Below, piece after piece: positions 1-64,000 of a stretch of 64,000 nucleotides of DNA. The notes under the pieces were generated by a model. The model did not search any database. It worked only from the letters and a program-made list of their open reading frames with translations, and had not been told where the DNA came from. Within the stretch, counting starts at the first letter, position 1. The number at the start of each line of letters is the position of its first letter. The translations under genes were made by a program, and so were the position numbers. The stretch comes from a virus. The DNA lies in IMG/VR virus record IMGVR_UViG_3300020429_000529, positions 390,762 through 454,761 of that record; one strand, given 5' to 3'.

Positions 1-8372: not shown

Positions 8373-9380
8373 ATGGCCGACAACGGGATGCTGGTTTTTG
8401 CTGGCGAACACAGCAAAGTTTTGGGTCGTCGTATCTGCGACCATATGGGAATCGAGCTTGGTAAATCAGAGACCGAGTTCTTCCCTGATGGCGAAATCAT
8501 TGTTCGACTGAAAGAGGATGTTCGAGGTCGAGACTGCTACATCGTTGTCTCTACCTGCAATCCTGTCAATGACAACCTGATGGAGTTGTTGATCTATATC
8601 GATTGCCTGCGTCGAGCTTCGGCAAGGCAGATCGTTGCGGTCATTCCCTATTACGGCTATGGCCGACAGGATCGGAAAGACAAGGGTCGGGTTCCTATCA
8701 CGGCCAAGCTTGTTGCGAACCAGATTGTTTCAGCAGGCGCTCATCGGATACTCGCAATCGATTTCCATGCCGCTCAGATCCAGGGGTTCTTCGATATCCC
8801 TGTCGATCATCTGAGCGCAACGCCAGTATTCGTTGACTTCTTTGAAGAGCGTCGAGACGAGTGGGGAGATCTCTGCCTTGTTTCTCCTGATATCGGGAAT
8901 GTCAAGGTCGCTGAAGGTTTTGCCAACCTGCTTGATGCTGATATCGCCATCATTCACAAGAATCGCAAGAGCGCAACCAGCGTTGAGCCTCGTAAACTTG
9001 TTGGAGATGTTGAAGGCAAAACCGTACTCATGATGGATGACATGATTTCGACGGCAGGCACGATGCGTCGAGCCACGGATTTCGTCATGGAAAGAGGAGC
9101 GAAACAAGTCATCTGCGGCGCTACGCATGGACTCTTTGTTGATGGGGCAGAATCGAGACTGGCGGCAGCAGAGATCAGTCATGTTGCCGTAACGGACACG
9201 ATTCCCTATACTCCGCCGTCTTCACCTGAAGGCTCGGAGCATGCGTCTGATATACTGTGCTTCGCTGACAAGATGAACGTCCTTTCGGTCGCTCCGCTGC
9301 TCGGGGAGGCCATCATTAGAATCCATGACAGCCGCTCTGTAAGCGAACTGCTCAATAAGGGTGCTGGTCTAAAGAGATAG
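8373..9380 (+). CDS. prs: ribose-phosphate pyrophosphokinase (PRPP synthetase)
   Basis: MLVFAGEHS...GEIIVRL...YYGYGRQDRK...DLHA-like...VLMMDDMISTAGTM matches Prs over its full length. An alternative ATG lies at 8358. Confidence 0.85.
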   Translation: MADNGMLVFAGEHSKVLGRRICDHMGIELGKSETEFFPDGEIIVRLKEDVRGRDCYIVVSTCNPVNDNLMELLIYIDCLRRASARQIVAVIPYYGYGRQDRKDKGRVPITAKLVANQIVSAGAHRILAIDFHAAQIQGFFDIPVDHLSATPVFVDFFEERRDEWGDLCLVSPDIGNVKVAEGFANLLDADIAIIHKNRKSATSVEPRKLVGDVEGKTVLMMDDMISTAGTMRRATDFVMERGAKQVICGATHGLFVDGAESRLAAAEISHVAVTDTIPYTPPSSPEGSEHASDILCFADKMNVLSVAPLLGEAIIRIHDSRSVSELLNKGAGLKR

Positions 9381-9389
9381 GAGCCAGAC

Positions 9390-9773
9390 ATGTTCAGAGG
9401 ATTTTCCGCCCTTCTGCTCTTGATCGTGGCGGTCGCGGGGCTGTGCGCGTTCTCGCTGTATGCTCATGATCGAGTAAGCGAATCGCAGGTCACGCAACTG
9501 CAAGATGAAGTAGCTCAACTGCAACAACAGAACGAGCAGTTGCAGAACCAGTATACCGCCCAGGGCAAGCGGTTCGCAAGAGATCGAAACAACTGGGAGG
9601 ATACGCTCTATGTCATGTTCCCTGGTCAGGAGAACAGGCAGCGAATCCATACTCTCTTCCATGGCGAGACGGAAGAGGAAGCTAATGTCGAGGAAGGCGC
9701 GGTCGGCGACGATGGACCCGAGCCAACCGAAGTCGAAGATGAGTCCGTCGAGGCGACCAGCGAGGAGAACTGA
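9390..9773 (+). CDS. hypothetical protein, N-terminal TM, Q-rich coiled coil, acidic tail
   Basis: ORF composition. Confidence 0.5.
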   Translation: MFRGFSALLLLIVAVAGLCAFSLYAHDRVSESQVTQLQDEVAQLQQQNEQLQNQYTAQGKRFARDRNNWEDTLYVMFPGQENRQRIHTLFHGETEEEANVEEGAVGDDGPEPTEVEDESVEATSEEN

Positions 9774-9775
9774 AC

Positions 9776-10972
9776 ATGTCTCTTGCAATCCGCAAGACAA
9801 GCTGGCACTATCGCCTCCATGTCTTCATTCGATCGGCATGGGGCTGGAAGCCGTCGCCTACTGAGCGATGGAGTCTCTGCCCCTACTTTCATACAACCCT
9901 TTGGGGTTCGCTTCTGACGCTACTTGCGGTTCCCTTTGCCCTTTTGGGGTGGGTCTGCTGCAAGGCGTTGAGAACGGTCTACAAGGCTGGGGCCAAGGGA
10001 GGTCCGCTCGGCTTTGTTTCTACGATGATCGACGCGACTCCTATCGGCGGGTGGCTTGATGAGGCAGCGGACGGGTACGATGCTGCTCCTATCATCGAGA
10101 GCCTTCGTTGGTTGCTTGTCGTCCTTGGGCTTGCTGCGGGTTTTGCGGGCGTCGTTGGACTGATTGTATTCTTCCTTGGCGGCGGACTTTGGCTGATTCC
10201 TCGAATCCCTGGCGCTGTTTGGACTGCGCTTCTCTACTTTGGTTGGGGGCTCTTTGAGTTCTTCGGGATTCTCGGTTGGGCGCTAATCGGTATCGGCGAT
10301 GGCCTCGTTATCGCTGCTCAGTCTGTCTGGGGCTGGCTCGGCGATTTCGTCAACTGGCTGGGTCGGGTCTTTACTGACGGCGATCTTTGGTTGAACATCG
10401 GTATCGCTGTTCTGCGTATCGTTGCCGCTCTTGTTGGTACTGCTGGCGGCGCTGTCTTGCTCATGGTTGTCCTTGCCTCAAAGCCTGCGAGGGCGGTCTA
10501 CTCTTGGGCAGAAATTCGCGCAAACGGGTACATGGACGCCAGAGAGAAGCGGAAGAACGCGCCGCCGAAGTCTGGTATGAGCATTGGCGCTGCTGTGGCT
10601 GAAACAGCAAAGGACATCGCTGATGATGTCTGCAGGCCCCGCCATAAGCCAAGACGAGAAGGTCCGAGTCTGCTTGAGACGATCCTTCTTGGACTCAAGG
10701 CGTTCGTGCTACTTATCGCCGGATTCTTCCTTGTCATTTGGGTTGCGATCAAGTCTCTGTACGCCCGAGAAGGCTACAAGACGGAGATCATTGACGGGCA
10801 ACCTGTCAAGCGCCGTGTCGAGATCCTTGGTCCGCTTGGTGTTTTCATTAAGTTCCTTGCATCTCTCAAGAAGGGCGCATGTCCTCTCCTTGAGTTTGTC
10901 GAGGACGACGATTTGAGCGACGACGATGACGAGGCCACTGACCCGCCAGCGGGTCAACCTTCTGTCGCATGA
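9776..10972 (+). CDS. hypothetical polytopic membrane protein with acidic C-terminus
   Basis: Multiple hydrophobic helices; DDDLSDDDDE tail. Confidence 0.55.
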   Translation: MSLAIRKTSWHYRLHVFIRSAWGWKPSPTERWSLCPYFHTTLWGSLLTLLAVPFALLGWVCCKALRTVYKAGAKGGPLGFVSTMIDATPIGGWLDEAADGYDAAPIIESLRWLLVVLGLAAGFAGVVGLIVFFLGGGLWLIPRIPGAVWTALLYFGWGLFEFFGILGWALIGIGDGLVIAAQSVWGWLGDFVNWLGRVFTDGDLWLNIGIAVLRIVAALVGTAGGAVLLMVVLASKPARAVYSWAEIRANGYMDAREKRKNAPPKSGMSIGAAVAETAKDIADDVCRPRHKPRREGPSLLETILLGLKAFVLLIAGFFLVIWVAIKSLYAREGYKTEIIDGQPVKRRVEILGPLGVFIKFLASLKKGACPLLEFVEDDDLSDDDDEATDPPAGQPSVA

Positions 10973-11598
10973 ATAGTTGGCGATTACGAGCCCGGGACGC
11001 AGCAGAGGCCATCGACATTCCGTTGGAAGAATGGCATGGCAACTGTTTCGCTATCGCTGTAGCCATTCTCAAAGCAGGTTTAGTTGAGGGCGAAGCGGTT
11101 TATGGCGTCTACCAAGGGCCGATTTCCGCAGATGGCTTCTGGGCCGATAGGAGAAAACTCGCAGGTACAATAGGTGTCCATCATGGTTGGATCGATCTCC
11201 GAAACGGTCAGATCCTTGATCCAACTCGCTGGTCATTTGAAAACGTGGAACCCTACATCCATGAGACTCGTCGGGACGATGAGGAGTACGATGCGTATGG
11301 CATGCGACTCCGATCGCAGCTTCAACAGCCATGCCCTACAAAGAAGCCTTGCGACCAGATAAAGTCGCTTGATCTCTCTGAAGGGGCTCGCGCAACAGTC
11401 TGCACGCTGATGGGACGAGAGAACGAGATAGGCTCCAACGGAGATATGTCCGTTAGCCAGGTTTTCTGGCTTGCAAATCTCGATCCTCAACTTCTCGGCG
11501 AATACGCAGTGGAAATCTACAATGCGATCACAAACGCAAACTTTGGCGCTTTCATTCCAATAGATAGCGACCAGTTCGTCCGAGGAGGGAGATATTGA
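10969..11598 (+). CDS. hypothetical protein
   Basis: ORF with ATGA overlap. Confidence 0.5.
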   Translation: MNSWRLRARDAAEAIDIPLEEWHGNCFAIAVAILKAGLVEGEAVYGVYQGPISADGFWADRRKLAGTIGVHHGWIDLRNGQILDPTRWSFENVEPYIHETRRDDEEYDAYGMRLRSQLQQPCPTKKPCDQIKSLDLSEGARATVCTLMGRENEIGSNGDMSVSQVFWLANLDPQLLGEYAVEIYNAITNANFGAFIPIDSDQFVRGGRY

Positions 11599-11984
11599 GA
11601 GTAGGGAGATATACATCAGGTTTTGACAGTTTTACGCCCGATGCAGGTCAACAAGAGATGATGCATTGTCGGGCGTGTCATGCAAAGATGAATGTCGAGC
11701 GAGGCGTTGTTGGCGCTCGTTCGTATGCATCAGCGATGGCAGGCAGCAAGAGTAAGTATGACCACTTCACTTGTCCGCATGCAGGAGAGGCATGGCATAA
11801 TCAACTGATCGATTTGCTGCAGGAGCAGCGGAAGACATCGAGTCATCAGATCGCAACAATGCTCGGGTCAGAAATCACCACGGTTCGACAGAACAGGATG
11901 CCGACTCTTTCTCGTTATGTAGAGGAGCATGAGCTAAGGCAAGAACATGATCGAATGATGTCGGAGGAACACATTGAAGGATGA
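11595..11984 (+). CDS. hypothetical protein (CxxC...CPH motif)
   Basis: ORF with an overlap junction. Confidence 0.45.
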   Translation: MRVGRYTSGFDSFTPDAGQQEMMHCRACHAKMNVERGVVGARSYASAMAGSKSKYDHFTCPHAGEAWHNQLIDLLQEQRKTSSHQIATMLGSEITTVRQNRMPTLSRYVEEHELRQEHDRMMSEEHIEG

Positions 11985-12552
11985 ACAACTCGAACTTGAT
12001 TTCGCATGGGAGCGAGAACTGGTCTTGATCCGAGGTCTTCCTGGATCCGGCAAATCTACCGAGGCAAATCGTCTCGTTGGTCATTCCGATTTCCTGTCTT
12101 GGCATTCTCATCAGATCGTTGAAGCTGACCTGTTCGCTATGGTTGACGGTCAGTATCGATTTTCTGTGCCTCTGTTGCCGCTTGCTCATTCATGGTGTCT
12201 CGCAGAGGCTATTCGTCGTCTGCGGATGTTTGATCGAGTCGCTGTTGCGAACACTTTTGTCAAGTTGGAGCATGTCGTCCCGTATCTGCTTTGGGCTCGA
12301 AAGATCCGAGCAAGAGTTTGGCTTGTGGAGCCTCAGGGCAACTCTTTGACTGCTGCTGAGTTGGCCGAGCGTAACGTCCATGAAGTTCCCGAGGATCGTA
12401 TCGCAGAGATGAAGGATCAATGGGAGCCTATTTCTCAGGCGTTCGTTGATGAGTTCATTGGCTTACCTGAAGATTTGCGGGGAGGCATGGTCGAAGCTCC
12501 TGTCTCCGAGGGCGTTCCTGAATCGCTCAAGGTCAATCCGTGGGATCAATAA
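11974..12552 (+). CDS. P-loop NTPase / kinase (AAA_33 / polynucleotide-kinase-like)
   Basis: Walker A LIRGLPGSGKST close to the N-terminus, as in Pnk/zeta-type kinases. Confidence 0.55.
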   Translation: MKDEQLELDFAWERELVLIRGLPGSGKSTEANRLVGHSDFLSWHSHQIVEADLFAMVDGQYRFSVPLLPLAHSWCLAEAIRRLRMFDRVAVANTFVKLEHVVPYLLWARKIRARVWLVEPQGNSLTAAELAERNVHEVPEDRIAEMKDQWEPISQAFVDEFIGLPEDLRGGMVEAPVSEGVPESLKVNPWDQ

Positions 12553-12586
12553 ACCACTGACGGGCACGCTGCTACAATGAGGGTGA

Positions 12587-13228
12587 ATGAAGCAGTATCC
12601 GTCCATCGTGGGATCAACGCAAGCCCCTCGGAAGCCTTGTATCGCCTTCCAGAAGCTCGACGGTAGCAATCTGCGCTTCGAATGGCAGCGGAAGACTGGT
12701 TGGCAGAAAAAGTACGGCTCTCGTCAGCGTCTCTTTGATGAGACCGATGAGATGCTCGGACCTTCTATTCCCATTTTCTACGAGACTCTGGCAGATCCGA
12801 TTGAGGCAATTATCCGCGGCGATAAATGGCTTCGACAGCAACAGCGAGTCACGGTGTTCGCTGAATTCTTTGGCCCAAAATCCTTTGCAGGAAATCACGA
12901 CCTGGAGCCTGGAAACGAACCTATGGAGCTTCGGCTCTTTGATGTTTGGGTTTATAAGTACGGGTTGATTGGGCCAAGAGACTTCATCAAGACGTTCGGT
13001 CATCTGCCGACGCCCGAAGTCGTTTACGAAGGCAATCTCAATGCAGAGTTCATTGCCGATGTCAAGGCTGGTCGCTACAATCTTGGCGACGGCATCGAGG
13101 AAGGCGTTGTTTGCAAGGGAGGCAAGGGAGGTCATCGAGACCTGTGGATGGCGAAGATCAAAACTGACGCCTACATCGCGAAACTCAAGGAAGTTTTTCG
13201 GGTTGGCTGGGAACAGTACGCTGAATAG
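12587..13228 (+). CDS. ATP-dependent RNA ligase (nucleotidyltransferase, KxDG motif)
   Basis: YPSI...KLDGSN is ligase motif I, followed by EFFG and KIK-type downstream motifs. About 213 aa, the size of minimal Rnl-family ligases. Confidence 0.65.
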   Translation: MKQYPSIVGSTQAPRKPCIAFQKLDGSNLRFEWQRKTGWQKKYGSRQRLFDETDEMLGPSIPIFYETLADPIEAIIRGDKWLRQQQRVTVFAEFFGPKSFAGNHDLEPGNEPMELRLFDVWVYKYGLIGPRDFIKTFGHLPTPEVVYEGNLNAEFIADVKAGRYNLGDGIEEGVVCKGGKGGHRDLWMAKIKTDAYIAKLKEVFRVGWEQYAE

Positions 13229-13237
13229 GAGAACCTT

Positions 13238-13456
13238 ATGGCAAGGCACAATGACATCAACAACATCTTCCATTTCGGTCGCATCATTGGCGGCGGACGA
13301 GGAAGTCGAAGCAGCGGCGTAGGAAGGTCGTCTTCCAGAGACGACACTTTCTCTCCCAAGCAGAGACGAGACCCGTTCTATCGGAGTCCGTTCTGCAGCA
13401 ACAAGGACAAGAGGGGCACTTGCAACTGCGCAAGATGCAGGACAGATTGGATGTAA
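13238..13456 (+). CDS. hypothetical small Cys-containing protein
   Basis: AGGAG RBS 6 nt upstream of the ATG. Confidence 0.45.
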   Translation: MARHNDINNIFHFGRIIGGGRGSRSSGVGRSSSRDDTFSPKQRRDPFYRSPFCSNKDKRGTCNCARCRTDWM

Positions 13457-13461
13457 GAGCC

Positions 13462-13656
13462 ATGCGATTCGCATACGAGGCAACGAATAGTTCTGGTCGT
13501 ATTTTCACGGGCGTCGTCGAGGCTACCGATGAGAACAAGGCTGTTGAGCAAGTTCGATCGATCGGTTTCATCCCGATCAAGGTCAATAAGACCAAGCGCA
13601 AGGTCTCGGGCGCAACGATGAAGAAGACGATCCGAGAGTTGATCGGTATCAGGTGA
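13462..13656 (+). CDS. small protein resembling the N-terminal domain of GspF/PilC (T2SS/T4P platform protein), fragment-sized
   Basis: MRFAYEATNSSGRIFTGVVEATDENKAVEQVRSIGFIPIKV follows the PilC/GspF N-terminal pattern (F-Y-A-d-G-x-G-xEA-A-L-G-P). Confidence 0.35.
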   Translation: MRFAYEATNSSGRIFTGVVEATDENKAVEQVRSIGFIPIKVNKTKRKVSGATMKKTIRELIGIR

Positions 13657-13681
13657 CACCGATTTCTGATAAGGTGTACGC

Positions 13682-14242
13682 ATGCCTTGGAGAGTATGGA
13701 AACCGGAGTTCAGCCCCGACAAGACCTTGACAGAGGTTCTGTCAACGATGCCTCGCGATGAACCTGAAAAGGTTCCGTGGCAAATCAAACTCCTGGAAAA
13801 TCCCAAAAGCCCCTTGAGGCTGCCTGGCGCAATAAGCCTGTTCAGGCATGATTGTCTTCATGCTATGCTTTGCACTTCGTTCTACAGCGAGTGCGAGGCT
13901 TGGACTCTCGGGTATACGATGGGAGCAGCGAAGAACGTTTCTCGTTTCCATGTTTGGCTCTTCAAACGATGGTCTGCTTTTTATCCTGGTCAGTATGCTT
14001 TGACAGACAAGGATCTTGAGCATTTCGACAGAGGCTTTGAGAAGGGGCGAGAATCTCCGATTCGAGATGTCCATCTCATCCCTTTCGAGCGACCTGAATA
14101 CCAGGAAATGACCATGGGCGATCTTCGTAAACGGTTCAATCTGCATTGGATCGACGAAGATCATGAGTACCAGCAATGGGCTGCAGATCGGTGGGGCGAT
14201 AAGCCCCTGATGGAAGAAACAGAACCAGCGGAGACCTCCTAA
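13682..14242 (+). CDS. hypothetical protein
   Basis: ORF. Confidence 0.5.
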   Translation: MPWRVWKPEFSPDKTLTEVLSTMPRDEPEKVPWQIKLLENPKSPLRLPGAISLFRHDCLHAMLCTSFYSECEAWTLGYTMGAAKNVSRFHVWLFKRWSAFYPGQYALTDKDLEHFDRGFEKGRESPIRDVHLIPFERPEYQEMTMGDLRKRFNLHWIDEDHEYQQWAADRWGDKPLMEETEPAETS

Positions 14243-14664
14243 TGGGTTGCAGCTACACGGCGTACACGGTCATCGGATGTCGAGTTCCTGATAGCAGGAT
14301 GTACCGAGAGACTCAGGTCAAGGCTTTTGACCACAACTTCGGCGAGGACATGAAGTTCGATCCGCAGACGGGCAAGCCTCTGTGGAGAACCGAACGAATG
14401 CTGGTCAATGGCGATGATTATCTGGATCAGAGTGACTTCGGAGGCTTTTACGCCGTAACAGATGATCCTGAACGACCAGATTTTTACTACATCGGCGTCG
14501 GATCAGAATCAAGTCCTAAGTACGACCACGGCAACGGTCCTGCTCGTATGGACTTCCCGGTTGAAGATGAGGTCAAGGCTCGCCTCAAAGAGTACCTTGA
14601 GCCGCTCGGCCTTTGGGATGAGGCGGAGTTTGGCATCTGGACCGTCCAGTATGTAGGATGCTGA
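14242..14664 (+). CDS. hypothetical protein
   Basis: ORF with TAATG junction. Confidence 0.5.
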   Translation: MGCSYTAYTVIGCRVPDSRMYRETQVKAFDHNFGEDMKFDPQTGKPLWRTERMLVNGDDYLDQSDFGGFYAVTDDPERPDFYYIGVGSESSPKYDHGNGPARMDFPVEDEVKARLKEYLEPLGLWDEAEFGIWTVQYVGC

Positions 14665-14667
14665 CTT

Positions 14668-15183
14668 ATGACCGCAACAGGCACCATCTCGATCGTCAAG
14701 CCGAAGACTGCGCCGTCTCCTGATATCGGCGACATTCTTGATGGCGCTGATTTTCTTGCGGAACTGCTGACCGACGAGCAGGCGGATCAGATCAGAGCGC
14801 ATGATCTTTCATTGGTTCATGAGAATCATTGGATCGCTCTTGAAAGGCTTGGCATTGATGCTGCTGAGCTTATCGAGCAGGTCAAGTACGAATGCCCGTT
14901 TCGGCCTGGTACATTCTTTTTCCACATGTATCCGCTCTATATCTCTCGGCTCTATCCGTCAGAGGTTCGAGACTGGTACAAGATCATGGTCGAGACAGAG
15001 CCTCAGGATGATTCTCTCATCCGAGCGCCTTTCGCGAGCAATGTCGATCATTCGTTCATGGGGCACGGGTATTCCAAATGGATTCTTCCTCATGATGGCG
15101 GCGGCAAATGGTGCTGGGCCAAGATCAGCTTGAGCGATGGTCGTTGGCTTCTCGTTCAGTATTTCGAGTGGTACAACAAATAG
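14668..15183 (+). CDS. hypothetical protein
   Basis: ORF. Confidence 0.5.
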   Translation: MTATGTISIVKPKTAPSPDIGDILDGADFLAELLTDEQADQIRAHDLSLVHENHWIALERLGIDAAELIEQVKYECPFRPGTFFFHMYPLYISRLYPSEVRDWYKIMVETEPQDDSLIRAPFASNVDHSFMGHGYSKWILPHDGGGKWCWAKISLSDGRWLLVQYFEWYNK

Positions 15184-15191
15184 GAGTCGCC

Positions 15192-15674
15192 ATGTCTGAT
15201 ACAGGTCATAACAAGAAATGCCCCTGCTCGATATGCGACATGGAGAAACAGGGCGTAGATCGCGCTGATGCTATCGCTGCCGTTGAAGCTCAGCGGCGAG
15301 ATATGATGAGCAAGTACGGCTGGTATGTTCAGGCTGTTGTCGTTGACGATGATGAATCGCCAACCGGGTACAATGTTCATACGCACGGCTGTGACGAATC
15401 TTGGGGACATCCTGATTTTCAGGTTGTTTTGCCGATCGATCCGAAGATCGCCCATTCGATTATCGCCAATCTTGTCGAGAGGGTCAAGGAAGGCGAAAAG
15501 TTCGCTCACGGAGATCGGGTCGAAAACATTATTGGCAACGATCTTGAAGTCATGCTCGTTGAGGCAACCGAAAATAGGCGAACCGTTCTTCGCATCATTC
15601 TGCCTGATGCAGATGGCGTACTGCCTCCGACGACAGAAACATACGCAAGTCAACTTGAAGGAACAGCCGCCTAA
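15192..15674 (+). CDS. DUF4262 family protein
   Basis: YGWYVQAV...YNVHTHGCDESWGHPDFQVVLPIDPK follows the DUF4262 pattern (YTxGL...HPELxv). AGGAG RBS. Confidence 0.5.
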   Translation: MSDTGHNKKCPCSICDMEKQGVDRADAIAAVEAQRRDMMSKYGWYVQAVVVDDDESPTGYNVHTHGCDESWGHPDFQVVLPIDPKIAHSIIANLVERVKEGEKFAHGDRVENIIGNDLEVMLVEATENRRTVLRIILPDADGVLPPTTETYASQLEGTAA

Positions 15675-15699
15675 GTAGGGCGAGAATAACGGAGAAATA

Positions 15700-16035
15700 A
15701 TGAGCAACGCGCAAGACCTGACTTCTGAAACCCTTCCCGCAGCTATTGCTTCTGGCGTGGCTCTGGTTGACTTCTGGGCTACATGGTGCCCTCCATGTAA
15801 GATGCTGAGTCCCATCGTCGATGCGGTCGCTGCTGAGTTCGATGGAAACGACGGCGTAACCATCGCTAAGGTTGATGCTGATGCAGAGGCATCGCTTGTC
15901 AGCCAATACAGTGTTTCGGCTCTGCCGACCATTCTGATCTTCAAGGATGGGCAGATCGTTGAGCGTTTTGTTGGCCTCAGAGACCAGCAGTCTCTTGTTG
16001 ATGCTGTGAATAAGGCGTTGGGAGAATCTGATTGA
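15700..16035 (+). CDS. thioredoxin
   Basis: WATWCPPCKMLSPI active site (CPPC variant) within a Trx-fold-length protein. Confidence 0.8.
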   Translation: MSNAQDLTSETLPAAIASGVALVDFWATWCPPCKMLSPIVDAVAAEFDGNDGVTIAKVDADAEASLVSQYSVSALPTILIFKDGQIVERFVGLRDQQSLVDAVNKALGESD

Positions 16036-17015
16036 GTACGCCAAAGAGAGCGCATCTTCTTGTTGGGATGCAAGGCTCTGGTAAAAGCACCGTTGCAAAG
16101 GTCTTTGAGGGCGGCGGCTGGAAGGTTCTCAACAGAGACTCTATTGGCGGACGGTTGCCCGACCTGATTCCGCATATGGTCAGGATCCTTAAATCTGGCG
16201 AGGGCGTTGTTCTTGATAACACCTTCGTCAACAGAGAGGCAAGAGCCCCGTTTATCAAGGCAGCGAAAGAAGCAGGAGCAGAGGTCGTTTGCTCTGTTAT
16301 GCAGGCAACGATCGAAGAATGCCAATGGGCTGTTTGCCGTCGCATGATGGAGAAGTACGGCAGACTGTTGATGCCCGAAGATTTCAAGAATCTCAAGAAA
16401 GACCCGAGCGTCTTTCCTCCGATTGTCCAATACACCTTCCGAAACAACTACGAAGAGCCCGCGATCGATGAGGGCTTTGACCATATTGACTCTTGGCCCT
16501 TCTCAAGAGAAGTGCCTTGGGATTTCGAAGGCAAGGCATTGATCCTTGATTACGATGGGACTCTTCGGGTTACTAAGTCAGGCGCGAAATGGCCGACAAA
16601 CCCGGATGATGTTGAGATCATGGAGAATCGAGCAGAGGTTCTTCGTCGTTATCAGGATGAAGGATACCTGCTTCTTGGCGCAAGCAATCAGAGCGGAGTC
16701 TCTAAAGACAACCCCTCTCTTGATGTTTGTCAGAAATGCTTCGATCGGACCAATGAGCTTCTCGGTCTTGATATCGAAGTCTCGTTCTGTCCTCATAGGG
16801 CTGGCGTTCCTCAGTGCTATTGCCGGAAGCCTATGCCTGGTATGGGCGTCGAGATGGTATTCAAGCACAAGCTTGACCCGAAGAAATGCATCATGGTTGG
16901 AGACGCAAAGACCGACAAAACTTTCGCGGATCGTAATGGATTTCAGTTCCAATACGCAGATAAGTTCTTTGCATCGTCGGCCACTGACAGAAGCGACAGG
17001 ACAGTAAGCGTATGA
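16032..17015 (+). CDS. polynucleotide kinase-phosphatase (T4 Pnk-like: N-terminal P-loop 5'-kinase plus C-terminal HAD 3'-phosphatase)
   Basis: LVGMQGSGKST Walker A, then ILDYDGTL (DxDGT HAD motif I) and the downstream MVGDAKTD HAD motif. Confidence 0.8.
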   Translation: MSTPKRAHLLVGMQGSGKSTVAKVFEGGGWKVLNRDSIGGRLPDLIPHMVRILKSGEGVVLDNTFVNREARAPFIKAAKEAGAEVVCSVMQATIEECQWAVCRRMMEKYGRLLMPEDFKNLKKDPSVFPPIVQYTFRNNYEEPAIDEGFDHIDSWPFSREVPWDFEGKALILDYDGTLRVTKSGAKWPTNPDDVEIMENRAEVLRRYQDEGYLLLGASNQSGVSKDNPSLDVCQKCFDRTNELLGLDIEVSFCPHRAGVPQCYCRKPMPGMGVEMVFKHKLDPKKCIMVGDAKTDKTFADRNGFQFQYADKFFASSATDRSDRTVSV

Positions 17016-17320
17016 GTTTCAAGCGACCTTCTATATCGAGCGGAGCCCTTGAGCAGACTCTTGATGATCTCCGCAAGGCGATTCATCGAGCGATCGAAAA
17101 GCATGGCGATGGCGCTTGCGTCTCTCTTCACGAAGTTCGTGGAATGATCGAAGAAGAACGAGACGAGTTCGCGGAAGAGGTTCACAAGAACAACATTCCG
17201 GGAGCCAGGTCAGAGGCTCTTGATATTGCCATTGCTGCTGTTTGGGGCGCTGCCAGTATCAAGGACGGTCACATTACGGAAGAATGGATGCCAGATGAAC
17301 GAAAGCTGTCAACAGCCTGA
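17012..17320 (+). CDS. hypothetical protein (weak MazG-like helical pattern)
   Basis: ORF with ATGA junction; EExxEFxEE motifs. Confidence 0.4.
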   Translation: MSFKRPSISSGALEQTLDDLRKAIHRAIEKHGDGACVSLHEVRGMIEEERDEFAEEVHKNNIPGARSEALDIAIAAVWGAASIKDGHITEEWMPDERKLSTA

Positions 17321-17624
17321 CCTGAGCAAGCTCAAGTACGATTGGAAGTGGTTCCCCGAGCATCAGACTTGGGAGATCCGACTGCGAATCAAGCACGGCC
17401 ACCGAGATGGAGAGTGGCATGTCTGGTTTCAGCAGCGCCCGTACTACTGCGATCGAGGCCGCTTCCATTGCAACGTTGATGGAGTTGGCACCGAGGGACC
17501 AGACCATCAGGAAGGATTCCCTCGTTACTACTTCTCGTTGCAGCGAGGCATGGAAGAGATCGAGGAGTGGATCGATATCCGTCAGGAAGTCATCGAGAAG
17601 GAGGCATTGGAGGCCAAAAGATGA
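17295..17624 (+). CDS. hypothetical protein
   Basis: ORF; start chosen at the internal ATG after the upstream stop. Confidence 0.4.
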   Translation: MNESCQQPDLSKLKYDWKWFPEHQTWEIRLRIKHGHRDGEWHVWFQQRPYYCDRGRFHCNVDGVGTEGPDHQEGFPRYYFSLQRGMEEIEEWIDIRQEVIEKEALEAKR

Positions 17625-25907: not shown

Positions 25908-26602
25908 TGGATGATTTCAAAGGGAAAGTCTGTATCAATGAAAAAGGTCGCATTGGTCTTGTGACCAATCGCACTGGAATTCCCTGGCAATGGTCTGGCA
26001 AAGATTTGTCTGATGATAGCTGGTGGGAGGCCAAGACTTTTCGCGTATTGTATGATTCGCTTGAAGAATATGAACGAGATCGTCACGTTCTCGGCATAGG
26101 CAAAGAGTATCACAACGACAAGTACGAGCGATGGACCATGGATCAAGCGTTCATGTCCATGGCCTTCTGCATGTCGAAGTGTTCGCATGATTCAAATACG
26201 CAGCATGGCGCTGTTGTTGTAGATGAGAGAAGTCATCCTCTTGCTTCTGGTTGCAATGGATGGCTTCCGAAGTCTCCCGATTCTCTGATGCCTAATACCA
26301 GAGAAGGCGGCTTCAAGTATGCCCATGTTCGTCATGCGGAAATAAACACCCTGAGTCAGGCGACTCGATCAGATCTCAGCGGATGCCGCATATATGTGAC
26401 TGGTCTTCCATGCAACAACTGCATGAGCGAGATCATTGCGCGCGGCATCCGCGAGGTCATTGTCGGAGATGTAGGCCATGTTTTCGGCGATGGCTTTTGG
26501 GAGATGCATAACTTCCTGGTTCGATCTCACGGAGTTACCGTTCGGTATTTTGACGATGAAATTGTGGATACGTCAAAGACCAGGAGATTGAAGCATGGAT
26601 GA
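25907..26602 (+). CDS. dCMP/cytidine deaminase family protein (second, tandem)
   Basis: VRHAEINTL ... GLPCNNCMSEI (HAE plus PCxxC). Confidence 0.7.
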   Translation: MDDFKGKVCINEKGRIGLVTNRTGIPWQWSGKDLSDDSWWEAKTFRVLYDSLEEYERDRHVLGIGKEYHNDKYERWTMDQAFMSMAFCMSKCSHDSNTQHGAVVVDERSHPLASGCNGWLPKSPDSLMPNTREGGFKYAHVRHAEINTLSQATRSDLSGCRIYVTGLPCNNCMSEIIARGIREVIVGDVGHVFGDGFWEMHNFLVRSHGVTVRYFDDEIVDTSKTRRLKHG

Positions 26603-26930
26603 TGACAACTTGCCGCCATTCACCATCAACTGCAACGATATTGGCGAAGGTACATCTCTTGCAGTAGTTTGGAATATGTACCTGCGTACTCTTGCCATAC
26701 TAAATCAGACAAGCTCTGTTGAAATACCACCAGGTGAAGACGTAGCAGAGTATCTTACAGAGAAGGCGAGAACGATCCTCATCAAGTCTGCGAATATCGT
26801 CAAGGGCAACAGGGATGAGAATGCTCCATTGGACGAAGATTACCTGTTCGAGCATGCTCTGAAGAACTGCAGTTACATGCTTGAAAACATGACCGGCGAT
26901 CCGTATGAACGACTTAGCGATCAAGGTTGA
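26595..26930 (+). CDS. hypothetical protein
   Basis: ORF. Confidence 0.45.
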   Translation: MDDDNLPPFTINCNDIGEGTSLAVVWNMYLRTLAILNQTSSVEIPPGEDVAEYLTEKARTILIKSANIVKGNRDENAPLDEDYLFEHALKNCSYMLENMTGDPYERLSDQG

Positions 26931-27990
26931 TGCAAAGCAACTTGTCAAAACAGTCATTGAGCGATTCAAGAGACTCAATCCTGAACTGACTCGCACTATG
27001 GTTGCCTTGTCAGGCGGCGCAGATTCCGTTGCGCTCCTTTATTGCCTGTCTCGGATCAAAGAGCTTGATCTTTGCGCCGTTCACATCATGTATGATATTC
27101 GTCCCGAAGAACAAGCGGGTCGAGATCGACAGGTCGCAATTGAAGCCGCAACCAAATGCGATGTTGACATTTTGACCAAGCGCGTCAAGATGCAAGAATG
27201 GATGCAGGACAAAGGCGAGAAGAACCTCGAAGCAGCCGCAAGGAATGCTCGGTACTACTGGCTTGAGAATCTGTTTGATCTTCGGCTTTCTTCTGCGCCA
27301 AACCAGAACTTCATTCGCTACGAACATTTCAACCGCAATGAGGGCTATATCGCTACGGCTCATCATGCCGACGATCAGCTTGAGACTGTCCTTATGTTCC
27401 TGGTGCGAGGTACTGGTCTTCGAGGGATGGCTGGTATTGCTCCTAAGCAACAAATCAGAGGCAACGGCAAGACGCTTGTTCGCCCCATGCTGGATCTCAC
27501 GCATGAAGAGACGAAAGCCATCTGCGAGTATGCTGAACTGGATTGGGCTGAAGACGAGACGAATAACGATACGGATCTGACTCGCAATAAGATCAGGCAC
27601 GAAATCGTTCCTCGCATGAGAGAGATCAACCCGAAGGTTGCGCAGCATTTTGTCAACTCTGCTGATATTGCCAGAAGCGCTCTCGAAACAGTCGAAGACG
27701 CTTGCGCTCATCGCATCCGCCCTGAATGGGGGTTCTGCACGCCTGGCGTTCGAGTCTCAACGAACACCGATTCGCTGAGACTCGTTGAAGATGTAGTCAT
27801 CTACGAATGGCTTGGGACAGCCGTCCGTAGCATCACCGGCGGACGAGGACTTGATCGGGTGACAAAGAGGATGCTCGATGAAGTAACCTCTGCCATCCGA
27901 GATCGAAAGTACCGCAAGTTTGATTGGCCCGGCGTTGAGGTTCATGTCGGTCAAGAACGGGTAACAATCCAGAGAGCAAGTCAGAAATGA
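26905..27990 (+). CDS. tilS: tRNA(Ile)-lysidine synthetase-like PP-loop ATPase (TilS family)
   Basis: VALSGGADSVAL (SGGxDS PP-loop) and ATAHHADDQLETVLM (TilS signature). Confidence 0.7.
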   Translation: MNDLAIKVDAKQLVKTVIERFKRLNPELTRTMVALSGGADSVALLYCLSRIKELDLCAVHIMYDIRPEEQAGRDRQVAIEAATKCDVDILTKRVKMQEWMQDKGEKNLEAAARNARYYWLENLFDLRLSSAPNQNFIRYEHFNRNEGYIATAHHADDQLETVLMFLVRGTGLRGMAGIAPKQQIRGNGKTLVRPMLDLTHEETKAICEYAELDWAEDETNNDTDLTRNKIRHEIVPRMREINPKVAQHFVNSADIARSALETVEDACAHRIRPEWGFCTPGVRVSTNTDSLRLVEDVVIYEWLGTAVRSITGGRGLDRVTKRMLDEVTSAIRDRKYRKFDWPGVEVHVGQERVTIQRASQK

Positions 27991-28403
27991 ACGAACCCGA
28001 TTGGACAAAGGACACTCTTACCAATGGCGAGACGCTTGGTCCTGCGATGGAGATCGAGACTGAGGATGAGGCTCGCCAGTATCTCGACAACTATGTCGAT
28101 TGGATGGTCGTCAAGCACGGCATGTCCCGAGTCGAGGCTCTGAATGTCGCCAAGCAGAACATCGGCTACTATTCAGGCTACTATGGCGTTGATACGCAAC
28201 GTCGGGTTGAACGAGTCTTCAAGTGCGTGCATCCAATCTTCGGTTCAACGAGCGGCGAACAAATGAGCGTTCAGGAGATTCTTGAGCAAGGTCGAAAGAT
28301 GGGCGAGGAATCCAAAAAGGGCAAGGGTCTAAAGATGCCCCATGGTCAGCCTACTGGCGTTCCAACCAGAATGTCGAGAGGCGATTTCGTTGAGTTTGAC
28401 TAA
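27987..28403 (+). CDS. hypothetical protein
   Basis: ORF with ATGA junction. Confidence 0.5.
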   Translation: MNEPDWTKDTLTNGETLGPAMEIETEDEARQYLDNYVDWMVVKHGMSRVEALNVAKQNIGYYSGYYGVDTQRRVERVFKCVHPIFGSTSGEQMSVQEILEQGRKMGEESKKGKGLKMPHGQPTGVPTRMSRGDFVEFD

Positions 28404-29278
28404 TGACACAGGTTCATTGGCTTGTAGAAGACGGTCCTTTCGAAGAGGACATCGGCCCTCTGCTTGAGGAGATCAAGCGGCAAGGTCATCCATTGAGAAC
28501 GGTCAAGTACGAACCGTTCGAGAGCGGCAACTATCGGGATCTGTATCCCGAGAACGCATGCGTTGTCTTCTACGGATCGATCAACCTTGCGCAGCAGTTG
28601 CAGCGACAGACGCCTTGGGTTCCTGGCCCTCTCGTAACCTTCGACCACTACAAGTGTTCAACATATTTCGCGCATTGGGGAAAGCATCTTCTCAACTCCG
28701 AGTACCTGATGATGCCCTATGCAGAAGTATGCCGACGAAGGCACGAGATTTGCCGTCGCTTCGGTCATCTTGAGCCCGAGAAATCTTCGCTGTTCATTCG
28801 TCCCGACGATGGACGCAAGACGTTCGGCGGGCACGTTGCGTATGAGCATGACTTCGAGCGAATTGGCGGACCTGTTGGTCAGTATGCCCGTCCTGAAACG
28901 ATGGTTGTTGTCTCGTCTCCGAAGAACCTCTACTACGAATGGCGTATCATCGTCTGCGATGGCAAGGCCATTTCTGGCTGTCAATACAAGTGGGCTGACA
29001 AGCTGACTCTTGATCCCAAAGTACCTGATGCTGTTTGGGAGAAGGCAAACGAGGTGGCCTCTTGCGGTTGGCATCCTGATCGGATGTACGTTCTTGACAT
29101 CGCTAACTGGGGGCCAGGAGCTTATGGCGGTCATGACGGGTACTATGGTCAGATGTTCTTGATCGAGGCCAACTCTTTTGCCTGTTCGGGTTTCTACTGC
29201 TGCGATCCAGAGCCTATCGTCCGAGAGGCCTCAAGGGTCGCCCTTGAAGAATGGCAAGATATCTACGCCCCGATCTAA
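28403..29278 (+). CDS. ATP-grasp-like protein
   Basis: FIRPDDGRKTFGGHV ... YEWRIIVCDGKAISGCQYKW resemble ATP-grasp B and C domain motifs; weak. Confidence 0.4.
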   Translation: MTQVHWLVEDGPFEEDIGPLLEEIKRQGHPLRTVKYEPFESGNYRDLYPENACVVFYGSINLAQQLQRQTPWVPGPLVTFDHYKCSTYFAHWGKHLLNSEYLMMPYAEVCRRRHEICRRFGHLEPEKSSLFIRPDDGRKTFGGHVAYEHDFERIGGPVGQYARPETMVVVSSPKNLYYEWRIIVCDGKAISGCQYKWADKLTLDPKVPDAVWEKANEVASCGWHPDRMYVLDIANWGPGAYGGHDGYYGQMFLIEANSFACSGFYCCDPEPIVREASRVALEEWQDIYAPI

Positions 29279-29320
29279 GCAGGTGACGCCACTGACGCCT
29301 ATAATGCTGTAGAGGTATTT

Positions 29321-30589
29321 ATGGGCGATACGAAGACATCTCGAATGGCGGTTCTGGATCAGAAGACCACGGGCGGCGTTCCGGTCAAGATCTGGGCAAC
29401 AGAAACCGATCCTGACACAGGAAAGTCATACCCGTCTGTCGATCAGAACACGATCCTGCAAGCGTCCATGGCGGCTCGTCTGCCATTCGCTTTCCGTCAT
29501 GTTGCTCTCATGCCCGATGCGCATGCTGGTTACGGTCTGCCCGTAGGCGGCGTTTTCGCGGCAAAGGGAGCAATCCTCCCCTACTTCGTGGGAGTTGATA
29601 TCGGATGCGGCATGTGCGTCCTCAACACCGAAGTTCCGATCGATCAGATCGATGTTCCGAAGCTCATGGAAGATTGGGGCGCATCGATACCTGTGGGTCA
29701 GTCTTCTCGCTCAAACAGCGATCTCTGGTTGAGCGAAGAGCATGTCAAGCGAACGGCTGACAAGTTCGAGGAAGATCACGGTAAGGTCGAAGACAAGCAC
29801 AACATCAAGCTGCCTGACCTCGCAAGAGCAAGGGTTCAGTTGGGTACGCTCGGAGGCGGCAACCACTTTGTTGAGTTGCAGGTCGATCCGAACGGCATCG
29901 CCCATATCATGATCCATAGCGGATCGAGGGGTTTTGGTGCGCGCACCTGCGAGATGTTCCATGACATCGCCCGCCGTCTCTGCCTTAGCTGGCATGTCAA
30001 GCTTGAGAGCGACAAGTGCGCATTCCTTCCGGTTGAAACGGACGAGGGGCAGGCGTACATCGATGCGATGCGACTTGCGCTCGACTATGCGTTCCAGAAT
30101 CGCTCAACGATGATGCGATGCGCTCGTCATGCGCTTGAGCAGCAGGTCGGACGAGTCGCCCCGCTCAAGGGGACGATCAACATCCACCACAACTACGCCG
30201 ACCTGGAAAACCACTTCGGCGAGAATGTTTGGGTGCATCGAAAGGGAGCTACGCTCGCTCGTCAGCAGACGACTGGCATCATTCCTGGTTCGATGTGCGC
30301 CAAGAGCTACATCGTCAAGGGCAAGGGCTCGAAGGATTCGTTCATGTCATGCTCGCATGGCGCGGGACGTAACTTCAGCCGTAGCGAGGCGAAGCGACAG
30401 GTCGCTGAGGGCGAAGTTCCTACTCAGAAGGCTCAGTTGCAGAGCGCGGGCGTTTCGGTCCATGGTGCTTCCGAGGTTCATGACGAACTCGGGCACGCCT
30501 ACAAGGACATTTCTGTTGTCATGGCAAACCAGTCGGACCTCATTGATATCCATGAGGAACTGACTCCTGTTGCTGTTCTCAAGGGGTAA
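29321..30589 (+). CDS. rtcB: RtcB-family RNA ligase (3'-phosphate/5'-OH)
   Basis: MPDAHAGYGLPVGGV, GVDIGCGM, LGTLGGGNHFVELQ, SCSHGAGR are all RtcB signature blocks. Confidence 0.85.
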   Translation: MGDTKTSRMAVLDQKTTGGVPVKIWATETDPDTGKSYPSVDQNTILQASMAARLPFAFRHVALMPDAHAGYGLPVGGVFAAKGAILPYFVGVDIGCGMCVLNTEVPIDQIDVPKLMEDWGASIPVGQSSRSNSDLWLSEEHVKRTADKFEEDHGKVEDKHNIKLPDLARARVQLGTLGGGNHFVELQVDPNGIAHIMIHSGSRGFGARTCEMFHDIARRLCLSWHVKLESDKCAFLPVETDEGQAYIDAMRLALDYAFQNRSTMMRCARHALEQQVGRVAPLKGTINIHHNYADLENHFGENVWVHRKGATLARQQTTGIIPGSMCAKSYIVKGKGSKDSFMSCSHGAGRNFSRSEAKRQVAEGEVPTQKAQLQSAGVSVHGASEVHDELGHAYKDISVVMANQSDLIDIHEELTPVAVLKG

Positions 30590-30591
30590 TC

Positions 30592-30867
30592 ATGTTCTTT
30601 GCACCGCCGCCTCCTGCAGTCAAGACTCCCGCTTTGTCTAAGACCAGATGGAGCAAGGGAGTTACTCATGATGGCTACCATGTCAGAGCAGGTCAGCTTG
30701 TGAGCGTTCGTCCCGATCTTCTGCCCGAGGGCGCGATCGGACATGTCGAAAAGGTTTCCGGCGTTGACAGCAAGGGCAACGCATACTCAGGTTACGCGGC
30801 GTCCGCATGGAGAGGGAAGCCTATCCCTCTCAAGGATTGCGTTACCGAAGTCGAGATAAAGAAATGA
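30592..30867 (+). CDS. hypothetical protein
   Basis: ORF. Confidence 0.45.
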   Translation: MFFAPPPPAVKTPALSKTRWSKGVTHDGYHVRAGQLVSVRPDLLPEGAIGHVEKVSGVDSKGNAYSGYAASAWRGKPIPLKDCVTEVEIKK

Positions 30868-31100
30868 TCGAATGGCTTGATCACAATTTTCTGTGGCTGC
30901 TTCTGGTTGCCGTCGTTGCTTCCGTCCTTGGTTTTGGCAAGTGGATACACGCTATCTTTGGCGGCGGCGAGTTCACGATGAAAAGCCTTGGCGGTTCATT
31001 TGCCTTCTTTGCTTTCATGGCGCTTGTCGCAGGCATTGCATGGCTCGGCTTTCTTGTTGGCGCGATTATCAATGTTGTTCAATATCTGCAGGTTGCCTGA
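30864..31100 (+). CDS. hypothetical membrane protein
   Basis: TM helices; ATGA overlap. Confidence 0.45.
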   Translation: MIEWLDHNFLWLLLVAVVASVLGFGKWIHAIFGGGEFTMKSLGGSFAFFAFMALVAGIAWLGFLVGAIINVVQYLQVA

Positions 31101-31393
31101 TGAACTACTCGGGTCGAACATCTGCCTACGAGCATAAGCGAGACGATTGGGCCGATCATAAAGGCCCATTTACTCCTGCCATTCAGCAACAGACGGTCTT
31201 CAATGCTCAATGGACAGATTGTCCGGTTGAGGTCGAGGATGAAGTCAGGCGGCTGTGGCAGGATGTTGAATACGGCAACGATGTTTACTACTTCTCTTGG
31301 AGTAGCGAGGAAAATGGATCGGATTACCCGATCATTGATGAGTATCTGAAATCCAAAGGCGTTGAGAAATGCCTCATTCATTGGTGGTGGTAA
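31100..31393 (+). CDS. hypothetical protein
   Basis: ORF starting at the ATG that overlaps the upstream TGA. Confidence 0.45.
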   Translation: MNYSGRTSAYEHKRDDWADHKGPFTPAIQQQTVFNAQWTDCPVEVEDEVRRLWQDVEYGNDVYYFSWSSEENGSDYPIIDEYLKSKGVEKCLIHWWW

Positions 31394-31966
31394 ATGACAG
31401 ATCAACAAGATGTCATGCGAATCCTTGACGGTCTTGACTGGGAACCCATTCGAGATATTCTCAAGGAAACAACCTGTCAGCTTCGTATCGGCGAACAGAT
31501 CGAAGAAAGCGACGGGGCAACGCATGTTTTCATGATGCCCTCTGTTGATGATGTCGCCAATCCTGATGAGTTCGATTTCATCGACCTGACTTTCATCTAT
31601 ATTGGCGTTCACAAGGAGAAGGCAGCGGAGGCTCGTCAGCGACTCGTTGAGCTACTTGCTCCGGGCGAAGAAGCATGGAAGCTTGGGCCGAGCTACATGC
31701 ATGTCGGAGCAGCGATTGGCGACCAGGGCGGCGCTCTGATGCTGTTCGCTCTCGGTCGAGCGTTGAATCTTTGGCAGATTCTTTCCCCGCAAACGATGAT
31801 GGGGCTATCGAGAGATCATCCTCTGTCTCAGCAGATGGCTGGTCAAGGGATGGTCAACATCCAAGGCTGGTTCCCTGATGGGAGCGCAGAACAAGAACCC
31901 AATCTGCCTGCCAATGTTGGGCATCGCACGGAGCAAGAACAAGATGATCGAGATCACGAAGGGTAA
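31394..31966 (+). CDS. hypothetical protein
   Basis: ORF. Confidence 0.5.
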   Translation: MTDQQDVMRILDGLDWEPIRDILKETTCQLRIGEQIEESDGATHVFMMPSVDDVANPDEFDFIDLTFIYIGVHKEKAAEARQRLVELLAPGEEAWKLGPSYMHVGAAIGDQGGALMLFALGRALNLWQILSPQTMMGLSRDHPLSQQMAGQGMVNIQGWFPDGSAEQEPNLPANVGHRTEQEQDDRDHEG

Positions 31967-32546
31967 GTTTCGGCGGCTGAATGAACCCATCAAGGGGAAG
32001 CCGAACTACCTGCGCATTGTTTCTGAGCGATTCGAGGTAGAAGAACCCGATGGGCCTGGTATCATCGGCCCTGCTGTTCGCGAGTTCATTCATACTCGCA
32101 ATGCTGTAGCGGTGCTGCCGATCTGCCCGTCTGAGCAGAAGATCCTGATCGCTCGGCAGTTCCGTATGCCCGTAATGCATGATACGGGAGATTACCAGCG
32201 AGCGTGGATCTACGAGGCTCTCGCTGGCGTTATCAGCGACGGCGAAGATCCGATCGATTGCGGCGTTCGGGAAACTTTGGAAGAATCGAGCGTCGTCGTT
32301 CTTCCTGAGAGAATGAAGTTGGTCGCCGATTACTATGTCTCGCCAGGAGTCTCCTCAGAGCGTCACTACGTCTTCACCTGCGAGGTTGACGCTGCGGAGC
32401 CCTCGGAGCCCTCTGGCGGTCTGGAAGAGGAACACGAGGCTCTCAAGCCTGCCTGGTTGACCTTCGATGAGATCCGAGCCCTGCGCTCGGGCGGCAGAAT
32501 CGAAGACGGCAAGACGATTATGGCCCTGATGTCTGCTGGGCTGTAA
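31944..32546 (+). CDS. Nudix hydrolase (ADP-ribose pyrophosphatase-like)
   Basis: Nudix box GVRETLEESSVVV; NudF-like overall layout. Confidence 0.65.
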   Translation: MIEITKGKFRRLNEPIKGKPNYLRIVSERFEVEEPDGPGIIGPAVREFIHTRNAVAVLPICPSEQKILIARQFRMPVMHDTGDYQRAWIYEALAGVISDGEDPIDCGVRETLEESSVVVLPERMKLVADYYVSPGVSSERHYVFTCEVDAAEPSEPSGGLEEEHEALKPAWLTFDEIRALRSGGRIEDGKTIMALMSAGL

Positions 32547-32647
32547 ATCATATCAAAAAGTTAGAGTGAATCGCTGCAATCTTCCCTTCGAGGAAGTCGA
32601 TGTAAATCTTGCATCTGGCTCTCTTTGAAGCAGGAGGATTTGCAGCA

Positions 32648-33268
32648 ATGTCCGAGAACGAAAACAAGTCTGCAGGTAGTCGAGCCGCAGACTGGGCAAA
32701 CCGGATCGATGAGGTCCAGCGTTTTGCTCAGACGAACAATCGTTGGCCTTCTACCACGGCCCAAGACGAGTCAGAATTGAAACTGGCTCAATGGTGGTCT
32801 CGACAGAAGTATTACTTCAAGAAGTTTGAGAAGGGCGAAAAGTCGCCAGGTATCAATGATGATCGAGCCAAGATCATCCGAAACCTGATTTCTGACTTCG
32901 CCGCTTTTGAACGAGACGGCATCTGGATCGGTCGCTACAACATCGTCAAGAGCCGTATCCAGACCGCTCAGAAGCTCTGGCCTTATGACACTGAGAACGA
33001 TGAAGAGAAGCGAGTTCTTCGTTGGTGGAACCAGCAGAAGACGTTCTACCGCAAGTTCCGCAAGGGCACGAAGGCAGGCGGTATGACTGAGCGCCGCGCT
33101 CAGCTTGTCGAGCAGCTTCTTAGCCTTCTCGGTCAGCCATTGATCTCCAACAGTCAGGATGACGATACACAAGAAACAGATTCTTCGACGCCTACGGCGA
33201 TCGAGCCTCCTGTTTCAACCCCTGATCCAGCCCCATCCCATACGGGCGCATCTAACTTTGGAGATTGA
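32648..33268 (+). CDS. helicase-associated (HA) domain repeat protein
   Basis: Two repeats of W...(L/V)AQWW(S/N)(R/Q)QK(Y/T)(Y/F)(F/Y)(K/R)KF(E/R)KG. AGGAGG RBS. Confidence 0.5.
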   Translation: MSENENKSAGSRAADWANRIDEVQRFAQTNNRWPSTTAQDESELKLAQWWSRQKYYFKKFEKGEKSPGINDDRAKIIRNLISDFAAFERDGIWIGRYNIVKSRIQTAQKLWPYDTENDEEKRVLRWWNQQKTFYRKFRKGTKAGGMTERRAQLVEQLLSLLGQPLISNSQDDDTQETDSSTPTAIEPPVSTPDPAPSHTGASNFGD

Positions 33269-33588
33269 GAATGGATGACATGATCGGTCAGAACGGAACA
33301 ACCAGCGTTGCCAACACCGACAAGTTGCGCCGTCGCATTGGCCTTGCGTCTCTTCGAGCAAAGCTTGAAACCTGCGAACTCATGCTCAATACGGCTACAG
33401 ATTGTCTTGATGAAGAGACCTTCGGGGCCGAGGCATTCGAGCAATGCGAAGCCTGTTATGCAGCCGCAGAAGAGACAATGAAGACGCTTGAGCTTGTTCA
33501 GCTTCTTTGCGTCCGACTTTCGGGCTCCAACCAGATCCCTAAGCTTGAGAAGTTTGCTGCCGCCCGACAGCCTTCTTCTGGCTCATGA
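33265..33588 (+). CDS. hypothetical protein
   Basis: ORF. Confidence 0.45.
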   Translation: MRMDDMIGQNGTTSVANTDKLRRRIGLASLRAKLETCELMLNTATDCLDEETFGAEAFEQCEACYAAAEETMKTLELVQLLCVRLSGSNQIPKLEKFAAARQPSSGS

Positions 33589-34148
33589 AGTTCAGATACG
33601 AGACCAGTTACGATCAAATAGGCGAGTTTTCAGCAAGCGGTTTCAAACAACCAACGCTGGCTGATTACTCCCGAGCAAATCGCTTCCTTGCAGGAACAGG
33701 GGTCCGCTTCCAAGTCGGACCCCTTTCTGCGCGAGAAGGTTGCATCGTCGTCGCCCTTCTCGACGCATACCTCTCGAAACAGAAAGCACAAGTTCTTCCC
33801 AATGTCATAGCCCGCTACACCAGTTGCGATGAGGGCGTCTACACCTACTATCATGGTTCGGATGTTCACCAGTTTTCGCTCAACAATGCAACGATGAAGC
33901 TGATCGAACAGAAGCCCTTCTCTTGGCGTGACAAGATCCTGATCGCAGACAACATCTACGATGCAGAACTCTACAGCCGCTTTCAGAGCAGCTATCGAGA
34001 CAATCAGAGCGCTTACATCGAGAAGGCTGTCACCCGACTTTGTGAGTTTGCTGAGAACGTCTTTCACTTCAAATCAACATTCACAGCCGTGCAAGTGAGA
34101 ATCAACTTGAGCGATGAATCATTTGCAGAGATTAAGAGTAGCAAGTGA
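33585..34148 (+). CDS. hypothetical protein
   Basis: ORF. Confidence 0.5.
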   Translation: MKFRYETSYDQIGEFSASGFKQPTLADYSRANRFLAGTGVRFQVGPLSAREGCIVVALLDAYLSKQKAQVLPNVIARYTSCDEGVYTYYHGSDVHQFSLNNATMKLIEQKPFSWRDKILIADNIYDAELYSRFQSSYRDNQSAYIEKAVTRLCEFAENVFHFKSTFTAVQVRINLSDESFAEIKSSK

Positions 34149-34593
34149 CAAGGGAACTCATTACAATGGATGCATGGACGACATCTACGACGCAGCAGTT
34201 GCCTTTCTTGAGGAAAACCCGCATCGCATAATCGATGTCTGGGACGATCCTCAATCTCACCCGTCTGGCATCCTATTCCTCGCTGCCTCGCCGAGCGGTT
34301 TACCCCAGCAGAACTTGAGCGGAGACGGAACTTGCGGAGATGTTTGTGAGATCCTGTCCAAAGAGGCCGTCGCCTATTCGACAGAAGTTACAGACATGAT
34401 CCTCACCGATAACGATCGGCCCTTACCGAAGGTTGACGGCGAAAGCGGTCTGCCAGAGATTGAACCGGCCATGCTCGATTCTTTCGCGCAATGGCAGAGA
34501 ACTTTCGATTTGGAATGGGATCGCAGCCCTGTTCGCAAGCTGCACGAATGGGGCTTTGAACCTCAAGACCTTGGGGTAACTGCGCAGCCGTAA
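34114..34593 (+). CDS. hypothetical protein
   Basis: ORF; the start could be the internal ATG near 34174. Confidence 0.4.
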   Translation: MNHLQRLRVASDKGTHYNGCMDDIYDAAVAFLEENPHRIIDVWDDPQSHPSGILFLAASPSGLPQQNLSGDGTCGDVCEILSKEAVAYSTEVTDMILTDNDRPLPKVDGESGLPEIEPAMLDSFAQWQRTFDLEWDRSPVRKLHEWGFEPQDLGVTAQP

Positions 34594-34604
34594 AGGAGCC
34601 CTCA

Positions 34605-35186
34605 ATGGGACTGTTTGGAAAGAAGAAGCCAAGAGAACGACCTGTAAGCAATAGCACAAGAACTCGCGTGCAAGGACGCCGAGCGCCAAGCTCATATCAG
34701 CTTCGGACGCTGTGGCGTAACTCTGCGCAGAAAGGCCCCGTCACCGTTGATGGCGACCTGCTTGAGAACATGATGATCTGGCTTCTCTACTACGAGATGA
34801 TGACGCCGGATCATGAATCGATCGGCATGAACGAAATCTGGACCGATCTTGAAACCTCAGGCGAATGGGCAGGGCTTCAAGGTCACGAAGAAGTCGTAGC
34901 AGAAGAATCTCCCGTTGAAGAGACCGAGGTCGTTGAAGCCGAGGCAACCGAGGATGAGATTCAGCAGATCGAGAGCGCCATCAGCGCAGAAACGACTCAG
35001 GATCAGGTCGATCACAATCAGCCCCAGACTTCGACCCCTGCATACGATCCCCCTTCTGTCATTGAAGACGAGACTACAAAGCAGTCTTCTGTGAGCAGCG
35101 GTTGGGGCGGCGGAGGCGGAGGCTATGAGAGCTACGACAGCGGAGGCGGAGGAGACAGCGGAGGCGGTGGCGGTTTTGACGACTAA
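34605..35186 (+). CDS. hypothetical acidic protein with Gly-rich tail
   Basis: ORF; GGGGGYESYDSGGGGDSGGGGG C-terminus. Confidence 0.5.
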   Translation: MGLFGKKKPRERPVSNSTRTRVQGRRAPSSYQLRTLWRNSAQKGPVTVDGDLLENMMIWLLYYEMMTPDHESIGMNEIWTDLETSGEWAGLQGHEEVVAEESPVEETEVVEAEATEDEIQQIESAISAETTQDQVDHNQPQTSTPAYDPPSVIEDETTKQSSVSSGWGGGGGGYESYDSGGGGDSGGGGGFDD

Positions 35187-35207
35187 CCCCGCTGGTAGGA
35201 GAGCATA

Positions 35208-35651
35208 ATGGCAACCGAAACGAATACATTCTGGTCAGATCTGCAGGATCTCGAAGAGACTATTGCCAAATCACAACGCTTTGAACTTGAAGCCTCGTCC
35301 CCGGAAGAGGGCGAGGTTTCATTCGCTCATGCAGTCAAGCATGCTGCTGGTTTGCGCATCATGCAGAATCGTCTTGAGGAAGGAAACGTTCTTCATCTGA
35401 TGGCTCTTCGAGACGATGAGTATCAGAACTTTTGCGTTTACTTCAACAGCAAGTCGATTATGGAAGCCGATGATAATCTCTGCATCTGGCGATCCACCAA
35501 CTCGGCCACCAACTGCGCTGAATGCGCTCGATCAATCATGAAGGCCATGGCGAGTATGTTGACCGTCATCGGTTATGAGGTCTATGTCAACGAGGGCGAA
35601 ACAGTTGTTCTGTTCAACCCGTTGCTCAAAGGACGAGTCGATGACAACTGA
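35208..35651 (+). CDS. paralog family member 1 (tandem array)
   Basis: Shares the C-terminal motif L-T-V-I-G-Y-E-V-Y-V-N with the next three ORFs. Confidence 0.5.
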   Translation: MATETNTFWSDLQDLEETIAKSQRFELEASSPEEGEVSFAHAVKHAAGLRIMQNRLEEGNVLHLMALRDDEYQNFCVYFNSKSIMEADDNLCIWRSTNSATNCAECARSIMKAMASMLTVIGYEVYVNEGETVVLFNPLLKGRVDDN

Positions 35652-35982
35652 GGCAACAATGCTGGATGAAGTGCTGGCTCGCCTCGAATACATGGGCGGC
35701 GGCGCTTCTGTTCATCTATATGTCTTGCAGTCAAGCTCGAAAGATGCCTCGGGAACTGACCGACCGTTCTATGAGATTATCGCTTGTCCTGTTCCGAGGG
35801 AATCGATCGACGATACACCCGAAGGATCGGTAGTTCTGTTTGGAGACAGGCACTCGACTGGCGGCGATCACGGCAAGCATGTCAAGAACGCTGCCCTGAT
35901 CTGCGTATCAACTATCCTGACCGTCATCGCAGGCATGGATGTCTATGTTGATGATGAGCTTTTTGATCCGAGGCAACAATGA
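35641..35982 (+). CDS. paralog family member 2
   Basis: ...ILTVIAGMDVYVDDELF. Confidence 0.45.
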   Translation: MTTEATMLDEVLARLEYMGGGASVHLYVLQSSSKDASGTDRPFYEIIACPVPRESIDDTPEGSVVLFGDRHSTGGDHGKHVKNAALICVSTILTVIAGMDVYVDDELFDPRQQ

Positions 35983-36533
35983 GTCTGAACGTTCCAGGAT
36001 ACTGGCGCAAGAACATCCGCAACCTTGAATACATCATTTCTGGTAGCGAATGCTATATCGATGTCGTTAGTGGACAAGATCAATACATGATCTACCTGTC
36101 AGATATCCCCTGGGGCAGCAAGGATTACAGCGAACGTCGTCTCTTGATGTATCGACTGACAAAGACTTCTCTTGATACACTCAAAGATGCAGGTCCAATT
36201 GTCATTGATGATTTTTGGGAAGCAATGACAATCGCTGCGATGTTGACCGTCTTTGGTCTTGAGGTTCATCTTTCTGCTTCTCTGCGATACTCTCATGATG
36301 AGCAGTTTGGCACCGAAATTACAGATGAGGTCAATGGTAAGAGGCGGAAGAGAACCGTAGGCGTCTATGAGTTGTTTAGTTCCAGGCTCGAAGACCATGT
36401 TGTTTTTTACGAGAACGAAGACGAGGATATCGAGGATATTACTGGCGGTGATTTCATCAGAGAACAAGCCCCTATTCGAAGCCGCAGAATCAAACAAGAA
36501 GGCAAGATGTCTGTTGAGGAGTTTCTCGATTGA
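35979..36533 (+). CDS. paralog family member 3
   Basis: ...AMLTVFGLEVHLSAS. Confidence 0.5.
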   Translation: MSLNVPGYWRKNIRNLEYIISGSECYIDVVSGQDQYMIYLSDIPWGSKDYSERRLLMYRLTKTSLDTLKDAGPIVIDDFWEAMTIAAMLTVFGLEVHLSASLRYSHDEQFGTEITDEVNGKRRKRTVGVYELFSSRLEDHVVFYENEDEDIEDITGGDFIREQAPIRSRRIKQEGKMSVEEFLD

Positions 36534-37015
36534 GCGAATACAACAGATTTCTGCGTAGCGATCTCGTAGACTTCTTGGCGGACCTGTCTTTTGGAGGCAA
36601 TGTCTTCATCGATCTCTCTGTCATCAACGTCAAATGCGACAATGCTGACGGACTCGCATACTCTGTTGAGCTATCTGATTGTCCGTACTCGATCGGAAAC
36701 GAAGAAGCTCTAAAGAAGTATCAGGAACGATCTCGGAATGTCTTTGTTGACCAGAACATGTATGATTCGGATATCACTGATCCCGAGATAACTGAGCTTA
36801 GCCTGATTCAAGCCTTCAATACGGTTCATGTTATTGCCGGTTTACTGACAGGACTTGGTTACGAAGTGTATATCAACCTGGACTCTTCCAGCGACGAATA
36901 CATGACGTTTTTGGACTTTCAGAGAATTGCTGAACACGCAAGAAACATCAACGAGTTTCCAAATGAGGCCGAAATCAAGGTTCTCAGAGGCGGCGTGGCC
37001 TTGCAGGTGAAGTAG
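36530..37015 (+). CDS. paralog family member 4
   Basis: ...IAGLLTGLGYEVYINLDSS. Confidence 0.5.
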   Translation: MSEYNRFLRSDLVDFLADLSFGGNVFIDLSVINVKCDNADGLAYSVELSDCPYSIGNEEALKKYQERSRNVFVDQNMYDSDITDPEITELSLIQAFNTVHVIAGLLTGLGYEVYINLDSSSDEYMTFLDFQRIAEHARNINEFPNEAEIKVLRGGVALQVK

Positions 37016-37035
37016 TCAGCGGCTACTATTCGCTG

Positions 37036-37437
37036 ATGCCCTTACAGCAATGGACAGAGCAAACGCCGTCGTCGTCTGATGTTCTCGCATGCCAGCGGGC
37101 GCATCAACTCGACATCTGGTGGGCTCATTATGGCGAGGGCAAGGCAGATGAACAGCTTCTTGAGGTTGCTCCTGTCTGTACGCATGTCGATTCTGCAGTC
37201 CGCAGAGTTCTGTTGAGCGACGGCATTCCGCCGTACTCCATCTCTCCTGGTCTTGTTACGATTGAATCCGATGGAGATCCAATCTCTGTTGAGTTCGATC
37301 GCTTGTCCCCGCAATCTCTCGCCATGGCTATTGTCAAGGCGGGTATCTTGGCTTTCTTACCCGCAAGGAGCGAGAATCTTGACCACAGCAGTTCTACCGG
37401 AACCGCAGACGAAGACGGCAAGGAAGCAGAAGGATGA
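37036..37437 (+). CDS. hypothetical protein
   Basis: ORF. Confidence 0.45.
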   Translation: MPLQQWTEQTPSSSDVLACQRAHQLDIWWAHYGEGKADEQLLEVAPVCTHVDSAVRRVLLSDGIPPYSISPGLVTIESDGDPISVEFDRLSPQSLAMAIVKAGILAFLPARSENLDHSSSTGTADEDGKEAEG

Positions 37438-37453
37438 AAAGACATTCTGTGTC

Positions 37454-37750
37454 ATGCCAGAATCAGCGGGGTCGAAGAGCGCAGTTAGAACGATTGGTTC
37501 ATCGCCGAACGGCGGACAGGTCATGCAGCCTCTCGCGTCTTTCCAAGCAGAAGGCAATCGATTTACGCTCTACGCCAGACAATCCAATGGCAAGATCTCG
37601 ATGTTCTCGGCGATCATCGACAGCGGCGAGGTTATTTCCTTGTCGTGGCAGACGTACAACAATGAGAGCGTTTCGCATTCAGCCGTTAACAGGTCTCTAC
37701 CAGAAGAGACTCTGATGCGGCTGTTTTCTGGCAAGGATTTCGACGTATGA
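37454..37750 (+). CDS. hypothetical protein
   Basis: ORF from the internal ATG after the upstream stop. Confidence 0.4.
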   Translation: MPESAGSKSAVRTIGSSPNGGQVMQPLASFQAEGNRFTLYARQSNGKISMFSAIIDSGEVISLSWQTYNNESVSHSAVNRSLPEETLMRLFSGKDFDV

Positions 37751-38088
37751 AGAAAAAGAGCGTCAACACAACCAGGGGCGGCAATCTGCTACCTCTTGTA
37801 TTATGCGCTGCCCTGGCGCTCACTATCTTCGGTTCAGCCATGTTCTGGCTCTCGATGAAACTCGACACATCTCTGGCAATCAAACAACCTGCGCAGATAG
37901 AACCTTCTGTCGAGGAAGTCCAACCGCAAGAAGAACCTGTTGCAGAAGCAGAAGCAGACGAGGCGGAAGATGCTCCGTCTCTTGTCGATGCTGCTATTGA
38001 TGTCGCAACAGATGAAGAAGTCCAAGAGTCCGTTATGGGCAGAATCAAGAAATGGAGAGAAGACCGCAAGAACGAGGATGATGAATGA
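37747..38088 (+). CDS. hypothetical protein, N-terminal TM and acidic C-terminal region
   Basis: ORF. Confidence 0.5.
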   Translation: MKKKSVNTTRGGNLLPLVLCAALALTIFGSAMFWLSMKLDTSLAIKQPAQIEPSVEEVQPQEEPVAEAEADEAEDAPSLVDAAIDVATDEEVQESVMGRIKKWREDRKNEDDE

Positions 38089-38384
38089 AGTACGCATGGA
38101 CTTGGATTGCTGGTCAGTCTATCCAGACTTGGGCCGTTTCCCAACTCTCTCCGCTCGTTGCGAAGGCCTACAGCGCAACGACGGCTCAAGAGATGGCGGA
38201 AGCAATCATTCCCATGTATTTCCCTGTCATCCTTTTCTGGGCCTCAATCGTCATCCTCATTTCTCGTCGAAATCTGGTCAAGAACTGGAAGAGAGGCGAG
38301 CAAGCGTATAGAGAGTGCATCGAGTATCTCAAGCTCCAGGAAGGGCTTGAGCAAGCAAGGGCAGGACGCTGCATGATGATGTAA
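38085..38384 (+). CDS. hypothetical membrane protein
   Basis: ORF. Confidence 0.45.
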   Translation: MKYAWTWIAGQSIQTWAVSQLSPLVAKAYSATTAQEMAEAIIPMYFPVILFWASIVILISRRNLVKNWKRGEQAYRECIEYLKLQEGLEQARAGRCMMM

Positions 38385-38392
38385 GGTAAGTC

Positions 38393-38566
38393 ATGAAGTT
38401 CTGGCAGTCGGATGCCTTTCTTGGGCCGATCATGGTCATGATCGCTCCCCTTCTCGGCGTTCTCTTCGGCCTTGTTTGTTGGATTGTATTCATCAGAAAC
38501 CTACCAGAGCTTTTCTCATTGGCCTTTGAAGGCCGCAAAGAACGGAGACAAAGATGTCAACAGTAG
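38393..38566 (+). CDS. hypothetical small membrane protein (57 aa)
   Basis: Not in the ORF track (under 60 aa); hydrophobic helix. Confidence 0.35.
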   Translation: MKFWQSDAFLGPIMVMIAPLLGVLFGLVCWIVFIRNLPELFSLAFEGRKERRQRCQQ

Positions 38567-38922
38567 CAGCAATTCGAGACATCGCGAAATGGATCGCGAT
38601 CGTAACGCTGGTCCTCATTATCGTGAAATGGCTCTTGCTGCCGATCGCTTTCGTTTTCAGCTTCCTCAAGCTGCTGCTGATTCCGGCGGCAATCGTCTGG
38701 TTGATTGCGACCCTTTTGACGAAGGGGCGTCCGTCTTCTATTCAAACGATCGCTGGATATACGACTGTCATTGCAGCGGTCGCTCTGCTCGGCAAGTATG
38801 TCCTCTTGCCGTTCGCTTTCGTCATCGGCGTTGTTCAGGTCGCCTTCTTGCCAGCGCTGATCGTTTGGATCATCACGGCGCTTATCGCTCCGAGCGATGA
38901 CAGCGCTTCTCAAACCTCATAA
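38554..38922 (+). CDS. hypothetical membrane protein with internal duplication
   Basis: LLPIAFVFSFLKLLLIPAAIVWLIATLL and LLPFAFVIGVVQVAFLPALIVWIITALI. Confidence 0.5.
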   Translation: MSTVAAIRDIAKWIAIVTLVLIIVKWLLLPIAFVFSFLKLLLIPAAIVWLIATLLTKGRPSSIQTIAGYTTVIAAVALLGKYVLLPFAFVIGVVQVAFLPALIVWIITALIAPSDDSASQTS

Positions 38923-38935
38923 CAGGAGAACAGCT

Positions 38936-39304
38936 ATGGGCGGTACGAATGCAGGCACCGTTGCTCCGGTCGCTCCGCAGGCAAGCGGACAGACTATCGG
39001 AACGATGAACGATCTTCGAGTCCACATCGATCCCACGACCAGTCAGGTCCACATCCATGACGACAAGGCAGGATTTAAGTTCGCCACTCCTGTCGCCGAT
39101 TTCGAGAACGCATGGAGCAAGGGCGAGTCTGATGGCTTCGCTACGCCCATGGAGATGATCGGAACAGATGGCAAGGGGCAACCTGTAACTGCCAAGTTCA
39201 CGAAGGTTGTCAACGGAGGCGTCCTCGACCTGGCTGTGGAGATCGCCAAGGCCTCATGGGGGCCGAACTTCGCGGCGCTCAAGAACCTCGTTGACGGCAA
39301 CTGA
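38936..39304 (+). CDS. hypothetical protein
   Basis: ORF. Confidence 0.45.
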   Translation: MGGTNAGTVAPVAPQASGQTIGTMNDLRVHIDPTTSQVHIHDDKAGFKFATPVADFENAWSKGESDGFATPMEMIGTDGKGQPVTAKFTKVVNGGVLDLAVEIAKASWGPNFAALKNLVDGN

Positions 39305-39345
39305 ACCCTCTTGCGGGTGATCGTCTTTTGTTGTAGGATGTTTGC

Positions 39346-39717
39346 ATGTCCAAAGTTACTCAGGAATTCTTCTGCACCAATAGCGGCGGCGGCTGCGGCG
39401 GCTACTTTCTCGCAAAGCTGAACACCGGCATCGATGGAGTCGTCGAAGTCGTTTGTCCAAACTGCGGACACAAGCATCAGCGCAAGATCGACAAGGGCGT
39501 CATCAAGGAACAGTTCAGGTTTAGCGATAAACCGACTCAAGAGATTCATCCAACAAAGGCAACCTTCCGAACAGAGCCATATACTGCGGCTATGAAGAAG
39601 AAGGCAGGCGGAGCAGGCGAGCGCGACGCTGTTGTTCTCGCAGAGCAGACAGACGGCAAAGGAAACATCCTCAGCGGCCTCGGTCGCTGGATCGAAAGAT
39701 TCGGAGACCGGCAATGA
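39346..39717 (+). CDS. hypothetical zinc-ribbon protein
   Basis: CTNSGGGCGG...CPNCGHKH. Confidence 0.5.
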   Translation: MSKVTQEFFCTNSGGGCGGYFLAKLNTGIDGVVEVVCPNCGHKHQRKIDKGVIKEQFRFSDKPTQEIHPTKATFRTEPYTAAMKKKAGGAGERDAVVLAEQTDGKGNILSGLGRWIERFGDRQ

Positions 39718-40079
39718 CAACCGCAGAGATGACGAAGATCCAGTTCAGCCCCATCGCTCGCGGACGACAGTTCCGAGAAGTCGAGACCTCAATGCAGGTC
39801 GTGGGAGACGATCAGATCGAAGCAGTCGAGGCTGATCCCAAGAAGTTCCTGTTCCGCATCATCGACCAGAAGGACGGCGACAAACGACTGGTTTGGGATA
39901 GTACGAACATGGCCGACATCCGAGAGGCTCGTCGCATGTTCAACCACTTCCTTCAGCAGGGCTTGACTGCCTATCGGGTCACGCCTGGCGGCAAGAAGTC
40001 AACGCAGTCCATGGAGGAGTTCGACCCGACCGCTGAAGAGATTCTTTTCATGCCTATCACGCTCGTTGCGGGAGGCTGA
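39714..40079 (+). CDS. hypothetical protein
   Basis: ORF. Confidence 0.5.
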   Translation: MTTAEMTKIQFSPIARGRQFREVETSMQVVGDDQIEAVEADPKKFLFRIIDQKDGDKRLVWDSTNMADIREARRMFNHFLQQGLTAYRVTPGGKKSTQSMEEFDPTAEEILFMPITLVAGG

Positions 40080-40081
40080 GG

Positions 40082-40360
40082 ATGGCGGAATCGGATAGTC
40101 ATCCCAACTGGAAAACTGTACGAGGCCCAAGATCAGCTATGGCCTTCATGAGGTCGCTGGTGTCCTCGGAACAGACAGAAAGCAGGTGCCCCCAAGTGAG
40201 CGATGTACCCGAAAAACTCGTAGAGTCAGCGAAGGAACTGGCTCTGCAGGCTCTCGACAACAATGACACGCACGAAGTTGCAATCAACATCGTTGTCACC
40301 AATATCGAGGGCATCGAGCAGAAGGTGAACTGTACCGTCAACAGAAAGATGACGACTTGA
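40082..40360 (+). CDS. hypothetical protein
   Basis: ORF. Confidence 0.45.
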   Translation: MAESDSHPNWKTVRGPRSAMAFMRSLVSSEQTESRCPQVSDVPEKLVESAKELALQALDNNDTHEVAINIVVTNIEGIEQKVNCTVNRKMTT

Positions 40361-41244
40361 GACGCACTGGCTCCTCATCTAAACCCGATTGGGTAACGCA
40401 CGAAGGCGAGCTTGTTGGTATCATGCTCGGCGCAGACTTTTGCGCGGAACATGAGTTCGGCATCAAGCGGCTACGAGAAATGCTCGGCATCATTGACCGT
40501 GACAAAGCCGACCGAACCAAGGTCTTCGGCGCTGATCGCTACAAGGTCAATGCCGTTGATCCGAAGCTATTCTGGTTCAAGGAACTGAAGTCTCGTCATG
40601 ATGCGGTCCTGATCTGTTCCTCGCATATCGGTTCGGACTGGCATGCTGAGCAACGAGCGAAGTTGGAGAAGGGCAGCTTCGACAAGTTCTGTCAGAACTT
40701 CGAGATCGACATTCATAAGCCGTTCCGCGAAGATGATGAACCTCAGGTTCTCGCTACCGCATGGGACGAAGGATCGTTCGGCATTCATGCCAAGGGCAAA
40801 GAAGGCGTTGAGTACCTGAGACGACTGTATCAGGCGTTTTTGGACAACGATGTTGTTGTCTATCTCGGCGCTCCGCCTCTTCCTGCCTTCTCCAACTCGT
40901 CGCTGAATCTCATGATCGCTTCGCAGATTCCGCAAGAGGGTCTCGATCAGATGGAGACCTGCGATAGAGAAGCGTGGGAACTCAAGCGGGACGCTGAAAA
41001 GACCGGCATCGAAGAGAGGCTTCGTAAGGCTGGTTGCAGGTTCTACGCTCTCAGTCCCAGACGAGGGCTGCTTGAGAGCCGAGTCAGCCACGGCAAGATC
41101 CCTCCGTCGAAGCATGACATCATGTTCTGGCTCAACCCTATGGAGCAGAACAGATACGATCATGGCTGGTTCACGGTCGAGGAGCTTGACCTGTGGATCA
41201 AGGGCGAAGGCCCCGTCATCAAGAAGAAGGAAGCCGCATCATGA
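40357..41244 (+). CDS. hypothetical protein
   Basis: ORF. Confidence 0.5.
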   Translation: MRRTGSSSKPDWVTHEGELVGIMLGADFCAEHEFGIKRLREMLGIIDRDKADRTKVFGADRYKVNAVDPKLFWFKELKSRHDAVLICSSHIGSDWHAEQRAKLEKGSFDKFCQNFEIDIHKPFREDDEPQVLATAWDEGSFGIHAKGKEGVEYLRRLYQAFLDNDVVVYLGAPPLPAFSNSSLNLMIASQIPQEGLDQMETCDREAWELKRDAEKTGIEERLRKAGCRFYALSPRRGLLESRVSHGKIPPSKHDIMFWLNPMEQNRYDHGWFTVEELDLWIKGEGPVIKKKEAAS

Positions 41245-41396
41245 AGGCAGGAGAGTTCGCCAACTACCTTCTTGATCTCGCCTACTTGCATGCGCATGGT
41301 AAGATCAAATTCAAGAGGCCTCGCCTTTACAAAGGCTGGGTCAAACGGGTTGTTGGCGACACCACGATGTGGATCGATGTGAGGCAAACGGCATGA
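41241..41396 (+). CDS. hypothetical small protein
   Basis: ORF. Confidence 0.35.
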   Translation: MKAGEFANYLLDLAYLHAHGKIKFKRPRLYKGWVKRVVGDTTMWIDVRQTA

Positions 41397-41617
41397 TTGT
41401 TGAAGAATCTCAGATCAAGCAGATGGGACGAGTTGCGAAGTCAATTGCTGATTGCGAGACAGCTTCTCTTCGAAGCAGACTCGAAGCGCATTTGGTTTTG
41501 AGCCGCCTTGAGTCTCTTCATGCTTGTCTTTGTTGCGATCATCTTCCTGCTGACCAGCATAGCAAGAACGATGTCGAGTTCGACTTGTCGAAAGACATCG
41601 GAAGGAAGCTCCTATGA
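41393..41617 (+). CDS. hypothetical small protein
   Basis: ORF with ATGA overlap. Confidence 0.4.
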   Translation: MIVEESQIKQMGRVAKSIADCETASLRSRLEAHLVLSRLESLHACLCCDHLPADQHSKNDVEFDLSKDIGRKLL

Positions 41618-42015
41618 GAGTCGAATCTCTGACAGATGAACAAGCAATGTTCGCCATGATTCAGGTCGGCGAATGGTTGCGCATCAAAGAAGATCAAGGA
41701 CAGCAGACTAACTCTCCCGATGCAACGCATTCATCGCTTCTTCATTGGCTCTTGAAGGGCAACAAGCCTTTGCCTAAGCCTCCGCCAGTTCTCTACAGTC
41801 GCCCGTGCCATGCTCTTGCGTCAGGCGAGACGATTACTCTTCATGATCCTCCTATTCGATATCCTGATGGCGACAATGTTGTCGTTGCGCAGAATAAAGA
41901 ATGGCAATGGGTGGATCATGGTCAGGGTCTTCTCAAGCACGTTCCTTCCGATCAAATATACCAGTATGACTCTGATGCCAAGACGCTCCGCAAAGTCGAG
42001 GTCCAAGTCGTATGA
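41614..42015 (+). CDS. hypothetical protein
   Basis: ORF. Confidence 0.5.
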   Translation: MRVESLTDEQAMFAMIQVGEWLRIKEDQGQQTNSPDATHSSLLHWLLKGNKPLPKPPPVLYSRPCHALASGETITLHDPPIRYPDGDNVVVAQNKEWQWVDHGQGLLKHVPSDQIYQYDSDAKTLRKVEVQVV

Positions 42016-43289
42016 CCGCCGTCGCCGCTCAACCTGAAACAATCGATCTCGCTGATGTTGTTGCTGCGATGGAAGCGCATGTCGCCGAGATACCGCCAGG
42101 ACCGAGCGACGAAGAGATCGCAGCCGAACATGTCGAAGTCGAAGTCGATCTGAGACCAGGCGACTTTGATACGCTCAACGGCGAAGCGGAAGTCACCATT
42201 CGCTGCCCTCTGACCGAGGAAGTCTACTGTCAACAGCATGAGTACGGCGACCGCCGATTGACCCGAATCGATGATGAGACAAACCTCGTCACCGAAGTCG
42301 TCGATGCCGGTCCTGATTTTTCGCGCCCAGGAAGAGCCGACGCAAGACTCCGCATCAGAGCATGGACCGACAAGAAGATCAAATTGAACTTTGTCTCCTC
42401 GCCAGGTCTGCTTCGTAACGGCGATCATACAGGAGAGGATGTCGTGAATACCTACCATGCAACTATGCTTCGGAGCATCTCTCACGCAGTCGATGAGGAA
42501 GTCAACACCTGGTCGTATGCTGACAGGAAAGCATGGCACAGCCTCTCTGACACGGACAATCGAGTCAACTACAAGACCTCGATCTGGTTTGAAGGCAACG
42601 ACACAACAACCAGCGCAACAACTACCAGTTACTCGCCTTGGCGAAACTACACGACTGCTGATACAACGAACTCAACCACCGTCTTCTACGACGCTTACCG
42701 AGATGCCCTTGGAAGGCATGTCAAGTATTGGAGCGGTCGAGGCGAAGATCAGACCGTCATCGATCCCAAGCAGCGCATGCGAGACATTCTCCGTCATCGC
42801 AGAGCGCCTCGCGTCCATATCAGGCACGGCAACTCCCCCGGTCCCGCCAAGACCCAAGCCGAAGTCCGAGCCCGTCAAACGCTTCGCCGCATGATCGGAG
42901 AAGAGGCGTACCGCAAGTACCTCAGCCGAGGCTTTGTCCTCGTCTTCGGATGCAGCGGACGCATCTATCAGGTTCAGCCTGGTCACAAGTTCACGAAAGT
43001 CTGGTACGAAGGCGAACAGATCGAGCAACTCTGCGCCGTTCTGCCCTCTGAGTTCGCTCCAACCGATTCGGTCATCATGCGGATCTGTCTCATCGAACAG
43101 TCGGAAGACCTGTTCAAGGGCAAGGCCATCAAGCATGGCGCTGACCGCAGGCGTCCGAATGACATCTCGTACGCGCCGTACAATCAACGCATCGCTGTCC
43201 CTGGCGTCGAGGACATCGCTGAAGAATCGCTCCCCGCCATCTTTGCCAAACTCAAGGAGCAAGAGAAGAAGATCGTCGCTGCTGCATAA
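42012..43289 (+). CDS. hypothetical protein (425 aa; T/N-rich segment)
   Basis: ORF. Confidence 0.55.
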   Translation: MTAVAAQPETIDLADVVAAMEAHVAEIPPGPSDEEIAAEHVEVEVDLRPGDFDTLNGEAEVTIRCPLTEEVYCQQHEYGDRRLTRIDDETNLVTEVVDAGPDFSRPGRADARLRIRAWTDKKIKLNFVSSPGLLRNGDHTGEDVVNTYHATMLRSISHAVDEEVNTWSYADRKAWHSLSDTDNRVNYKTSIWFEGNDTTTSATTTSYSPWRNYTTADTTNSTTVFYDAYRDALGRHVKYWSGRGEDQTVIDPKQRMRDILRHRRAPRVHIRHGNSPGPAKTQAEVRARQTLRRMIGEEAYRKYLSRGFVLVFGCSGRIYQVQPGHKFTKVWYEGEQIEQLCAVLPSEFAPTDSVIMRICLIEQSEDLFKGKAIKHGADRRRPNDISYAPYNQRIAVPGVEDIAEESLPAIFAKLKEQEKKIVAAA

Positions 43290-43300
43290 GGAACCTGTCT

Positions 43301-43642
43301 TTGAAACTCTCTTTCATCATCCCGTTCTTGGCCTTCTTTGCGGCCCCTGTCTGTATCATTGTTGCAGAAGCTCAAGGCGTCGAACGACCTGGCGTTATCT
43401 TCGGACCTCCGATAGGATGGTTTGTCTACGACCTCGCTCGTTTTTCTCTTGGCTTTTTCATTGGCTGGATGATCGGACGGTTGTTCAGAGATAACGAGTA
43501 CGCTGCTCGACTGAAGAACGCTCTCAAAGACAAGCCAGAAGCAACGAAAGAAGATGGCGATGATTGGTATTCAGGACTACCCGAAGGGCATGCTCTCATG
43601 GATGATCCCGTTGACGAGTACCCTTTGGTTCGCCGAAACTGA
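43301..43642 (+). CDS. hypothetical membrane protein
   Basis: ORF. Confidence 0.45.
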   Translation: MKLSFIIPFLAFFAAPVCIIVAEAQGVERPGVIFGPPIGWFVYDLARFSLGFFIGWMIGRLFRDNEYAARLKNALKDKPEATKEDGDDWYSGLPEGHALMDDPVDEYPLVRRN

Positions 43643-43677
43643 GCAGGTGGCATAGATCGCTGCTACAATGATGAAGT

Positions 43678-44265
43678 ATGAAGAAACGTCTGCTGTCCAT
43701 TGCGAGTCAAGGAGTTGAACTTCTCGCGCTTATAGTGCTGACGTTGTTCGGCGCAGCCTTCGTACTTCTCCCGTATCATCCAAACCAGATCATTTCAATC
43801 GTCGCAACGGCAGTATTCCTGCTTGCGACTTTGCTGCTGTCGTCTATGGCTATCAAGCCATGGATCGAGGACGGCTTTGAACTGCCCGCAGCAAACTACC
43901 TGTCGAAGATACAGCTTTACTTCTTGAGGTTCTCGATCTTCGCTCCGTTTGCATCCGCTATCCTCTGGCTCGCTGTTGTCTGGTTCAGCGCAAACTGGGC
44001 AACGTATCTCGCCATCTATGTTGCTATGGCCGGAGTCTTGTCTTTCTGCCTGATCGGGTTGACGACTCCAATCAGAATGGCAATCTCATCGATATACATC
44101 GCTTTCGTTGAGAGAGAAAAGTCTCCGCAGATGACTCGGTTCTCTCAGATTGTAACCTGTCTTGATTTTGTTGTCTTGGGGCTGATTGCATCTTTCGCGC
44201 CCATGATGGCTTGCGAGAAAATCGTAGAAGTAGCGAAGACCCTGCTAATAGGAGCAAGCTCATGA
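43678..44265 (+). CDS. hypothetical polytopic membrane protein
   Basis: ORF. Confidence 0.5.
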   Translation: MKKRLLSIASQGVELLALIVLTLFGAAFVLLPYHPNQIISIVATAVFLLATLLLSSMAIKPWIEDGFELPAANYLSKIQLYFLRFSIFAPFASAILWLAVVWFSANWATYLAIYVAMAGVLSFCLIGLTTPIRMAISSIYIAFVEREKSPQMTRFSQIVTCLDFVVLGLIASFAPMMACEKIVEVAKTLLIGASS

Positions 44266-44681
44266 ACCCTGATGTCTTTATCCAGCTTCTCGAAGAGACT
44301 CAGGCGCATGGCCGCAACCTGATGTTCGCAGGAGAGATCTGCTTCTATGTCGCTGCGTTCATGCTCTTCTTGCTGCTTCTTGGCCTCGCCGTCGCTCATA
44401 TGCACTTCAAGAAGCAGGATAGCAGCATCCTCGGCGTCGGCTTCTCGGTCGTCGGAGGCGTCGGATTGATCGCTTGCTGCCTCGCTGGCGGTATCTGCCT
44501 CTACGAGGGCTCTCAGAAGGTCAATATGCCCATCCAAGAGGTCAGCCAGTCGTTCATGTGGAAGACCCATATCGAGGCCAACAGGCAGCAGCTATACGCC
44601 GATCAGCTTCGAGTGGAACAGGAAATGATTCAGTCGATTCTTGACGATGCAAGTCACAGACTGCCATCGTCAGGAGATTAG
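44262..44681 (+). CDS. hypothetical membrane protein
   Basis: ORF. Confidence 0.45.
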   Translation: MNPDVFIQLLEETQAHGRNLMFAGEICFYVAAFMLFLLLLGLAVAHMHFKKQDSSILGVGFSVVGGVGLIACCLAGGICLYEGSQKVNMPIQEVSQSFMWKTHIEANRQQLYADQLRVEQEMIQSILDDASHRLPSSGD

Positions 44682-44687
44682 AGGTTT

Positions 44688-45407
44688 ATGGAAGAAGGCG
44701 CAGGTCGAAACAATCTACGAGACAAGTTCTACGGAATTATCAATGCCAATCTACCTCTGCAACGACAGAACTTTCATCCGTCGTTCTGGGAAACAATCGA
44801 AAAACGGTACGCAGACCCGACATGCGAAGGCGGGCAACGGCGATACCACACACTCGAACATGTTCTCGACTGCTGCCAAGTCCTCGACGAGTACCAGGCA
44901 GAAACAGATGAACTGAGCCGCGCCGAATACGAGCGCCTCTTCATCGCCCTTGTCTACCACGACATCGTGTACCATTCAGACGGCTCGGTCCATAACGAAC
45001 AGGAGTCTGCCCTTTTCGCGCAGAGAGAACTCTTCGCTATGGGCGTTTCGTACAACTTTGCCTCAGACGTTGGGCGTTTTGTCCTCGATACAGATCATAC
45101 CCGCCCGCTCCGAGATCATCATGCCGCCTCTGTCATCAGAGACATCGACTTCCACGGAATGGGTCTTAGCTATGAACTATTCAAGGGCAACGGCATCAGG
45201 ATCCAGGAAGAGTTCAACAATGTTGAAGAGAAAGACTTCATCATTGGCAGGTACTCTTTTCTCAACAGCGTAAGCAAGCTTTCGTCGATATACAAGGTAG
45301 ACTGGTTCCGACGCCGATACGAACGTCAGGCACGGAACAATATCAACAAGAGAATGAGCGAGCTTGCAATAGAAGCAAAGAAGCTCGGCTTCTCCTGCGA
45401 GAATTGA
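44688..45407 (+). CDS. HD-superfamily metal-dependent phosphohydrolase (COG4339-like)
   Basis: RYHTLEHVLDC ... LVYHDIVY (H...HD). Confidence 0.5.
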   Translation: MEEGAGRNNLRDKFYGIINANLPLQRQNFHPSFWETIEKRYADPTCEGGQRRYHTLEHVLDCCQVLDEYQAETDELSRAEYERLFIALVYHDIVYHSDGSVHNEQESALFAQRELFAMGVSYNFASDVGRFVLDTDHTRPLRDHHAASVIRDIDFHGMGLSYELFKGNGIRIQEEFNNVEEKDFIIGRYSFLNSVSKLSSIYKVDWFRRRYERQARNNINKRMSELAIEAKKLGFSCEN

Positions 45408-45416
45408 GGCAATAAC

Positions 45417-45746
45417 ATGAACTACCTGGCAGTTGTCGCAACCATCGTCCTGGGGCTATTCATCAGCGGATGTTCGAGCCCCGATCGAAGAGATGCGGAT
45501 CAAACGCCTCCCGATCGAACCGAAGCCACCATCGAAGAACGAGTCTTTATCACGAATGTCAAGATGGAAGACGACGATGGCAAGCTCCTGTATCACCAGA
45601 TCTTCTACTCGTATGAGCAGCCCAAGACGGATTGGGAGACAGGTGAACTGGTTATCATTGTTGCTGACACCGGCATGCCGCTCCGAATACCCATCGAGTT
45701 CGAGTGGATGGTGCAAGAGGGAATGCGGACGAGGACGATAGGGTAA
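45417..45746 (+). CDS. putative lipoprotein
   Basis: Signal peptide with lipobox-like LFISGC. Confidence 0.5.
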   Translation: MNYLAVVATIVLGLFISGCSSPDRRDADQTPPDRTEATIEERVFITNVKMEDDDGKLLYHQIFYSYEQPKTDWETGELVIIVADTGMPLRIPIEFEWMVQEGMRTRTIG

Positions 45747-45772
45747 ATAAGCCACTCAGCCCCGCGCTGACG

Positions 45773-45808
45773 CCCGTCGCCTGCTTTATTGCGGGTGACG
45801 GGCTTTTT
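45773..45808 (+). terminator. rho-independent terminator
   Basis: CCCGTCGCC-loop-GGTGACGGG then CTTTTT. Confidence 0.5.
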
Positions 45809-45811
45809 CAA

Positions 45812-45849
45812 TTGATCTCACGAAATGTGACATCCGAAACCCATATAAT
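45812..45849 (+). promoter_or_regulatory. candidate sigma70-type promoter (perfect TATAAT -10 at 45844-45849); GTGACAT repeated twice
   Basis: TATAAT about 40 bp upstream of the 45892 ATG; the -35 is poor. Confidence 0.3.
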
Positions 45850-45891
45850 CGTGACATGCAGCAAGCCTTGTCACAAGGGCGAGGATGATCC

Positions 45892-46671
45892 ATGACGACA
45901 GAAGTTGCCAAAGCCAAGACGCCCAAGGAAGTCATTACCTTCCTCAATGACGAACCGCGAGCCTTTCAGCGGCTCCTCATGATCTGTCGCAACGGAGGAA
46001 CAGGCAACGATGTCTATCGCCAGTTCATCTCCGAGTTTGAAGAGATGGAAGAAGAGTTCGATGCCCGCACGCTTATCAGCGCGCTCGTTCACAACAACCA
46101 AATCGAAATCGATGTCCTCTCGGGCACGATCGATATCACCAAGACCGGCGAGTCCGCTCTTTCTGAGTATGCTCTCGTTGCTCTCGAAGATGGCATTCCT
46201 CAATACCTGAGAGAGCCAGGCTATAACCTCGATGATCTCTTAGACGGAGCCTACAACATCTTCCAAGGAGGCAACGAGGTTGCGCTTATGCTCTGCACTC
46301 AGCAGGCGTCTCCGAAAGTTGGACAGATCATTTTCTCGAAGACCAACGAAGCAGAACTCCAAGGATTGATCCGCTTCGAGGTAGATTTGGAAGATGCTCA
46401 TATCCGAAACGGCTGCATAGACAAGAACGCCAAGGCGTATGAGATGATCGACTTCTACGCGATCATGCTGACGCTTGCAGGTCTTGATGTATCGATCTGC
46501 ATAAGAGAAGAAATCCTTGATGAGGACTACGACGAGGACTACGACGAGGATGATGAACCCAACTTCAAGACTGTTCATCAAATCGTTTTGTATGACCCGA
46601 AGAAGCCTCCCGAAAAGATCAGCGTCTTGAGCTTTACAGATGCGCTGAAGAAGTTAGGAGTAAAACCATGA
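45892..46671 (+). CDS. hypothetical acidic protein
   Basis: ORF. Confidence 0.5.
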   Translation: MTTEVAKAKTPKEVITFLNDEPRAFQRLLMICRNGGTGNDVYRQFISEFEEMEEEFDARTLISALVHNNQIEIDVLSGTIDITKTGESALSEYALVALEDGIPQYLREPGYNLDDLLDGAYNIFQGGNEVALMLCTQQASPKVGQIIFSKTNEAELQGLIRFEVDLEDAHIRNGCIDKNAKAYEMIDFYAIMLTLAGLDVSICIREEILDEDYDEDYDEDDEPNFKTVHQIVLYDPKKPPEKISVLSFTDALKKLGVKP

Positions 46672-47024
46672 CCGGACTCAAGCTCGACGAGAATGACCAG
46701 ATCACCAAGTTCTGCGCCAAGTGCGGAGAGACAAAGCCGCTCGATGAGTTCTGGAAGAACAAGACTTCGGTCGATGGCAGACAGACCTACTGCAAGCCGT
46801 GCCTGAAAAACTACGCGCCCCGCAAAACCTCCTCTCGCAAGTACGAGTCGAAGTATTCTCGCATCCGCATGCCAGATGGCACTCGCCGCAGAGTCCCAAG
46901 AGATCTGGTCAGCGTTGTGCGAAACGCGCAATCTAACCCGAATCTTGCCGATACTCCTACTGATGCATCAGGAGATCAATCCAGACAACTCGGGTCTGAC
47001 GAATCTGTCGCTCAGTCATCTTGA
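46668..47024 (+). CDS. hypothetical zinc-ribbon protein
   Basis: CAKCG...CKPC. Confidence 0.45.
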   Translation: MTGLKLDENDQITKFCAKCGETKPLDEFWKNKTSVDGRQTYCKPCLKNYAPRKTSSRKYESKYSRIRMPDGTRRRVPRDLVSVVRNAQSNPNLADTPTDASGDQSRQLGSDESVAQSS

Positions 47025-47175
47025 GGAAACCCTCAAAGACCTCATCAAGCTACTGAGGGAAGAATGGGCAGTTCGACCCGAGTCTGATGAGTATCAACGC
47101 ATGTTCTCGGAATACCAACGCATTTCAAAAGAAAGGGAGAGACGACTCAATGAAGAAGTGGATTCTGACATTTGA
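46963..47175 (+). CDS. hypothetical small protein (alternative frame overlapping the previous gene's 3' end)
   Basis: Good codon usage; coiled-coil-like. Confidence 0.3.
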   Translation: MHQEINPDNSGLTNLSLSHLEETLKDLIKLLREEWAVRPESDEYQRMFSEYQRISKERERRLNEEVDSDI

Positions 47176-47410
47176 CAAAGGCACGCCTCTGGAAGGACAC
47201 GACGCAGGCGATGTCTCTCCTCAGATTGCCGCTAACCTGACATACGAGCAACTCGAAGACCGAATCATCAAGTTCGCTAACGACCTGCAAGAGCCCATTG
47301 AGATCGAAGAGTCTCATCCGAGAATCCTTGTTGCTTTCATCTCGTGTAGCGATCAACTCAAGGATGCGCTTTCCGCCGAAAACTACGTTAGGGGAATCAA
47401 GCCAAGATGA
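47150..47410 (+). CDS. hypothetical protein
   Basis: ORF. Confidence 0.4.
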   Translation: MKKWILTFDKGTPLEGHDAGDVSPQIAANLTYEQLEDRIIKFANDLQEPIEIEESHPRILVAFISCSDQLKDALSAENYVRGIKPR

Positions 47411-47730
47411 GAGAAGAACGAACATACATCGATCCATCAACGCTCAAGGCCGATGCTAAGCCGTTCTCGCCAGAACAGGCTCTCAAGGCCCACTCGTCCT
47501 CTGTGAGCCGAGTGACGGAAGCGGTCAATGATGCCCTTGCTCAGCATTACGATGGCACAGGAAGCGTCACCGTCGCTCTGACGATGCACCGTCATGCAGG
47601 CGAGAAAGTCATCAATACCGTCATCGAGCGATACAAGAAAGCAGGTTGGACTGTTGAGTATGTCCAGGCTGCTCCCGGTTGGCAGGATAAGGGGATCGGC
47701 GCGCCGAGCCTCATCTTTACCAAGAAGTAA
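47407..47730 (+). CDS. hypothetical protein
   Basis: ORF. Confidence 0.5.
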   Translation: MREERTYIDPSTLKADAKPFSPEQALKAHSSSVSRVTEAVNDALAQHYDGTGSVTVALTMHRHAGEKVINTVIERYKKAGWTVEYVQAAPGWQDKGIGAPSLIFTKK

Positions 47731-47738
47731 AACCAGCC

Positions 47739-48254
47739 ATGAGCCTTGAAGACCTGCTCATGGGAACAACGGGATCATTTGATCCAGGAGATGCAGAAAT
47801 GACCGATGCCCTTAAGGATGTTGAGCCTCAGAACGGATGCTGCCAGACCTTCGCTCTCAACCATCAGCGCAAGGCAGAGCCTATCGCTCCTAACGATGCG
47901 AAGCTTGCTCCGTCTCGTACCGGCGAAGAGCTTGTTGCCATCATCAATAACCAGCTTGAGGATCGCTTTACCGGCGAGCCGCTTGTTATCAATGTTGGTC
48001 AGTTCGCTTACCATCTGCAGATCTCGCAGAAGGCGATCGATCATGTCATTGATGTGTTCAAGAAGCAGGGCTGGCATGTTCAGCAGACCGAGATCGATGA
48101 AGAGTCGCTTGAGGATAATGATGATCTCGGTCTTGAGAGCATGATTAACTCGATGGCGAATAGCCTCATGCAGGAGGTTGTGTTGCCTGATGGTTCGTCG
48201 TATGGCAATGCCAGTTCGACTACTCTGGTCTTCTCTTCTCGTCCGTTTGTCTAA
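47739..48254 (+). CDS. hypothetical acidic protein
   Basis: ORF. Confidence 0.5.
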   Translation: MSLEDLLMGTTGSFDPGDAEMTDALKDVEPQNGCCQTFALNHQRKAEPIAPNDAKLAPSRTGEELVAIINNQLEDRFTGEPLVINVGQFAYHLQISQKAIDHVIDVFKKQGWHVQQTEIDEESLEDNDDLGLESMINSMANSLMQEVVLPDGSSYGNASSTTLVFSSRPFV

Positions 48255-48338
48255 GCCGCCGTGGGCCTTGCCCATACCGACTGTTGGACCTACTGACCCA
48301 TCAGACCCATCAGACCCAACTGACCCTACTGACCCATG

Positions 48339-48375
48339 AGCCCCGCTCTGAATTTTCAGAGCGCTCCCGAGCTAT
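48339..48375 (+). terminator. hairpin plus T7 run (rho-independent terminator)
   Basis: GCTCTGAA/TTCAGAGC stem, then GCTCCCGAGC, then ATTTTTTT. Confidence 0.45.
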
Positions 48376-48429
48376 TTTTTTCCAGACAGCCCGAAACTCC
48401 GTTTTTCCAGCGACCCCGGCGCAGCGCAT

Positions 48430-48813
48430 ATGAAACTCACGCCCATGGACATCCTGGGAGAACAGAAATGGAAGGAAGCAACGCAGAAGAACCGCGAACG
48501 CTTCTCCGATCGAGAAGAGGACAAGCTCATCAACATGCTCCTGAAGGCGGGCGCTGACCTGAGCGAATCGATCCATGCGAACAGCTTCGGAGGGATGAGC
48601 ATCTGTTTCTCTACGATCGGGCACGTCGGCTCGGCTGACATTCGGATCGGCATCGATCAAGAGACCGGGGAGATCGTGCCCGAGACGTTCGAGTTCAACT
48701 ACCCCTCTCAAACTATTCCGCGAGAATTTGGACCCGAAACGATGATTACGGCGGTCGGCTCGGTCAAGCAACTCGTCCCCATCGGCTTTCATAAGGAGGG
48801 CGTCCCCTTGTGA
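48430..48813 (+). CDS. hypothetical protein
   Basis: ORF. Confidence 0.45.
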   Translation: MKLTPMDILGEQKWKEATQKNRERFSDREEDKLINMLLKAGADLSESIHANSFGGMSICFSTIGHVGSADIRIGIDQETGEIVPETFEFNYPSQTIPREFGPETMITAVGSVKQLVPIGFHKEGVPL

Positions 48814-49208
48814 AGAAGACCCGAGACATCGATCTTGGCGGTTTCGTTGTGAAGGAAGAGATAGGGACGGCGTTCGTGGACCCGAGCGCCGAGAGGACGC
48901 TGAAGCTCATGTCGATGTCCCCGTCAGAGAAGCAGTTCATCTTCGACCAGGTTCTCCGAGAATCGGGGGCCGAGAAGCAAACGACGGGCGTCGAGTTCTG
49001 GGGCGGCGAGACCGTCAAGTTCAGTCGGGTCACTTACTTCGATGGCGAGCGTTCGATGTCGATCGTCTACGACCTCGACGGTCGCCCGATGAAGAAGTCG
49101 TTCTCTGTGAACGAGAAGGGCGAGTATCCTCGGATTGTTGGCGGACCCGAGTGGAGCATCATCCCTTCGGGCGAGCGGGCGTCAATGGATAAGGTGTCTC
49201 CGATATGA
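48810..49208 (+). CDS. hypothetical protein
   Basis: ORF. Confidence 0.5.
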   Translation: MKKTRDIDLGGFVVKEEIGTAFVDPSAERTLKLMSMSPSEKQFIFDQVLRESGAEKQTTGVEFWGGETVKFSRVTYFDGERSMSIVYDLDGRPMKKSFSVNEKGEYPRIVGGPEWSIIPSGERASMDKVSPI

Positions 49209-49519
49209 GCAATGCGAGAGCCAAGATACAAGAGATGTTCCGTCAGAAGCGGAAGAACAAGCTGAAGGAACAGCTTCAGAAGAAGGGCGGGATCGTGACC
49301 AGAAAGAAGGTCAGCCGACGCTCGGATCAACCATCCTCTTCTGAGGAGCGCGAAAAACCGGGATGGTTCGTTGATCCTGTCGGTTCGGTGTCCAAGGGGT
49401 TCAGGCCTCTCGGCAAGATTGTTCGCAGGAAGAGGGCGTCCAAGGTTGTCAGAAGGTCTCAGTCGGGTTTGAGCAGGGGCAGGATGGTCAAGACGATGAC
49501 CCGCAAGGCGATCCGATGA
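49205..49519 (+). CDS. small basic protein, paralog set A member 1
   Basis: Contains GWFVDPVGSV. Confidence 0.5.
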   Translation: MSNARAKIQEMFRQKRKNKLKEQLQKKGGIVTRKKVSRRSDQPSSSEEREKPGWFVDPVGSVSKGFRPLGKIVRRKRASKVVRRSQSGLSRGRMVKTMTRKAIR

Positions 49520-49737
49520 GCGAGATGAAGCATCCGAGTTGGGCGGTCGAGCCGATCGGCAGGGTGCCCGAGAACATGCTGCCGACGATGGGCAGTCGTG
49601 GTCAGGGCGTGCCTCCGATACATGTCTCAAAGCTGCCTCAGACAGAAGAGACAGAAGAGATCTCCCGCCAAGGCGTGCGAGTGCGCATACCGAAGAAATC
49701 CGCCCGAGGAGGCCCTGTCATAGGACCGCCATCATGA
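49516..49737 (+). CDS. small protein, paralog set A member 2
   Basis: Contains SWAVEPIGRV. Confidence 0.45.
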   Translation: MSEMKHPSWAVEPIGRVPENMLPTMGSRGQGVPPIHVSKLPQTEETEEISRQGVRVRIPKKSARGGPVIGPPS

Positions 49738-49940
49738 GAAACCCCAACCTACCTCCTCCGAAAACAAGGGTCATCGGTCAATGGCCCGAGACGTTGCCCG
49801 AATGGTTTGTTTCGCCGATCGGGAGAGTCAAAGACTCGCACGAGCCTCTGAATAACCCGACAGACAACATCGACATTGAAGGCTCTCTCATGAGAAGGAT
49901 CAGACGAGAAAAGAACAAGCGGCTCAAGGCGGCGACATGA
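49734..49940 (+). CDS. small protein, paralog set A member 3
   Basis: Contains EWFVSPIGRV. Confidence 0.45.
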   Translation: MRNPNLPPPKTRVIGQWPETLPEWFVSPIGRVKDSHEPLNNPTDNIDIEGSLMRRIRREKNKRLKAAT

Positions 49941-50767
49941 AAAGACCTGAACAACCATCCCCTCTCAAGGGCGCGAAAAATATCACTTCGATCGCTCCTG
50001 GTTCGAGCGTTTCTTCGATGGGTCAGCTTACGAGCGGCATTACCAACCCCTGCGCCGCCATGACCTACAGCCGAGGGACGGGCAAATCGATCATGGCCCA
50101 AGAACAGGCTCGCAAGATGATCGCCCAACTCGTCTCGGACGGCCTGGCTCAGGAGCTTCTTGAGTTCGAGTTCTCGGCGGAAGAGAACCCCAAAGCGAAT
50201 GTTGTCAAGTACCTGCTGAAGCACAAGCCGACCGGCAGAATGATCGGCTCTTCGGACGGCAACGTACTCAAGGGCGCGCTCGACTATTTCATCGAGCATC
50301 CCTTCATGCTCCACAAGTATATCGAGCAGACGCATATCGAGAACTGGTCGGCGACGGATGAGGCGGACGACTATCAGGACCATAAGGTTCCCGATTTCGT
50401 CAAGAACGCGAGAAAGCTACCTGCCGAGGAGCGTAGCGATCTTGAATCGATGGCGATCATACTGTTCAACCTGCAGCAGAGAGCATGGTCGAAAACCTTT
50501 ACGCAGAATCCGCTTGAGCTTTTCTTTGAGCGGTATAAAGGCAACCCGTGCGGGGAAGTTGCGATGAGCGGGGAGCCGATGGAGACTCATACGCTGAAGT
50601 TGAGCAACAACATCCGCATGAAGTTCAAGAACTCGACGGGAGAACTGACGAGGCTCGAAGTGGACGGTAGAATCAACCCTCACCCGAAGCAGGTGAGAGA
50701 TGATCTGATAGAATGGGAGGCGGAAGCAAGGAGGTCGCCGAGCGGCGGTTCCATGCGTCCTGTATAG
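49937..50767 (+). CDS. hypothetical protein
   Basis: ORF. Confidence 0.5.
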   Translation: MKRPEQPSPLKGAKNITSIAPGSSVSSMGQLTSGITNPCAAMTYSRGTGKSIMAQEQARKMIAQLVSDGLAQELLEFEFSAEENPKANVVKYLLKHKPTGRMIGSSDGNVLKGALDYFIEHPFMLHKYIEQTHIENWSATDEADDYQDHKVPDFVKNARKLPAEERSDLESMAIILFNLQQRAWSKTFTQNPLELFFERYKGNPCGEVAMSGEPMETHTLKLSNNIRMKFKNSTGELTRLEVDGRINPHPKQVRDDLIEWEAEARRSPSGGSMRPV

Positions 50768-50780
50768 GGAGCCTGCCGCC

Positions 50781-51221
50781 GTGCCTCATACCGAAACCGA
50801 AGTCGAACGCACCTGTCTTACCGACGCTCTTTGCTGCGTGAACGATACCGCCAACGACCGAGACGTTGAGACCATCGCTCAGATGCTCAGCCACTATCAT
50901 CGGGACATTCCAACGCAGGTCTACGACGAAAGCAACGAAGAACTTCAATCCGAAGTCTACTTCAACGGCAGACTCGTCAGCAACCCCGACCGCATCAGTC
51001 ATCTCGAAGAAACGCTCCGCCGCGCTCGCCAGGACTACCTCGAAATGATCGAGACCTGGAAGAAGAACGCCGACGCTTTGGGCGTTGATGCGTCTGCTCT
51101 TGACGGCATGTTCGTTGAGCTTCAGTCTTCGGCTGACTACATAGAAGCCATCCTCAATGGCGACTATGATCGTGCCGCAATCATCGAGAAGGCCACCGCC
51201 CCCGAGGAAGACAATGGCTGA
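50781..51221 (+). CDS. hypothetical protein
   Basis: ORF. Confidence 0.5.
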   Translation: MPHTETEVERTCLTDALCCVNDTANDRDVETIAQMLSHYHRDIPTQVYDESNEELQSEVYFNGRLVSNPDRISHLEETLRRARQDYLEMIETWKKNADALGVDASALDGMFVELQSSADYIEAILNGDYDRAAIIEKATAPEEDNG

Positions 51222-52053
51222 AACCAGCGACATCGAGATGGGCGAGAAACTGGCGGACGCGCTGACTCGCGCCGAGATCGCAGAGGCTCGCGTCAAGGAA
51301 CTCGAAGCCGAGAACGACGAGCTTCTGAGCCGTCGCATCGACCGAGCCCTTGAGAGGCAGAACCGCCGTCTCCGCTTCATTCAGGAGAACGATGGTTCGC
51401 TTGAGATGGTGCTGACATCGCCAGCCGTTCGCATCCTCGCAGGTAGCATCCTCGAACTGTTCGGCGTCTTCGATGTCAAGAACTACATCGGTCAGACGGT
51501 CATGATCGGATCGCCGCTCTATCCCGAGAAGGCGTTCGAGATCGTTGTTCGGCGCAAGGCAGGTAAAACGCCGACCGAGGTTGCGGGCGAGAGGCTCGCT
51601 GTCATTAATCAGATGTTCGAGGATCTTGAGTATCTCAAGGGATACCCGCCGCCCGATGAACGAACAGATGAGGAAGGTTATCCATCTGAGTTCGTGTACG
51701 ACAAGTTTGCGTACAGGCGCATGGTCGATTCGTACCGAGAAGCCATCGGCAAGACGATCGAAACGGCGAAGAAGGGTCTTGAGGGCAGCACCAATCGGGT
51801 CGGTTCTCTCGACTCGATTCCGATCGATCAACTCAAGGACATCATCAGCGAGATCCCGACGACAGCGGACGGCAAGCCTGTCTACAAGGGCATGACGCTG
51901 TACGCTCGACCCGACAATCCCGAAGACGACTGCGTGGAAACGATGGTCTCAACCTTCTGGATTGGGGGCGCGAAAACTGTTTTCGATGACATGGATGACG
52001 AACTCAACATGGACGAGTGGTACTCGACTCCCGAAGCCGCAAAGCGAGGATGA
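51214..52053 (+). CDS. hypothetical protein with N-terminal coiled coil
   Basis: ORF. Confidence 0.5.
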   Translation: MAETSDIEMGEKLADALTRAEIAEARVKELEAENDELLSRRIDRALERQNRRLRFIQENDGSLEMVLTSPAVRILAGSILELFGVFDVKNYIGQTVMIGSPLYPEKAFEIVVRRKAGKTPTEVAGERLAVINQMFEDLEYLKGYPPPDERTDEEGYPSEFVYDKFAYRRMVDSYREAIGKTIETAKKGLEGSTNRVGSLDSIPIDQLKDIISEIPTTADGKPVYKGMTLYARPDNPEDDCVETMVSTFWIGGAKTVFDDMDDELNMDEWYSTPEAAKRG

Positions 52054-52059
52054 CTACAG

Positions 52060-52416
52060 ATGAACATTTCGCGCACAAGACTAAACGCCCTCATCGCTCT
52101 CGGTAAACGAGAGGCAGAGATCGGTCAGACGCCCGGTACAGGAACGAGCGACCAGTACCTCATCTTCCCGGGCAAATACAACCAGCAACTCGAATGGGCC
52201 GCTCAAGAGGGTCTCTGTCATCGAGGCATGTGCGTGTTCGAGAGGAAGATGTCTACGCTGACTGCGGACGGCATGCACATGCTCAAACCTGCTTTCAACC
52301 TGACTCCCGATGGGGTCAGCGTTGCTGTTCATGGAGAGATCGGAAAGAAAGTCTCTGCCGCCGCCAGAGACAGAACATTCGGCAAGACAAAGAAGCAAGC
52401 GGCAAAGTCCGCCTAA
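52060..52416 (+). CDS. hypothetical protein
   Basis: ORF. Confidence 0.45.
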   Translation: MNISRTRLNALIALGKREAEIGQTPGTGTSDQYLIFPGKYNQQLEWAAQEGLCHRGMCVFERKMSTLTADGMHMLKPAFNLTPDGVSVAVHGEIGKKVSAAARDRTFGKTKKQAAKSA

Positions 52417-52430
52417 TCAAGAGGAAGCGA

Positions 52431-54393
<1,963 letters not shown>

Positions 54394-54394
<1 letters not shown>

Positions 54395-54942
54395 TGGGCA
54401 ACGTCGATCTCCAACAAGCCTGGTCTCGCGTCGAAAGGATGTTCAAGTCCTACGGCTTTCCGTATAAAGTCGTGAGCAAGTCGCCAGGTATCTGTTGGAA
54501 CGGCGAGTACGGCAACATCATCGATCCTACGGGCAGCTACCGCAAGCTCAGCAACGCCATCCATGAGTTCTCTCATTGGATCGTCGCTGCCGATCGGCGG
54601 CGAACTCAACCAGAGTTCGGCTTGGGTAGCTGCCCCGATGCATGGGGAAGCGTTCGAGAAACAGTCAAAACAACCATCTCCTTCAAGGCCGCTGATCTTG
54701 AGGAGTCGCATGTCAGCGTTCTCGGCATCCTCATCGAGAAGACGATGGGGCTCGACCCGATGGATACGGCCATCGAACACAGTTGGGAAGACCCAACGAC
54801 TGAATACCCCGATGACGGCGATCCGATCGCTAACGACAAAACCTTTCAGAAGCGTGCGCGAAAACTTGTCGAACGAGGCATACTCCGAGATGACCTGACA
54901 TTTCCGCTTCGCAAGCCCAAGCTGACGGAGGTCGCAGCGTGA
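54394..54942 (+). CDS. hypothetical protein
   Basis: ORF. Confidence 0.5.
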
Positions 54943-55466
54943 TCTTCTATATCGTTTCTGCTGTTGCTCTGTTGATCGCGGCTCTCATCGTCATCGATGG
55001 TTTCAAGACCTGGGGCAAGAAGAGCGGTTTCATGCGCATCGGCGTAACGGCGGTCGTCCTGTTCCTTGGTCTCTGGTTCTTTGGTTTTATTCTGCACGGA
55101 ATAGCCGAGCCCACTCACAAACGGGTATTTCACAAAACCGTGAAACAGCCCATCGTCTCGATGCGATCGGCAGAGACAATCGAGGGACGCTTCACGTTGG
55201 CGACAGGCGTTGTTCACGGGTATCGCAAATACTACTTCATGCGAGACCTTGGCGACGGCTACTACGAAGAGTCGTGGGTGCGAGTCAACGTCTGCCGACT
55301 CAGAGAAACAAACGACGAGACGCCCTGCTTTTCGTATGACTGGTACAGGTCCGAGCCCCGTTGGTGGCTGCTGCCTGATTGGTTCCCGTATACCAACTAT
55401 GAGAAATACAACTTCCTGCTGACGATTCCAGAAGGAAGCATCATCAAAGAGTTTCGCCCGAACTGA
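54939..55466 (+). CDS. hypothetical membrane protein
   Basis: ORF. Confidence 0.5.
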   Translation: MIFYIVSAVALLIAALIVIDGFKTWGKKSGFMRIGVTAVVLFLGLWFFGFILHGIAEPTHKRVFHKTVKQPIVSMRSAETIEGRFTLATGVVHGYRKYYFMRDLGDGYYEESWVRVNVCRLRETNDETPCFSYDWYRSEPRWWLLPDWFPYTNYEKYNFLLTIPEGSIIKEFRPN

Positions 55467-55765
55467 TGCCCAATGAGACGAGAAAGATCGAACCAGGAGA
55501 CCGCTGCTACCAGCACAAAGACCGCATTGTCTTTGACTGCCCTGGCTGCGGACACCACCATTCGATCGTTCTCGGCAGATGGACATTCAACAACAACTTC
55601 CGAAAGCCCACGTTCGAGCCGAGCGTCCTCGTCAGATCGACATTCGGACCCGAGCGCGTTGATCGGAGATGCCACTCGTTTGTAAAGAAAGGCAAGATAC
55701 AGTACCTCTCGGACTGTACGCATAAGCTCGCAGGCAAGACAGTAGACCTGCCAGAGATCGACTAA
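55466..55765 (+). CDS. hypothetical zinc-binding protein
   Basis: CPGCGHHH...CHSF..C. Confidence 0.45.
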   Translation: MPNETRKIEPGDRCYQHKDRIVFDCPGCGHHHSIVLGRWTFNNNFRKPTFEPSVLVRSTFGPERVDRRCHSFVKKGKIQYLSDCTHKLAGKTVDLPEID

Positions 55766-55776
55766 GAGAACCAGCC

Positions 55777-55986
55777 ATGACCGCTATCCTCGATGAACTG
55801 TACGACGACTCCATGGAAGACGGACTTCCCCACCTCGTCTCGCCCATGCAGATGCTCGAAGCCGAAGATGACTTCGACCCCGAGAACGAGTATTGGCCCG
55901 AAACGCTCGAAGAGATCGACGCGGACATGGCTCGCTTCCGAGATGAAGACGACGAGTGGATGCCCGAAGACGGAGACTTCTCATGA
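55777..55986 (+). CDS. hypothetical small acidic protein
   Basis: ORF. Confidence 0.4.
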   Translation: MTAILDELYDDSMEDGLPHLVSPMQMLEAEDDFDPENEYWPETLEEIDADMARFRDEDDEWMPEDGDFS

Positions 55987-56174
55987 CTTTCAAACAAGGT
56001 CTCATCCTCGCTCTCGGCACGCTCTGCGGATCATTTTTCGCGCATTGGATCAGCGCCCTCGCAGCCCCCTGGCTCAGCGGATTCGCCGCCCTCGCCTGCC
56101 TCGCAGCTATCGTCTTCATCATTATGAAGAGCAAGAAAGATAGCGATGATTCGGACAAGGACTTTGACAAATGA
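55983..56174 (+). CDS. hypothetical small membrane protein
   Basis: ORF. Confidence 0.4.
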   Translation: MTFKQGLILALGTLCGSFFAHWISALAAPWLSGFAALACLAAIVFIIMKSKKDSDDSDKDFDK

Positions 56175-56596
56175 AAACAACGCTTTCAATCATCCTGACC
56201 ATCGTTTTTGTTTTCGCTTGCAGTTGCGCTTCAAGCAGCCCCATGAACTCGGCAGCATCTCTCGAACGAGCCCTGGATAACCAGGAACCGCTGCTCCCCA
56301 AAAGCATACTGCTCTCCGAAGAACAGTTTGTTCAGCAGTACCTCTCTCTGGACGAGAACGAACAAGCAGTCTTTCTCCAAGACTTCATGGACCAGCATAA
56401 GCCTTTCAGAAAGCTCGCCAGAGAAATCAGAGCGCAAGCAGAAGAGGCTCACAGCCAAGGCAACCATGAGGAAGCAGAAAGGCTCCGAGAACTACTGATC
56501 CGCTGGGGGAACGAACTTCAAACCGAACAATACTCGCTTCTCACGCAAGCATACGGACAAGCCATATCCGAATACGGAGAAAGGAAGTTCGACTGA
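56171..56596 (+). CDS. putative secreted protein or lipoprotein
   Basis: Signal peptide with VFACSC. Confidence 0.45.
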   Translation: MKTTLSIILTIVFVFACSCASSSPMNSAASLERALDNQEPLLPKSILLSEEQFVQQYLSLDENEQAVFLQDFMDQHKPFRKLAREIRAQAEEAHSQGNHEEAERLRELLIRWGNELQTEQYSLLTQAYGQAISEYGERKFD

Positions 56597-56799
56597 TGTT
56601 CTGCTCCAAATGCCATAACGATTTCCCAGGTAACTGCACCTGCGCCGACAGAGACGAACGACTCAACAAGATCATGGGCTCGCCCCATGTCGGGCTCCGA
56701 TGGTGCAAAGCCTGCGACCAGCACGCCGACCTCTGCAAATGCAAGGACGGACCCTCGACCGCCATCCGCATCCCCAAGCCTCAGAACCAAGAGACCTGA
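56596..56799 (+). CDS. small Cys-rich protein (2 x CxxC-x7-CxC)
   Basis: Eight Cys in a duplicated pattern. Confidence 0.45.
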   Translation: MFCSKCHNDFPGNCTCADRDERLNKIMGSPHVGLRWCKACDQHADLCKCKDGPSTAIRIPKPQNQET

Positions 56800-56800
56800 A

Positions 56801-57004
56801 ATGGCTCCGCAACCGCCAGACTGGATGATCCTCGTCGCGCTCGCCGCGATACTCCTGGGAATACTCTCGCCCCTGTTCATCCCAAGAGAAGTCATGGACT
56901 GGATCGTCGGAGGCGGCGTTCTCTTCATCGTTGTTGTCCTCGTCATCGGCTTCTTCCGCAGCCGCAAAGCCCCTCAGCCGCCCCAAAAGGAGATCGACCC
57001 ATGA
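56801..57004 (+). CDS. hypothetical small membrane protein
   Basis: ORF. Confidence 0.4.
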   Translation: MAPQPPDWMILVALAAILLGILSPLFIPREVMDWIVGGGVLFIVVVLVIGFFRSRKAPQPPQKEIDP

Positions 57005-57234
57005 GACACAGCGGCGGCGATCTTCTGGTCCCGATAGCCATCATCGCTCTGCTGGTTGCTATCTTCATGCCTGTCATCACGGGTCAAGCCCCGATGCCCT
57101 GGATCCCGATCATCATCGCCTCGGTCGCTCTTGTTGCCCTCTCGTATATCTGTCGCTTCATCCACAACAAAATTTGCGCGCACCTGGATAAACGACTCTA
57201 CCCGCCCCAAGAGGAGATCAAAGATGACAACTAA
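57001..57234 (+). CDS. hypothetical small membrane protein
   Basis: ORF. Confidence 0.4.
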   Translation: MRHSGGDLLVPIAIIALLVAIFMPVITGQAPMPWIPIIIASVALVALSYICRFIHNKICAHLDKRLYPPQEEIKDDN

Positions 57235-57529
57235 ACCCTCCCTGACTCCCGACGAAGCCAAAGCAGAAACCATCGCCGAGATCGAAGCAATCCTCCACGA
57301 ACATTCTGGCGGACTCAAAATGACCGCCCTCGTCGTCGAACTCCTTCCCCGAATGTGGAAGGCAAATGGCAAGATCACGCCGCCCAACGCAGATGCAGAT
57401 GACCTGATCGAAGAACTCGTCAAGGAAATGCCAAACGTCCATATCCTCGAATACGATTGGGACATGGAGAACAAACAAGGCAAAGGACACATCAGAGCCA
57501 AACAGTTCGTCTACACGAACTACGAGTAA
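57224..57529 (+). CDS. hypothetical protein
   Basis: AGGAG RBS. Confidence 0.45.
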   Translation: MTTKPSLTPDEAKAETIAEIEAILHEHSGGLKMTALVVELLPRMWKANGKITPPNADADDLIEELVKEMPNVHILEYDWDMENKQGKGHIRAKQFVYTNYE

Positions 57530-57536
57530 ACCAGCT

Positions 57537-57746
57537 ATGGCAAAGAATAGAAGAGTCGAGAAACGACGCTGCTCATCCTGCTCGGGAACAGGCAAAAAGA
57601 CCTGCTCCTTCTGCTTCGGAAAAGGCAAACGAGCCAACGGAGGAATGTTCGGACTCGGACTCATCGACGCAACGTCCCGATGCGCATACTGCTCGGGTAC
57701 AGGAAAAAGAACATGCTCCATGTGCCATGGGGCAGGAGAAAGGTAA
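57537..57746 (+). CDS. DnaJ-type CxxCxGxG zinc-finger protein (4 repeats)
   Basis: CSSCSGTG, CSFCFGKG, CAYCSGTG, CSMCHGAG. Confidence 0.6.
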   Translation: MAKNRRVEKRRCSSCSGTGKKTCSFCFGKGKRANGGMFGLGLIDATSRCAYCSGTGKRTCSMCHGAGER

Positions 57747-57753
57747 AAAAACC

Positions 57754-57999
57754 ATGTCAACCGAAATGTCTGACCTCAGCCAGAGAGAAGAAGCCGCCAT
57801 CAATCGGACCCGAGAACTCCTCGTCGCCGCCCTCGAAGAAAGCCTCGAAGAGATCGACAAGGATCACTCGGACGGCGAAACGCCCGAGATCGATGACCTT
57901 GAGGAAACAGCGATGATCGCTGCAAGCCTCTCTCTCATCCGTATGGGCTCCAACGACCCCAGACGCATCCTGACCCAGATCGGCCTCGGAAACGACTGA
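57754..57999 (+). CDS. hypothetical small acidic protein
   Basis: ORF. Confidence 0.4.
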   Translation: MSTEMSDLSQREEAAINRTRELLVAALEESLEEIDKDHSDGETPEIDDLEETAMIAASLSLIRMGSNDPRRILTQIGLGND

Positions 58000-58010
58000 G
58001 GAGCCGCCCT

Positions 58011-58340
58011 GTGAGCCCTGAGTTCATGATGATCGCCCCCGTCATCTCCGTAGCCCTCCTTGCGCTCTCTGCCGCCTGCTACCTGGGTATCGATATCATC
58101 AACAAACAAATGGAACCAGCCCGCTTCAAGAAGCGATGGAACACCCATTACCCCTCGCTCTGCGCCATCCAGCAAGCCCACCGAATTTCGCGCACCAATG
58201 ATGACATCGATCTCTATGAAGAAACAGGTCTCCTCATAGAAAAGATCACCGGCAAAGATAACCTCACAGATCTCAATGTCCTGCTCATGAGACTCGTGGC
58301 AGATAAGAAAGCAGACAACCCATGTCCACAGAACTCATGA
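58011..58340 (+). CDS. TM protein, paralog set B member 1
   Basis: N-terminal TM then HYPSLCAI. Confidence 0.45.
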   Translation: MSPEFMMIAPVISVALLALSAACYLGIDIINKQMEPARFKKRWNTHYPSLCAIQQAHRISRTNDDIDLYEETGLLIEKITGKDNLTDLNVLLMRLVADKKADNPCPQNS

Positions 58341-58480
58341 ACAGCATAGCAGGTCCAGCAGGACTACTCGGAGCCCTCTCCCTGCTCATATCCATCTTCT
58401 CCTTCAAGATGGCCCAAGGACTCGGAACCGTCATCGATAAAGCAGACTACCGCAAATGGAAGATCGAAACCAAAGGATGA
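58322..58480 (+). CDS. hypothetical small membrane protein (52 aa)
   Basis: Not in the ORF track. Confidence 0.3.
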   Translation: MSTELMNSIAGPAGLLGALSLLISIFSFKMAQGLGTVIDKADYRKWKIETKG

Positions 58481-58483
58481 CCC

Positions 58484-58822
58484 TTGAGATTCTTCCTGCT
58501 GTCAACCCATTGCGGTTCCACCTTCTGGGGAGCAAGAGTCGTTCTCAAAGACTTCCTTCGAGAAGTAGAAGTCTACAAACCCTATAGACCCGATGGACAA
58601 TACTCCCCATACCTCACAGAAGAAGAATGCATCAACGAACTCAGCCACCTTCCCCATGTCTTCGTCCCAGATCATCTTATACCCGACTGGATGATGAATG
58701 ACCTCAGAAGACAACAAAGAGAACGAAGTCAGAAACACGATCTGCAAGATTTGATACGAAAGGTCGATGAGCTACGATTGCTCATGCAAGAAGCAATACC
58801 CATCCCCGAGGAGCGCGAATAA
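58484..58822 (+). CDS. hypothetical protein
   Basis: ORF. Confidence 0.45.
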   Translation: MRFFLLSTHCGSTFWGARVVLKDFLREVEVYKPYRPDGQYSPYLTEEECINELSHLPHVFVPDHLIPDWMMNDLRRQQRERSQKHDLQDLIRKVDELRLLMQEAIPIPEERE

Positions 58823-59113
58823 ATGGACCCCGCCAATATACCCGACATCGGACTCTTCTCCCTCCTCTCGCTCTGCCTCGGAGTCGTCGCCCTCTTCGTC
58901 GCCAATAACATAGGTCAAGCACTACAACGCAAAGCCAACAGAGAACGCTACGGATACCCCTGCCTCGCAGCGCTCGAAGACCACATCGAATGGCTCGACC
59001 ACCAACTCCGAGATACCTACTGGAATGACCCACAACAAATCGAAGCCTACAAACAAGAACGTACCAGACTCCAAGAACGACTCGAAACAGAACAAGCAAG
59101 ACAAGGCAACTGA
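58823..59113 (+). CDS. TM protein, paralog set B member 2
   Basis: N-terminal TM then RERYGYPCLAAL. Confidence 0.45.
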   Translation: MDPANIPDIGLFSLLSLCLGVVALFVANNIGQALQRKANRERYGYPCLAALEDHIEWLDHQLRDTYWNDPQQIEAYKQERTRLQERLETEQARQGN

Positions 59114-59116
59114 TCC

Positions 59117-59416
59117 ATGTCCCTTCCTGCAATCTTTGGCATATCATTAGCCCTCATAACCGTCGCTGCGCTGTGCCTGGGATTGGGCTACGTCGTGAAT
59201 ATCTCCCTACGGGAGATAACATGCCGACAACGAACAGGCTACCCCAGCCTCGGAGCTATCGTCAGAGCTTACAGAAGTGTATGTTTTGATATTGATGTCT
59301 ACTACGGAGACTACGGAGACAAAAGGTTCATCAAGATGAGGAGCGAACGCAAACGACTCAGCGACCTGATAGATCAAGAAGAAGACCGACTCCGAAGAAC
59401 AAGGAAAGCAGCATGA
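59117..59416 (+). CDS. TM protein, paralog set B member 3
   Basis: N-terminal TM then RQRTGYPSLGAI. Confidence 0.45.
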   Translation: MSLPAIFGISLALITVAALCLGLGYVVNISLREITCRQRTGYPSLGAIVRAYRSVCFDIDVYYGDYGDKRFIKMRSERKRLSDLIDQEEDRLRRTRKAA

Positions 59417-59769
59417 CCAACGCAACCGCCCAACCCCAATATGCTGCCCACGAGAAGATCGATGGCTCAGGTTCCCAAGACTGCGACCTGTGCGGCTCTG
59501 AGACCGTCGTAGCCGCCTTCGAGTACGAGGACATGCATTGGGTCTCCGAAGACAGACAAGAGTCGCAGGGGACTCGTACAGCCTTCCTCTGCCAACTCTG
59601 CGGAGATAACCCGAAACTACGAGAACTCTACCTCGAAGCCAAAAGCCATGGACCAACGCAAATGAGCGACAACGAAAGAACCATCATCCAACAAGCTGCC
59701 ATCAACAATGCCTCCATGAACCTCGCACTGAATCAGATCAATGACATGTTCCTCGATCATATAACCTGA
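59413..59769 (+). CDS. hypothetical protein with CxxC pairs
   Basis: CDLCGSE ... CQLCGDN. Confidence 0.45.
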   Translation: MTNATAQPQYAAHEKIDGSGSQDCDLCGSETVVAAFEYEDMHWVSEDRQESQGTRTAFLCQLCGDNPKLRELYLEAKSHGPTQMSDNERTIIQQAAINNASMNLALNQINDMFLDHIT

Positions 59770-59776
59770 CCCGAAA

Positions 59777-60652
59777 CACTGAATCAGATACCCCAACCCC
59801 CTCTTCCACTGAATCGGGAAATGCTGCAAAAACACTGGTAAACCTTGTAGCAAATCGTCTGACACTGAATGGCAAAACGAAATCAGGTTTACCAAAACGA
59901 AAATCGATAACACTGAATGGAATGACAAATGTTGTAAGATGCTGGGAAAAGTTGGAGATTCATGGGAATCTCTCCCACTCTGCCCCACTCTGCAACACTG
60001 GTAAATGTTACGGGAAGATTTGATATGGCTCATAAGCTGGAAGACTTGCAGACAGGATTCCCTTTTCTCCATGAAGGTCAGACATGGATGAAGCTGACAG
60101 ACGGTCCTGCGACCTGTCGAGCGACTCCTATCAACGGAGAGGGGAAGGGAGTCATCCATGCTCTGCCTGCAAACGAGATGGTCGAGATGGGCATCGGTCT
60201 GGACGACCTCGAACATGCTATCGAGGAGACCTACCAGAAGTTGCTGGCTGAGGGGACTGAGGACAGCACGGTCAACGAAAAGCATACATCGTTGATGAGG
60301 TTGCTCTCGATCGGAGCGGTCATCGAGAGAGTCGTCAGCATGGCTCAGAGGATCTCGGAGAATACGGCCCATATGGGGACGGAAAGCAGGAAAGAGTAGA
60401 TACTCTGATACTGCTCGTGTGCCGCGACATCTCTGACCTGAACTGTCTCTCCGAAACCTGAAACAAAAACAACTCAGGTTTGCTTTTCACCTGCTGACCT
60501 GGAATCGGCGTCTTGTGGCACTGAATGCCGATAAGCTGGTAGGAGGCACTGAATGAGAGTACGAGGCGTATACATCCGAGGTCACAAGTATCTGCCCGAT
60601 TTGCAGGTAAACTTTCAACAGTTCGATGGCACTGAATCGCATGGCACTGAAT
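59777..60652 (+). repeat. 8 same-strand copies of the octamer CACTGAAT (plus 2 copies of ACACTGGTAAA)
   Basis: Copies start at 59777, 59807, 59853, 59910, 60519, 60547, 60630 and 60645. The last four are GGCACTGAAT; one overlaps the SD/ATG of the ATPase and two lie inside its 5' coding region. Confidence 0.7.
60025..60399 (+). CDS. hypothetical protein
   Basis: ORF inside the motif-rich region. Confidence 0.45.
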   Translation: MAHKLEDLQTGFPFLHEGQTWMKLTDGPATCRATPINGEGKGVIHALPANEMVEMGIGLDDLEHAIEETYQKLLAEGTEDSTVNEKHTSLMRLLSIGAVIERVVSMAQRISENTAHMGTESRKE

Positions 60653-61227
60653 GGGTCACATCGATCCTCGGTCCCAATGGCTCTGGCAAATCGATCATCA
60701 GCCAAGCCATTGCCTGCGCCTTCGCTGGCTCAGTACGAGAGGAGGGCGCTCCTTGCACTGTTTCGGCTGACCTGGTACGAGTAGACTTCGAAGTAGACAA
60801 CGCTGTCATCGCTGCCCAATCCTTCCGAGGGAGGTTCGACAGACATAGCGCCATCGCCGCTCGCTTCGACTCGAAAGGTAAGCATGGCGTTATGATGTAC
60901 GACCGCAATCGGCTGGCGATGGACGTACCAGGAAACTATACAGGCCTCAAGGTCATAGTGCCTATCCTTGCTGACATCCATCTCCGTTCCTTGGAGGACA
61001 GCGTTGTCGTCATCGACGACTTCGACCTGGGGTTGGATGCTTCATTGCGCGGGAAGTTTTTCAAGCACCTTCGGTCTCATCTCCGTCCTCGGCGCAACCA
61101 GTTGATTCTGACTGCGCGGGAAAAGATAGGTGAGATGTATGAGGTGGTGTTGCCTGAGGGACGGGATGTCATGGAGGACGCGATGCGGGAGGTCAGTCTG
61201 CTGGGTAAGAGGCCTGCATCTTCTTGA
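60553..61227 (+). CDS. compact ABC-type / SMC-like ATPase (AAA_21/AAA_23-like)
   Basis: Walker A ILGPNGSGKS near the N-terminus; Walker B / D-loop VVVIDDFDLGLD. AGGAGG RBS with a 6-nt spacer. Confidence 0.65.
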   Translation: MRVRGVYIRGHKYLPDLQVNFQQFDGTESHGTEWVTSILGPNGSGKSIISQAIACAFAGSVREEGAPCTVSADLVRVDFEVDNAVIAAQSFRGRFDRHSAIAARFDSKGKHGVMMYDRNRLAMDVPGNYTGLKVIVPILADIHLRSLEDSVVVIDDFDLGLDASLRGKFFKHLRSHLRPRRNQLILTAREKIGEMYEVVLPEGRDVMEDAMREVSLLGKRPASS

Positions 61228-61903
61228 TGTCATCGATGTAGGGGAGCTTGAACTCATCCTCATGACGGATGATCTTGAACGGCAATCCCCAGTTCAGTCT
61301 GAAGACGTTCTCCGCCAAGCGAGCGACTCGGTTCGAGCCGTCTTGGAACGGCTTTATGCAGCAGAGCCTCAGATTGATCTCGTAGGCCTTCTCGACGAGC
61401 GCTTCGATGTCGTCTTCGTTGAGGAGATGCGGCTGTTCTATCTTTTCCCGATTGGCATCATGGAAGTTTGCGATGTTGAGCAGGAGGTCGTAGAGGTGTT
61501 GTTTGATGGAGTAGGGGTTGGGCATCTCTGTTTCTGAGACCCAGTGTCTTGCTTCGCGCCAGCGTCCGACATCTGATGGATGTATGACGTTTTGGTCTCC
61601 CATCATGTAGCCTTGTTCGGCGACGGACTTAAGCAGGTTTTTGTGAAGTTTTTTGAGCCAGTCGAACTGGTCCATGGCTGTGTAGATTTTGACATCTGCA
61701 GCAGATGGGATCAGGTCTGGATCTGCTGCGAGCGATTTGACCAGGTTGAGGCATTTGAGTTGGCCTTCCACGTGCGGGTGGATTTTGGAACCTGACATTG
61801 TATCATCCAGGTCTTTTTTGAAGAGCGGGATTCTCTCGATTCGGGTCGAGTGGAAGGCAAAGGCAACTTGGTGGTCTCTTGATGGATTTGGGAACCTGCG
61901 CAT
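61193..61903 (-). CDS. Fic/Doc-family-like protein with degenerate motif
   Basis: CIKPFQDGSNRVARLAE against Fic HPFx(D/E)GNGRxxR. P, F, D, G, R, R are conserved but the catalytic His is Lys. Confidence 0.5.
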   Translation of the reverse strand: MRRFPNPSRDHQVAFAFHSTRIERIPLFKKDLDDTMSGSKIHPHVEGQLKCLNLVKSLAADPDLIPSAADVKIYTAMDQFDWLKKLHKNLLKSVAEQGYMMGDQNVIHPSDVGRWREARHWVSETEMPNPYSIKQHLYDLLLNIANFHDANREKIEQPHLLNEDDIEALVEKAYEINLRLCCIKPFQDGSNRVARLAENVFRLNWGLPFKIIRHEDEFKLPYIDDIKKMQASYPAD

Positions 61904-61932
61904 GGATTGTGTATCGGCAGGTAAGGGGTATC

Positions 61933-61997
61933 AAAGATAGGTGCAGAGTTCGGGTTGGTAGTCAAAGATAGGTGCGCGGGAAAATGAAGATAGGTGC
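61933..61997 (+). repeat. 3 direct repeats of AAGATAGGTGC at 25-30 bp spacing
   Basis: Copies at 61934-61944, 61965-61975 and 61987-61997. Confidence 0.6.
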
Positions 61998-62950
61998 AAT
62001 CTGGTAGTGCCTGACCGGAACCCCTTGCTGAGAGGAAGGGGACGTAGATGGCGGAGGGCGTCAGATGTCGGGATGTAGCCCTGGGGGAGAGGGCTCCTCG
62101 ACGAGGCAGACTCTTCTGAAGGGGTTGTTCCCCAGGGCGCAACCCTGACAGCCTGGCCGTAAGAAGACATCAGCCCGATGACGCCATCGAGATGCTGATG
62201 ACGTTGCTCAGGCGTCAGGATCCGGATGTCGCTGAGGGCTCGGGGTTGCACTGTTTTGCACTGTTCGCACGTGACGCATGTGCTTCAGAACGGCCTTCAG
62301 AGGCTCTGAAGACGGTTTTGGGGTCTCGTGCGGTTGAGTGTGCGCAGCGAGCCTGAGGCACTGTTTGCTCGTCGAGGTACATCGGGATCCTGAGGCGGAG
62401 GAGACGCTCCTCAAGGAGGCGGGCTGAAGGACCAAGGAGAGATGGCTCTTCGGGCTTCTTCAGGCTCCTCGGGCTGTATGTGCGGTCCTTCAGGCGACGT
62501 AAGTCGTTGGTCTTCAAGGACTTGTAGCACTGTTTGCTACTGAGAAGGCGGCCTTCAGATGCCGTACATGAACCGAATCGGGAGGTCTCTTGGTCGGGAG
62601 AATGGGACATCTCTTGGAGTATCCTGCTGGCCGACGCAGGCGATTAGGGTTTTGAGGGGTCTCAGGTTGGCTCAGGTTGGGCGCTGAAGAGTTTCGTAAG
62701 TCGTTGCTGCAGCGGGGTTTACGTCTTTCTGAGGAGCCAAGAAGAGAAAGGAGCGGGCTTCAGCCGGCTGGCCGCCGGCTCATCTCTGCTGAGATGGGTA
62801 AGATCTTGGCTCGCAAATGTGCCAGAAGAGGGCTTCTGGGGCGAATAACGGCAGTTGGCTGCTCGTTGCGGGTGATGTCTTTGGGGGCTACGATCACATC
62901 CAAGGACGGAGCGGAGGAGACATCTCCGCCGTCAAGAAGCGAGGACAGCT

Positions 62951-63643
62951 ATGACCAAGAAGACTACCGAGAAGGGCAAAGAGACGTATTTGGACCATGC
63001 TGCTGAGGCCTCAAGGCCGATTTCGCAGCGGAAGCCCGTCAGTCAGGGGAGGCAAGGCACGCTTCCTCCTCGGCGTCATCATCTCCTTCCGGATCAGCAG
63101 GATGAGCTACTGAAGCGGATGGCGGACGACGGGGGCTTCGTCAGCCCCTACAAGCGGTTCGGCGCTTACGACGGTCTCGTCATGGCTCTGGCTCGTCTGG
63201 GCGAGAATGAGAGCCACGCTCTTGGTCAAGTCTTGGGCGAGTTCGAGCGGTACATGTCTGACGAGGACTCGAAGGACGGTCGGGATCGGACGGCATGGGA
63301 CCGCTTCAGGGATAAGAAGAGTCGGAGCGAGAAGACGGGCCTCGACCACATGGGTCGTCTGAAGCAGAATGTGACGGTCCTTCAGCGGATGGGCGGCGAG
63401 CATCCTTACGCCTTGAAGTTGGCGCAGCTTGGTTGCTGCGTTGACATCATGAAGGGCGAGCGAGGGGAGTTCAGGGTTCGTCTTCGTACTGGGGTTCCTA
63501 TTGGGGACGACATCGTGCCGAAGAACGAGTTCCGCAGCAGGGATTGTCCGAGGTCTGTTATGGCCCTCCGCAGTCAGATGAGGTTTGCTGGTACGACTTC
63601 GCCGTCGAGGGGGCCGGTCAGTGACGGTTCGGGAAAAGACTAA
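62951..63643 (+). CDS. hypothetical protein
   Basis: ORF, higher GC. Confidence 0.45.
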   Translation: MTKKTTEKGKETYLDHAAEASRPISQRKPVSQGRQGTLPPRRHHLLPDQQDELLKRMADDGGFVSPYKRFGAYDGLVMALARLGENESHALGQVLGEFERYMSDEDSKDGRDRTAWDRFRDKKSRSEKTGLDHMGRLKQNVTVLQRMGGEHPYALKLAQLGCCVDIMKGERGEFRVRLRTGVPIGDDIVPKNEFRSRDCPRSVMALRSQMRFAGTTSPSRGPVSDGSGKD

Positions 63644-63775
63644 AGAGGGACGGTCGCAGGTGGGGTTCCATCGAGTATAAAGGTGTGCGGTCGAATCTCG
63701 GCTCTGCCACTGACGGCCAACGGCTGTCGGCAGAGTCGTTCGACTTACAGGCACTCTCAGATGGAGAATCCCCAA

Positions 63776-64000
63776 TGCCCCGTACCTCAACTCGACTGAG
63801 GGAAGAAACCCCCAATCTTCCCAACGACCACCTCATTCAGGACATGATCGCCAGTCTCGGCATGAACAATGACGAGATTCTCGCGATCCTCTATAGGCGA
63901 GAGCAGAACGTCGATTGCATCATCGACGGCGCTGTTCTGCATCCCGAGACCGGCAAGCCGATGAGCCGCGCCGATGCGCTGGAGTTGCTCGATCTTGACG
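63776..64000 (+). CDS. hypothetical protein, 3'-partial (runs off the window)
   Basis: MPRTSTRLREETPNLPNDHLIQDMIASLGMNNDEILAILYRR...; open to the window end. Confidence 0.45.

Follow-up and report, generated by a model that had tools for sequence, protein, structure and literature searches.

The NAD+-salvage pathways characterized to date combine Adps with Namat (NARP1), Nampt with NMNAT (NARP2) or PnuC with NadR (NARP3) (bioRxiv 10.1101/2024.02.11.579819; PMC13464706). In NARP1, exemplified by phages Bas63, SpbetaL1 and SUSP2, Adps pyrophosphorylates ADP-ribose for Namat. The genes of Adps, which almost always adjoin a Namat gene, are routinely annotated as PRPP synthetase (Prs) genes (bioRxiv 10.1101/2024.02.11.579819), and the enzyme lacks the C-terminal module of PRPS, its PP loop being remodelled (PMC13586617). 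NARP2, represented by Nampt and NMNAT of Vibrio phage KVP40, consumes PRPP, and bifunctional NMNAT/Nudix forms are named in NCBIfam. The KVP40 NMNAT carries a Nudix ADP-ribose pyrophosphatase domain.

[quoted passage not shown] Guanine-linked ADP-ribose is hydrolyzed by all NADAR subtypes tested so far, E. coli YbiA included, and phage NADARs defeat DarTG1 (PMC11125620, PMC11825919). A further role, that of N-glycosidases acting on riboflavin intermediates, has been ascribed to E. coli YbiA-type NADARs, and E. coli YbiA does not rescue the toxicity of YarT in cells (PMC11125620). In a survey of the viral NAD+-ADP-ribose network, Iyer, Burroughs and Aravind (2022, PMC9503650) found phage NADAR, Nudix and DUF4326 proteins, all predicted ADP-ribose processors, to co-occur in large phages, with NADAR and Nudix often together among early, host-takeover and RNA-repair genes and DUF4326 phosphoesterases associated with NADAR.

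Here, we describe a 64 kb stretch of DNA (the window) that encodes a Prs, a NudF-like Nudix hydrolase and a NADAR protein. All three open reading frames lie on the plus strand and match their families far beyond chance, as initially annotated. The window belongs to an element of ~498.6 kb, probably a huge phage that infects marine Planctomycetota (Phycisphaerae). On balance, we consider it somewhat more likely than not that these are three independent accessory genes of known kinds. The features relevant to the argument are the following.

1879..2880, plus strand: family 4 glycosyltransferase (GT4), head of a GT4-phosphoesterase-NADAR trio (Pfam Glyco_transf_4 and Glycos_transf_1; weak GT4-conflict match)
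2877..3725, plus strand: LpxH-like calcineurin-type metallophosphoesterase, directly upstream of NADAR (Pfam Metallophos)
3679..4101, plus strand, most likely GTG start: YbiA-subfamily NADAR protein of ~140 aa (PF08719, TIGR02464, motifs)
8373..9380, plus strand: Prs, class I ribose-phosphate pyrophosphokinase, 335 aa (Pfam, NCBIfam, structure alignment, motifs)
26905-27990: TilS (PP-loop), which together with RtcB defines the Nudix block (Pfam, 2.6e-43)
29321..30589, plus strand: RtcB RNA ligase, 1.35 kb upstream of the Nudix gene (Pfam RtcB, 1.1e-104)
31944..32546, plus strand: NudF/YffH/NudK-family Nudix hydrolase (ADP-sugar pyrophosphatase type), 200 aa (PF00293, motifs, fold)

The PRPP synthetase and its relation to Adps

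The start of the Prs gene at 8373 agrees with the public 335-aa call (P0001), and the longest open reading frame begins at an alternative upstream start at 8358. The protein matches PF13793 (Pribosyltran_N, 1.7e-46) as well as PF14572 (Pribosyl_synth) and PF00156 (Pribosyltran), and scores above the cutoffs of both curated models, NCBIfam PRK01259 (NF002320; 378.6 bits, cutoff 297) and TIGR01251 (352 bits, cutoff 113). Its motifs are intact, namely the PRPS-type PP loop DFHAAQIQGFF, the flexible-loop Lys/Arg and the ribose-5-phosphate loop DDMISTAGT, and R98, D100, R101, H132, K196, R198, D222, D223 and T230 are invariant in the alignment. Solved PRPS structures align with it over the full length, C-terminal helices included. 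The domain order, the ATP/PP loop, the catalytic flexible-loop Lys/Arg, the ribose-5-phosphate loop and the C-terminal helices are all shared with bacterial class I Prs of E. coli (7xmu, 4s2u), B. subtilis (1dkr) and Phycisphaerales, from which the protein of the window differs in being encoded on a ~0.5 Mb phage-like element and in carrying an 11-residue insertion (PSSPEGSEHAS...) ahead of the C-terminal helices.

Both this protein and Adps are annotated as Prs in phage genomes, and they have the PRPS fold and some catalytic residues in common. The Prs is matched by 467 phage records, about 430 of them in the weak, partial manner of Adps genes (24-30% identity, roughly residues 25-285), and in the SUSP2 record, the one inspected among these weak matches, the Prs-like gene adjoins a Namat-type gene; a further 36 phage matches are near full length, the seven seen being 37-47% identical. 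The window's protein, in contrast, is 25% identical to the Adps of SUSP2 and 60-63% identical to bacterial Prs (63% to those of two Planctomycetota/Phycisphaerales MAGs), with 61% identity to the copy in a 488 kb relative. It also retains the C-terminal alpha11-alpha12 module (the filament/regulatory region), its last ~50 residues aligning with Planctomycetota Prs and being absent from Adps. No Namat-like sequence was found in any frame of the window: the Namat of SUSP2 gave tblastn matches only at E >= 0.19 against all six frames, and Pfam searches returned no Nampt/Namat match anywhere in it. An Adps (NARP1) identity was accordingly rejected by alignment, profile scores and the missing Namat. 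While most phage genes labelled Prs are indeed Adps, the one considered here is not.

In a neighbor-joining tree, it groups apart from the cluster that bacterial chromosomal Prs form, as do the copies from related phage-like contigs. The protein is a canonical, Planctomycetota-type Prs that appears to have been inherited vertically within a phage lineage. Its gene is surrounded by genes of nucleotide metabolism (thioredoxin, NT5C, a MazG-like protein, two dCMP deaminases and P-loop kinases), and a plain supply of PRPP and nucleotides therefore explains its presence at least as well as any role in NAD+ metabolism. Microcystis phage MaAM05 was considered as a precedent for a phage Prs and dropped, the flanking dinB, trpG and gsiC genes looking cellular.

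The NADAR protein, its upstream phosphoesterase and the Nudix hydrolase

The NADAR protein scores above the cutoffs of both PF08719 (1.4e-33, 116.9 bits, cutoff 35.1) and TIGR02464 (119.6 bits, cutoff 73.7), and its best solved relative is E. coli YbiA (2b3w, 3e-23). The start at ATG 3625 that had been proposed for it is possible and would give 158 aa, but homologues favor GTG 3679, which most likely is the start: the closest four of nine aligned homologues and two more begin with 'MI.FW', the equivalent of GTG 3679 here. Counted from this codon, the gene shares 47 nt with the end of the metallophosphoesterase gene that precedes it; counted from ATG 3625, it shares 101 nt. The public call (P0129; 102 aa, window 3793-4101) omits the conserved N-terminal third.

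All invariant motifs of the family are kept (LSNF, TxEHYxQ, E126, D131 and WG), with E51, H52, E126, D131 and W134 invariant across ten aligned sequences, and the segment EIAEASPYDYIWG aligns with KLVEHTENDAYWG of YbiA. The subfamilies differ at one position of the last strand, where T4 gp30.3 has His and the DarT1-linked BC4488 NADARs have Asp (PMC11125620); this protein has Glu there, which by the rule given in the same study assigns it to the YbiA subfamily. A DarT1-linked antitoxin of the BC4488 type is ruled out by this Glu, and the DS32_2 anti-phage NADAR by a score of 76.5 bits against NF053876 (cutoff 240). The protein shares the YbiA fold family and the LSNF, EHYxQ and E...D..WG motifs with E. 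coli YbiA, T4 AdfN (gp30.3) and DarG1-type NADARs. Like T4 AdfN, it is a stand-alone, phage-encoded 'orphan'. It lacks a DarT partner, Pfam searches of the window having returned neither an ART nor a DarT domain, and is preceded by an LpxH-like phosphoesterase.

For this phosphoesterase, LpxH proteins are the sole solved relatives (~1e-8), and its score against NCBIfam LpxH (PRK05340) is 61.9 bits, with a cutoff of 134. Its equation with the ADPR-1''-phosphate phosphatase of extended NARP1 was dropped, the latter being a Macro-domain protein (bioRxiv 10.64898/2026.01.28.702374). The order GT4-phosphoesterase-NADAR recurs in two related contigs, L004 and L022, whose syntenic GT4 copies are 48-50% identical to that of the window, and in two others, L020 and L021, a DUF4326 gene takes the place of the LpxH-like gene. 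A phosphoesterase of one or the other family thus lies directly upstream of NADAR in all five related genomes examined, and this constant pairing, with a family that varies, is a small hint that NADARs have a phosphatase or pyrophosphatase partner. Compared with the network of Iyer, Burroughs and Aravind, the locus has an LpxH-like metallophosphoesterase in the position of DUF4326 and a canonical Prs in the same conserved block.

The coordinates of the Nudix gene agree with the public 200-aa call (P0121). The Nudix box whose presence the initial annotation had made the test of its assignment is found on alignment, as G95-x5-E-x7-R109-E110-T-x-E113-E114-x-S-V, with Ser in place of the final Gly but no change to the glutamates or the arginine. 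The protein matches PF00293 (1.6e-12), scores 72.7 bits against TIGR00052, just below the cutoff of 79.55, and 62 bits against NudF PRK10729 (cutoff 248); all 78 of its nearest homologues match both TIGR00052 and PRK10729 at E <= 1e-5. It keeps 17 of the 17 invariant or near-invariant family positions, including E110/E113/E114, S133-P134-G135 and E163/E165. Among the 78 nearest homologues, S133-P134-G135, E139, E163 and E165, all present here, are invariant or nearly so; they include the SPG motif and the ExE catalytic loop (E162/E164 in E. coli NudF).

By sequence, the best solved matches of the Nudix protein are the ADP-ribose pyrophosphatases of E. coli and Klebsiella, and its AlphaFold model (pLDDT 94, pTM 0.88) is closest in the PDB to NudF (TM 0.83, rmsd 1.9 A, 188 columns), followed by NudK. 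It shares the two-domain fold, the Nudix-box glutamates, SPG and ExE with E. coli and Klebsiella NudF and with NudK (YffH), but is only ~25% identical to them. The GDP-mannose hydrolase NudK matches almost as well as NudF, and this, together with the score below the TIGR00052 cutoff, makes the substrate uncertain: neither sequence nor fold tells an enzyme specific for ADP-ribose from one specific for GDP-mannose or other NDP-sugars. The clade of the protein is divergent and small, comprising about ten 50%-identity clusters, and the protein is not obviously either of the dominant phage Nudix types, T4 NudE and the NadM-fused form, as these are described (PMC9503650). Relatives of this clade were not detected in IMG/VR, the 488 kb relative included, with single-sequence and alignment-derived patterns, and conservation of the trio as a set is therefore not supported.

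Gene arrangement, NAD+-forming genes and the host element

The three genes, identified by their families and intact catalytic motifs, are dispersed, with starts near 3.7, 8.4 and 31.9 kb, and form no cluster or operon; NADAR and Prs are separated by ~4.3 kb, and another 23 kb separate them from the Nudix gene, whose neighbors are RtcB and TilS. They fall in two separate conserved blocks. The order of NADAR and Prs is kept in three related contigs (L004, L020 and L022) and that of RtcB and Nudix in a fourth, L023, which reads MTase-AAA_28-dCMP deaminase-TilS-x-RtcB-x-Nudix-Band_7-HA. A scan for promoters and terminators around NADAR-Prs gave counts no different from those in shuffled sequence. 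The joint presence of Prs, Nudix and NADAR is statistically unremarkable. A counter-defense role related to ADP-ribose or NAD, as initially proposed for the combination, is reasonable for NADAR and Nudix. The three genes are not co-located and show no sign of co-regulation.

All 115 plus-strand open reading frames of the window (in concatenated chunks) and two long minus-strand ones were searched against Pfam, and Namat and the adenylyltransferase-like proteins of the relatives served as tblastn queries against the window. The 64 kb window and its flanks of ~8 kb upstream and ~10 kb downstream (together ~82 kb of ~498.6 kb) yielded no Nampt/Namat, NMNAT, NadR or PnuC. NAD+ re-synthesis therefore cannot be shown for these ~82 kb, and on the evidence available the set of three genes cannot rebuild NAD+ by itself. 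The initial description of Prs with Nudix as the classic NAD+-salvage toolkit is imprecise in light of the pathways listed above: compared with NARP2, the window has stand-alone enzymes for both side reactions (PRPP supply and a Nudix ADP-ribose pyrophosphatase), but the NAD+-forming enzymes that define NARP2 and NARP3 were not found in the ~82 kb.

Among the relatives, L020 has a gene 1.7 kb downstream of its Prs whose product joins an APS-kinase-like domain to a NadM-like adenylyltransferase domain; tblastn found no homologue of this fusion in the window. An 85-aa CTP_transf_like gene of L022, likewise without a tblastn homologue in the window, was rejected as an NMNAT, its GSFDPITNGH motif resembling that of pantetheine-phosphate adenylyltransferase. 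The AAA_28 protein of the window (24690-25367), the counterpart of which in a relative lies beside an MTase and a dCMP deaminase, was considered as a NadR-type ribosylnicotinamide kinase; this is unsupported, no NCBIfam or solved-structure match being found.

The ~498.6 kb element has been assembled repeatedly from ocean metagenomes, for example as ENA ERZ17089788 NODE_1289088 and TARA_SAMEA2622934 scaffold_2. Its Prs protein is present on 11 contigs of 0.2-1 Mb (~498.55-498.62 kb where the length is given), and the break points of two of them differ, which suggests a complete, circular or permuted genome. Nearly all genes share one strand, and a 488 kb IMG/VR contig that is syntenic with it keeps both Prs and NADAR. 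No viral hallmark gene was identified within the 64 kb window by Pfam searches and a PHROGs scan, the latter returning no virion gene among ten open reading frames, nine of them Pfam-negative; the label 'phage' is thus based on how the genome is built and on the relative being an IMG/VR record. Among cellular Prs, those of Phycisphaerales/Planctomycetota come nearest (59-63% identity), and the host is likely a marine planctomycete of the Phycisphaerae.

Possible roles of the three genes

For substrates, expression timing and cooperation among the three proteins, we infer the following. Prs would produce PRPP from ribose-5-phosphate and ATP, supporting nucleotide synthesis for the copying of a very large genome and any PRPP-dependent NAD salvage. 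The Nudix hydrolase most likely would cleave free ADP-ribose, perhaps along with related ADP-sugars, to give AMP and ribose-5-phosphate, which would remove a product of NAD-cleaving defenses and yield the substrate of Prs. NADAR most likely would strip ADP-ribose from bases (guanine-type) on phage nucleic acid; alternatively, it may process soluble ADP-ribose derivatives, perhaps together with the upstream phosphoesterase.

The initial annotation combined the three genes into an NAD+-salvage and counter-defense set. In one coordinated system of this kind, ADP-ribose released by NADase defenses or NADAR would pass through Nudix to ribose-5-phosphate and through Prs to PRPP, and Nampt and NMNAT encoded elsewhere in the 498 kb genome would rebuild NAD+ in a NARP2-like manner. 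The reactions do connect chemically, NARP2 is PRPP-dependent (bioRxiv 10.64898/2026.01.28.702374), NADAR genes adjoin NadV/NadM in some phages (PMC9503650), L020 encodes its NadM-like fusion near Prs, and ~416 kb of the genome beyond the ~82 kb inspected could accommodate the required genes. We nevertheless regard such a system as possible but unlikely: the inspected ~82 kb contain none of the NAD+-forming genes, the L020 fusion has no counterpart in the window, the genes lie in two different conserved blocks 23 kb apart, and the Nudix is undetected in IMG/VR, which includes the 488 kb relative that keeps Prs and NADAR.

Similarly doubtful is pure metabolic housekeeping with no link to defense, with Prs providing nucleotide precursors, Nudix acting as a house-cleaning or NudK/YffH-type NDP-sugar hydrolase, and NADAR as a YbiA-type N-glycosidase disposing of reactive metabolites from the riboflavin pathway or similar ones. 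The nucleotide-metabolism genes around Prs, the near-equal NudK match of Nudix and the name of the TIGR02464 model whose cutoff NADAR exceeds ('riboflavin biosynthesis intermediates N-glycosidase') are consistent with it. However, no riboflavin-pathway genes were seen in the window, the activity of every NADAR subtype tested so far on guanine-linked ADP-ribose (PMC11125620) points elsewhere, and so does the phosphoesterase that precedes NADAR in five of five related genomes, DUF4326 being a predicted processor of ADP-ribose phosphate (PMC9503650).

We consider it distinctly improbable that, in this lineage of huge phages with planctomycete hosts, the NudF-type Nudix and the true Prs form an 'ADP-ribose to PRPP' recycling shunt while NADAR and the phosphoesterase (LpxH-like or DUF4326) constitute a two-enzyme eraser of base ADP-ribosylation. 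If true, the shunt would turn the debris of NAD-cleaving immunity into a precursor of nucleotides and NAD, by a route distinct from NARP1, NARP2 and NARP3.

Still less probable is a function of NADAR and Nudix in clearing ADP-ribose derivatives produced by NAD-dependent RNA end-healing, beside RtcB, RNA ligase, kinase-phosphatase and TilS. A link between NADAR and RNA repair has been suggested (PMC9503650), RNA-repair genes are abundant in the window, and two genomes show Nudix in synteny with RtcB and TilS; against this, Pfam searches found no KptA/Tpt1, 2H or Macro domain in the window. Neither RtcB nor kinase-phosphatase-ligase repair is known to consume NAD+ or to give off ADP-ribose derivatives. 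A NARP1-type reconstitution, with the 'Prs' really being Adps, has a negligible probability and is already effectively refuted by the sequence comparisons described above.

The reading that we favor is that Prs, Nudix and NADAR are three separate, already familiar kinds of accessory genes that form no linked NAD-salvage system. As such, the window is one more example of a catalogued pattern, large phages with ADP-ribose-processing genes, and opens no new question. Since the description of NARP1, phage 'Prs' labels tend to be read as Adps; as this lineage shows, some huge phages carry a genuine PRPP synthetase instead, which is useful to know for annotation and for understanding how half-megabase phages feed their replication.

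Identity of the Prs protein

The initial annotation joined three plus-strand genes, a PRPP synthetase (Prs), a Nudix hydrolase and a NADAR protein, into a counter-defence or NAD+-salvage set, in which Prs and the Nudix hydrolase were called the classic phage NAD+-salvage toolkit. The family assignment of Prs holds: the ORF at 8358/8373-9380 has matches to three Pfam models, Pribosyltran_N (1.7e-46), Pribosyl_synth and Pribosyltran. On NCBIfam PRK01259, with a cutoff of 297, it reaches 378.6 bits, and when started at 8373 it has the coordinates of the public gene call P0001 (335 aa). Its description as part of a classic toolkit is imprecise: the “Prs” gene of the phage Prs-Nampt operon proved to encode Adps, which pyrophosphorylates ADP-ribose for Namat in the pathway NARP1 (bioRxiv 10.1101/2024.02.11.579819), and the window protein is unlike Adps on every count. 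It can be aligned over its whole length with PRPS of known structure from bacteria and human, and shares 63% identity with two Planctomycetota/Phycisphaerales Prs versus 25% with Adps of phage SUSP2. DFHAAQIQGFF, the flexible-loop Lys/Arg, DDMISTAGT and the C-terminal module are intact, whereas the PP loop of Adps is remodelled and its C-terminal end has no alpha11-alpha12 module (PMC13586617). Tblastn with SUSP2 Namat revealed no Namat-like sequence in any frame of the window. The identity to Adps, the PRPS motifs, the C-terminal module, the PRK01259 score and the lack of Namat together effectively rule out Adps. Judged from its sequence, the window Prs is a true PRPP synthetase, which is the chief correction to the initial annotation.

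The INPHARED matches to Prs fall cleanly into two groups, one of 36 near-full-length matches (37-47% identity in the seven inspected), many of which are unannotated contig-level records, and one of about 430 Adps-like matches with 24-30% identity over roughly residues 25-285. In a quick neighbor-joining tree with no bootstrap support and a long-branch root, the Prs copies from phage-like contigs (the window, its 488 kb IMG/VR relative L004, the related contigs L020 and L022, and others) lie outside the bacterial chromosomal cluster. The base composition of the gene is like that of its surroundings. The tree suggests that Prs was acquired once, long ago, and has since been inherited vertically. 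An 11-residue insertion (PSSPEGSEHAS...) precedes the C-terminal helices (window 9200-9250, residues ~277-292); it is partly common to L004 and absent from bacterial Prs. One gene adjoins Prs in the window and does not adjoin it in the relatives:

7848-8357, ECF-type sigma factor with regions 2 and 4, ending one base before the longest Prs ORF

The Nudix hydrolase and the NADAR protein

The Nudix assignment was borne out. The ORF at 31878/31944-32546, identical from 31944 to the public call P0121 (200 aa), matches NUDIX (1.6e-12) and retains every invariant or near-invariant position of its family, including the Nudix-box glutamates, S-P-G and E163/E165, the latter aligned to the catalytic loop of E. 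coli NudF. Of 5.8 billion proteins, a word-based search picked out only three relatives; an exhaustive HMMER search reached about ten near clusters at 50% identity and, beyond them, the broad NudF/YffH/NudK family. The ADP-ribose diphosphatase model and TIGR00052 both pick up all 78 nearest homologues, the window protein itself scoring 72.7 bits on TIGR00052, slightly below the cutoff of 79.55. Its AlphaFold model (pLDDT 94) superimposes on Klebsiella and E. coli NudF with TM 0.83 and 1.9 A, NudK being next. Membership of the NudF/YffH/NudK family is thus solid, and the likeliest predicted substrate is ADP-ribose, with GDP-mannose or another NDP-sugar as alternatives. The clade was not detected in IMG/VR, L004 included. 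The gene lies 1.35 kb 3' of RtcB; in the related contig L023, the order is MTase, AAA_28, dCMP deaminase, TilS, x, RtcB, x, Nudix, Band_7, HA.

The ORF ending at 4101 likewise aligns with its profiles, passing the cutoffs of both Pfam NADAR (1.4e-33) and TIGR02464. The public call P0129 (102 aa, 3793-4101) is almost certainly too short on sequence grounds because it drops the conserved N-terminal third with the LSNF and EHYYQ motifs, which the in-frame sequence upstream of 3793 encodes. The ATG at 3625 chosen in the initial annotation is possible; the probable start is the GTG at 3679, corresponding to the “MI.FW” start found in the four closest of nine aligned homologues and in two more. Whichever start is used, the gene shares 47-101 nt with the end of the upstream metallophosphoesterase gene. 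Among solved structures E. coli YbiA comes closest, and all residues invariant among the aligned homologues are present. At the position where Asp marks DarT1-linked NADARs and His marks T4 gp30.3/AdfN (PMC11125620), the window protein has Glu and is therefore YbiA-type; it is far under the cutoff of the model for the anti-phage NADAR DS32_2. In vitro, every NADAR subtype tested, YbiA included, hydrolyses ADP-ribose linked to guanine; DarTG1 can be neutralised by phage NADARs, and phages have acquired NADARs several times (PMC11543638, PMC11125620, PMC11825919).

Each of the five related genomes examined has a phosphoesterase gene directly 5' of NADAR, and two unrelated families fill this place. 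The window (2877-3725), L004 and L022 have an LpxH-like metallophosphoesterase, with an 86-aa ORF between the two genes in L022; L020 and the related contig L021 have DUF4326. The stretches concerned in the relatives are L020 563-1368, L021 1234-2039 and L022 8090-9594. DUF4326, often found as a fusion with NADAR, has a predicted role in processing the terminal phosphates of ADP-ribose derivatives (PMC9503650). This exchange of families is the most suggestive contextual signal found, and is still context.

Linkage of the three genes and NAD+-forming genes

The three ORFs of the initial annotation are thus confirmed as real and correctly assigned, all belonging to already known kinds. Its interpretation is only partly supported, since the genes are not one physical unit and no NAD+-forming enzyme was found in the window or its flanks (~8 kb upstream, ~10 kb downstream). 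The gap between NADAR and Prs is about 4.3 kb, holding genes for a membrane protein, a Clp_N protein, a truncated HisRS-like protein, a pilin-like protein, several unknown ORFs and the ECF sigma factor; Nudix lies 23 kb further on. The order NADAR then Prs is common to three relatives, where the two genes stand about 4-10 kb apart with variable filling; ordinary synteny within the family suffices as an explanation. Co-occurrence of NADAR and Nudix above chance has been reported, the usual setting being early, host-takeover and RNA-repair genes (PMC9503650). One gene of the interval has a counterpart, 60% identical, between NADAR and Prs in L020 (3312-4067):

5353-6066, truncated histidyl-tRNA-synthetase-like core, 237 aa (hisS model 143.7 bits, cutoff 286.75; HisZ models also match)

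HisZ is a regulator of a PRPP-using enzyme; no HisG was seen.

About a quarter of gut jumbo phages are reported to carry NAD synthesis genes (PMC11662467). Pfam searches of all window ORFs revealed no Nampt, NMNAT, NadR, PnuC, Macro, SLOG, 2H, KptA, Sir2 or ART domains. NadV/NMNAT-like genes, to be sought outside the window, were absent from ~8 kb upstream and ~10 kb downstream, which added only HD_4, AAA_25 and HATPase proteins and another metallophosphoesterase. L020 encodes, 1.7 kb 3' of its Prs, a 312-aa fusion (7789-8727) of adenylylsulfate-kinase-like and NadM/archaeal-NMNAT-like adenylyltransferase domains (50.9 bits, cutoff 127), of which tblastn found no homologue in the window. AAA_28, the family that includes the ribosylnicotinamide kinase domain of NadR, has a member in the window:

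24690-25367, AAA_28 P-loop protein (Pfam 1.4e-14)

This protein has no NCBIfam or solved-structure match. Its gene adjoins MazG-like and dCMP deaminase genes, and the order MTase-AAA_28-deaminase is kept in L023.

The element and the predicted roles of the enzymes

In ocean metagenome assemblies, 11 contigs of 0.2-1 Mb encode the identical Prs protein, those with a stated size measuring about 498.55-498.62 kb. Two long contigs open at different points, with Prs at ~345 kb in one and 1.7 kb from an end in the other, the pattern expected of a complete circular or circularly permuted genome, which it suggests for the 498.6 kb element. By arithmetic, the window occupies approximately positions 337,022-401,021 of a 498,610 bp ENA contig. 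It has 52.6% G+C, is tiled almost without gaps by 115 plus-strand ORFs and contains no tRNA genes. L004 is syntenic with it (GT4 glycosyltransferase, metallophosphoesterase, NADAR, then Prs, thioredoxin, RNA ligase; 46-67% amino acid identity); L020/L021, L022 and L023 were reached via homologues. Pfam scans of the ORFs and a PHROGs scan of ten ORFs picked up no capsid, portal or terminase gene in the window, so the label “huge phage” derives from genome architecture and the IMG/VR status of the relative. A Planctomycetota host would fit the closest cellular Prs (Phycisphaerales/Planctomycetota) and the pilin-type N-methylation motif, ECF sigma factor and HA domain encoded in the window. The sign of the GC skew flips around 56-60 kb. 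Further features are:

75-1859, large protein with many repeated helix-turn-helix-like units, extending upstream of the window (1055 aa in the public call; HTH_28, sigma-70 region-4-like and PHROG “D5-like transcriptional regulator” matches), immediately 5' of the GT4 gene
44688-45407, 239-aa protein without Pfam match (PHROG 19425 “phosphohydrolase”, 2.9e-28; HD-like H...HD pattern by eye)
52194-52733 and 52772-54394, GroES and GroEL homologues; a 541-aa opposite-strand ORF (52754-54379) spanning nearly the same stretch as GroEL is probably non-coding
61193-61903, minus strand, Fic/DOC-domain ORF, the sole one of the few minus-strand public calls with a Pfam match, converging on an AAA/SMC-like ATPase gene (60553-61227, plus strand)

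A dense RNA-repair/tRNA toolkit (12587-13228, 16032-17015, 26905-27990, 28403-29278, 29321-30589) comprises an RNA ligase (PF09414), a kinase and HAD-phosphatase protein resembling polynucleotide kinase-phosphatase, the tRNA-Ile lysidine synthetase TilS, an R2K-type ATP-grasp protein and RtcB, with the TilS-RtcB order shared with L023. It suggests defence against anticodon nucleases.

By family and context, NADAR may take ADP-ribose off bases or process ADP-ribose derivatives, possibly together with the adjacent phosphoesterase. The Nudix hydrolase, by family, would convert ADP-ribose to AMP and ribose-5-phosphate, and Prs would convert ribose-5-phosphate and ATP to PRPP. The set would not remake NAD+, as the required enzymes were found neither in the window nor in its flanks; the chain from ADP-ribose through ribose-5-phosphate to PRPP is chemically feasible for Nudix and Prs. 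The PRPP made by Prs would supply nucleotide synthesis for a very large genome, a role that fits its neighborhood of thioredoxin, NT5C, MazG-like, dCMP deaminase and kinase genes.

Follow-up and report, generated by a model that had tools for sequence, protein, structure and literature searches.

The window analysed here, a 64,000-nucleotide stretch of the IMG/VR virus record IMGVR_UViG_3300020429_000529, encodes on its + strand, loosely clustered within 19 kb, a stand-alone P-loop kinase, a minimal RNA-ligase-type protein, a bifunctional polynucleotide 5'-kinase/3'-phosphatase (Pnkp), a tRNA(Ile)-lysidine synthetase (TilS)-like enzyme and an RtcB ligase. These five enzymes had been proposed in a sequence-only reading of the window, and profile searches recovered all of their ORFs at the proposed positions, on the + strand, with the proposed domains. 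The marine genome of ~0.5 Mb containing the window is most likely that of a huge phage. It has been assembled many times from ocean metagenomes, with contigs of 498-502 kb from several marine assemblies carrying exactly the same proteins, and 255 relatives were found among IMG/VR viral contigs of up to 572 kb, while the phage collection gave no nucleotide match. The ORFs are identical or nearly so in independent assemblies, and are thus real genes rather than chance reading frames.

The enzymes encoded at the locus

The stand-alone kinase (11974..12552, + strand; 192 aa) has a polynucleotide-kinase fold and a GLPGSGKST P-loop, and matches Pfam AAA_33 (32.4 bits; cut-off, 27), phrog_2071 (81 bits) and phrog_505, 'polynucleotide kinase' (25 bits). 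It belongs to a family of 125-190-aa 'predicted kinases' in which RGLPGSGKS, D52, Y61, AHxWC, VANTF and H136 are invariant. Its AF2 model (pLDDT 88) is placed by Foldseek nearest to the T4 Pnk kinase domain (1ly1, E 3e-6, TMq 0.55), Clostridium thermocellum Pnk (rmsd 3.0), PSTK and mammalian PNKP, which makes it a candidate 5'-OH end-healing kinase. The gene overlaps the upstream ORF by 11 nt at its start and ends 34 nt ahead of the ligase gene. Even though the two genes are present and adjacent here, their pairing is absent from the closest relatives: a 70%-identical relative (L009) has no kinase homolog near its ligase, and such a homolog lies within 10 kb in only 1 of 85 related loci.

The ligase gene (12587..13228, + strand) encodes a minimal ATP-dependent RNA-ligase-type nucleotidyltransferase of 213 aa, consisting of a bare Rnl2-like PF09414 catalytic domain of ~210 aa with no accessory domain. 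It scores 30.8 bits against Pfam RNA_ligase PF09414 (cut-off, 27) and 36 bits against phrog_548, 'RNA ligase'. Residues K23 (in KxDGSN), E93, D119, E172/G173/K177 and K190/K192, which make up motifs I, III, IIIa, IV and V, are invariant in 29 homologs, so that motifs III-V, on which the initial call of a KxDG RNA ligase depended, are all in place. For the AF2 model (pLDDT 93.9), DNA ligases rank below Trypanosoma brucei REL1, T4 Rnl2, Naegleria Rnl, T4 Rnl1 and archaeal Rnl3, the top Foldseek matches being 1xdn and 2hvr. The window ligase shares with T4 Rnl2 and REL1 the nucleotidyltransferase fold, the five motifs and an N-terminal 'KxYPxI' start, but it lacks a C-terminal domain (T4 Rnl2 has 334 aa) and carries KxDGSN instead of KIHGTN as motif I. 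In hhalign, its K23, E93 and F118-D119 pair with K35, E99 and F119-D120 of T4 Rnl2, with the comparison reaching only E 0.0025; no solved structure was matched by the sequence profile of the family. On its own, the nucleotidyltransferase domain of T4 Rnl2 can adenylylate itself and close nicks that already carry AMP, but it is unable to take nick sealing to completion, and therefore the minimal ligase may need a partner or a special substrate.

Downstream, separated from the ligase by seven ORFs, lies the Pnkp gene (16032..17015, + strand), whose product combines an N-terminal P-loop kinase (Pfam AAA_33, 48 bits) with a C-terminal DxDGT HAD-IIIA phosphatase (PNK3P, 51 bits; TIGR01662, 77.7 bits, exceeding the cut-off) bearing a CxH...CxC-RKP loop. 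Its TTG start overlaps the stop codon of a thioredoxin gene and is preceded by GGGAGA; the ATG chosen by gene callers would drop the strand preceding the P-loop. The protein was aligned with T4 Pnkp, using a reference sequence verified at 100%. On the kinase side, the P-loop, NRD (D36 to T4 D35), DNT and R137 (to R126) correspond, and on the phosphatase side, where the sequence-only reading had asked for an alignment, so do DYDGT (D173/D175 to D165/D167), S218 and GD291. The 'T4-type' label holds for domain order and catalytic residues, but identity to T4 Pnkp is only ~27% (MAFFT) and, unlike the T4 enzyme, the window Pnkp groups by sequence with PNK3P/HAD-IIIA proteins, its nearest matches being mammalian PNKP and GmhB/HisB-type HAD-IIIA phosphatases. 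Both domains find their best match in mouse/human PNKP (1yj5, E 1.4e-19; 3zvl, with E values for the pair of structures around 1e-19), with which they share DxDGT, NQ, RKP and GD as well as the P-loop, NRD and DNT. However, the kinase here precedes the phosphatase, the reverse of the PNKP order, an FHA domain is missing, the CxH...CxC-RKP loop is typical of GmhB/HisB phosphatases instead, and TIGR01663 gives a score of 98 where its cut-off is 503. Homologs occur in the huge phages LR756511 (41.8% identity) and LR756500.

About 10 kb beyond Pnkp, the TilS-like PP-loop enzyme (26905..27990, + strand; 361 aa) reaches 160.7 bits against the TIGR02432 N-domain model, exceeding the equivalog-domain cut-off of 93.6, and E 2.5e-44 against Pfam ATP_bind_3, in agreement with the lysidine synthetase first proposed. 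Its N-terminal catalytic domain aligns with Aquifex aeolicus TilS (1wy5), including SGGADS, HHADDQLET and TRNKIRH, and with Geobacillus TilS (3a2k) over SGGxDS and HHxDDxxET. No TilS domain model matches the last ~95 residues, with no Pfam match for the substrate-binding or C-terminal domains, and a short insertion is found near residue 127. No record of the phage collection exceeds 35% identity to this protein, although a few jumbo phages, such as PA5oct, already have an annotated tilS.

RtcB (29321..30589, + strand; 422 aa), a 3'-phosphate/5'-OH RNA ligase by domain, was equally borne out, with 354 bits against Pfam RtcB and 363 bits against phrog_1075. It is full-length and retains all metal-binding and GMP-histidine motifs of the RtcB proteins of E. 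coli, Pyrococcus horikoshii, Thermus and phiRSL1; MPDAHAGYG, GVDIGCGM, GGGNHF, IHSGSRG and SHGAGR, including the metal ligands and HGAGR, align to solved RtcBs. The best named phage homolog is that of phiRSL1 (41.5% identity). Taken together, the window is predicted from its sequence to encode both RNA-sealing chemistries, one for 5'-P/3'-OH ends (the ATP-type ligase) and another for 3'-P or 2',3'>P with 5'-OH ends (RtcB). In the window ORFs covered by the Pfam scans, neither RtcA nor archease was detected.

Other genes nearby could be related to the set. An R2K-clade ATP-grasp protein, predicted to be a peptide or amino-acid ligase (28403..29278, + strand; Pfam R2K_2, 53.6 bits; R2K_3, 43.1 bits), has a start that abuts the upstream ORF and a stop 42 nt ahead of RtcB; its homologs lie within 10 kb of a ligase-like gene in 7 of 85 related loci (represented by L007 and L008), and it is a possible accessory factor of uncertain membership. 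A calcineurin-like metallophosphoesterase (2832..3725, + strand; Pfam Metallophos, phrog_1649) has homologs in two relatives (L009, 57% identity; L010, 36%), within a few kb of their ligase-like genes, and could, speculatively, be an extra end-healing enzyme acting as 2',3'-cyclic phosphodiesterase or phosphatase. The HisRS-like paralog invoked in the sequence-only reading (5353..6066, + strand; 237 aa by ORF, 227 aa by gene callers) does have a class II core, but it is truncated: it scores 143.7 bits against TIGR00442 (cut-off, 286.75) and aligns only to residues 32-164 and 258-297 of E. coli HisRS, with the insertion and anticodon-binding domains missing.

The ligase family and tRNA arrays

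The small ligase belongs to a large, uncharacterised family of 415 clusters at 50% identity (E<=1e-30), nearly all of 195-230 aa. Within the phage collection, homologs of the ligase and Pnkp are confined to huge phages, namely LR756511, LR756502, LR745206, LR745208, XacN1 and Lak. XacN1 has been cited for three Rnl2 paralogs (PMC7824862), and its small-ligase homolog is annotated only as a hypothetical protein.

Members of this family are found within co-oriented tRNA arrays, often 5-300 nt from a tRNA gene. After dereplication at 90% identity, 68 ligase-like IMG/VR loci were compared with 81 PRPP-synthetase loci, a control drawn from a partly different contig set. The nearest tRNA lay within 300 nt in 15 of the 68 loci and in 2 of the 81 controls (Fisher p = 2e-4), and within 2 kb in 24 and 9, respectively (p = 6e-4). 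All 398 tRNAs at the ligase-like loci are on the same strand as the ligase, and the same holds for LR756502, LR745206 and LR745208, huge phages already published, which sets this family apart from T4 Rnl2 and REL1. Literature searches retrieved no report linking the small ligase to tRNA arrays.

No tRNA gene was found in the window itself. The rest of the genome, where the sequence-only reading had suggested looking, does have them just beyond both ends, with a tRNA(CUA) about 7 kb upstream of the start and six tRNA-Leu genes starting 8.3 kb beyond the end. The window ligase is thus not in an array, the nearest one detected being about 59 kb away. The tRNAs flanking the window, together with the position of the family near arrays, make a tRNA-directed role of the minimal ligase plausible.

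Possible roles of the gene set

In T4 tRNA repair, Pnkp and Rnl1 reverse the damage of the PrrC anticodon nuclease: 5'-OH and 2',3'>P ends are first healed by a kinase-phosphatase, and sealing by an ATP-dependent ligase follows. The window set has the same logic with different parts: its ligase is not Rnl1 but a PF09414 catalytic domain that lacks the tRNA-specificity domain of Rnl1, and RtcB and a second, stand-alone kinase are added. On balance, we favour a role in keeping phage or host tRNAs functional during infection, via two encoded routes. In the first one, broken RNA with 5'-OH and 3'-phosphate or 2',3'-cyclic-phosphate ends, perhaps generated by a host nuclease, would receive a 5' phosphate from the Pnkp kinase domain or the stand-alone kinase, and the phosphate at the 3' end would be removed by the DxDGT phosphatase. 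The minimal ligase would then seal the ends through Lys23-AMP, AppRNA and the attack of the 3'-OH. In the second one, RtcB would join 3'-P or 2',3'>P to 5'-OH ends through a His-GMP intermediate, with no need for healing. Separately, TilS would convert C34 of tRNA-Ile(CAU) into lysidine. The tRNA repair or maintenance role first suggested for the set agrees with how jumbo and huge phages have been interpreted in print (PMC7824862, section 3.4.9; PMC7162821), with the tRNA-array link and with the flanking tRNAs, except that TilS modifies tRNA and does not repair it. Counting against such a role are the distance of the ligase from the nearest array, its want of an accessory domain, the kinase-ligase pairing that relatives do not keep, and the scarcity of RtcB (5/85) and Pnkp (4/85) within 10 kb of the ligase gene in related loci, about what random placement in 300-500 kb genomes would give.

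Rather unlikely, yet the strongest of the alternatives, is that five independent auxiliary genes share by chance a large early/auxiliary region where genes for nucleotide, NAD and translation functions abound. Each enzyme would then act alone, for instance RtcB on damaged RNA, Pnkp on DNA ends, TilS on phage tRNA and the small ligase on some further substrate. Many unrelated or unknown ORFs separate the genes, and the surrounding 32 kb also encodes a glycosyltransferase, NADAR, PRPP synthetase, thioredoxin, Dam methylase, MazG, dCMP deaminases and NUDIX. The ligase has no conserved protein neighbours over the 85 related loci, and promoter-like and terminator-like sites are no commoner than in shuffled sequence. 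Against this scattering, Pnkp, a ligase-like gene and RtcB are again close on one strand in a second lineage with ~54% ligase identity (no more than 8 kb in L014, some 11 kb in L018), and the chemistry is complementary, as kinase and phosphatase would yield exactly the ends that an ATP-dependent ligase needs. Across jumbo phages, moreover, the presence of polynucleotide kinases and HAD phosphatases has been found to follow that of ATP-dependent RNA ligases (PMC7824862).

The link to tRNA arrays would also suit tRNA maturation rather than damage repair, with the ligase, and perhaps the kinase, Pnkp and RtcB, processing the phage's own tRNA transcripts by joining tRNA pieces or removing insertions, TilS completing maturation and no host nuclease being involved. 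Beyond the embedding of the family in co-oriented arrays, this is consistent with the tRNA-Pro(UGG) lying 6-47 nt downstream of RtcB homologs in three IMG/VR loci, with TilS being itself a maturation enzyme, and with several array tRNAs of related loci predicted to be unusually long (88-95 nt) for types that are normally short. However, the latter are unverified ARAGORN predictions, in which the acceptor stem has an odd 8 bp and the extra loop is unstructured, no splicing endonuclease appeared in the Pfam scan of 70 window ORFs, and the ligase of this genome is outside any array. To our knowledge, protein-dependent tRNA splicing has no precedent in bacteria or phages, and we regard this possibility as unlikely, slightly more so than chance co-location.

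Least probable is a role on DNA, in which Pnkp would heal 5'-OH/3'-phosphate breaks like eukaryotic PNKP and the small ligase would seal duplex nicks, e.g., those with a 3'-OH ribonucleotide, as the very large genome is replicated or repaired: the closest characterised relatives of Pnkp are DNA-repair enzymes, which also counts against tRNA upkeep, a weak match to the TIGR01664 DNA 3'-phosphatase exists, the structural neighbours of the ligase include Rnl2 and Rnl5-type ligases, which seal nicks on duplexes, and in L014 the Pnkp gene comes after that of gyrase A, only one small ORF apart, but the ligase groups by fold and Pfam family with RNA ligases ahead of DNA ligases, its family is tied to tRNA arrays, two enzymes of this region, RtcB and TilS, act specifically on RNA, and at least one relative has a bona fide DNA ligase (PF01068) near its small ligase.

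Upkeep of tRNAs remains our preferred reading, and its components are not new to large phages. For tRNA repair, jumbo phages draw on combinations of RtcB, Rnl1, Rnl2, polynucleotide kinases and HAD phosphatases fused to PNK (PMC7824862), and rtcB is a co-regulated neighbour of cyanobacterial tRNA arrays (PMC8421152). The gene classes of the window, RtcB next to ATP-dependent RNA ligase, polynucleotide kinase, HAD phosphatase fused to PNK and R2K ATP-grasp, match those that Iyer et al. (2021, PMC7824862) and Al-Shayeb et al. (2020, PMC7162821) describe for jumbo and huge phages, alongside large tRNA complements, whereas TilS is mentioned in neither paper. As combinations of RtcB, Rnl and PNK-HAD in such phages have already been published, the new element here is the large, uncharacterised family of the minimal ligase and its link to tRNA arrays.

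Predicted enzymes of RNA repair and tRNA modification

The five enzymes named by the sequence-only reading, a P-loop kinase, an RNA ligase, a Pnkp, a TilS and an RtcB, were confirmed as observations by domain, motif and fold tests. The Pnkp (16032-17015) is composed of a P-loop kinase followed by a HAD phosphatase with the signature DYDGT. In the kinase domain, GMQGSGKST, NRD36, DNT and R137 correspond to K15/S16, D35, D85 and R126 of T4 Pnkp, and in the phosphatase, where the motifs also align with the T4 catalytic residues as had been expected, D173-Y-D175-G-T, S218, RK266P and GD291 correspond to D165/D167, S211, K258 and D278; the PNK3P domain scores 50.8 bits. The description of this protein as T4-type is upheld by its architecture and by the alignment of the catalytic residues of both domains, but not by its sequence lineage. 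Its identity to T4 Pnkp is 27%, phrog_505 reaches just 39 bits through the kinase part alone, and the nearest solved relatives are mammalian PNKP and GmhB. Mouse or human PNKP is the best match for both domains (E 1e-19), with the domain order reversed; the score against the eukaryotic PNKP model TIGR01663 is 98.3 versus a cut-off of 502.8, and the protein has no FHA domain, so it does not follow the FHA-phosphatase-kinase plan. The phosphatase also resembles the HAD-IIIA enzymes GmhB and HisB, including their CxH...CxC-RKP loop. Full-length Pnkp homologs are found in only two genomes of the phage collection, both of them huge phages. The TTG start first proposed for this gene is better than the later ATG chosen by the gene callers.

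The stand-alone kinase (11974-12552) carries the P-loop GLPGSGKST, passes the Pfam AAA_33 cut-off (32.4 bits versus 27), and matches both phrog_2071 and phrog_505, annotated as 'polynucleotide kinase'. It belongs to a family of 'predicted kinases' of 125-190 aa with invariant RGLPGSGKS, D52, Y61, AHxWC, VANTF and H136. In its AF2 model (pLDDT 88), the best Foldseek match is the kinase domain of T4 Pnk (1ly1, E 3e-6), and superposition on the Pnk of C. thermocellum (4jst) gives an rmsd of 3.0 over 143 columns, with PSTK and mPNKP following. D52 makes a plausible general base, being invariant and located 24 residues past the P-loop lysine. In this family, VANTF stands in place of the D-N/T-T of Pnk, and no lid arginine is invariant. 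The modelled fold is of the polynucleotide-kinase type, and the protein is a predicted kinase.

RtcB (29321-30589) is canonical and of full length, with PF01139 scoring 354 bits over model positions 1-426. Its alignment to TTHA1785 contains MPDAH, DIGCG, GNHF, IHSGSRG and SHGAGR, which hold the Cys/His/Asp metal ligands and the GMP-accepting histidine, and it is 41.5% identical to the RtcB of phiRSL1. At three IMG/VR loci, a tRNA-Pro(UGG) lies 6-47 nt after the RtcB homolog on the same strand (L094:10467-10544, L095:11238-11309 and L096:2773-2844).

TilS (26905-27990) exceeds the cut-off of the TIGR02432 N-domain equivalog (160.7 versus 93.6 bits); its SGGADS, of the PP-loop form SGGxDS, is aligned to that of Aquifex TilS, and the HHADDQLET motif is present. 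The alignment reaches residue 267 of the 361, the full-length model NF007942 scores 96 versus 606, no Pfam TilS or TilS_C match is obtained, and the last ~95 residues fit no TilS model. AUA is a minor codon in the genes of the window (4.9 per thousand; 47 of 549 Ile codons), so that TilS more likely acts on behalf of a tRNA encoded by the phage than to satisfy an unusual demand for this codon. A TilS is rarely seen in a phage, with tilS already annotated in a few jumbo phages such as PA5oct, and in this genome it accompanies the RNA-repair tool kit.

A HisRS-like paralog had also been proposed. The ORF in question (5353-6066, + strand) does show similarity to the HisRS core, as a class II core that keeps motifs 1 and 2 as well as the His-binding region. 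It is not a complete HisRS: TIGR00442 scores 143.7 versus a cut-off of 286.75, only HisRS residues 32-164 and 258-297 are covered, and the insertion and anticodon-binding domains are absent. The 70%-identical relative L009 has, instead, a short gene resembling GluRS/GlnRS, with tRNA-Glu genes on either side.

A family of minimal ligase-like enzymes and the tRNA arrays near it

The small ligase (12587-13228, + strand, 213 aa) passes the PF09414 threshold marginally (30.8 bits versus a cut-off of 27). The lysine K23 of KLDGSN, which is the motif I (KxDG) lysine of the predicted enzyme-AMP adduct, is invariant across 29 homologs and is paired by hhalign with K35 of T4 Rnl2, whose reference sequence was verified at 100%. 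Motifs III to V, which had been left to alignment, are present and equally invariant in the 29 homologs: motif III E93 (FAEFFG), IIIa D119 (LFDV), IV E172-G173-K177 (EGVVCK), and V K190/K192 (AKIK). The hhalign partners of E93 and F118-D119 are E99 and F119-D120 of T4 Rnl2.

Neither NCBIfam nor sequence and profile searches of the PDB gave a meaningful match, and structure prediction was therefore needed. The AF2 model (pLDDT 93.9) is a single domain throughout, and its best 33 Foldseek matches, with TMq of 0.54-0.70, are all RNA ligases or a putative ligase, among them REL1, Rnl2, Aquifex 3qwu, Rnl5, the Naegleria Rnl, T4 Rnl1 and archaeal Rnl3; DNA ligases rank below. The protein stops 21 residues past motif V, with none of the accessory domains of its relatives, namely the C-terminal domain of Rnl2, the N-terminal OB domain of Rnl5, or the C-terminal tRNA-specificity domain of Rnl1. 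To our knowledge, a catalytic-domain-only ligase of ~200 aa is shorter than any characterised polynucleotide ligase, and work on T4 Rnl2 has shown that its isolated nucleotidyltransferase domain alone is unable to complete nick sealing. The absent accessory domain is a real caveat for the sealing role predicted here.

This small size is a property of the whole family, uniformly 195-230 aa long, for which an exhaustive profile search returned 415 clusters at 50% identity (E<=1e-30). In the phage collection, the homologs are restricted to huge phages: four genomes of 485-642 kb from the 'Clades of huge phages', the cultured phage XacN1 (385 kb), where the homolog is annotated merely as 'hypothetical', and the Lak megaphages. 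IMG/VR adds 255 relatives; the viral contigs that carry them reach 572 kb.

In huge phages, the ligase-like gene is often found inside tRNA arrays of the same orientation, an arrangement of which we found no description for this minimal family in literature searches. The observation comes from homologs at loci L009, L012-L091 and L192-L194. Dereplication at 90% identity left 68 ligase loci, of which 15 have a tRNA no further than 300 nt away, 24 no further than 2 kb and 31 no further than 10 kb, and all the tRNAs at these loci (398/398) share the strand of the ligase. RtcB loci offer no neutral control for such proximity, since RtcB itself sometimes adjoins tRNAs, and they were replaced by 81 PRPP-synthetase loci from IMG/VR, where the corresponding counts are 2, 9 and 14; the difference is significant at each distance (Fisher p of 2e-4, 6e-4 and 3e-4, respectively), with a control that is imperfect because its contigs partly differ from those of the ligase. 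The closest cases include a tRNA-Met that ends 5 nt upstream of the ligase-like gene (L074 and L042), a tRNA-Lys that ends 18 nt upstream (L009), and an array of 38 tRNAs that ends 208 nt upstream (L032). Among the published huge phages with a homolog, tRNA arrays lie 2-5 kb from the ligase-like gene in three of four genomes; no such array is found at this distance in LR756511, a huge phage of the collection, or in XacN1.

Some of the tRNAs predicted by ARAGORN within arrays beside the ligase-like gene are unusually long (88-95 nt); their acceptor stems have 8 bp and their extra loops are large. These tRNAs are assigned to Ile, Asn, Trp, Lys and Pro, and occur in L031, L032, L068, L072 and L074 (for example L032:6185-6279); they may be real oddities or mispredictions.

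Gene order and the nature of the genome

The ligase begins 34 nt after the kinase ends. Three orphan ORFs (398, 209 and 129 aa; 9776-11984, + strand) form a chain upstream, the stop of which overlaps the start of the kinase. These overlap one another and the kinase start by 4-11 nt, and are for this reason probably co-translated with the kinase; the 398-aa protein has just six homologs in 5.8 billion proteins, none of them annotated. Seven ORFs, including a thioredoxin and a DUF4262 protein, separate the ligase from the Pnkp. TilS and RtcB belong to a second co-directional string (25377-30867), made of two dCMP deaminases, an ORF, TilS, an ORF, an R2K-clade ATP-grasp (28403-29278, + strand), RtcB and a final ORF, in which no gap between adjacent genes exceeds 42 nt and some genes overlap; the ATP-grasp stop is 42 nt before RtcB. 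Scans for promoter-like and terminator-like sites gave no excess over shuffled sequence. The deaminases just upstream of TilS (25377-25907 and 25907-26602, + strand) were considered as tRNA deaminases and rejected, as they match dCMP deaminases and not TadA; the tandem also matches weakly an 'anti-phage dCTP deaminase' model.

The adjacency of kinase and ligase is not conserved. A kinase homolog lies within 10 kb of the ligase in only one of 85 related loci, and the 70%-identical relative L009 lacks a kinase there. RtcB and Pnkp lie within 10 kb in five and four of the 85, respectively, which is about chance for such genome sizes. In a tblastn search with 43 window proteins, no conserved partner beside the ligase was found in more than 7 of the 85 loci. 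Seven loci (L007, L008, L017, L031, L055, L056 and L084) have an R2K ATP-grasp homolog no more than 10 kb from the ligase-like gene. In one further lineage (L014 and L018), where the ligase is ~54% identical, the Pnkp, the ligase-like gene and RtcB are found on one strand within 8 kb (L014) or ~11 kb (L018). Pfam scans of 70 window ORFs returned no archease, RtcA, 2H/LigT, Hen1, KptA or CCA-adding enzyme, and PHROG scans returned no RNA-repair factor among the small flanking ORFs.

The remaining neighbours are varied. A GT4 glycosyltransferase, a calcineurin-like metallophosphoesterase and a NADAR protein stand in a row (1879-4101, + strand), the first two overlapping and the third after a 67-nt gap; this trio is syntenic in L009, and L010 likewise has the metallophosphoesterase close to its ligase-like gene. 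A PRPP synthetase (8358-9380), an AAA_28 protein resembling the NadR kinase (24690-25367) and a NUDIX hydrolase (31878-32546), all on the + strand, suggest tentatively that the region includes functions in nucleotide or NAD salvage. The LAGLIDADG-like homing endonuclease (21228-21935, + strand) is called at 235 aa here and at 317 aa in another assembly of the same genome (L002:18646-19599), which suggests strain-level variation at this site. Precomputed Pfam annotation of the source contig adds to the auxiliary genes, on the + strand, a protein with a prepilin-type N-methylation motif (6530-6865), a sigma-70-family factor (7848-8357) and a T2SSF_N-like ORF of 78 aa (13420-13656). Downstream of a GroEL (Cpn60) gene comes an EpmC-like (EF-P hydroxylase) gene (~52772-54942 for the two, + strand), and a Fic-domain gene lies on the - strand (61193-61798). 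The long antisense ORF at 52754-54379 (- strand) is spurious, in a G+C-rich stretch where the real gene is the + strand GroEL.

Almost all the credible genes of the window are on the + strand, and the G+C content is ~52%. Scanned with Rfam at E<=1, the window shows neither a tRNA nor another Rfam family. The search for tRNA genes elsewhere in the genome, advised on reading the sequence, covered ~17 kb of same-genome DNA and yielded genes beyond both ends of the window. Six tRNA-Leu genes, with the anticodons tag, gag, caa, gag, cag and taa, form an array ~8.3-9.4 kb past the window end (L189:19388-20392, + strand); as it reaches nearly to the edge of the readable DNA, the array may continue beyond six genes. 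A tRNA with the anticodon CUA, of the amber-suppressor type and labelled tRNA-Pyl by ARAGORN, lies ~7 kb before the window start (L190:1029-1104). Similar CUA tRNAs occur in the related loci L027, L037, L040, L055, L057 and L077; notwithstanding the CUA tRNA, the window ORFs read normally in the standard bacterial code.

Contigs of 498,549-502,461 bp from independent assemblies of several marine metagenomes, including Tara Oceans, encode exact copies of the ligase-like protein, the kinase, the Pnkp and the metallophosphoesterase. The 5.2 kb region gave no megablast nucleotide match among 50,697 phage records. No virion genes were seen within the window, so that its assignment to a huge phage rests on its relatives and on its gene content (GroEL, the sigma factor, tRNA arrays). 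The window is most likely part of a ~0.5 Mb marine genome of a huge phage, abundant and repeatedly assembled, with no close relative in the phage collection, and now documented with its RNA-repair tool kit.

Proposed repair routes and the place of the minimal ligases

The best-supported reading of these genes is a capacity for RNA repair by two routes, together with tRNA modification, the chemistry of which is in every case inferred, on the basis of homology and conserved catalytic residues. In the first route, the Pnkp, and possibly also the stand-alone kinase, would heal the RNA ends, which the ATP-dependent ligase would then seal; in the second, RtcB would seal the ends directly. TilS, in turn, would mature a tRNA-Ile(CAU). 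The earlier interpretation is supported in part: the identities of the enzymes stand, and their tRNA-directed role is plausible, given the location of the ligase family near tRNA arrays and the tRNAs of this genome; cooperation among the enzymes, and a host nuclease as target, are hypotheses.

According to Iyer et al. (PMC7824862, section 3.4.9), RtcB, Rnl1 and Rnl2 may be combined in any way in jumbo phages, with the RNA ligases accompanied by polynucleotide kinases, PNK-fused HAD phosphatases and calcineurin-like phosphatases; R2K ATP-grasps in some of these phages and three Rnl2 paralogs in XacN1 are also reported (PMC7824862). Since such combinations of RtcB, Rnl, kinase and HAD enzymes have been published, the arsenal itself is already known in kind, and a role in tRNA repair or maintenance agrees with published readings of jumbo and huge phages (PMC7824862; Al-Shayeb et al., PMC7162821). 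Cyanobacterial tRNA arrays have rtcB as a neighbour that is co-regulated with them (PMC8421152).

The minimal-ligase family is a more interesting side lead than the arsenal as such. It is possible, even if we rate it as rather unlikely, that these ~200-aa proteins form a distinct clade of polynucleotide ligases, nearly confined to huge phages and physically tied to their tRNA arrays, which would act on the phage tRNAs, either in repair or in a so far unrecognised maturation step such as the joining or trimming of the unusual long tRNAs; they would need either just a substrate shaped like a tRNA or a partner provided in trans. In the present genome, the gene would have moved out of the array to a position beside a Pnk-like kinase, forming a two-gene heal-and-seal unit.

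The arsenal agrees with comparative studies of jumbo and huge phages, in which phages of hundreds of kilobases carry tRNAs along with redundant RNA-repair routes, presumably against host defences that cut tRNAs. The position of the minimal ligases in tRNA arrays provides a concrete and testable functional hypothesis for a large family, and a 200-aa ligase with tRNA specificity, if such it is, would be of practical interest as a reagent.

Follow-up and report, generated by a model that had tools for sequence, protein, structure and literature searches.

The closest described counterparts of the repeat array reported here are replication origins organized around short repeated sites. In ori2 of mini-F (incB-repE-incC), oriR of P1 (incC-repA-incA), and the lambda ori in gene O, repeats of one orientation stand on both sides of a gene, an AT-rich stretch adjoins them, replication genes lie close by, and some of the repeats fall within coding sequence. 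DnaA boxes are short asymmetric 9-mers that are dense at oriC and stand singly at regulated promoters 5′ of replication-related genes, with oriC itself coinciding with a switch in GC skew. In the satellite phage P4, octamers (TGTTCACC) that occur in both orientations at ori and crr are bound by the alpha primase-helicase, and they form two separated clusters near this helicase-type replication gene. The primary origin of T7 (phi1.1A/B) and oriF/oriG of T4 (a middle promoter plus an unwinding element) represent a further arrangement, in which promoter-like elements of the same direction lie beside an AT-rich region and the non-template strand downstream is G-rich.

The array described here lies in a 64,000-nucleotide window (the whole stretch of viral DNA that was analyzed) and shares with mini-F, P1, and lambda all four of the features listed above. 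However, its boxes have a conserved core of only 8–11 nt and are irregularly spaced (12–56 nt), as opposed to 17–22 bp iterons at regular helical phasing, and only its CCCACTCTGC-type repeats are phased (10 nt). In addition, the gene between its clusters is unconserved and hence not an initiator, and the candidate initiator, a 230-aa protein denoted p230, is encoded 2.9 kb away and is assigned to no Rep family. The short asymmetric box, its density at one site and single use 5′ of replication-related genes, and the coincidence of that site with a GC-skew switch are all reminiscent of DnaA boxes; yet the sequence is unrelated, all boxes share one orientation, and no DnaA-like AAA+ gene was seen here. 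The DnaA box itself (TTATCCACA) is not enriched, with 10 one-mismatch matches in 64 kb against 8.5 expected and none within 59.7–62.5 kb. An octamer-sized box in two separated clusters near a helicase-type gene recalls P4, from which the locus differs in sequence, in its single orientation, and in giving no indication that its helicase carries the DNA-binding domain, while in comparison with T7 and T4 it holds far more copies, some of them within coding sequences, and its promoter role is putative. The logic of the locus resembles that of iteron and DnaA-box origins; it departs from them in the box length, the strand restriction over kilobases, the existence of three box flavors, and the strong local strand asymmetry.

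The window comes from a metagenomic contig of ~498.6 kb (ENA ERZ17089788, NODE_1289088), found repeatedly in marine samples, those of Tara included. Its genes resemble those of jumbo phages (GroES/GroEL, RtcB, RNA ligase, dCMP deaminase, and PRPP synthetase), its RtcB is nearest those of jumbo phages such as phiRSL1, and no structural genes were seen in the 74 kb inspected. A 594-aa multi-HTH protein is encoded at 75–1859. Around the array, a lineage-specific ORF of 124 aa (60025–60399, + strand) stands between two clusters of boxes, at a place where relatives carry unrelated ORFs or non-coding DNA; 3′ of it is a hairpin (AAACCTGA/TCAGGTTT, then GCTTTTC; 60455–60488, + strand) that appears weakly terminator-like by eye and was not called by a consensus terminator scan. 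The 224-aa ATPase encoded next (60553–61227, + strand) is ABC/SMC-head-like, with matches to AAA_21, AAA_23, and SMC_N, and is weakly AriA/PtuA/AbiLi-like. Convergent with its gene, and overlapping it by 35 nt, is a Fic/DOC-family gene (61193–61903, − strand), followed by a spacer in which three direct repeats of AAGATAGGTGC (61934–61997, + strand) lie beside a GCGCGGGAAAAT motif, AAAGATAGGTG being present in the related contig L030 as well. Beyond this spacer, the conserved p230 gene (62951–63643, + strand) precedes, here and in the 13 related loci mapped by tblastn, the gene of a DnaB-like replicative helicase of the AAA_25/KaiC type (PHROG 19, E 3.7e-10), which starts at 63775 on the + strand and runs past the window end at 64000. 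The AF2 core of p230 gives weak winged-helix-like matches, and p230 is a candidate for the protein that binds the boxes.

The octamer CACTGAAT occurs exactly nine times in the window, always on the + strand and within a single stretch of 0.93 kb (59726–60652), with starts at 59726, 59777, 59807, 59863, 59911, 60519, 60547, 60630, and 60645; the rest of the 64 kb contains none. The expectation over the whole window is 2.45, at least nine copies arose in none of 100 shuffles, and one-mismatch variants elsewhere are not enriched (30 found vs 58.6 expected). An earlier note on this DNA had counted eight copies, correctly assigning all to one strand but missing the first (59726–59733), which lies within the 3′ end of an ORF at 59413–59769. 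The recount otherwise agrees with it: the distal cluster (59777–59918, + strand) contributes the four copies, in the form (A/C)CACTGAAT, of the 59770–60024 spacer, and the proximal cluster (60519–60764, + strand) contributes four copies of GGCACTGAAT within 60519–60652. The distal cluster further contains a variant CACTGGTAAA at 59833, and the proximal one contains CACTGTTTC at 60756 within the coding sequence. As that note also described, the box at 60547 merges with the Shine–Dalgarno sequence and ATG of the ATPase gene (AGGAGGCACTGAATG), the two boxes within the coding sequence, 15 nt apart, encode GTESHGTEW, and AACACTGGTAAA is present twice. Its two copies start at 59831 and 59994.

The array also extends beyond what that note described. 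The octamer is one flavor of a CACTG box that is found almost exclusively on the sense strand. Three flavors can be distinguished, two of which, CACTGAATG and TAGCACTGTTTG, make up the clusters (AAT and TTT in the window). Boxes of the TTT flavor at 60756, 62249, 62259, 62359, and 62528 extend the array to 62536, the last four constituting a third cluster of CACTGTTT-type boxes (62249–62536, + strand; TTGTAGCACTGTTTGCTA) in a ~1-kb spacer without a convincing ORF. Thus delimited, the array (59726–62536) encloses the convergent ATPase/Fic gene pair and comprises, as + strand direct repeats, nine CACTGAAT, five CACTGTT-type, and two CACTGGTAAA boxes. In 71.2 kb (the window plus 7.2 kb downstream taken from the contig L001), the pattern CACTG[AT][AT]T has 14 matches, 13 of which lie on the + strand within these 2.8 kb (Poisson P for the clustering ~1e-21 to 1e-32); CACTGAATG and CACTGTTTG are likewise concentrated over 59.7–62.5 kb, and the AAT flavor is absent from the other 68 kb. 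A similar density throughout the genome, which the earlier note had named as the outcome that would speak against a function, is not seen in the 71 kb covered.

The third flavor, CCACTGACGG/CACTGACGG, behaves in another manner, in that it occurs singly, on the sense strand, once per intergenic region, and 30–115 nt 5′ of gene starts. Including CACTGAC forms, about 10 such gene-proximal sites exist in 71 kb, and their targets are the helicase gene and, downstream, the genes of a 427-aa protein, a 222-aa protein, and a HATPase, as well as, in other parts of the window, the genes for the RNA ligase (12555) and RtcB (29290). Relatives contain orthologous copies of the single boxes. The helicase box (63708–63716, + strand), for instance, lies 67 nt 5′ of the ATG, and its counterpart is 70–79 nt upstream in five other lineages (about 73 nt, or 67–79 nt, in these six) and 42 nt upstream in L031. 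The most distant member of the set found through Fic homologues, L032, uses CCACTGCGC throughout. Across 97 aligned sites, no position outside the 9–11-nt core is conserved. A partly palindromic reading of the box (GGC-ACTGAAT-GCC, TAGC-ACTGTTT-GCTA), made by eye, fits a minority of copies only and was set aside.

Comparison with relatives indicates that the boxes are maintained as nucleotides. The strains L001–L009 are 100% identical over the region and hence provide no comparative information; in close strains, box position 2 shows an A/G polymorphism. The ATPase has a single cluster of distant homologues, syntenic and 33% identical (contigs L010–L017), in which the box reads RGCRCTGAATG and the layout recurs: two boxes about 1 kb upstream, two or three directly 5′ of the ATPase gene, and two in its coding sequence, one box again overlapping the start codon. 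Such an overlap is found in the window, L011, and L030. The boxes within the coding sequence are read as GGC ACT GAA in the window and as GCA CTG AAT/ATT in L011; because the boxes are kept at 33% ATPase identity and in other reading frames, selection acts on the nucleotides and not on the protein, and the frame-independent function at the DNA or RNA level proposed at the outset is strongly supported. Fic homologues (30–67% identity) led to L027–L032 with the same arrays, and the boxes are kept in L011, L027, L028, L029, L030, L031, and L033. With each lineage oriented by its ATPase strand and the count taken from 1.7 kb upstream of the ATPase gene to 0.3 kb into it, CACTG occurs 7–12 times in sense vs 0–2 times in antisense in seven of eight lineages, the remaining one, L032, having three and one.

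A metagenome scan with the p230 alignment yielded 36 loci and carried the comparison further. In lineages at 30–35% identity, the order Fic-p230-helicase-p427 is kept and no ATPase is detectable, and these lineages have 30–40 sense CACTG(A/T) boxes vs 3–14 antisense ones, spread over ~7.7 kb 5′ of p230 and near-absent downstream. In this wider family, a tight array (TAACACTGAACTACTG), located in the intergenic region of a divergent gene pair, opens the box stretch. L036 is rearranged, with its ATPase and Fic genes inverted and the array away from the ATPase gene; 5 kb downstream of p230, its boxes occur together with a phased element, a G-poor flank, and a non-coding, AT-rich stretch of ~900 nt. 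Arrays kept where no ATPase is detectable, together with the rearrangement in L036, show that the cis-elements move as a group and have no fixed link to the ATPase gene.

Searches beyond the clade were largely negative. Neither a DNA search nor Fic and HATPase protein searches gave a match among GenBank phages, the ATPase and the 124-aa protein have no relatives in IMG/VR, and a literature search with the motif strings returned primer sequences only; in the paper library and phage collections searched, the motif and the clade are without prior description. Nine IMG/VR loci with two copies of GCACTGAATG, including five-copy arrays in L020 and L021/L024, were judged to be unrelated arrays, picked up because the 10-mer itself was the query; they have no proteins in common with the clade, no CACTG strand exclusivity, and no comparable skew jump.

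Between the distal and proximal clusters lies the most conserved element of the locus, and its best-conserved non-coding one (59959–60005, + strand). It begins with TCATGGGAA and continues with the 10-nt phased series CCCACTCTGC, CCCACTCTGC, AACACTGGTA, the phased CAC(T) repeats proper occupying 59974–60003. Its general form is ATGGGAW, 4–5 nt, and then two to six 10-nt repeat units (ATGGGAW-n4-GCCCCACTTTGCCCCAC, or the CCCCACTTTG type), and it is also present in L011, L027, L030, L031, L036, L060/61/68, and L062, that is, in lineages ranging from 32% to 57% GC whose p230 identity to the window falls to ~32%. In the 643 kb scanned, repeats of the CCCCACTTTG type are all but restricted to this locus. 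Eight lineages together have, in the ±1.5 kb around the element, 63 sense and 10 antisense CACTG sites (3.0 vs 0.48 per kb), whereas densities away from it are 0.56 and 0.18 per kb. A micro-ORF (MGxxPTLPH) could be read through the element in the window, L011, L027, and L036; since L060, L062, and L068 lack a start codon and L060 and L062 have five to six DNA units, a DNA-level reading is preferred. Directly 5′ of the phased repeats is an AT-rich stretch (59838–59973) whose 100-nt GC of 0.36 is the window minimum, tied with 56115–56214; the corresponding position in L036 and L031 is occupied by long non-coding stretches rich in AT, and the stretch in the window is a candidate DNA-unwinding region.

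The + strand switches at the array, at ~397 kb of the contig, from a C,A-rich to a G,T-rich composition, which is the polarity of a bidirectional origin as produced by replication strand asymmetry. GC skew in the window rises from about −0.2 over 55.7–60.0 kb to between +0.1 and +0.3, and the sense-strand jump, which overall goes roughly from between −0.15 and −0.51 to between +0.23 and +0.47, recurs in L027 (−0.46 to +0.39), L029 (−0.51 to +0.45), L031 (−0.33 to +0.47), L033 (−0.19 to +0.49), L060/68 (−0.15 to +0.21), and L032. In each of five lineages checked, the cumulative G–C minimum, at about 59913 in the window, falls within the distal box cluster or a few hundred nucleotides from it (−640, −664, −607, −805, and −744 nt from the ATPase start). 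Genes on either side of the jump are on the same strand, and third codon positions flip between them: G3 is 0.05–0.17 upstream vs 0.42 in p230, and A3 is 0.21–0.37 upstream vs 0.04 in p230. The Fic gene, though antisense, lies on the G/T-rich side and has the complementary bias, so that the + strand is G/T-rich across it, and the upstream ORFs of different lineages, unrelated to one another, all have more C than G. These three observations imply that the skew depends on position, and not on gene family or coding strand. In 3-kb bins, third-position skews describe a sawtooth, with an ~18-kb fall to −0.31/−0.31 and a jump to +0.13/+0.29; the third-position TA skew reaches +0.62, and baseline is regained within ~10 kb. 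Such local decay departs from the classical genome-wide origin pattern and may reflect either a mixture of origin-dependent and origin-independent replication or prolonged single-strandedness near the origin.

The direct-repeat arrays conserved in relatives, the phased repeats, the AT trough, the orientation-independent composition jump, and the adjacent winged-helix-like protein and helicase are the grounds on which the array is read as an origin of replication with its control region, where a phage DNA-binding protein would bind the boxes, a reading held tentatively, at somewhat less than even confidence. Among the functions first suggested for the boxes, that of iterons has gained the most from the skew jump, AT trough, phased repeats, and neighboring helicase gene, although iteron length and spacing do not apply. 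According to the model, the CACTGAAT boxes would serve as arrays of double-stranded DNA sites for protein recognition in a clade of uncultured, giant-phage-like marine elements, and the center of the origin would be formed by the helically phased (10-nt) CAC(T) repeats beside the most AT-rich spot, with sense CACTG boxes on both sides. A phage-encoded, sequence-specific protein, for which winged-helix-like p230 is the best candidate, would load onto the boxes, open the AT-rich stretch, and recruit the DnaB-like helicase. This protein would also occupy the single CACTGACGG boxes 5′ of the helicase and neighboring genes, in a dual role similar to that of DnaA boxes, and the boxes over the ATPase start codon would additionally repress the ATPase gene.

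The main rival to the origin reading holds that the boxes are promoters or start-proximal elements of a phage-specific transcription machinery, with CACTGACGG as the single form and the AAT/TTT arrays as tandem rightward promoters into the replication module. Every box is on the sense strand, CACTGACGG takes the position 30–115 nt 5′ of gene starts that a promoter might, some boxes follow intrinsic terminators by 6–30 nt (L030, 2481–2452), and the first tight array of the wider family opens a divergent intergenic region. At the same time, no second element is found at a fixed distance (that of −10-like sequences varies from 4 to 31 nt), and sigma-70-like or TATAAG-type −10 elements 10–31 nt 5′ of several boxes would place these boxes inside the transcript. 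The suggested link to the encoded ECF sigma factor fails on this point, as no −10/−35 partner keeps a fixed distance from the boxes, and a two-element promoter was rejected with nothing conserved outside the core; the promoter or operator option is kept alive by the solitary CACTGACGG boxes upstream of genes. Moreover, boxes 12–20 nt apart, over start codons, and within coding sequences are awkward for promoters, as is the absence of the AAT flavor from the other 68 kb, and transcription alone leaves the opposite skew over the same-strand upstream genes unexplained. This reading is considered unlikely. Under it, tandem promoters might prime or activate an origin through transcription, as they do in T7 and T4, with the G-rich sense strand downstream favoring R-loops.

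Three further readings are weaker. According to the first, a regulator would bind CACUGNNNG in RNA, in 5′ leaders or over the ATPase start, and the multi-box untranslated stretches would be high-avidity operators or a sponge in the manner of CsrA/CsrB. The strict sense-strand restriction, the location of boxes downstream of −10-like elements, the conserved distance between the helicase box and ATG, and the overlap of boxes with the ATPase start codon in three lineages agree with recognition in RNA; nevertheless, a structured RNA was rejected, as hairpin context is inconsistent, the fold of 59760–60030 has z = −0.83, and an Rfam search gave no match. Some boxes are also found 6 nt beyond the T-run of a terminator, a point by which transcripts from upstream should have ended, and the skew jump, AT trough, and helically phased repeats would all be left unexplained. 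Elsewhere, coding DNA contains both CACTG and CAGTG less often than expected, a depletion that is real against synonymous-codon shuffles and would indicate recognition of double-stranded DNA, but it traces to a general CAC/GTG depletion that may account for it and was dropped as specific evidence. Altogether, an RNA-level function seems improbable.

That the adjacent ATPase serves the arrays as a partition centromere (parC/parS/tubC-like) is a far more doubtful proposition: two groups of short direct repeats located 5′ of an NTPase gene and across its start resemble R1 parC and pBtoxis tubC, and TubR and ScpB are among the weak fold matches of p230, but the ATPase matches AAA_21, AAA_23, and SMC_N only and is not of the ParA, ParM, or TubZ class, the next downstream gene is the convergent Fic gene and no adaptor gene, relatives in which no ATPase is detectable retain the arrays, and the L036 array is separate from the ATPase gene. 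Equally remote is a pac site or genome terminus recognized by terminase. Pac sites (e.g., those of P1 and SPP1) are flanked by arrays of short direct repeats, and numerous independent contigs of relatives stop at the arrays or close to them. On the other hand, assemblies of one and the same strain break at different points (window 59579, 59842, and 59865), repeats and the border of a hypervariable region are places where breaks would be expected anyway, no terminase gene was noticed in the vicinity, and contigs of 498–502 kb run straight through the site.

To our knowledge, replication origins of huge phages are essentially unmapped. If the origin reading is right, the locus could possibly exemplify, although this broader claim is rather doubtful, a new type of origin in a widespread clade of uncultured marine giant phages, characterized by one-stranded CACT-core arrays, phased repeats, a new winged-helix initiator family (p230) with a DnaB-like helicase, and a local sawtooth. 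Its firing would leave a strong local sawtooth, with GC skew up to ±0.5 decaying within a few kilobases, which would imply prolonged origin-proximal single-strandedness, either by R-loop or D-loop initiation or by a switch to origin-independent replication further out. Such a signature would help to locate origins in giant-phage genomes from metagenomes, make replication activity readable from coverage in ocean metagenomes, and nominate a new initiator/helicase pair for biochemistry, and the strong local strand asymmetry would constitute a natural record of replication initiation in these genomes.

The 10-nt phased CAC(T) repeat that belongs to the array of + strand CACTG boxes also permits a conserved micro-ORF reading, with the peptide MG(I/S/F)xPTLPH(S/I)xT, at 59959-60024 of the window and, among related contigs, at ~190-245 of L011, ~15280-15360 of L036 and ~7890-7850 (- strand) of L027, and a leader peptide is a possible interpretation of this frame. 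Because no start codon for it was found in L060, L062 or L068, reading the phased segment as a DNA repeat rather than as a micro-ORF is preferred. Boxes that lie inside reading frames are often framed GGC ACT GAA (Gly-Thr-Glu), as in L053, in the window (60630-60652), where they encode GTESHGTEW, and in L055 (6376-6423), where GTEP occurs four times with a 12-nt period. A 251-aa antisense ORF (59617-60372, - strand), which extends across both the 124-aa ORF and the distal array, is probably spurious, since its codon-position composition is atypical and it was left uncalled by gene callers in the recovered contigs.

A second conserved sense-strand motif, TTGCGCGAAAAAT, is present in L028, L030, L031, L032 and the window (61972-61985); examples in L028 lie on the sense strand at +738, +1528 and +5098 relative to the ATPase gene. 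In many cases an intrinsic terminator immediately precedes it and a CACTG box follows 4-14 nt downstream, and it may be a promoter or operator. The spacer between the Fic gene and the gene for the winged-helix-like protein p230 also contains three direct repeats of AAGATAGGTGC (61934-61997), and AAAGATAGGTG recurs at the equivalent place in L030. Two close strains differ in this spacer by a ~620-nt insertion/deletion polymorphism (L010 2487-3504 vs L011 2468-2861).

Five-copy arrays of GCACTGAATG are found in long intergenic regions of unrelated IMG/VR phages, with arrays or copies at 4671-4789 of L020 (- strand), 10003-10646 of L021 (= L024) and 272-311 of L025; a copy in L025 overlaps an ATG start. 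L020, L021/L024 and L025 have neither proteins nor skew features in common with the window's clade.

In the related contigs L029 (8600-10508, - strand) and L027 (8105-10525), the sense strand is nearly G-free over 2-3 kb upstream of the array, with a GC skew of -0.4 to -0.5; the ORFs of this stretch have a G3 of 0.05-0.09 and appear to encode Pro/Thr/Ser-rich proteins. Within the box-rich domain of another relative, a glycine-rich RRM-type RNA-binding protein is encoded (L047 1078-1395). Contig ends recur at or near the arrays in independent assemblies (L005-L009, L010-L017, L028, L047, L055 and L058), and in the L010 lineage the break falls at a 23-nt tandem repeat, GGCTCCGCAAATGTCAAACCATT; such breaks are likely caused by repeats together with the edge of the hypervariable upstream region.

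Over positions 1-59000 of the window, CTAG is absent (0 observed vs ~229 expected), TTAA, AATT, CCGG and ACGT are depleted 3-17-fold, and the CAC/GTG trinucleotide occurs at 0.32 of expectation, which points to either strong avoidance of restriction sites or mutation that is biased by sequence context. The phage GroES/GroEL genes (52194-54394) are followed ~3.1 kb downstream by a 69-aa ORF (57537-57746) made up of a zinc-finger repeat of the DnaJ-type CXXCXGXG form. The genes for the ABC-type ATPase (AriA/PtuA/AbiLi-like) and the Fic/DOC protein are convergent with a 35-nt overlap (60553-61903) and are kept together in many lineages; this pair may constitute a toxin, defence or anti-defence module at an origin-like region.

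What the first reader, a model, noticed from the sequence alone, without database searches (positions are those of the whole stretch)
60553..61903. Compact ABC-type ATPase converging on and overlapping a degenerate Fic/Doc-like gene
A minimal (224-aa) ABC/SMC-like ATPase (Walker A ILGPNGSGKS, Walker B VVVIDDFDLGLD) is on the + strand. It overlaps 3'-to-3' by about 35 bp with a minus-strand Fic-fold protein whose motif is KPFQDGSNRVAR, with the catalytic His replaced by Lys. Small ABC ATPases paired with effector domains are the hallmark of abortive-infection, defence or toxin-antitoxin modules. A Fic domain with an altered catalytic motif could be an inhibitor or decoy, or use non-canonical chemistry. 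The pair sits at the edge of the gene-dense region next to a 1-kb non-coding stretch, a typical defence/anti-defence island position.
Basis: partly seen in the sequence, partly recalled or inferred. Interest (0 to 1): 0.65.

Follow-up and report, generated by a model that had tools for sequence, protein, structure and literature searches.

The report
Degenerate Fic and mini-ATPase gene pair
Two tail-to-tail genes of an uncultivated half-megabase marine phage encode a Fic-fold protein and a miniature ABC-type ATPase that have both lost key catalytic residues; they are inherited together across related phages, so they look like lineage-specific phage genes with their own control sites, not a mobile defence or toxin-antitoxin module.

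Summary
ORF 60553-61227 (+, 224 aa) is an ABC/SMC-head-type P-loop protein. ORF 61193-61903 (-, 236 aa) is a confident Fic fold with KPFQDGSNRVAR in place of HxFx(D/E)GNGRxxR. Their 3' ends overlap by 35 bp.

The defence/toxin-antitoxin-island reading is not supported. The window is from a roughly 0.5-Mb marine megaphage-like element. Ten of eleven related loci keep the same convergent pair inside a syntenic block, and it diverges in step with its neighbours. Its base composition matches the genome. The overlap is not conserved: 35, 32, 26 or 4 bp, or gaps of 44 to about 220 bp, once with an HNH gene inserted.

Both proteins are catalytically degenerate. The Fic-like protein has His->Lys and GNG->GSN. 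The ATPase keeps Walker A and the Walker B Asp but lacks the catalytic Glu, the signature Ser and, in most members, the H-loop His. Each gene has its own lineage-conserved tandem repeat array, and no terminator lies between them.

Most likely these are separately regulated ligand-binding or switch proteins of the phage. Joint action is unproven (about 35%). The pair is a new variant of known kinds and of moderate interest.

The parts
60553..61227 (+). Miniature ABC/SMC-head-type P-loop protein, 224 aa. Walker A is GPNGSGKS (residues 40-47) and Walker B is VVVIDD (150-155). Catalytic Glu->Asp, signature SxGE->YTGL, H-loop His->Arg189.
   Evidence: ORF. Pfam AAA_21 and AAA_23 above gathering. 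Family alignment. hhalign to canonical 350-aa AAA_21 relatives, probability 99.6%. AF2 pLDDT 78, with Foldseek top hits SMC head 1e69 and PtuA.
61193..61903 (-). Fic-fold protein, 236 aa. Class-II-like N-terminal S19-T-R-I-E23-R helix, a flap region (G113-R-W-R116 to M127-P-N-P130) and a degenerate motif K184-P-F-Q-D-G-S-N-R-V-A-R195.
   Evidence: ORF. Pfam Fic 32.6 bits. Family alignment A1 of 21 sequences. PDB profile match to FICD. AF2 pLDDT 92 and Foldseek FICD. Identical to the Tara Oceans protein P0025.
61193..61227 (.). 35-bp 3'-to-3' overlap of the two coding regions. It covers the unconserved, low-confidence C-terminal tail of the ATPase and the conserved C-terminus of Fic.
   Evidence: ATPase tail pLDDT about 43. 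In relatives the overlap is 32, 26 or 4 bp, or there is a gap of 44 to about 220 bp.
61934..61997 (-). R1 array: three direct copies of GCACCTATCTT(TGA) on the Fic-sense strand (+ strand AAGATAGGTGC at 61934, 61965 and 61987), 31-95 nt upstream of the Fic start.
   Evidence: The same motif lies in tandem upstream of Fic in L001, L005, L013 and L015, and lineage-specific tandem repeats lie there in L014, L016 and L066.
61912..61916 (-). CGATA box 8 nt upstream of the Fic ATG, with no Shine-Dalgarno sequence. Possibly a -10-like element of a leaderless transcript (inference).
   Evidence: A CGAT(A) box lies 8-15 nt upstream of the Fic start in all 12 loci (the trailing A is missing in L015). It precedes no other plausible gene start in the 64-kb window.
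60518..60763 (+). R2 repeats GCACTGAAT(G) at 60518, 60546, 60629 and 60644, and GCACTGTTT at 60755. The 60546 copy contains the ATPase start codon.
   Evidence: Clusters of 2-6 copies on the ATPase-sense strand lie upstream of the ATPase gene in L001, L005, L007, L011 and L015.
62248..62536 (+). R2 variant copies GCACTGTTT at 62248, 62358 and 62527 (plus GCACTGTTC at 62258), inside the 1-kb non-coding stretch upstream of the 230-aa gene.
62951..63643 (+). Conserved 230-aa protein of unknown fold, transcribed divergently from Fic. It is the syntenic neighbour in 10 relatives, including the more distant His-clade locus L020.
   Evidence: No Pfam, PHROG, PADLOC or PDB match.

Best explanation
These are two lineage-specific genes of an uncultivated marine megaphage clade. 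They are inherited together in a conserved block, next to a RadA/Sms-like ATPase and a GHKL ATPase.

Shown:
- The minus-strand gene encodes a class-II-type Fic fold. It keeps the inhibitory-helix Glu, the flap and most of the nucleotide pocket (P-F-x-D-G...R..R). It has Lys in place of the catalytic His and GSN in place of the GNG anion nest.
- The plus-strand gene encodes an AAA_21/SMC-head-type ABC domain. It has lost the roughly 130-residue middle insertion, the Walker B catalytic Glu (always Asp or Asn), the signature Ser and, in most members, the H-loop His.
- Each gene has its own conserved tandem repeat array upstream. The genes converge with no terminator between them.

Inferred:
- The Fic-like protein does not AMPylate by the canonical mechanism. 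It acts as a ligand- or target-binding module, or uses non-canonical chemistry.
- The mini-ATPase binds ATP but hydrolyses it slowly if at all, so it works as a nucleotide-dependent switch.
- The two genes are separately regulated units. Their convergent, overlapping transcription may interfere with each other.
- Their role is in the phage's own programme (host takeover, counter-defence or DNA transactions), not in a toxin-antitoxin or abortive-infection module.

Whether the two proteins act as a complex is open (about 35%).
For: Fold and motifs: Fic; ATPase.

Megaphage context: near-identical proteins lie on contigs of 498,618 and 502,461 bp and in Tara Oceans samples. The window also carries GroEL, RtcB, Pnkp, a TilS-like gene, PRPP synthetase, an R2K ATP-grasp gene and a Dam methylase. 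Relative L016 is an IMG/VR viral contig.

Conserved synteny of the pair: L001-L007, L009-L016.

Concerted divergence from the window: Fic 30-57%, ATPase 24-39%, upstream protein 41-54% identity.

Native composition.

Gene-specific conserved cis elements, with the rest of the intergenic DNA unconserved.

No terminator between the genes.

In about 75 full-length family representatives the 'His' position is K, H, Q, R, A, M, V, L and others. That position is therefore not needed for whatever the family does.
Against: No biochemical data exist. A Lys could in principle act as a base or a nucleophile, and it is nearly invariant in this clade (one Arg).

The rest of the pocket, including the metal-binding Asp, is conserved, which also fits a real enzyme.

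A Walker B Asp in place of Glu does not prove loss of hydrolysis.

In phages with conserved gene order, adjacency says little for or against a functional link. One relative (L066) lacks the ATPase nearby.

The leaderless-promoter and transcriptional-interference steps are inferred from sequence only.
Confidence: 0.5

Rival explanations
1. An ATP-gated effector system with non-canonical Fic chemistry. The mini-ATPase and the Fic-like protein form a complex. K184 serves as a general base or as a covalent nucleotidyl or phosphoryl acceptor, or the GSN change re-orients ATP as the NKR change does in Doc. The phage uses the complex to modify a host target.
For: The convergent adjacency is kept in 10 of 11 loci over 30-57% Fic identity. 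K184, D188, G189, S190, N191, R192 and R195 are invariant or nearly so in the clade. The flap and inhibitory-helix Glu are retained. The second Gly of GNG is replaced by a larger residue, as it is in Doc (known biochemistry, my own knowledge).
Against: Sister clades of the same full-length family carry Q, A, M, V or L at the His position. The ATPase has lost four of its catalytic motifs. The genes are not co-transcribed. An HNH gene and two small genes separate them in L009. L066 has no ATPase nearby. No interaction evidence could be obtained.
Confidence: 0.15
2. One reading: a defence, abortive-infection, superinfection-exclusion or toxin-antitoxin module carried by the phage. The ATPase acts as sensor or regulator and the Fic-like protein as effector or decoy.
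For: The ATPase resembles the heads of PtuA, AriA, AbiL and OLD-type defence ATPases. The Fic-like protein weakly matches the PADLOC candidate PDC-S04 and SoFic. The window is rich in conflict-type genes such as Pnkp, RtcB and Dam.
Against: The genes converge and so are not an operon. The pair is inherited vertically at a fixed syntenic position and has native composition. There is no nuclease or other known partner. Most PADLOC matches cover only the P-loop. The presumed toxin lacks its catalytic His, and the inhibitory helix is intramolecular, so no antitoxin is needed. The overlap and the 1-kb gap are not conserved.
Confidence: 0.1
3. Unrelated neighbours. The mini-ATPase belongs with the adjacent RadA/Sms-like and MutL-like GHKL ATPases as part of a DNA recombination, repair or replication cluster, possibly near an origin. 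The Fic-like gene is an independent, separately regulated insertion reading the other way.
For: The ATPase N-terminus is SMC/RecF/Rad50-like. Its neighbours are RadA/Sms-like and MutL-like. Strand-specific R2 arrays flank the locus, and GC skew changes sign at about 60.0 kb. The two genes carry different repeat arrays. L066 keeps the Fic and RadA-like genes but not the ATPase.
Against: There is no coiled coil, no nuclease partner and no canonical hydrolysis motifs, unlike Rad50, RecF or RecN. The origin idea cannot be tested on a 64-kb window. The Fic gene lies between the ATPase and the RadA-like gene in every locus.
Confidence: 0.2
4. Counter-defence decoys. The catalytically dead mini-ABC head poisons oligomeric host defence ATPases (PtuA, AriA, OLD or Gabija type). 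The dead Fic protein competes with host Fic toxins for their target or activator.
For: Both proteins are stripped-down, catalytically degenerate copies of folds used by host defence systems. They sit in a phage rich in counter-defence genes.
Against: This is purely analogical. Sequence identity to any defence protein is very low. The host and its defence content are unknown.
Confidence: 0.08

Closest known systems
Class II Fic proteins with an N-terminal inhibitory helix (human FICD/HYPE, Bacteroides BT_2513, Clostridioides CdFic; Pfam PF02661)
   Same: Overall fold (Foldseek E about 4e-6, TM 0.6). The N-terminal S/TxxxE helix aligns to TVAIEGN of FICD. The flap motif G-R-W-R matches G-R-F-R. 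The P-F-x-D-G...R..R core of the motif is shared.
   Different: The catalytic His is Lys and GNG is GSN. The residue after the inhibitory Glu is Arg, not Gly or Asn. There are no TPR or other accessory domains. Only 16-19% identity.
Doc (phage P1) and the Doc D2 clade with His->Gln (Khater & Mohanty 2015, PMC4454073)
   Same: These are Fido members with altered motifs. Doc replaces the second Gly of GNG (NKR). The D2 clade lacks the catalytic His (Qx[F/Y]x[D/E][G/V]NKR). The sister clade here reads QPFxx(A/G)NNR.
   Different: Doc is about 125 aa, has no flap or N-terminal helix, and is paired with the Phd antitoxin in an operon. Here the protein is about 236 aa with a flap and an intramolecular helix, has K and not Q, and has no antitoxin gene.
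SoFic and PADLOC candidate PDC-S04 (Fic-domain anti-phage proteins)
   Same: Fic-domain proteins linked to phage-host conflict, with weak profile matches (PDC-S04 4e-7, SoFic 2e-3).
   Different: SoFic is reported to act by AMPylation as an abortive-infection toxin (PMC12249575, abstract), which needs the canonical motif. This protein is phage-encoded, lacks the His and is conserved vertically.
AAA_21/AAA_15-type ABC ATPases of two-gene defence systems (PtuA of Septu and retrons, AriA of PARIS, OLD, AbiL) and SMC/Rad50 heads
   Same: The N-terminal beta-strand start MR(V/L)R..., Walker A and Walker B Asp, the (P/F)(E/D)xGL motif and the overall head fold.
   Different: One-third shorter, with no dimerisation insertion and no coiled coil. 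DE->D(D/N), SxGE->xxGx, and TH->(A/T/G)(R/K) in most members. No nuclease partner. Its neighbour is convergent, not co-directional.

Membership tests
Fic/Fido superfamily (PF02661) | Fic fold: helical core with a beta-hairpin flap | tested here: met
   Pfam Fic 32.6 bits against a 24-bit gathering score. AF2 pLDDT 92. Foldseek top 50 are all Fic proteins, FICD at E about 4e-6.
Fic/Fido superfamily (catalytically competent AMPylases) | Motif HxFx(D/E)GNGRxxR with the catalytic His | tested here: not met
   The motif is K184-P-F-Q-D-G-S-N-R-V-A-R195. K is nearly invariant in 21 clade members, with one R. Position-for-position alignment to FICD IHPFIDGNGRTSR.
Class II Fic (intramolecular N-terminal inhibitory helix) | (S/T)xxxE(G/N) motif N-terminal to the core | tested here: inconclusive
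   S19-T-R-I-E23-R24. Glu is nearly invariant, but G/N is replaced by Arg. It aligns to FICD TVAIEGN only in a low-scoring segment.
Doc toxin / Phd-Doc | Motif HxFx(D/N)(A/G)NKR, about 125 aa, upstream antitoxin in an operon | tested here: not met
   No His and no NKR. The protein is 236 aa with a flap. No small co-directional upstream gene.
ABC ATPase superfamily (AAA_21 / SMC-head type) | Walker A GxxGxGK(S/T) and Walker B hhhhD | tested here: met
   GPNGSGKS and VVVID are conserved in all 9 family members. Pfam AAA_21 35.7 bits against 27.
ABC ATPase superfamily (hydrolysis-competent) | Walker B catalytic Glu, signature LSGGQ/SxGE and H-loop His | tested here: not met
   hhalign to the canonical outgroup (probability 99.6%): DE->DD, SGGE->YTGL, TH->AR. 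Across the family the Glu position is always D or N. The H-loop position is R or K in seven of nine members, H in L015 and V in L014 by eye.
Two-gene ATPase-effector defence systems (Septu PtuAB, PARIS AriAB, AbiL, Gabija) | ATPase co-transcribed with a nuclease or effector partner, at variable island locations | tested here: not met
   The partner is convergent and not a nuclease. The position is fixed in a syntenic block. PADLOC hits are mostly confined to the P-loop (best stretch for AriA is residues 35-58).
PADLOC candidate PDC-S04 | Match to the PDC-S04 profiles, within a defence-island context | tested here: inconclusive
   Best model PDLC04836: E 4.1e-7, 27.4 bits, over residues 12-230. 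No curated cut-off is available. The context is a phage core block, not a host island.
Toxin-antitoxin module | Toxicity neutralised by the partner, with autoregulated co-expression | not testable with these tools
   This needs expression assays. The convergent arrangement argues against co-expression.

The most novel reading that the evidence does not exclude
The megaphage clade has turned two enzyme folds used in phage-host conflict (Fic and the ABC/SMC head) into a cooperating pair with new chemistry or a new switch logic. One possibility is a Lys-dependent Fic transferase, or a covalent Lys-nucleotide intermediate, gated by a non-hydrolysing ATP-binding mini-ABC dimer. Expression would be set by a convergent-transcription toggle between two operator arrays.
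Probability: 0.12. Interest if true: 0.7.

Novelty: new variant of a known kind. Interest (0 to 1): 0.4.

Why it matters
If the inferences hold, this is a clade-wide, selection-maintained Fic fold without the catalytic His. About 75 full-length representatives carry K, Q, H or other residues at that position. Such a family could show what Fic scaffolds do when they do not AMPylate.

It would also be the smallest ABC/SMC-type head seen here, with most hydrolysis motifs gone. That makes it a candidate pure ATP-binding switch.

The gene-specific operator arrays, which co-evolve across relatives, give a tractable handle on gene regulation in uncultivated megaphages.

It does not by itself open a long-standing question. 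The defence-module idea that made the finding attractive is not supported.

Tried and rejected
- DNA and protein searches of both genes and the flanks against INPHARED phages found nothing. GroEL matched only distant phages.
- IMG/VR scans gave one relative for the K clade (L016) and none for the Q and H clades. A family-wide alignment was too divergent to scan with.
- The metagenome scan with the H-clade alignment gave one true full-length relative (L020). The rest were motif-only hits to canonical Fic proteins.
- The GTDB genome scan gave one hit in a MAG binned as Saccharibacteria. At 36.7% GC and with the RadA-like neighbour it is probably a mis-binned phage contig.
- Contig look-ups for H- and Q-clade members returned contigs too short for context. 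The P0033 context came without DNA.
- Rfam gave only a sub-threshold chance hit, Ascomycota telomerase RNA at 19 bits against a 30-bit threshold.
- The 230-aa neighbour has no Pfam, PHROG, PADLOC, NCBIfam or PDB match.
- Six-frame comparison of the 1-kb non-coding stretch with the intergenic regions of relatives found no conserved ORF.
- The sigma-70 scan proposes TTGATA-17-CACAAT just upstream of the Fic ATG. That would start transcription inside the conserved N-terminus, so I do not rely on it.
- A ParA-type partition reading of the repeat arrays was rejected. The P-loop is classical and SMC-like, not the deviant KGGxxK type.
- A sigma-54 reading of TGGCAC in R2 was rejected. There is no properly spaced TTGC element.
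Full report
**1. The observation**

- The first is 60553..61227 on the + strand, 224 aa. It starts at an ATG preceded by AGGAGG.
- The second is 61193..61903 on the - strand, 236 aa.
- Their 3' ends share 35 bp, 61193-61227.

The plus-strand protein passes Pfam gathering scores for AAA_21 and AAA_23, and its N-terminus matches SMC_N. The minus-strand protein passes the gathering score for Fic.

AlphaFold2 with a 21-sequence alignment gives the Fic-like protein pLDDT 92 and pTM 0.90. Every top Foldseek hit in the PDB is a Fic protein, led by human FICD (E about 4e-6, TM about 0.6).

The ATPase model has pLDDT 78 and is a compact ABC head. It is closest to the Thermotoga SMC head and to PtuA of Septu and retron systems.

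- The Fic fold is recognised.
- The ATPase is not a frameshifted fragment. Nine relatives are 196-234 aa with the same architecture.

**2. Where the window comes from**

Proteins 98-99% identical to these two lie on metagenomic contigs of 498,618 and 502,461 bp and in Tara Oceans samples. The Fic protein is identical to Tara protein P0025.

The window has no tRNA genes. It is mostly transcribed on one strand. It carries these genes:
- GroEL
- RtcB
- a polynucleotide kinase-phosphatase
- a TilS-like PP-loop protein
- PRPP synthetase
- an R2K ATP-grasp protein
- a Dam methylase
- a glycosyltransferase

This repertoire resembles the conflict and auxiliary genes reviewed for jumbo phages (PMC7824862).

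A related 100-kb contig is in IMG/VR. Nothing similar is in the INPHARED phage collection. I therefore treat the source as an uncultivated marine megaphage-like element.

**3. The pair in relatives**

The Fic-like protein has 22 close homologues among 5.8 billion clustered proteins. Every related locus with enough flank shows the same block:
- a GHKL ATPase with a MutL-like N-terminus,
- one or two unknown genes,
- a RadA/Sms-like RecA-fold ATPase,
- a protein of about 230 aa,
- then, transcribed divergently, the Fic-like gene,
- then, converging on it, the mini-ATPase.

That makes ten loci, counting the window.

Identities to the window run 30-57% for Fic, 24-39% for the ATPase and 41-54% for the 230-aa protein. 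The three fall together, which is the pattern of vertical descent.

GC (0.515-0.547) and GC3 (0.61-0.66) match the genome (0.526 overall; RtcB GC3 0.65).

The 3' overlap is not conserved.
- It is 35, 32, 26 or 4 bp in four lineages.
- In the others there is a gap of 44 to about 220 bp.
- In L009/L010 an HNH gene and two small genes sit between the pair.

In one distant, low-GC relative (L066) the Fic and RadA-like genes are present, but no ATPase lies within the 3.4 kb available downstream.

The His-clade relative L020 keeps the divergent 230-aa neighbour. Its contig ends 350 bp after Fic.

**4. What the Fic-like protein retains and lacks**

Against FICD, LVYIHPFIDGNGRTSRLL aligns with LCCIKPFQDGSNRVARLA. 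So His->Lys184, Asn->Ser190 and Gly->Asn191. Pro, Phe, Asp, the first Gly and both Arg are kept.

In the 21-member clade:
- P185, F186, G189, S190 and R195 are invariant.
- K184, D188, N191 and R192 are nearly so. P0008 has Arg at position 184.

An N-terminal S19-T-R-I-E23-R24 segment corresponds to the class II inhibitory motif (S/T)xxxE(G/N). A G113-R-W-R116 to M127-P-x-P130 segment corresponds to the FICD flap region.

A full-library profile search found 363 representatives. About 75 of them are full-length proteins of about 240 aa. Aligned, the 'His' column holds different residues in different clades:
- K in this clade,
- H in a clade with HP(F/W)xDGTGR,
- Q in a large clade with VQPFxx(A/G)NNR,
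- R, A, M, V, L, S, W, D or C elsewhere.

Beyond that family, nearly all hits carry canonical HPFxDGNGR.

Loss of the His in Fido proteins has a precedent in the Doc D2 clade, which has Gln (PMC4454073).

From established Fic biochemistry (my own knowledge):
- The His deprotonates the target hydroxyl.
- The GNG loop is the anion nest for the alpha and beta phosphates.
- In Doc, replacing the second Gly re-orients ATP.

I infer that canonical AMPylation is very unlikely here. The conserved pocket and flap argue for continued binding of a ligand or target.

**5. What the mini-ATPase retains and lacks**

Profile-profile alignment to its nearest canonical relatives gives probability 99.6% over the C-terminal half. 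Those relatives are 350-aa AAA_21/AAA_15 proteins. The alignment maps:
- SGGE to Y-T-G-L,
- IDE(P)ELHLHP to IDDFDLGLDA,
- QFI(V)(A)THS to QLILTARE.

Across nine family members:
- Walker A and the Walker B Asp are constant.
- The catalytic-Glu position is always Asp or Asn.
- The signature Ser is absent.
- The H-loop position is Arg or Lys in seven members, His in L015 and, by eye, Val in L014.

The roughly 130-residue insertion between the two lobes of the canonical relatives is missing. I infer an ATP-binding domain with little or no turnover. This is not shown.

**6. Regulation**

This was not part of the original finding. The intergenic DNA of relatives is otherwise unalignable, yet three elements recur.

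- **R1, CACCTATCTTTGA on the Fic-sense strand.**
  - It lies in tandem upstream of the Fic start. The window has three copies (31-95 nt upstream) and L013 has four (29-146 nt upstream).
  - L001, L005 and L015 have two copies each, allowing one mismatch.
  - Spacing is mostly 19-22 or 31 bp.
  - L066, L016 and L014 carry different tandem repeats at the same place.
- **A CGATA box.**
  - A CGAT(A) box lies 8-15 nt before the Fic start in all 12 loci, and there is no Shine-Dalgarno sequence. L015 lacks the trailing A.
  - In the window this arrangement precedes no other plausible gene start.
- **R2, GCACTG(AAT/TTT), always on the ATPase-sense strand.**
  - In the 64-kb window it occurs only between 59.7 and 62.6 kb. 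For GCACTGWWTG that is 5 matches against 0.5 expected.
  - One copy supplies the ATPase start codon in the window and in L001.
  - Clusters of 2-6 copies lie upstream of the ATPase in L001, L005, L007, L011 and L015.

No terminator-like site lies between the two genes. I infer two separately controlled, converging transcription units that can interfere with each other. The proteins that bind R1 and R2 are unknown.

**7. Interpretation**

The defence, abortive-infection or toxin-antitoxin reading rests on resemblance alone.
- The PADLOC matches of the ATPase are spread over 53 families, and most cover only the P-loop.
- The Fic match to candidate PDC-S04 is 27 bits.
- The neighbours have no PADLOC match beyond a weak mad8 hit.
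- The convergent orientation, fixed syntenic position, concerted divergence and native composition all argue against a mobile defence island.

I favour lineage-specific phage genes with degenerate active sites. They would act as ligand-binding or switch proteins in the phage's own programme.

Joint action of the two proteins is possible, at about 35%. Conserved gene order in related phages cannot establish it, and L009 and L066 show that the junction is dispensable.

The rivals are:
- a non-canonical active Fic gated by the ATPase,
- a true defence or exclusion module,
- independent neighbours, with the ATPase tied to the RadA/GHKL DNA-transaction genes or an origin,
- counter-defence decoys.

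**8. Novelty and score**

Both folds are known, and degenerate Fido motifs are known. These things appear undescribed in the libraries and papers I could search:
- the clade-wide His->Lys/GSN Fic variant,
- the stripped mini-ABC head,
- their conserved convergent arrangement, each with a dedicated operator array, in a megaphage lineage.

I rate it a new variant of a known kind, with interest 0.4.

Noticed in passing
window 61934-61997 (and L001 7915-7947, L005 about 5918-5947, L013 5855-5972, L015 5956-5988): A tandem direct repeat, CACCTATCTTTGA, lies on the Fic-sense strand upstream of the Fic start. It is conserved across relatives whose intergenic DNA is otherwise unalignable. Distant relatives carry different tandem repeats at the same place (L066 CACCCATTTT x3; L016 and L014 ...CATAACCATT x2). 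It looks like a co-evolving operator array.
   Followed up: yes
window 61912-61916 (- strand) and the equivalent site in L001-L020 and L066: A CGAT(A) box lies 8-15 nt upstream of the Fic ATG in all 12 loci examined (L015 lacks the trailing A), with no Shine-Dalgarno sequence. The convergent ATPase gene has a strong AGGAGG. It may be the -10-like element of a leaderless mRNA.
   Followed up: partly
window 59725, 60518, 60546, 60629, 60644, 60755, 62248, 62358, 62527 (+ strand); L005 7367-8046; L011 7490-7988; L007 7515-8114: The strand-specific 9-10-mer GCACTG(AAT/TTT) occurs only around this locus in the 64-kb window. It clusters upstream of the mini-ATPase gene in several relatives. In the window and L001 one copy contains the ATPase start codon. 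Its function is unknown (operator, phage promoter or iteron).
   Followed up: partly
window about 59,900-60,100: GC skew switches sharply from about -0.2 (55.5-60 kb) to +0.1 to +0.3 (60-64 kb) without a change of coding strand. AT skew changes sign too. This could mark an origin or terminus next to the RadA-like gene. It cannot be tested on 64 kb.
   Followed up: no
window 58011-58340, 58823-59113, 59117-59416 (+): Three tandem paralogous small genes encode proteins with an N-terminal transmembrane helix followed by a shared (G/H)YP(S/C)L(G/C/A)A(I/L) motif. They sit in a tightly packed run of small + strand ORFs from 56.7 to 60.4 kb.
   Followed up: no
window 16032-17015, 26905-27990, 28403-29278, 29321-30589: An RNA-repair and tRNA-related set: polynucleotide kinase-phosphatase (AAA_33 + PNK3P), a TilS-like PP-loop ATPase, an R2K ATP-grasp protein and the RtcB ligase. 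This fits counter-measures against host anticodon nucleases.
   Followed up: no
L009 7127-8055 / L010: In one lineage an HNH endonuclease gene and two small ORFs are inserted between the Fic-like gene and the mini-ATPase. The tail-to-tail junction therefore tolerates disruption.
   Followed up: partly
L066 (CAZKPY010000002.1, a MAG labelled Candidatus Saccharibacteria): A 21-kb, 36.7% GC contig carries a K-motif Fic relative next to the RadA-like gene. It has neither the 230-aa gene nor the mini-ATPase nearby. It is probably a phage contig binned into a bacterial MAG.
   Followed up: partly
window 61799-61903: Public gene calls for near-identical copies (P0001, P0026) start the Fic gene 35 codons late, giving 201 aa. 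Another relative's call (P0030) over-extends to 354 aa. The N-terminus MRxFPxPS...HSTRIERIP is conserved across the family, which shows that the 236-aa start is correct.
   Followed up: yes
window 62951-63643 and 63776-64000: The conserved 230-aa divergent neighbour of Fic has no detectable homology to any profile or solved structure. It is kept even next to a His-clade Fic (L020). From about 63776 an ORF in the position of the relatives' RadA/Sms-like gene runs off the end of the window.
   Followed up: partly
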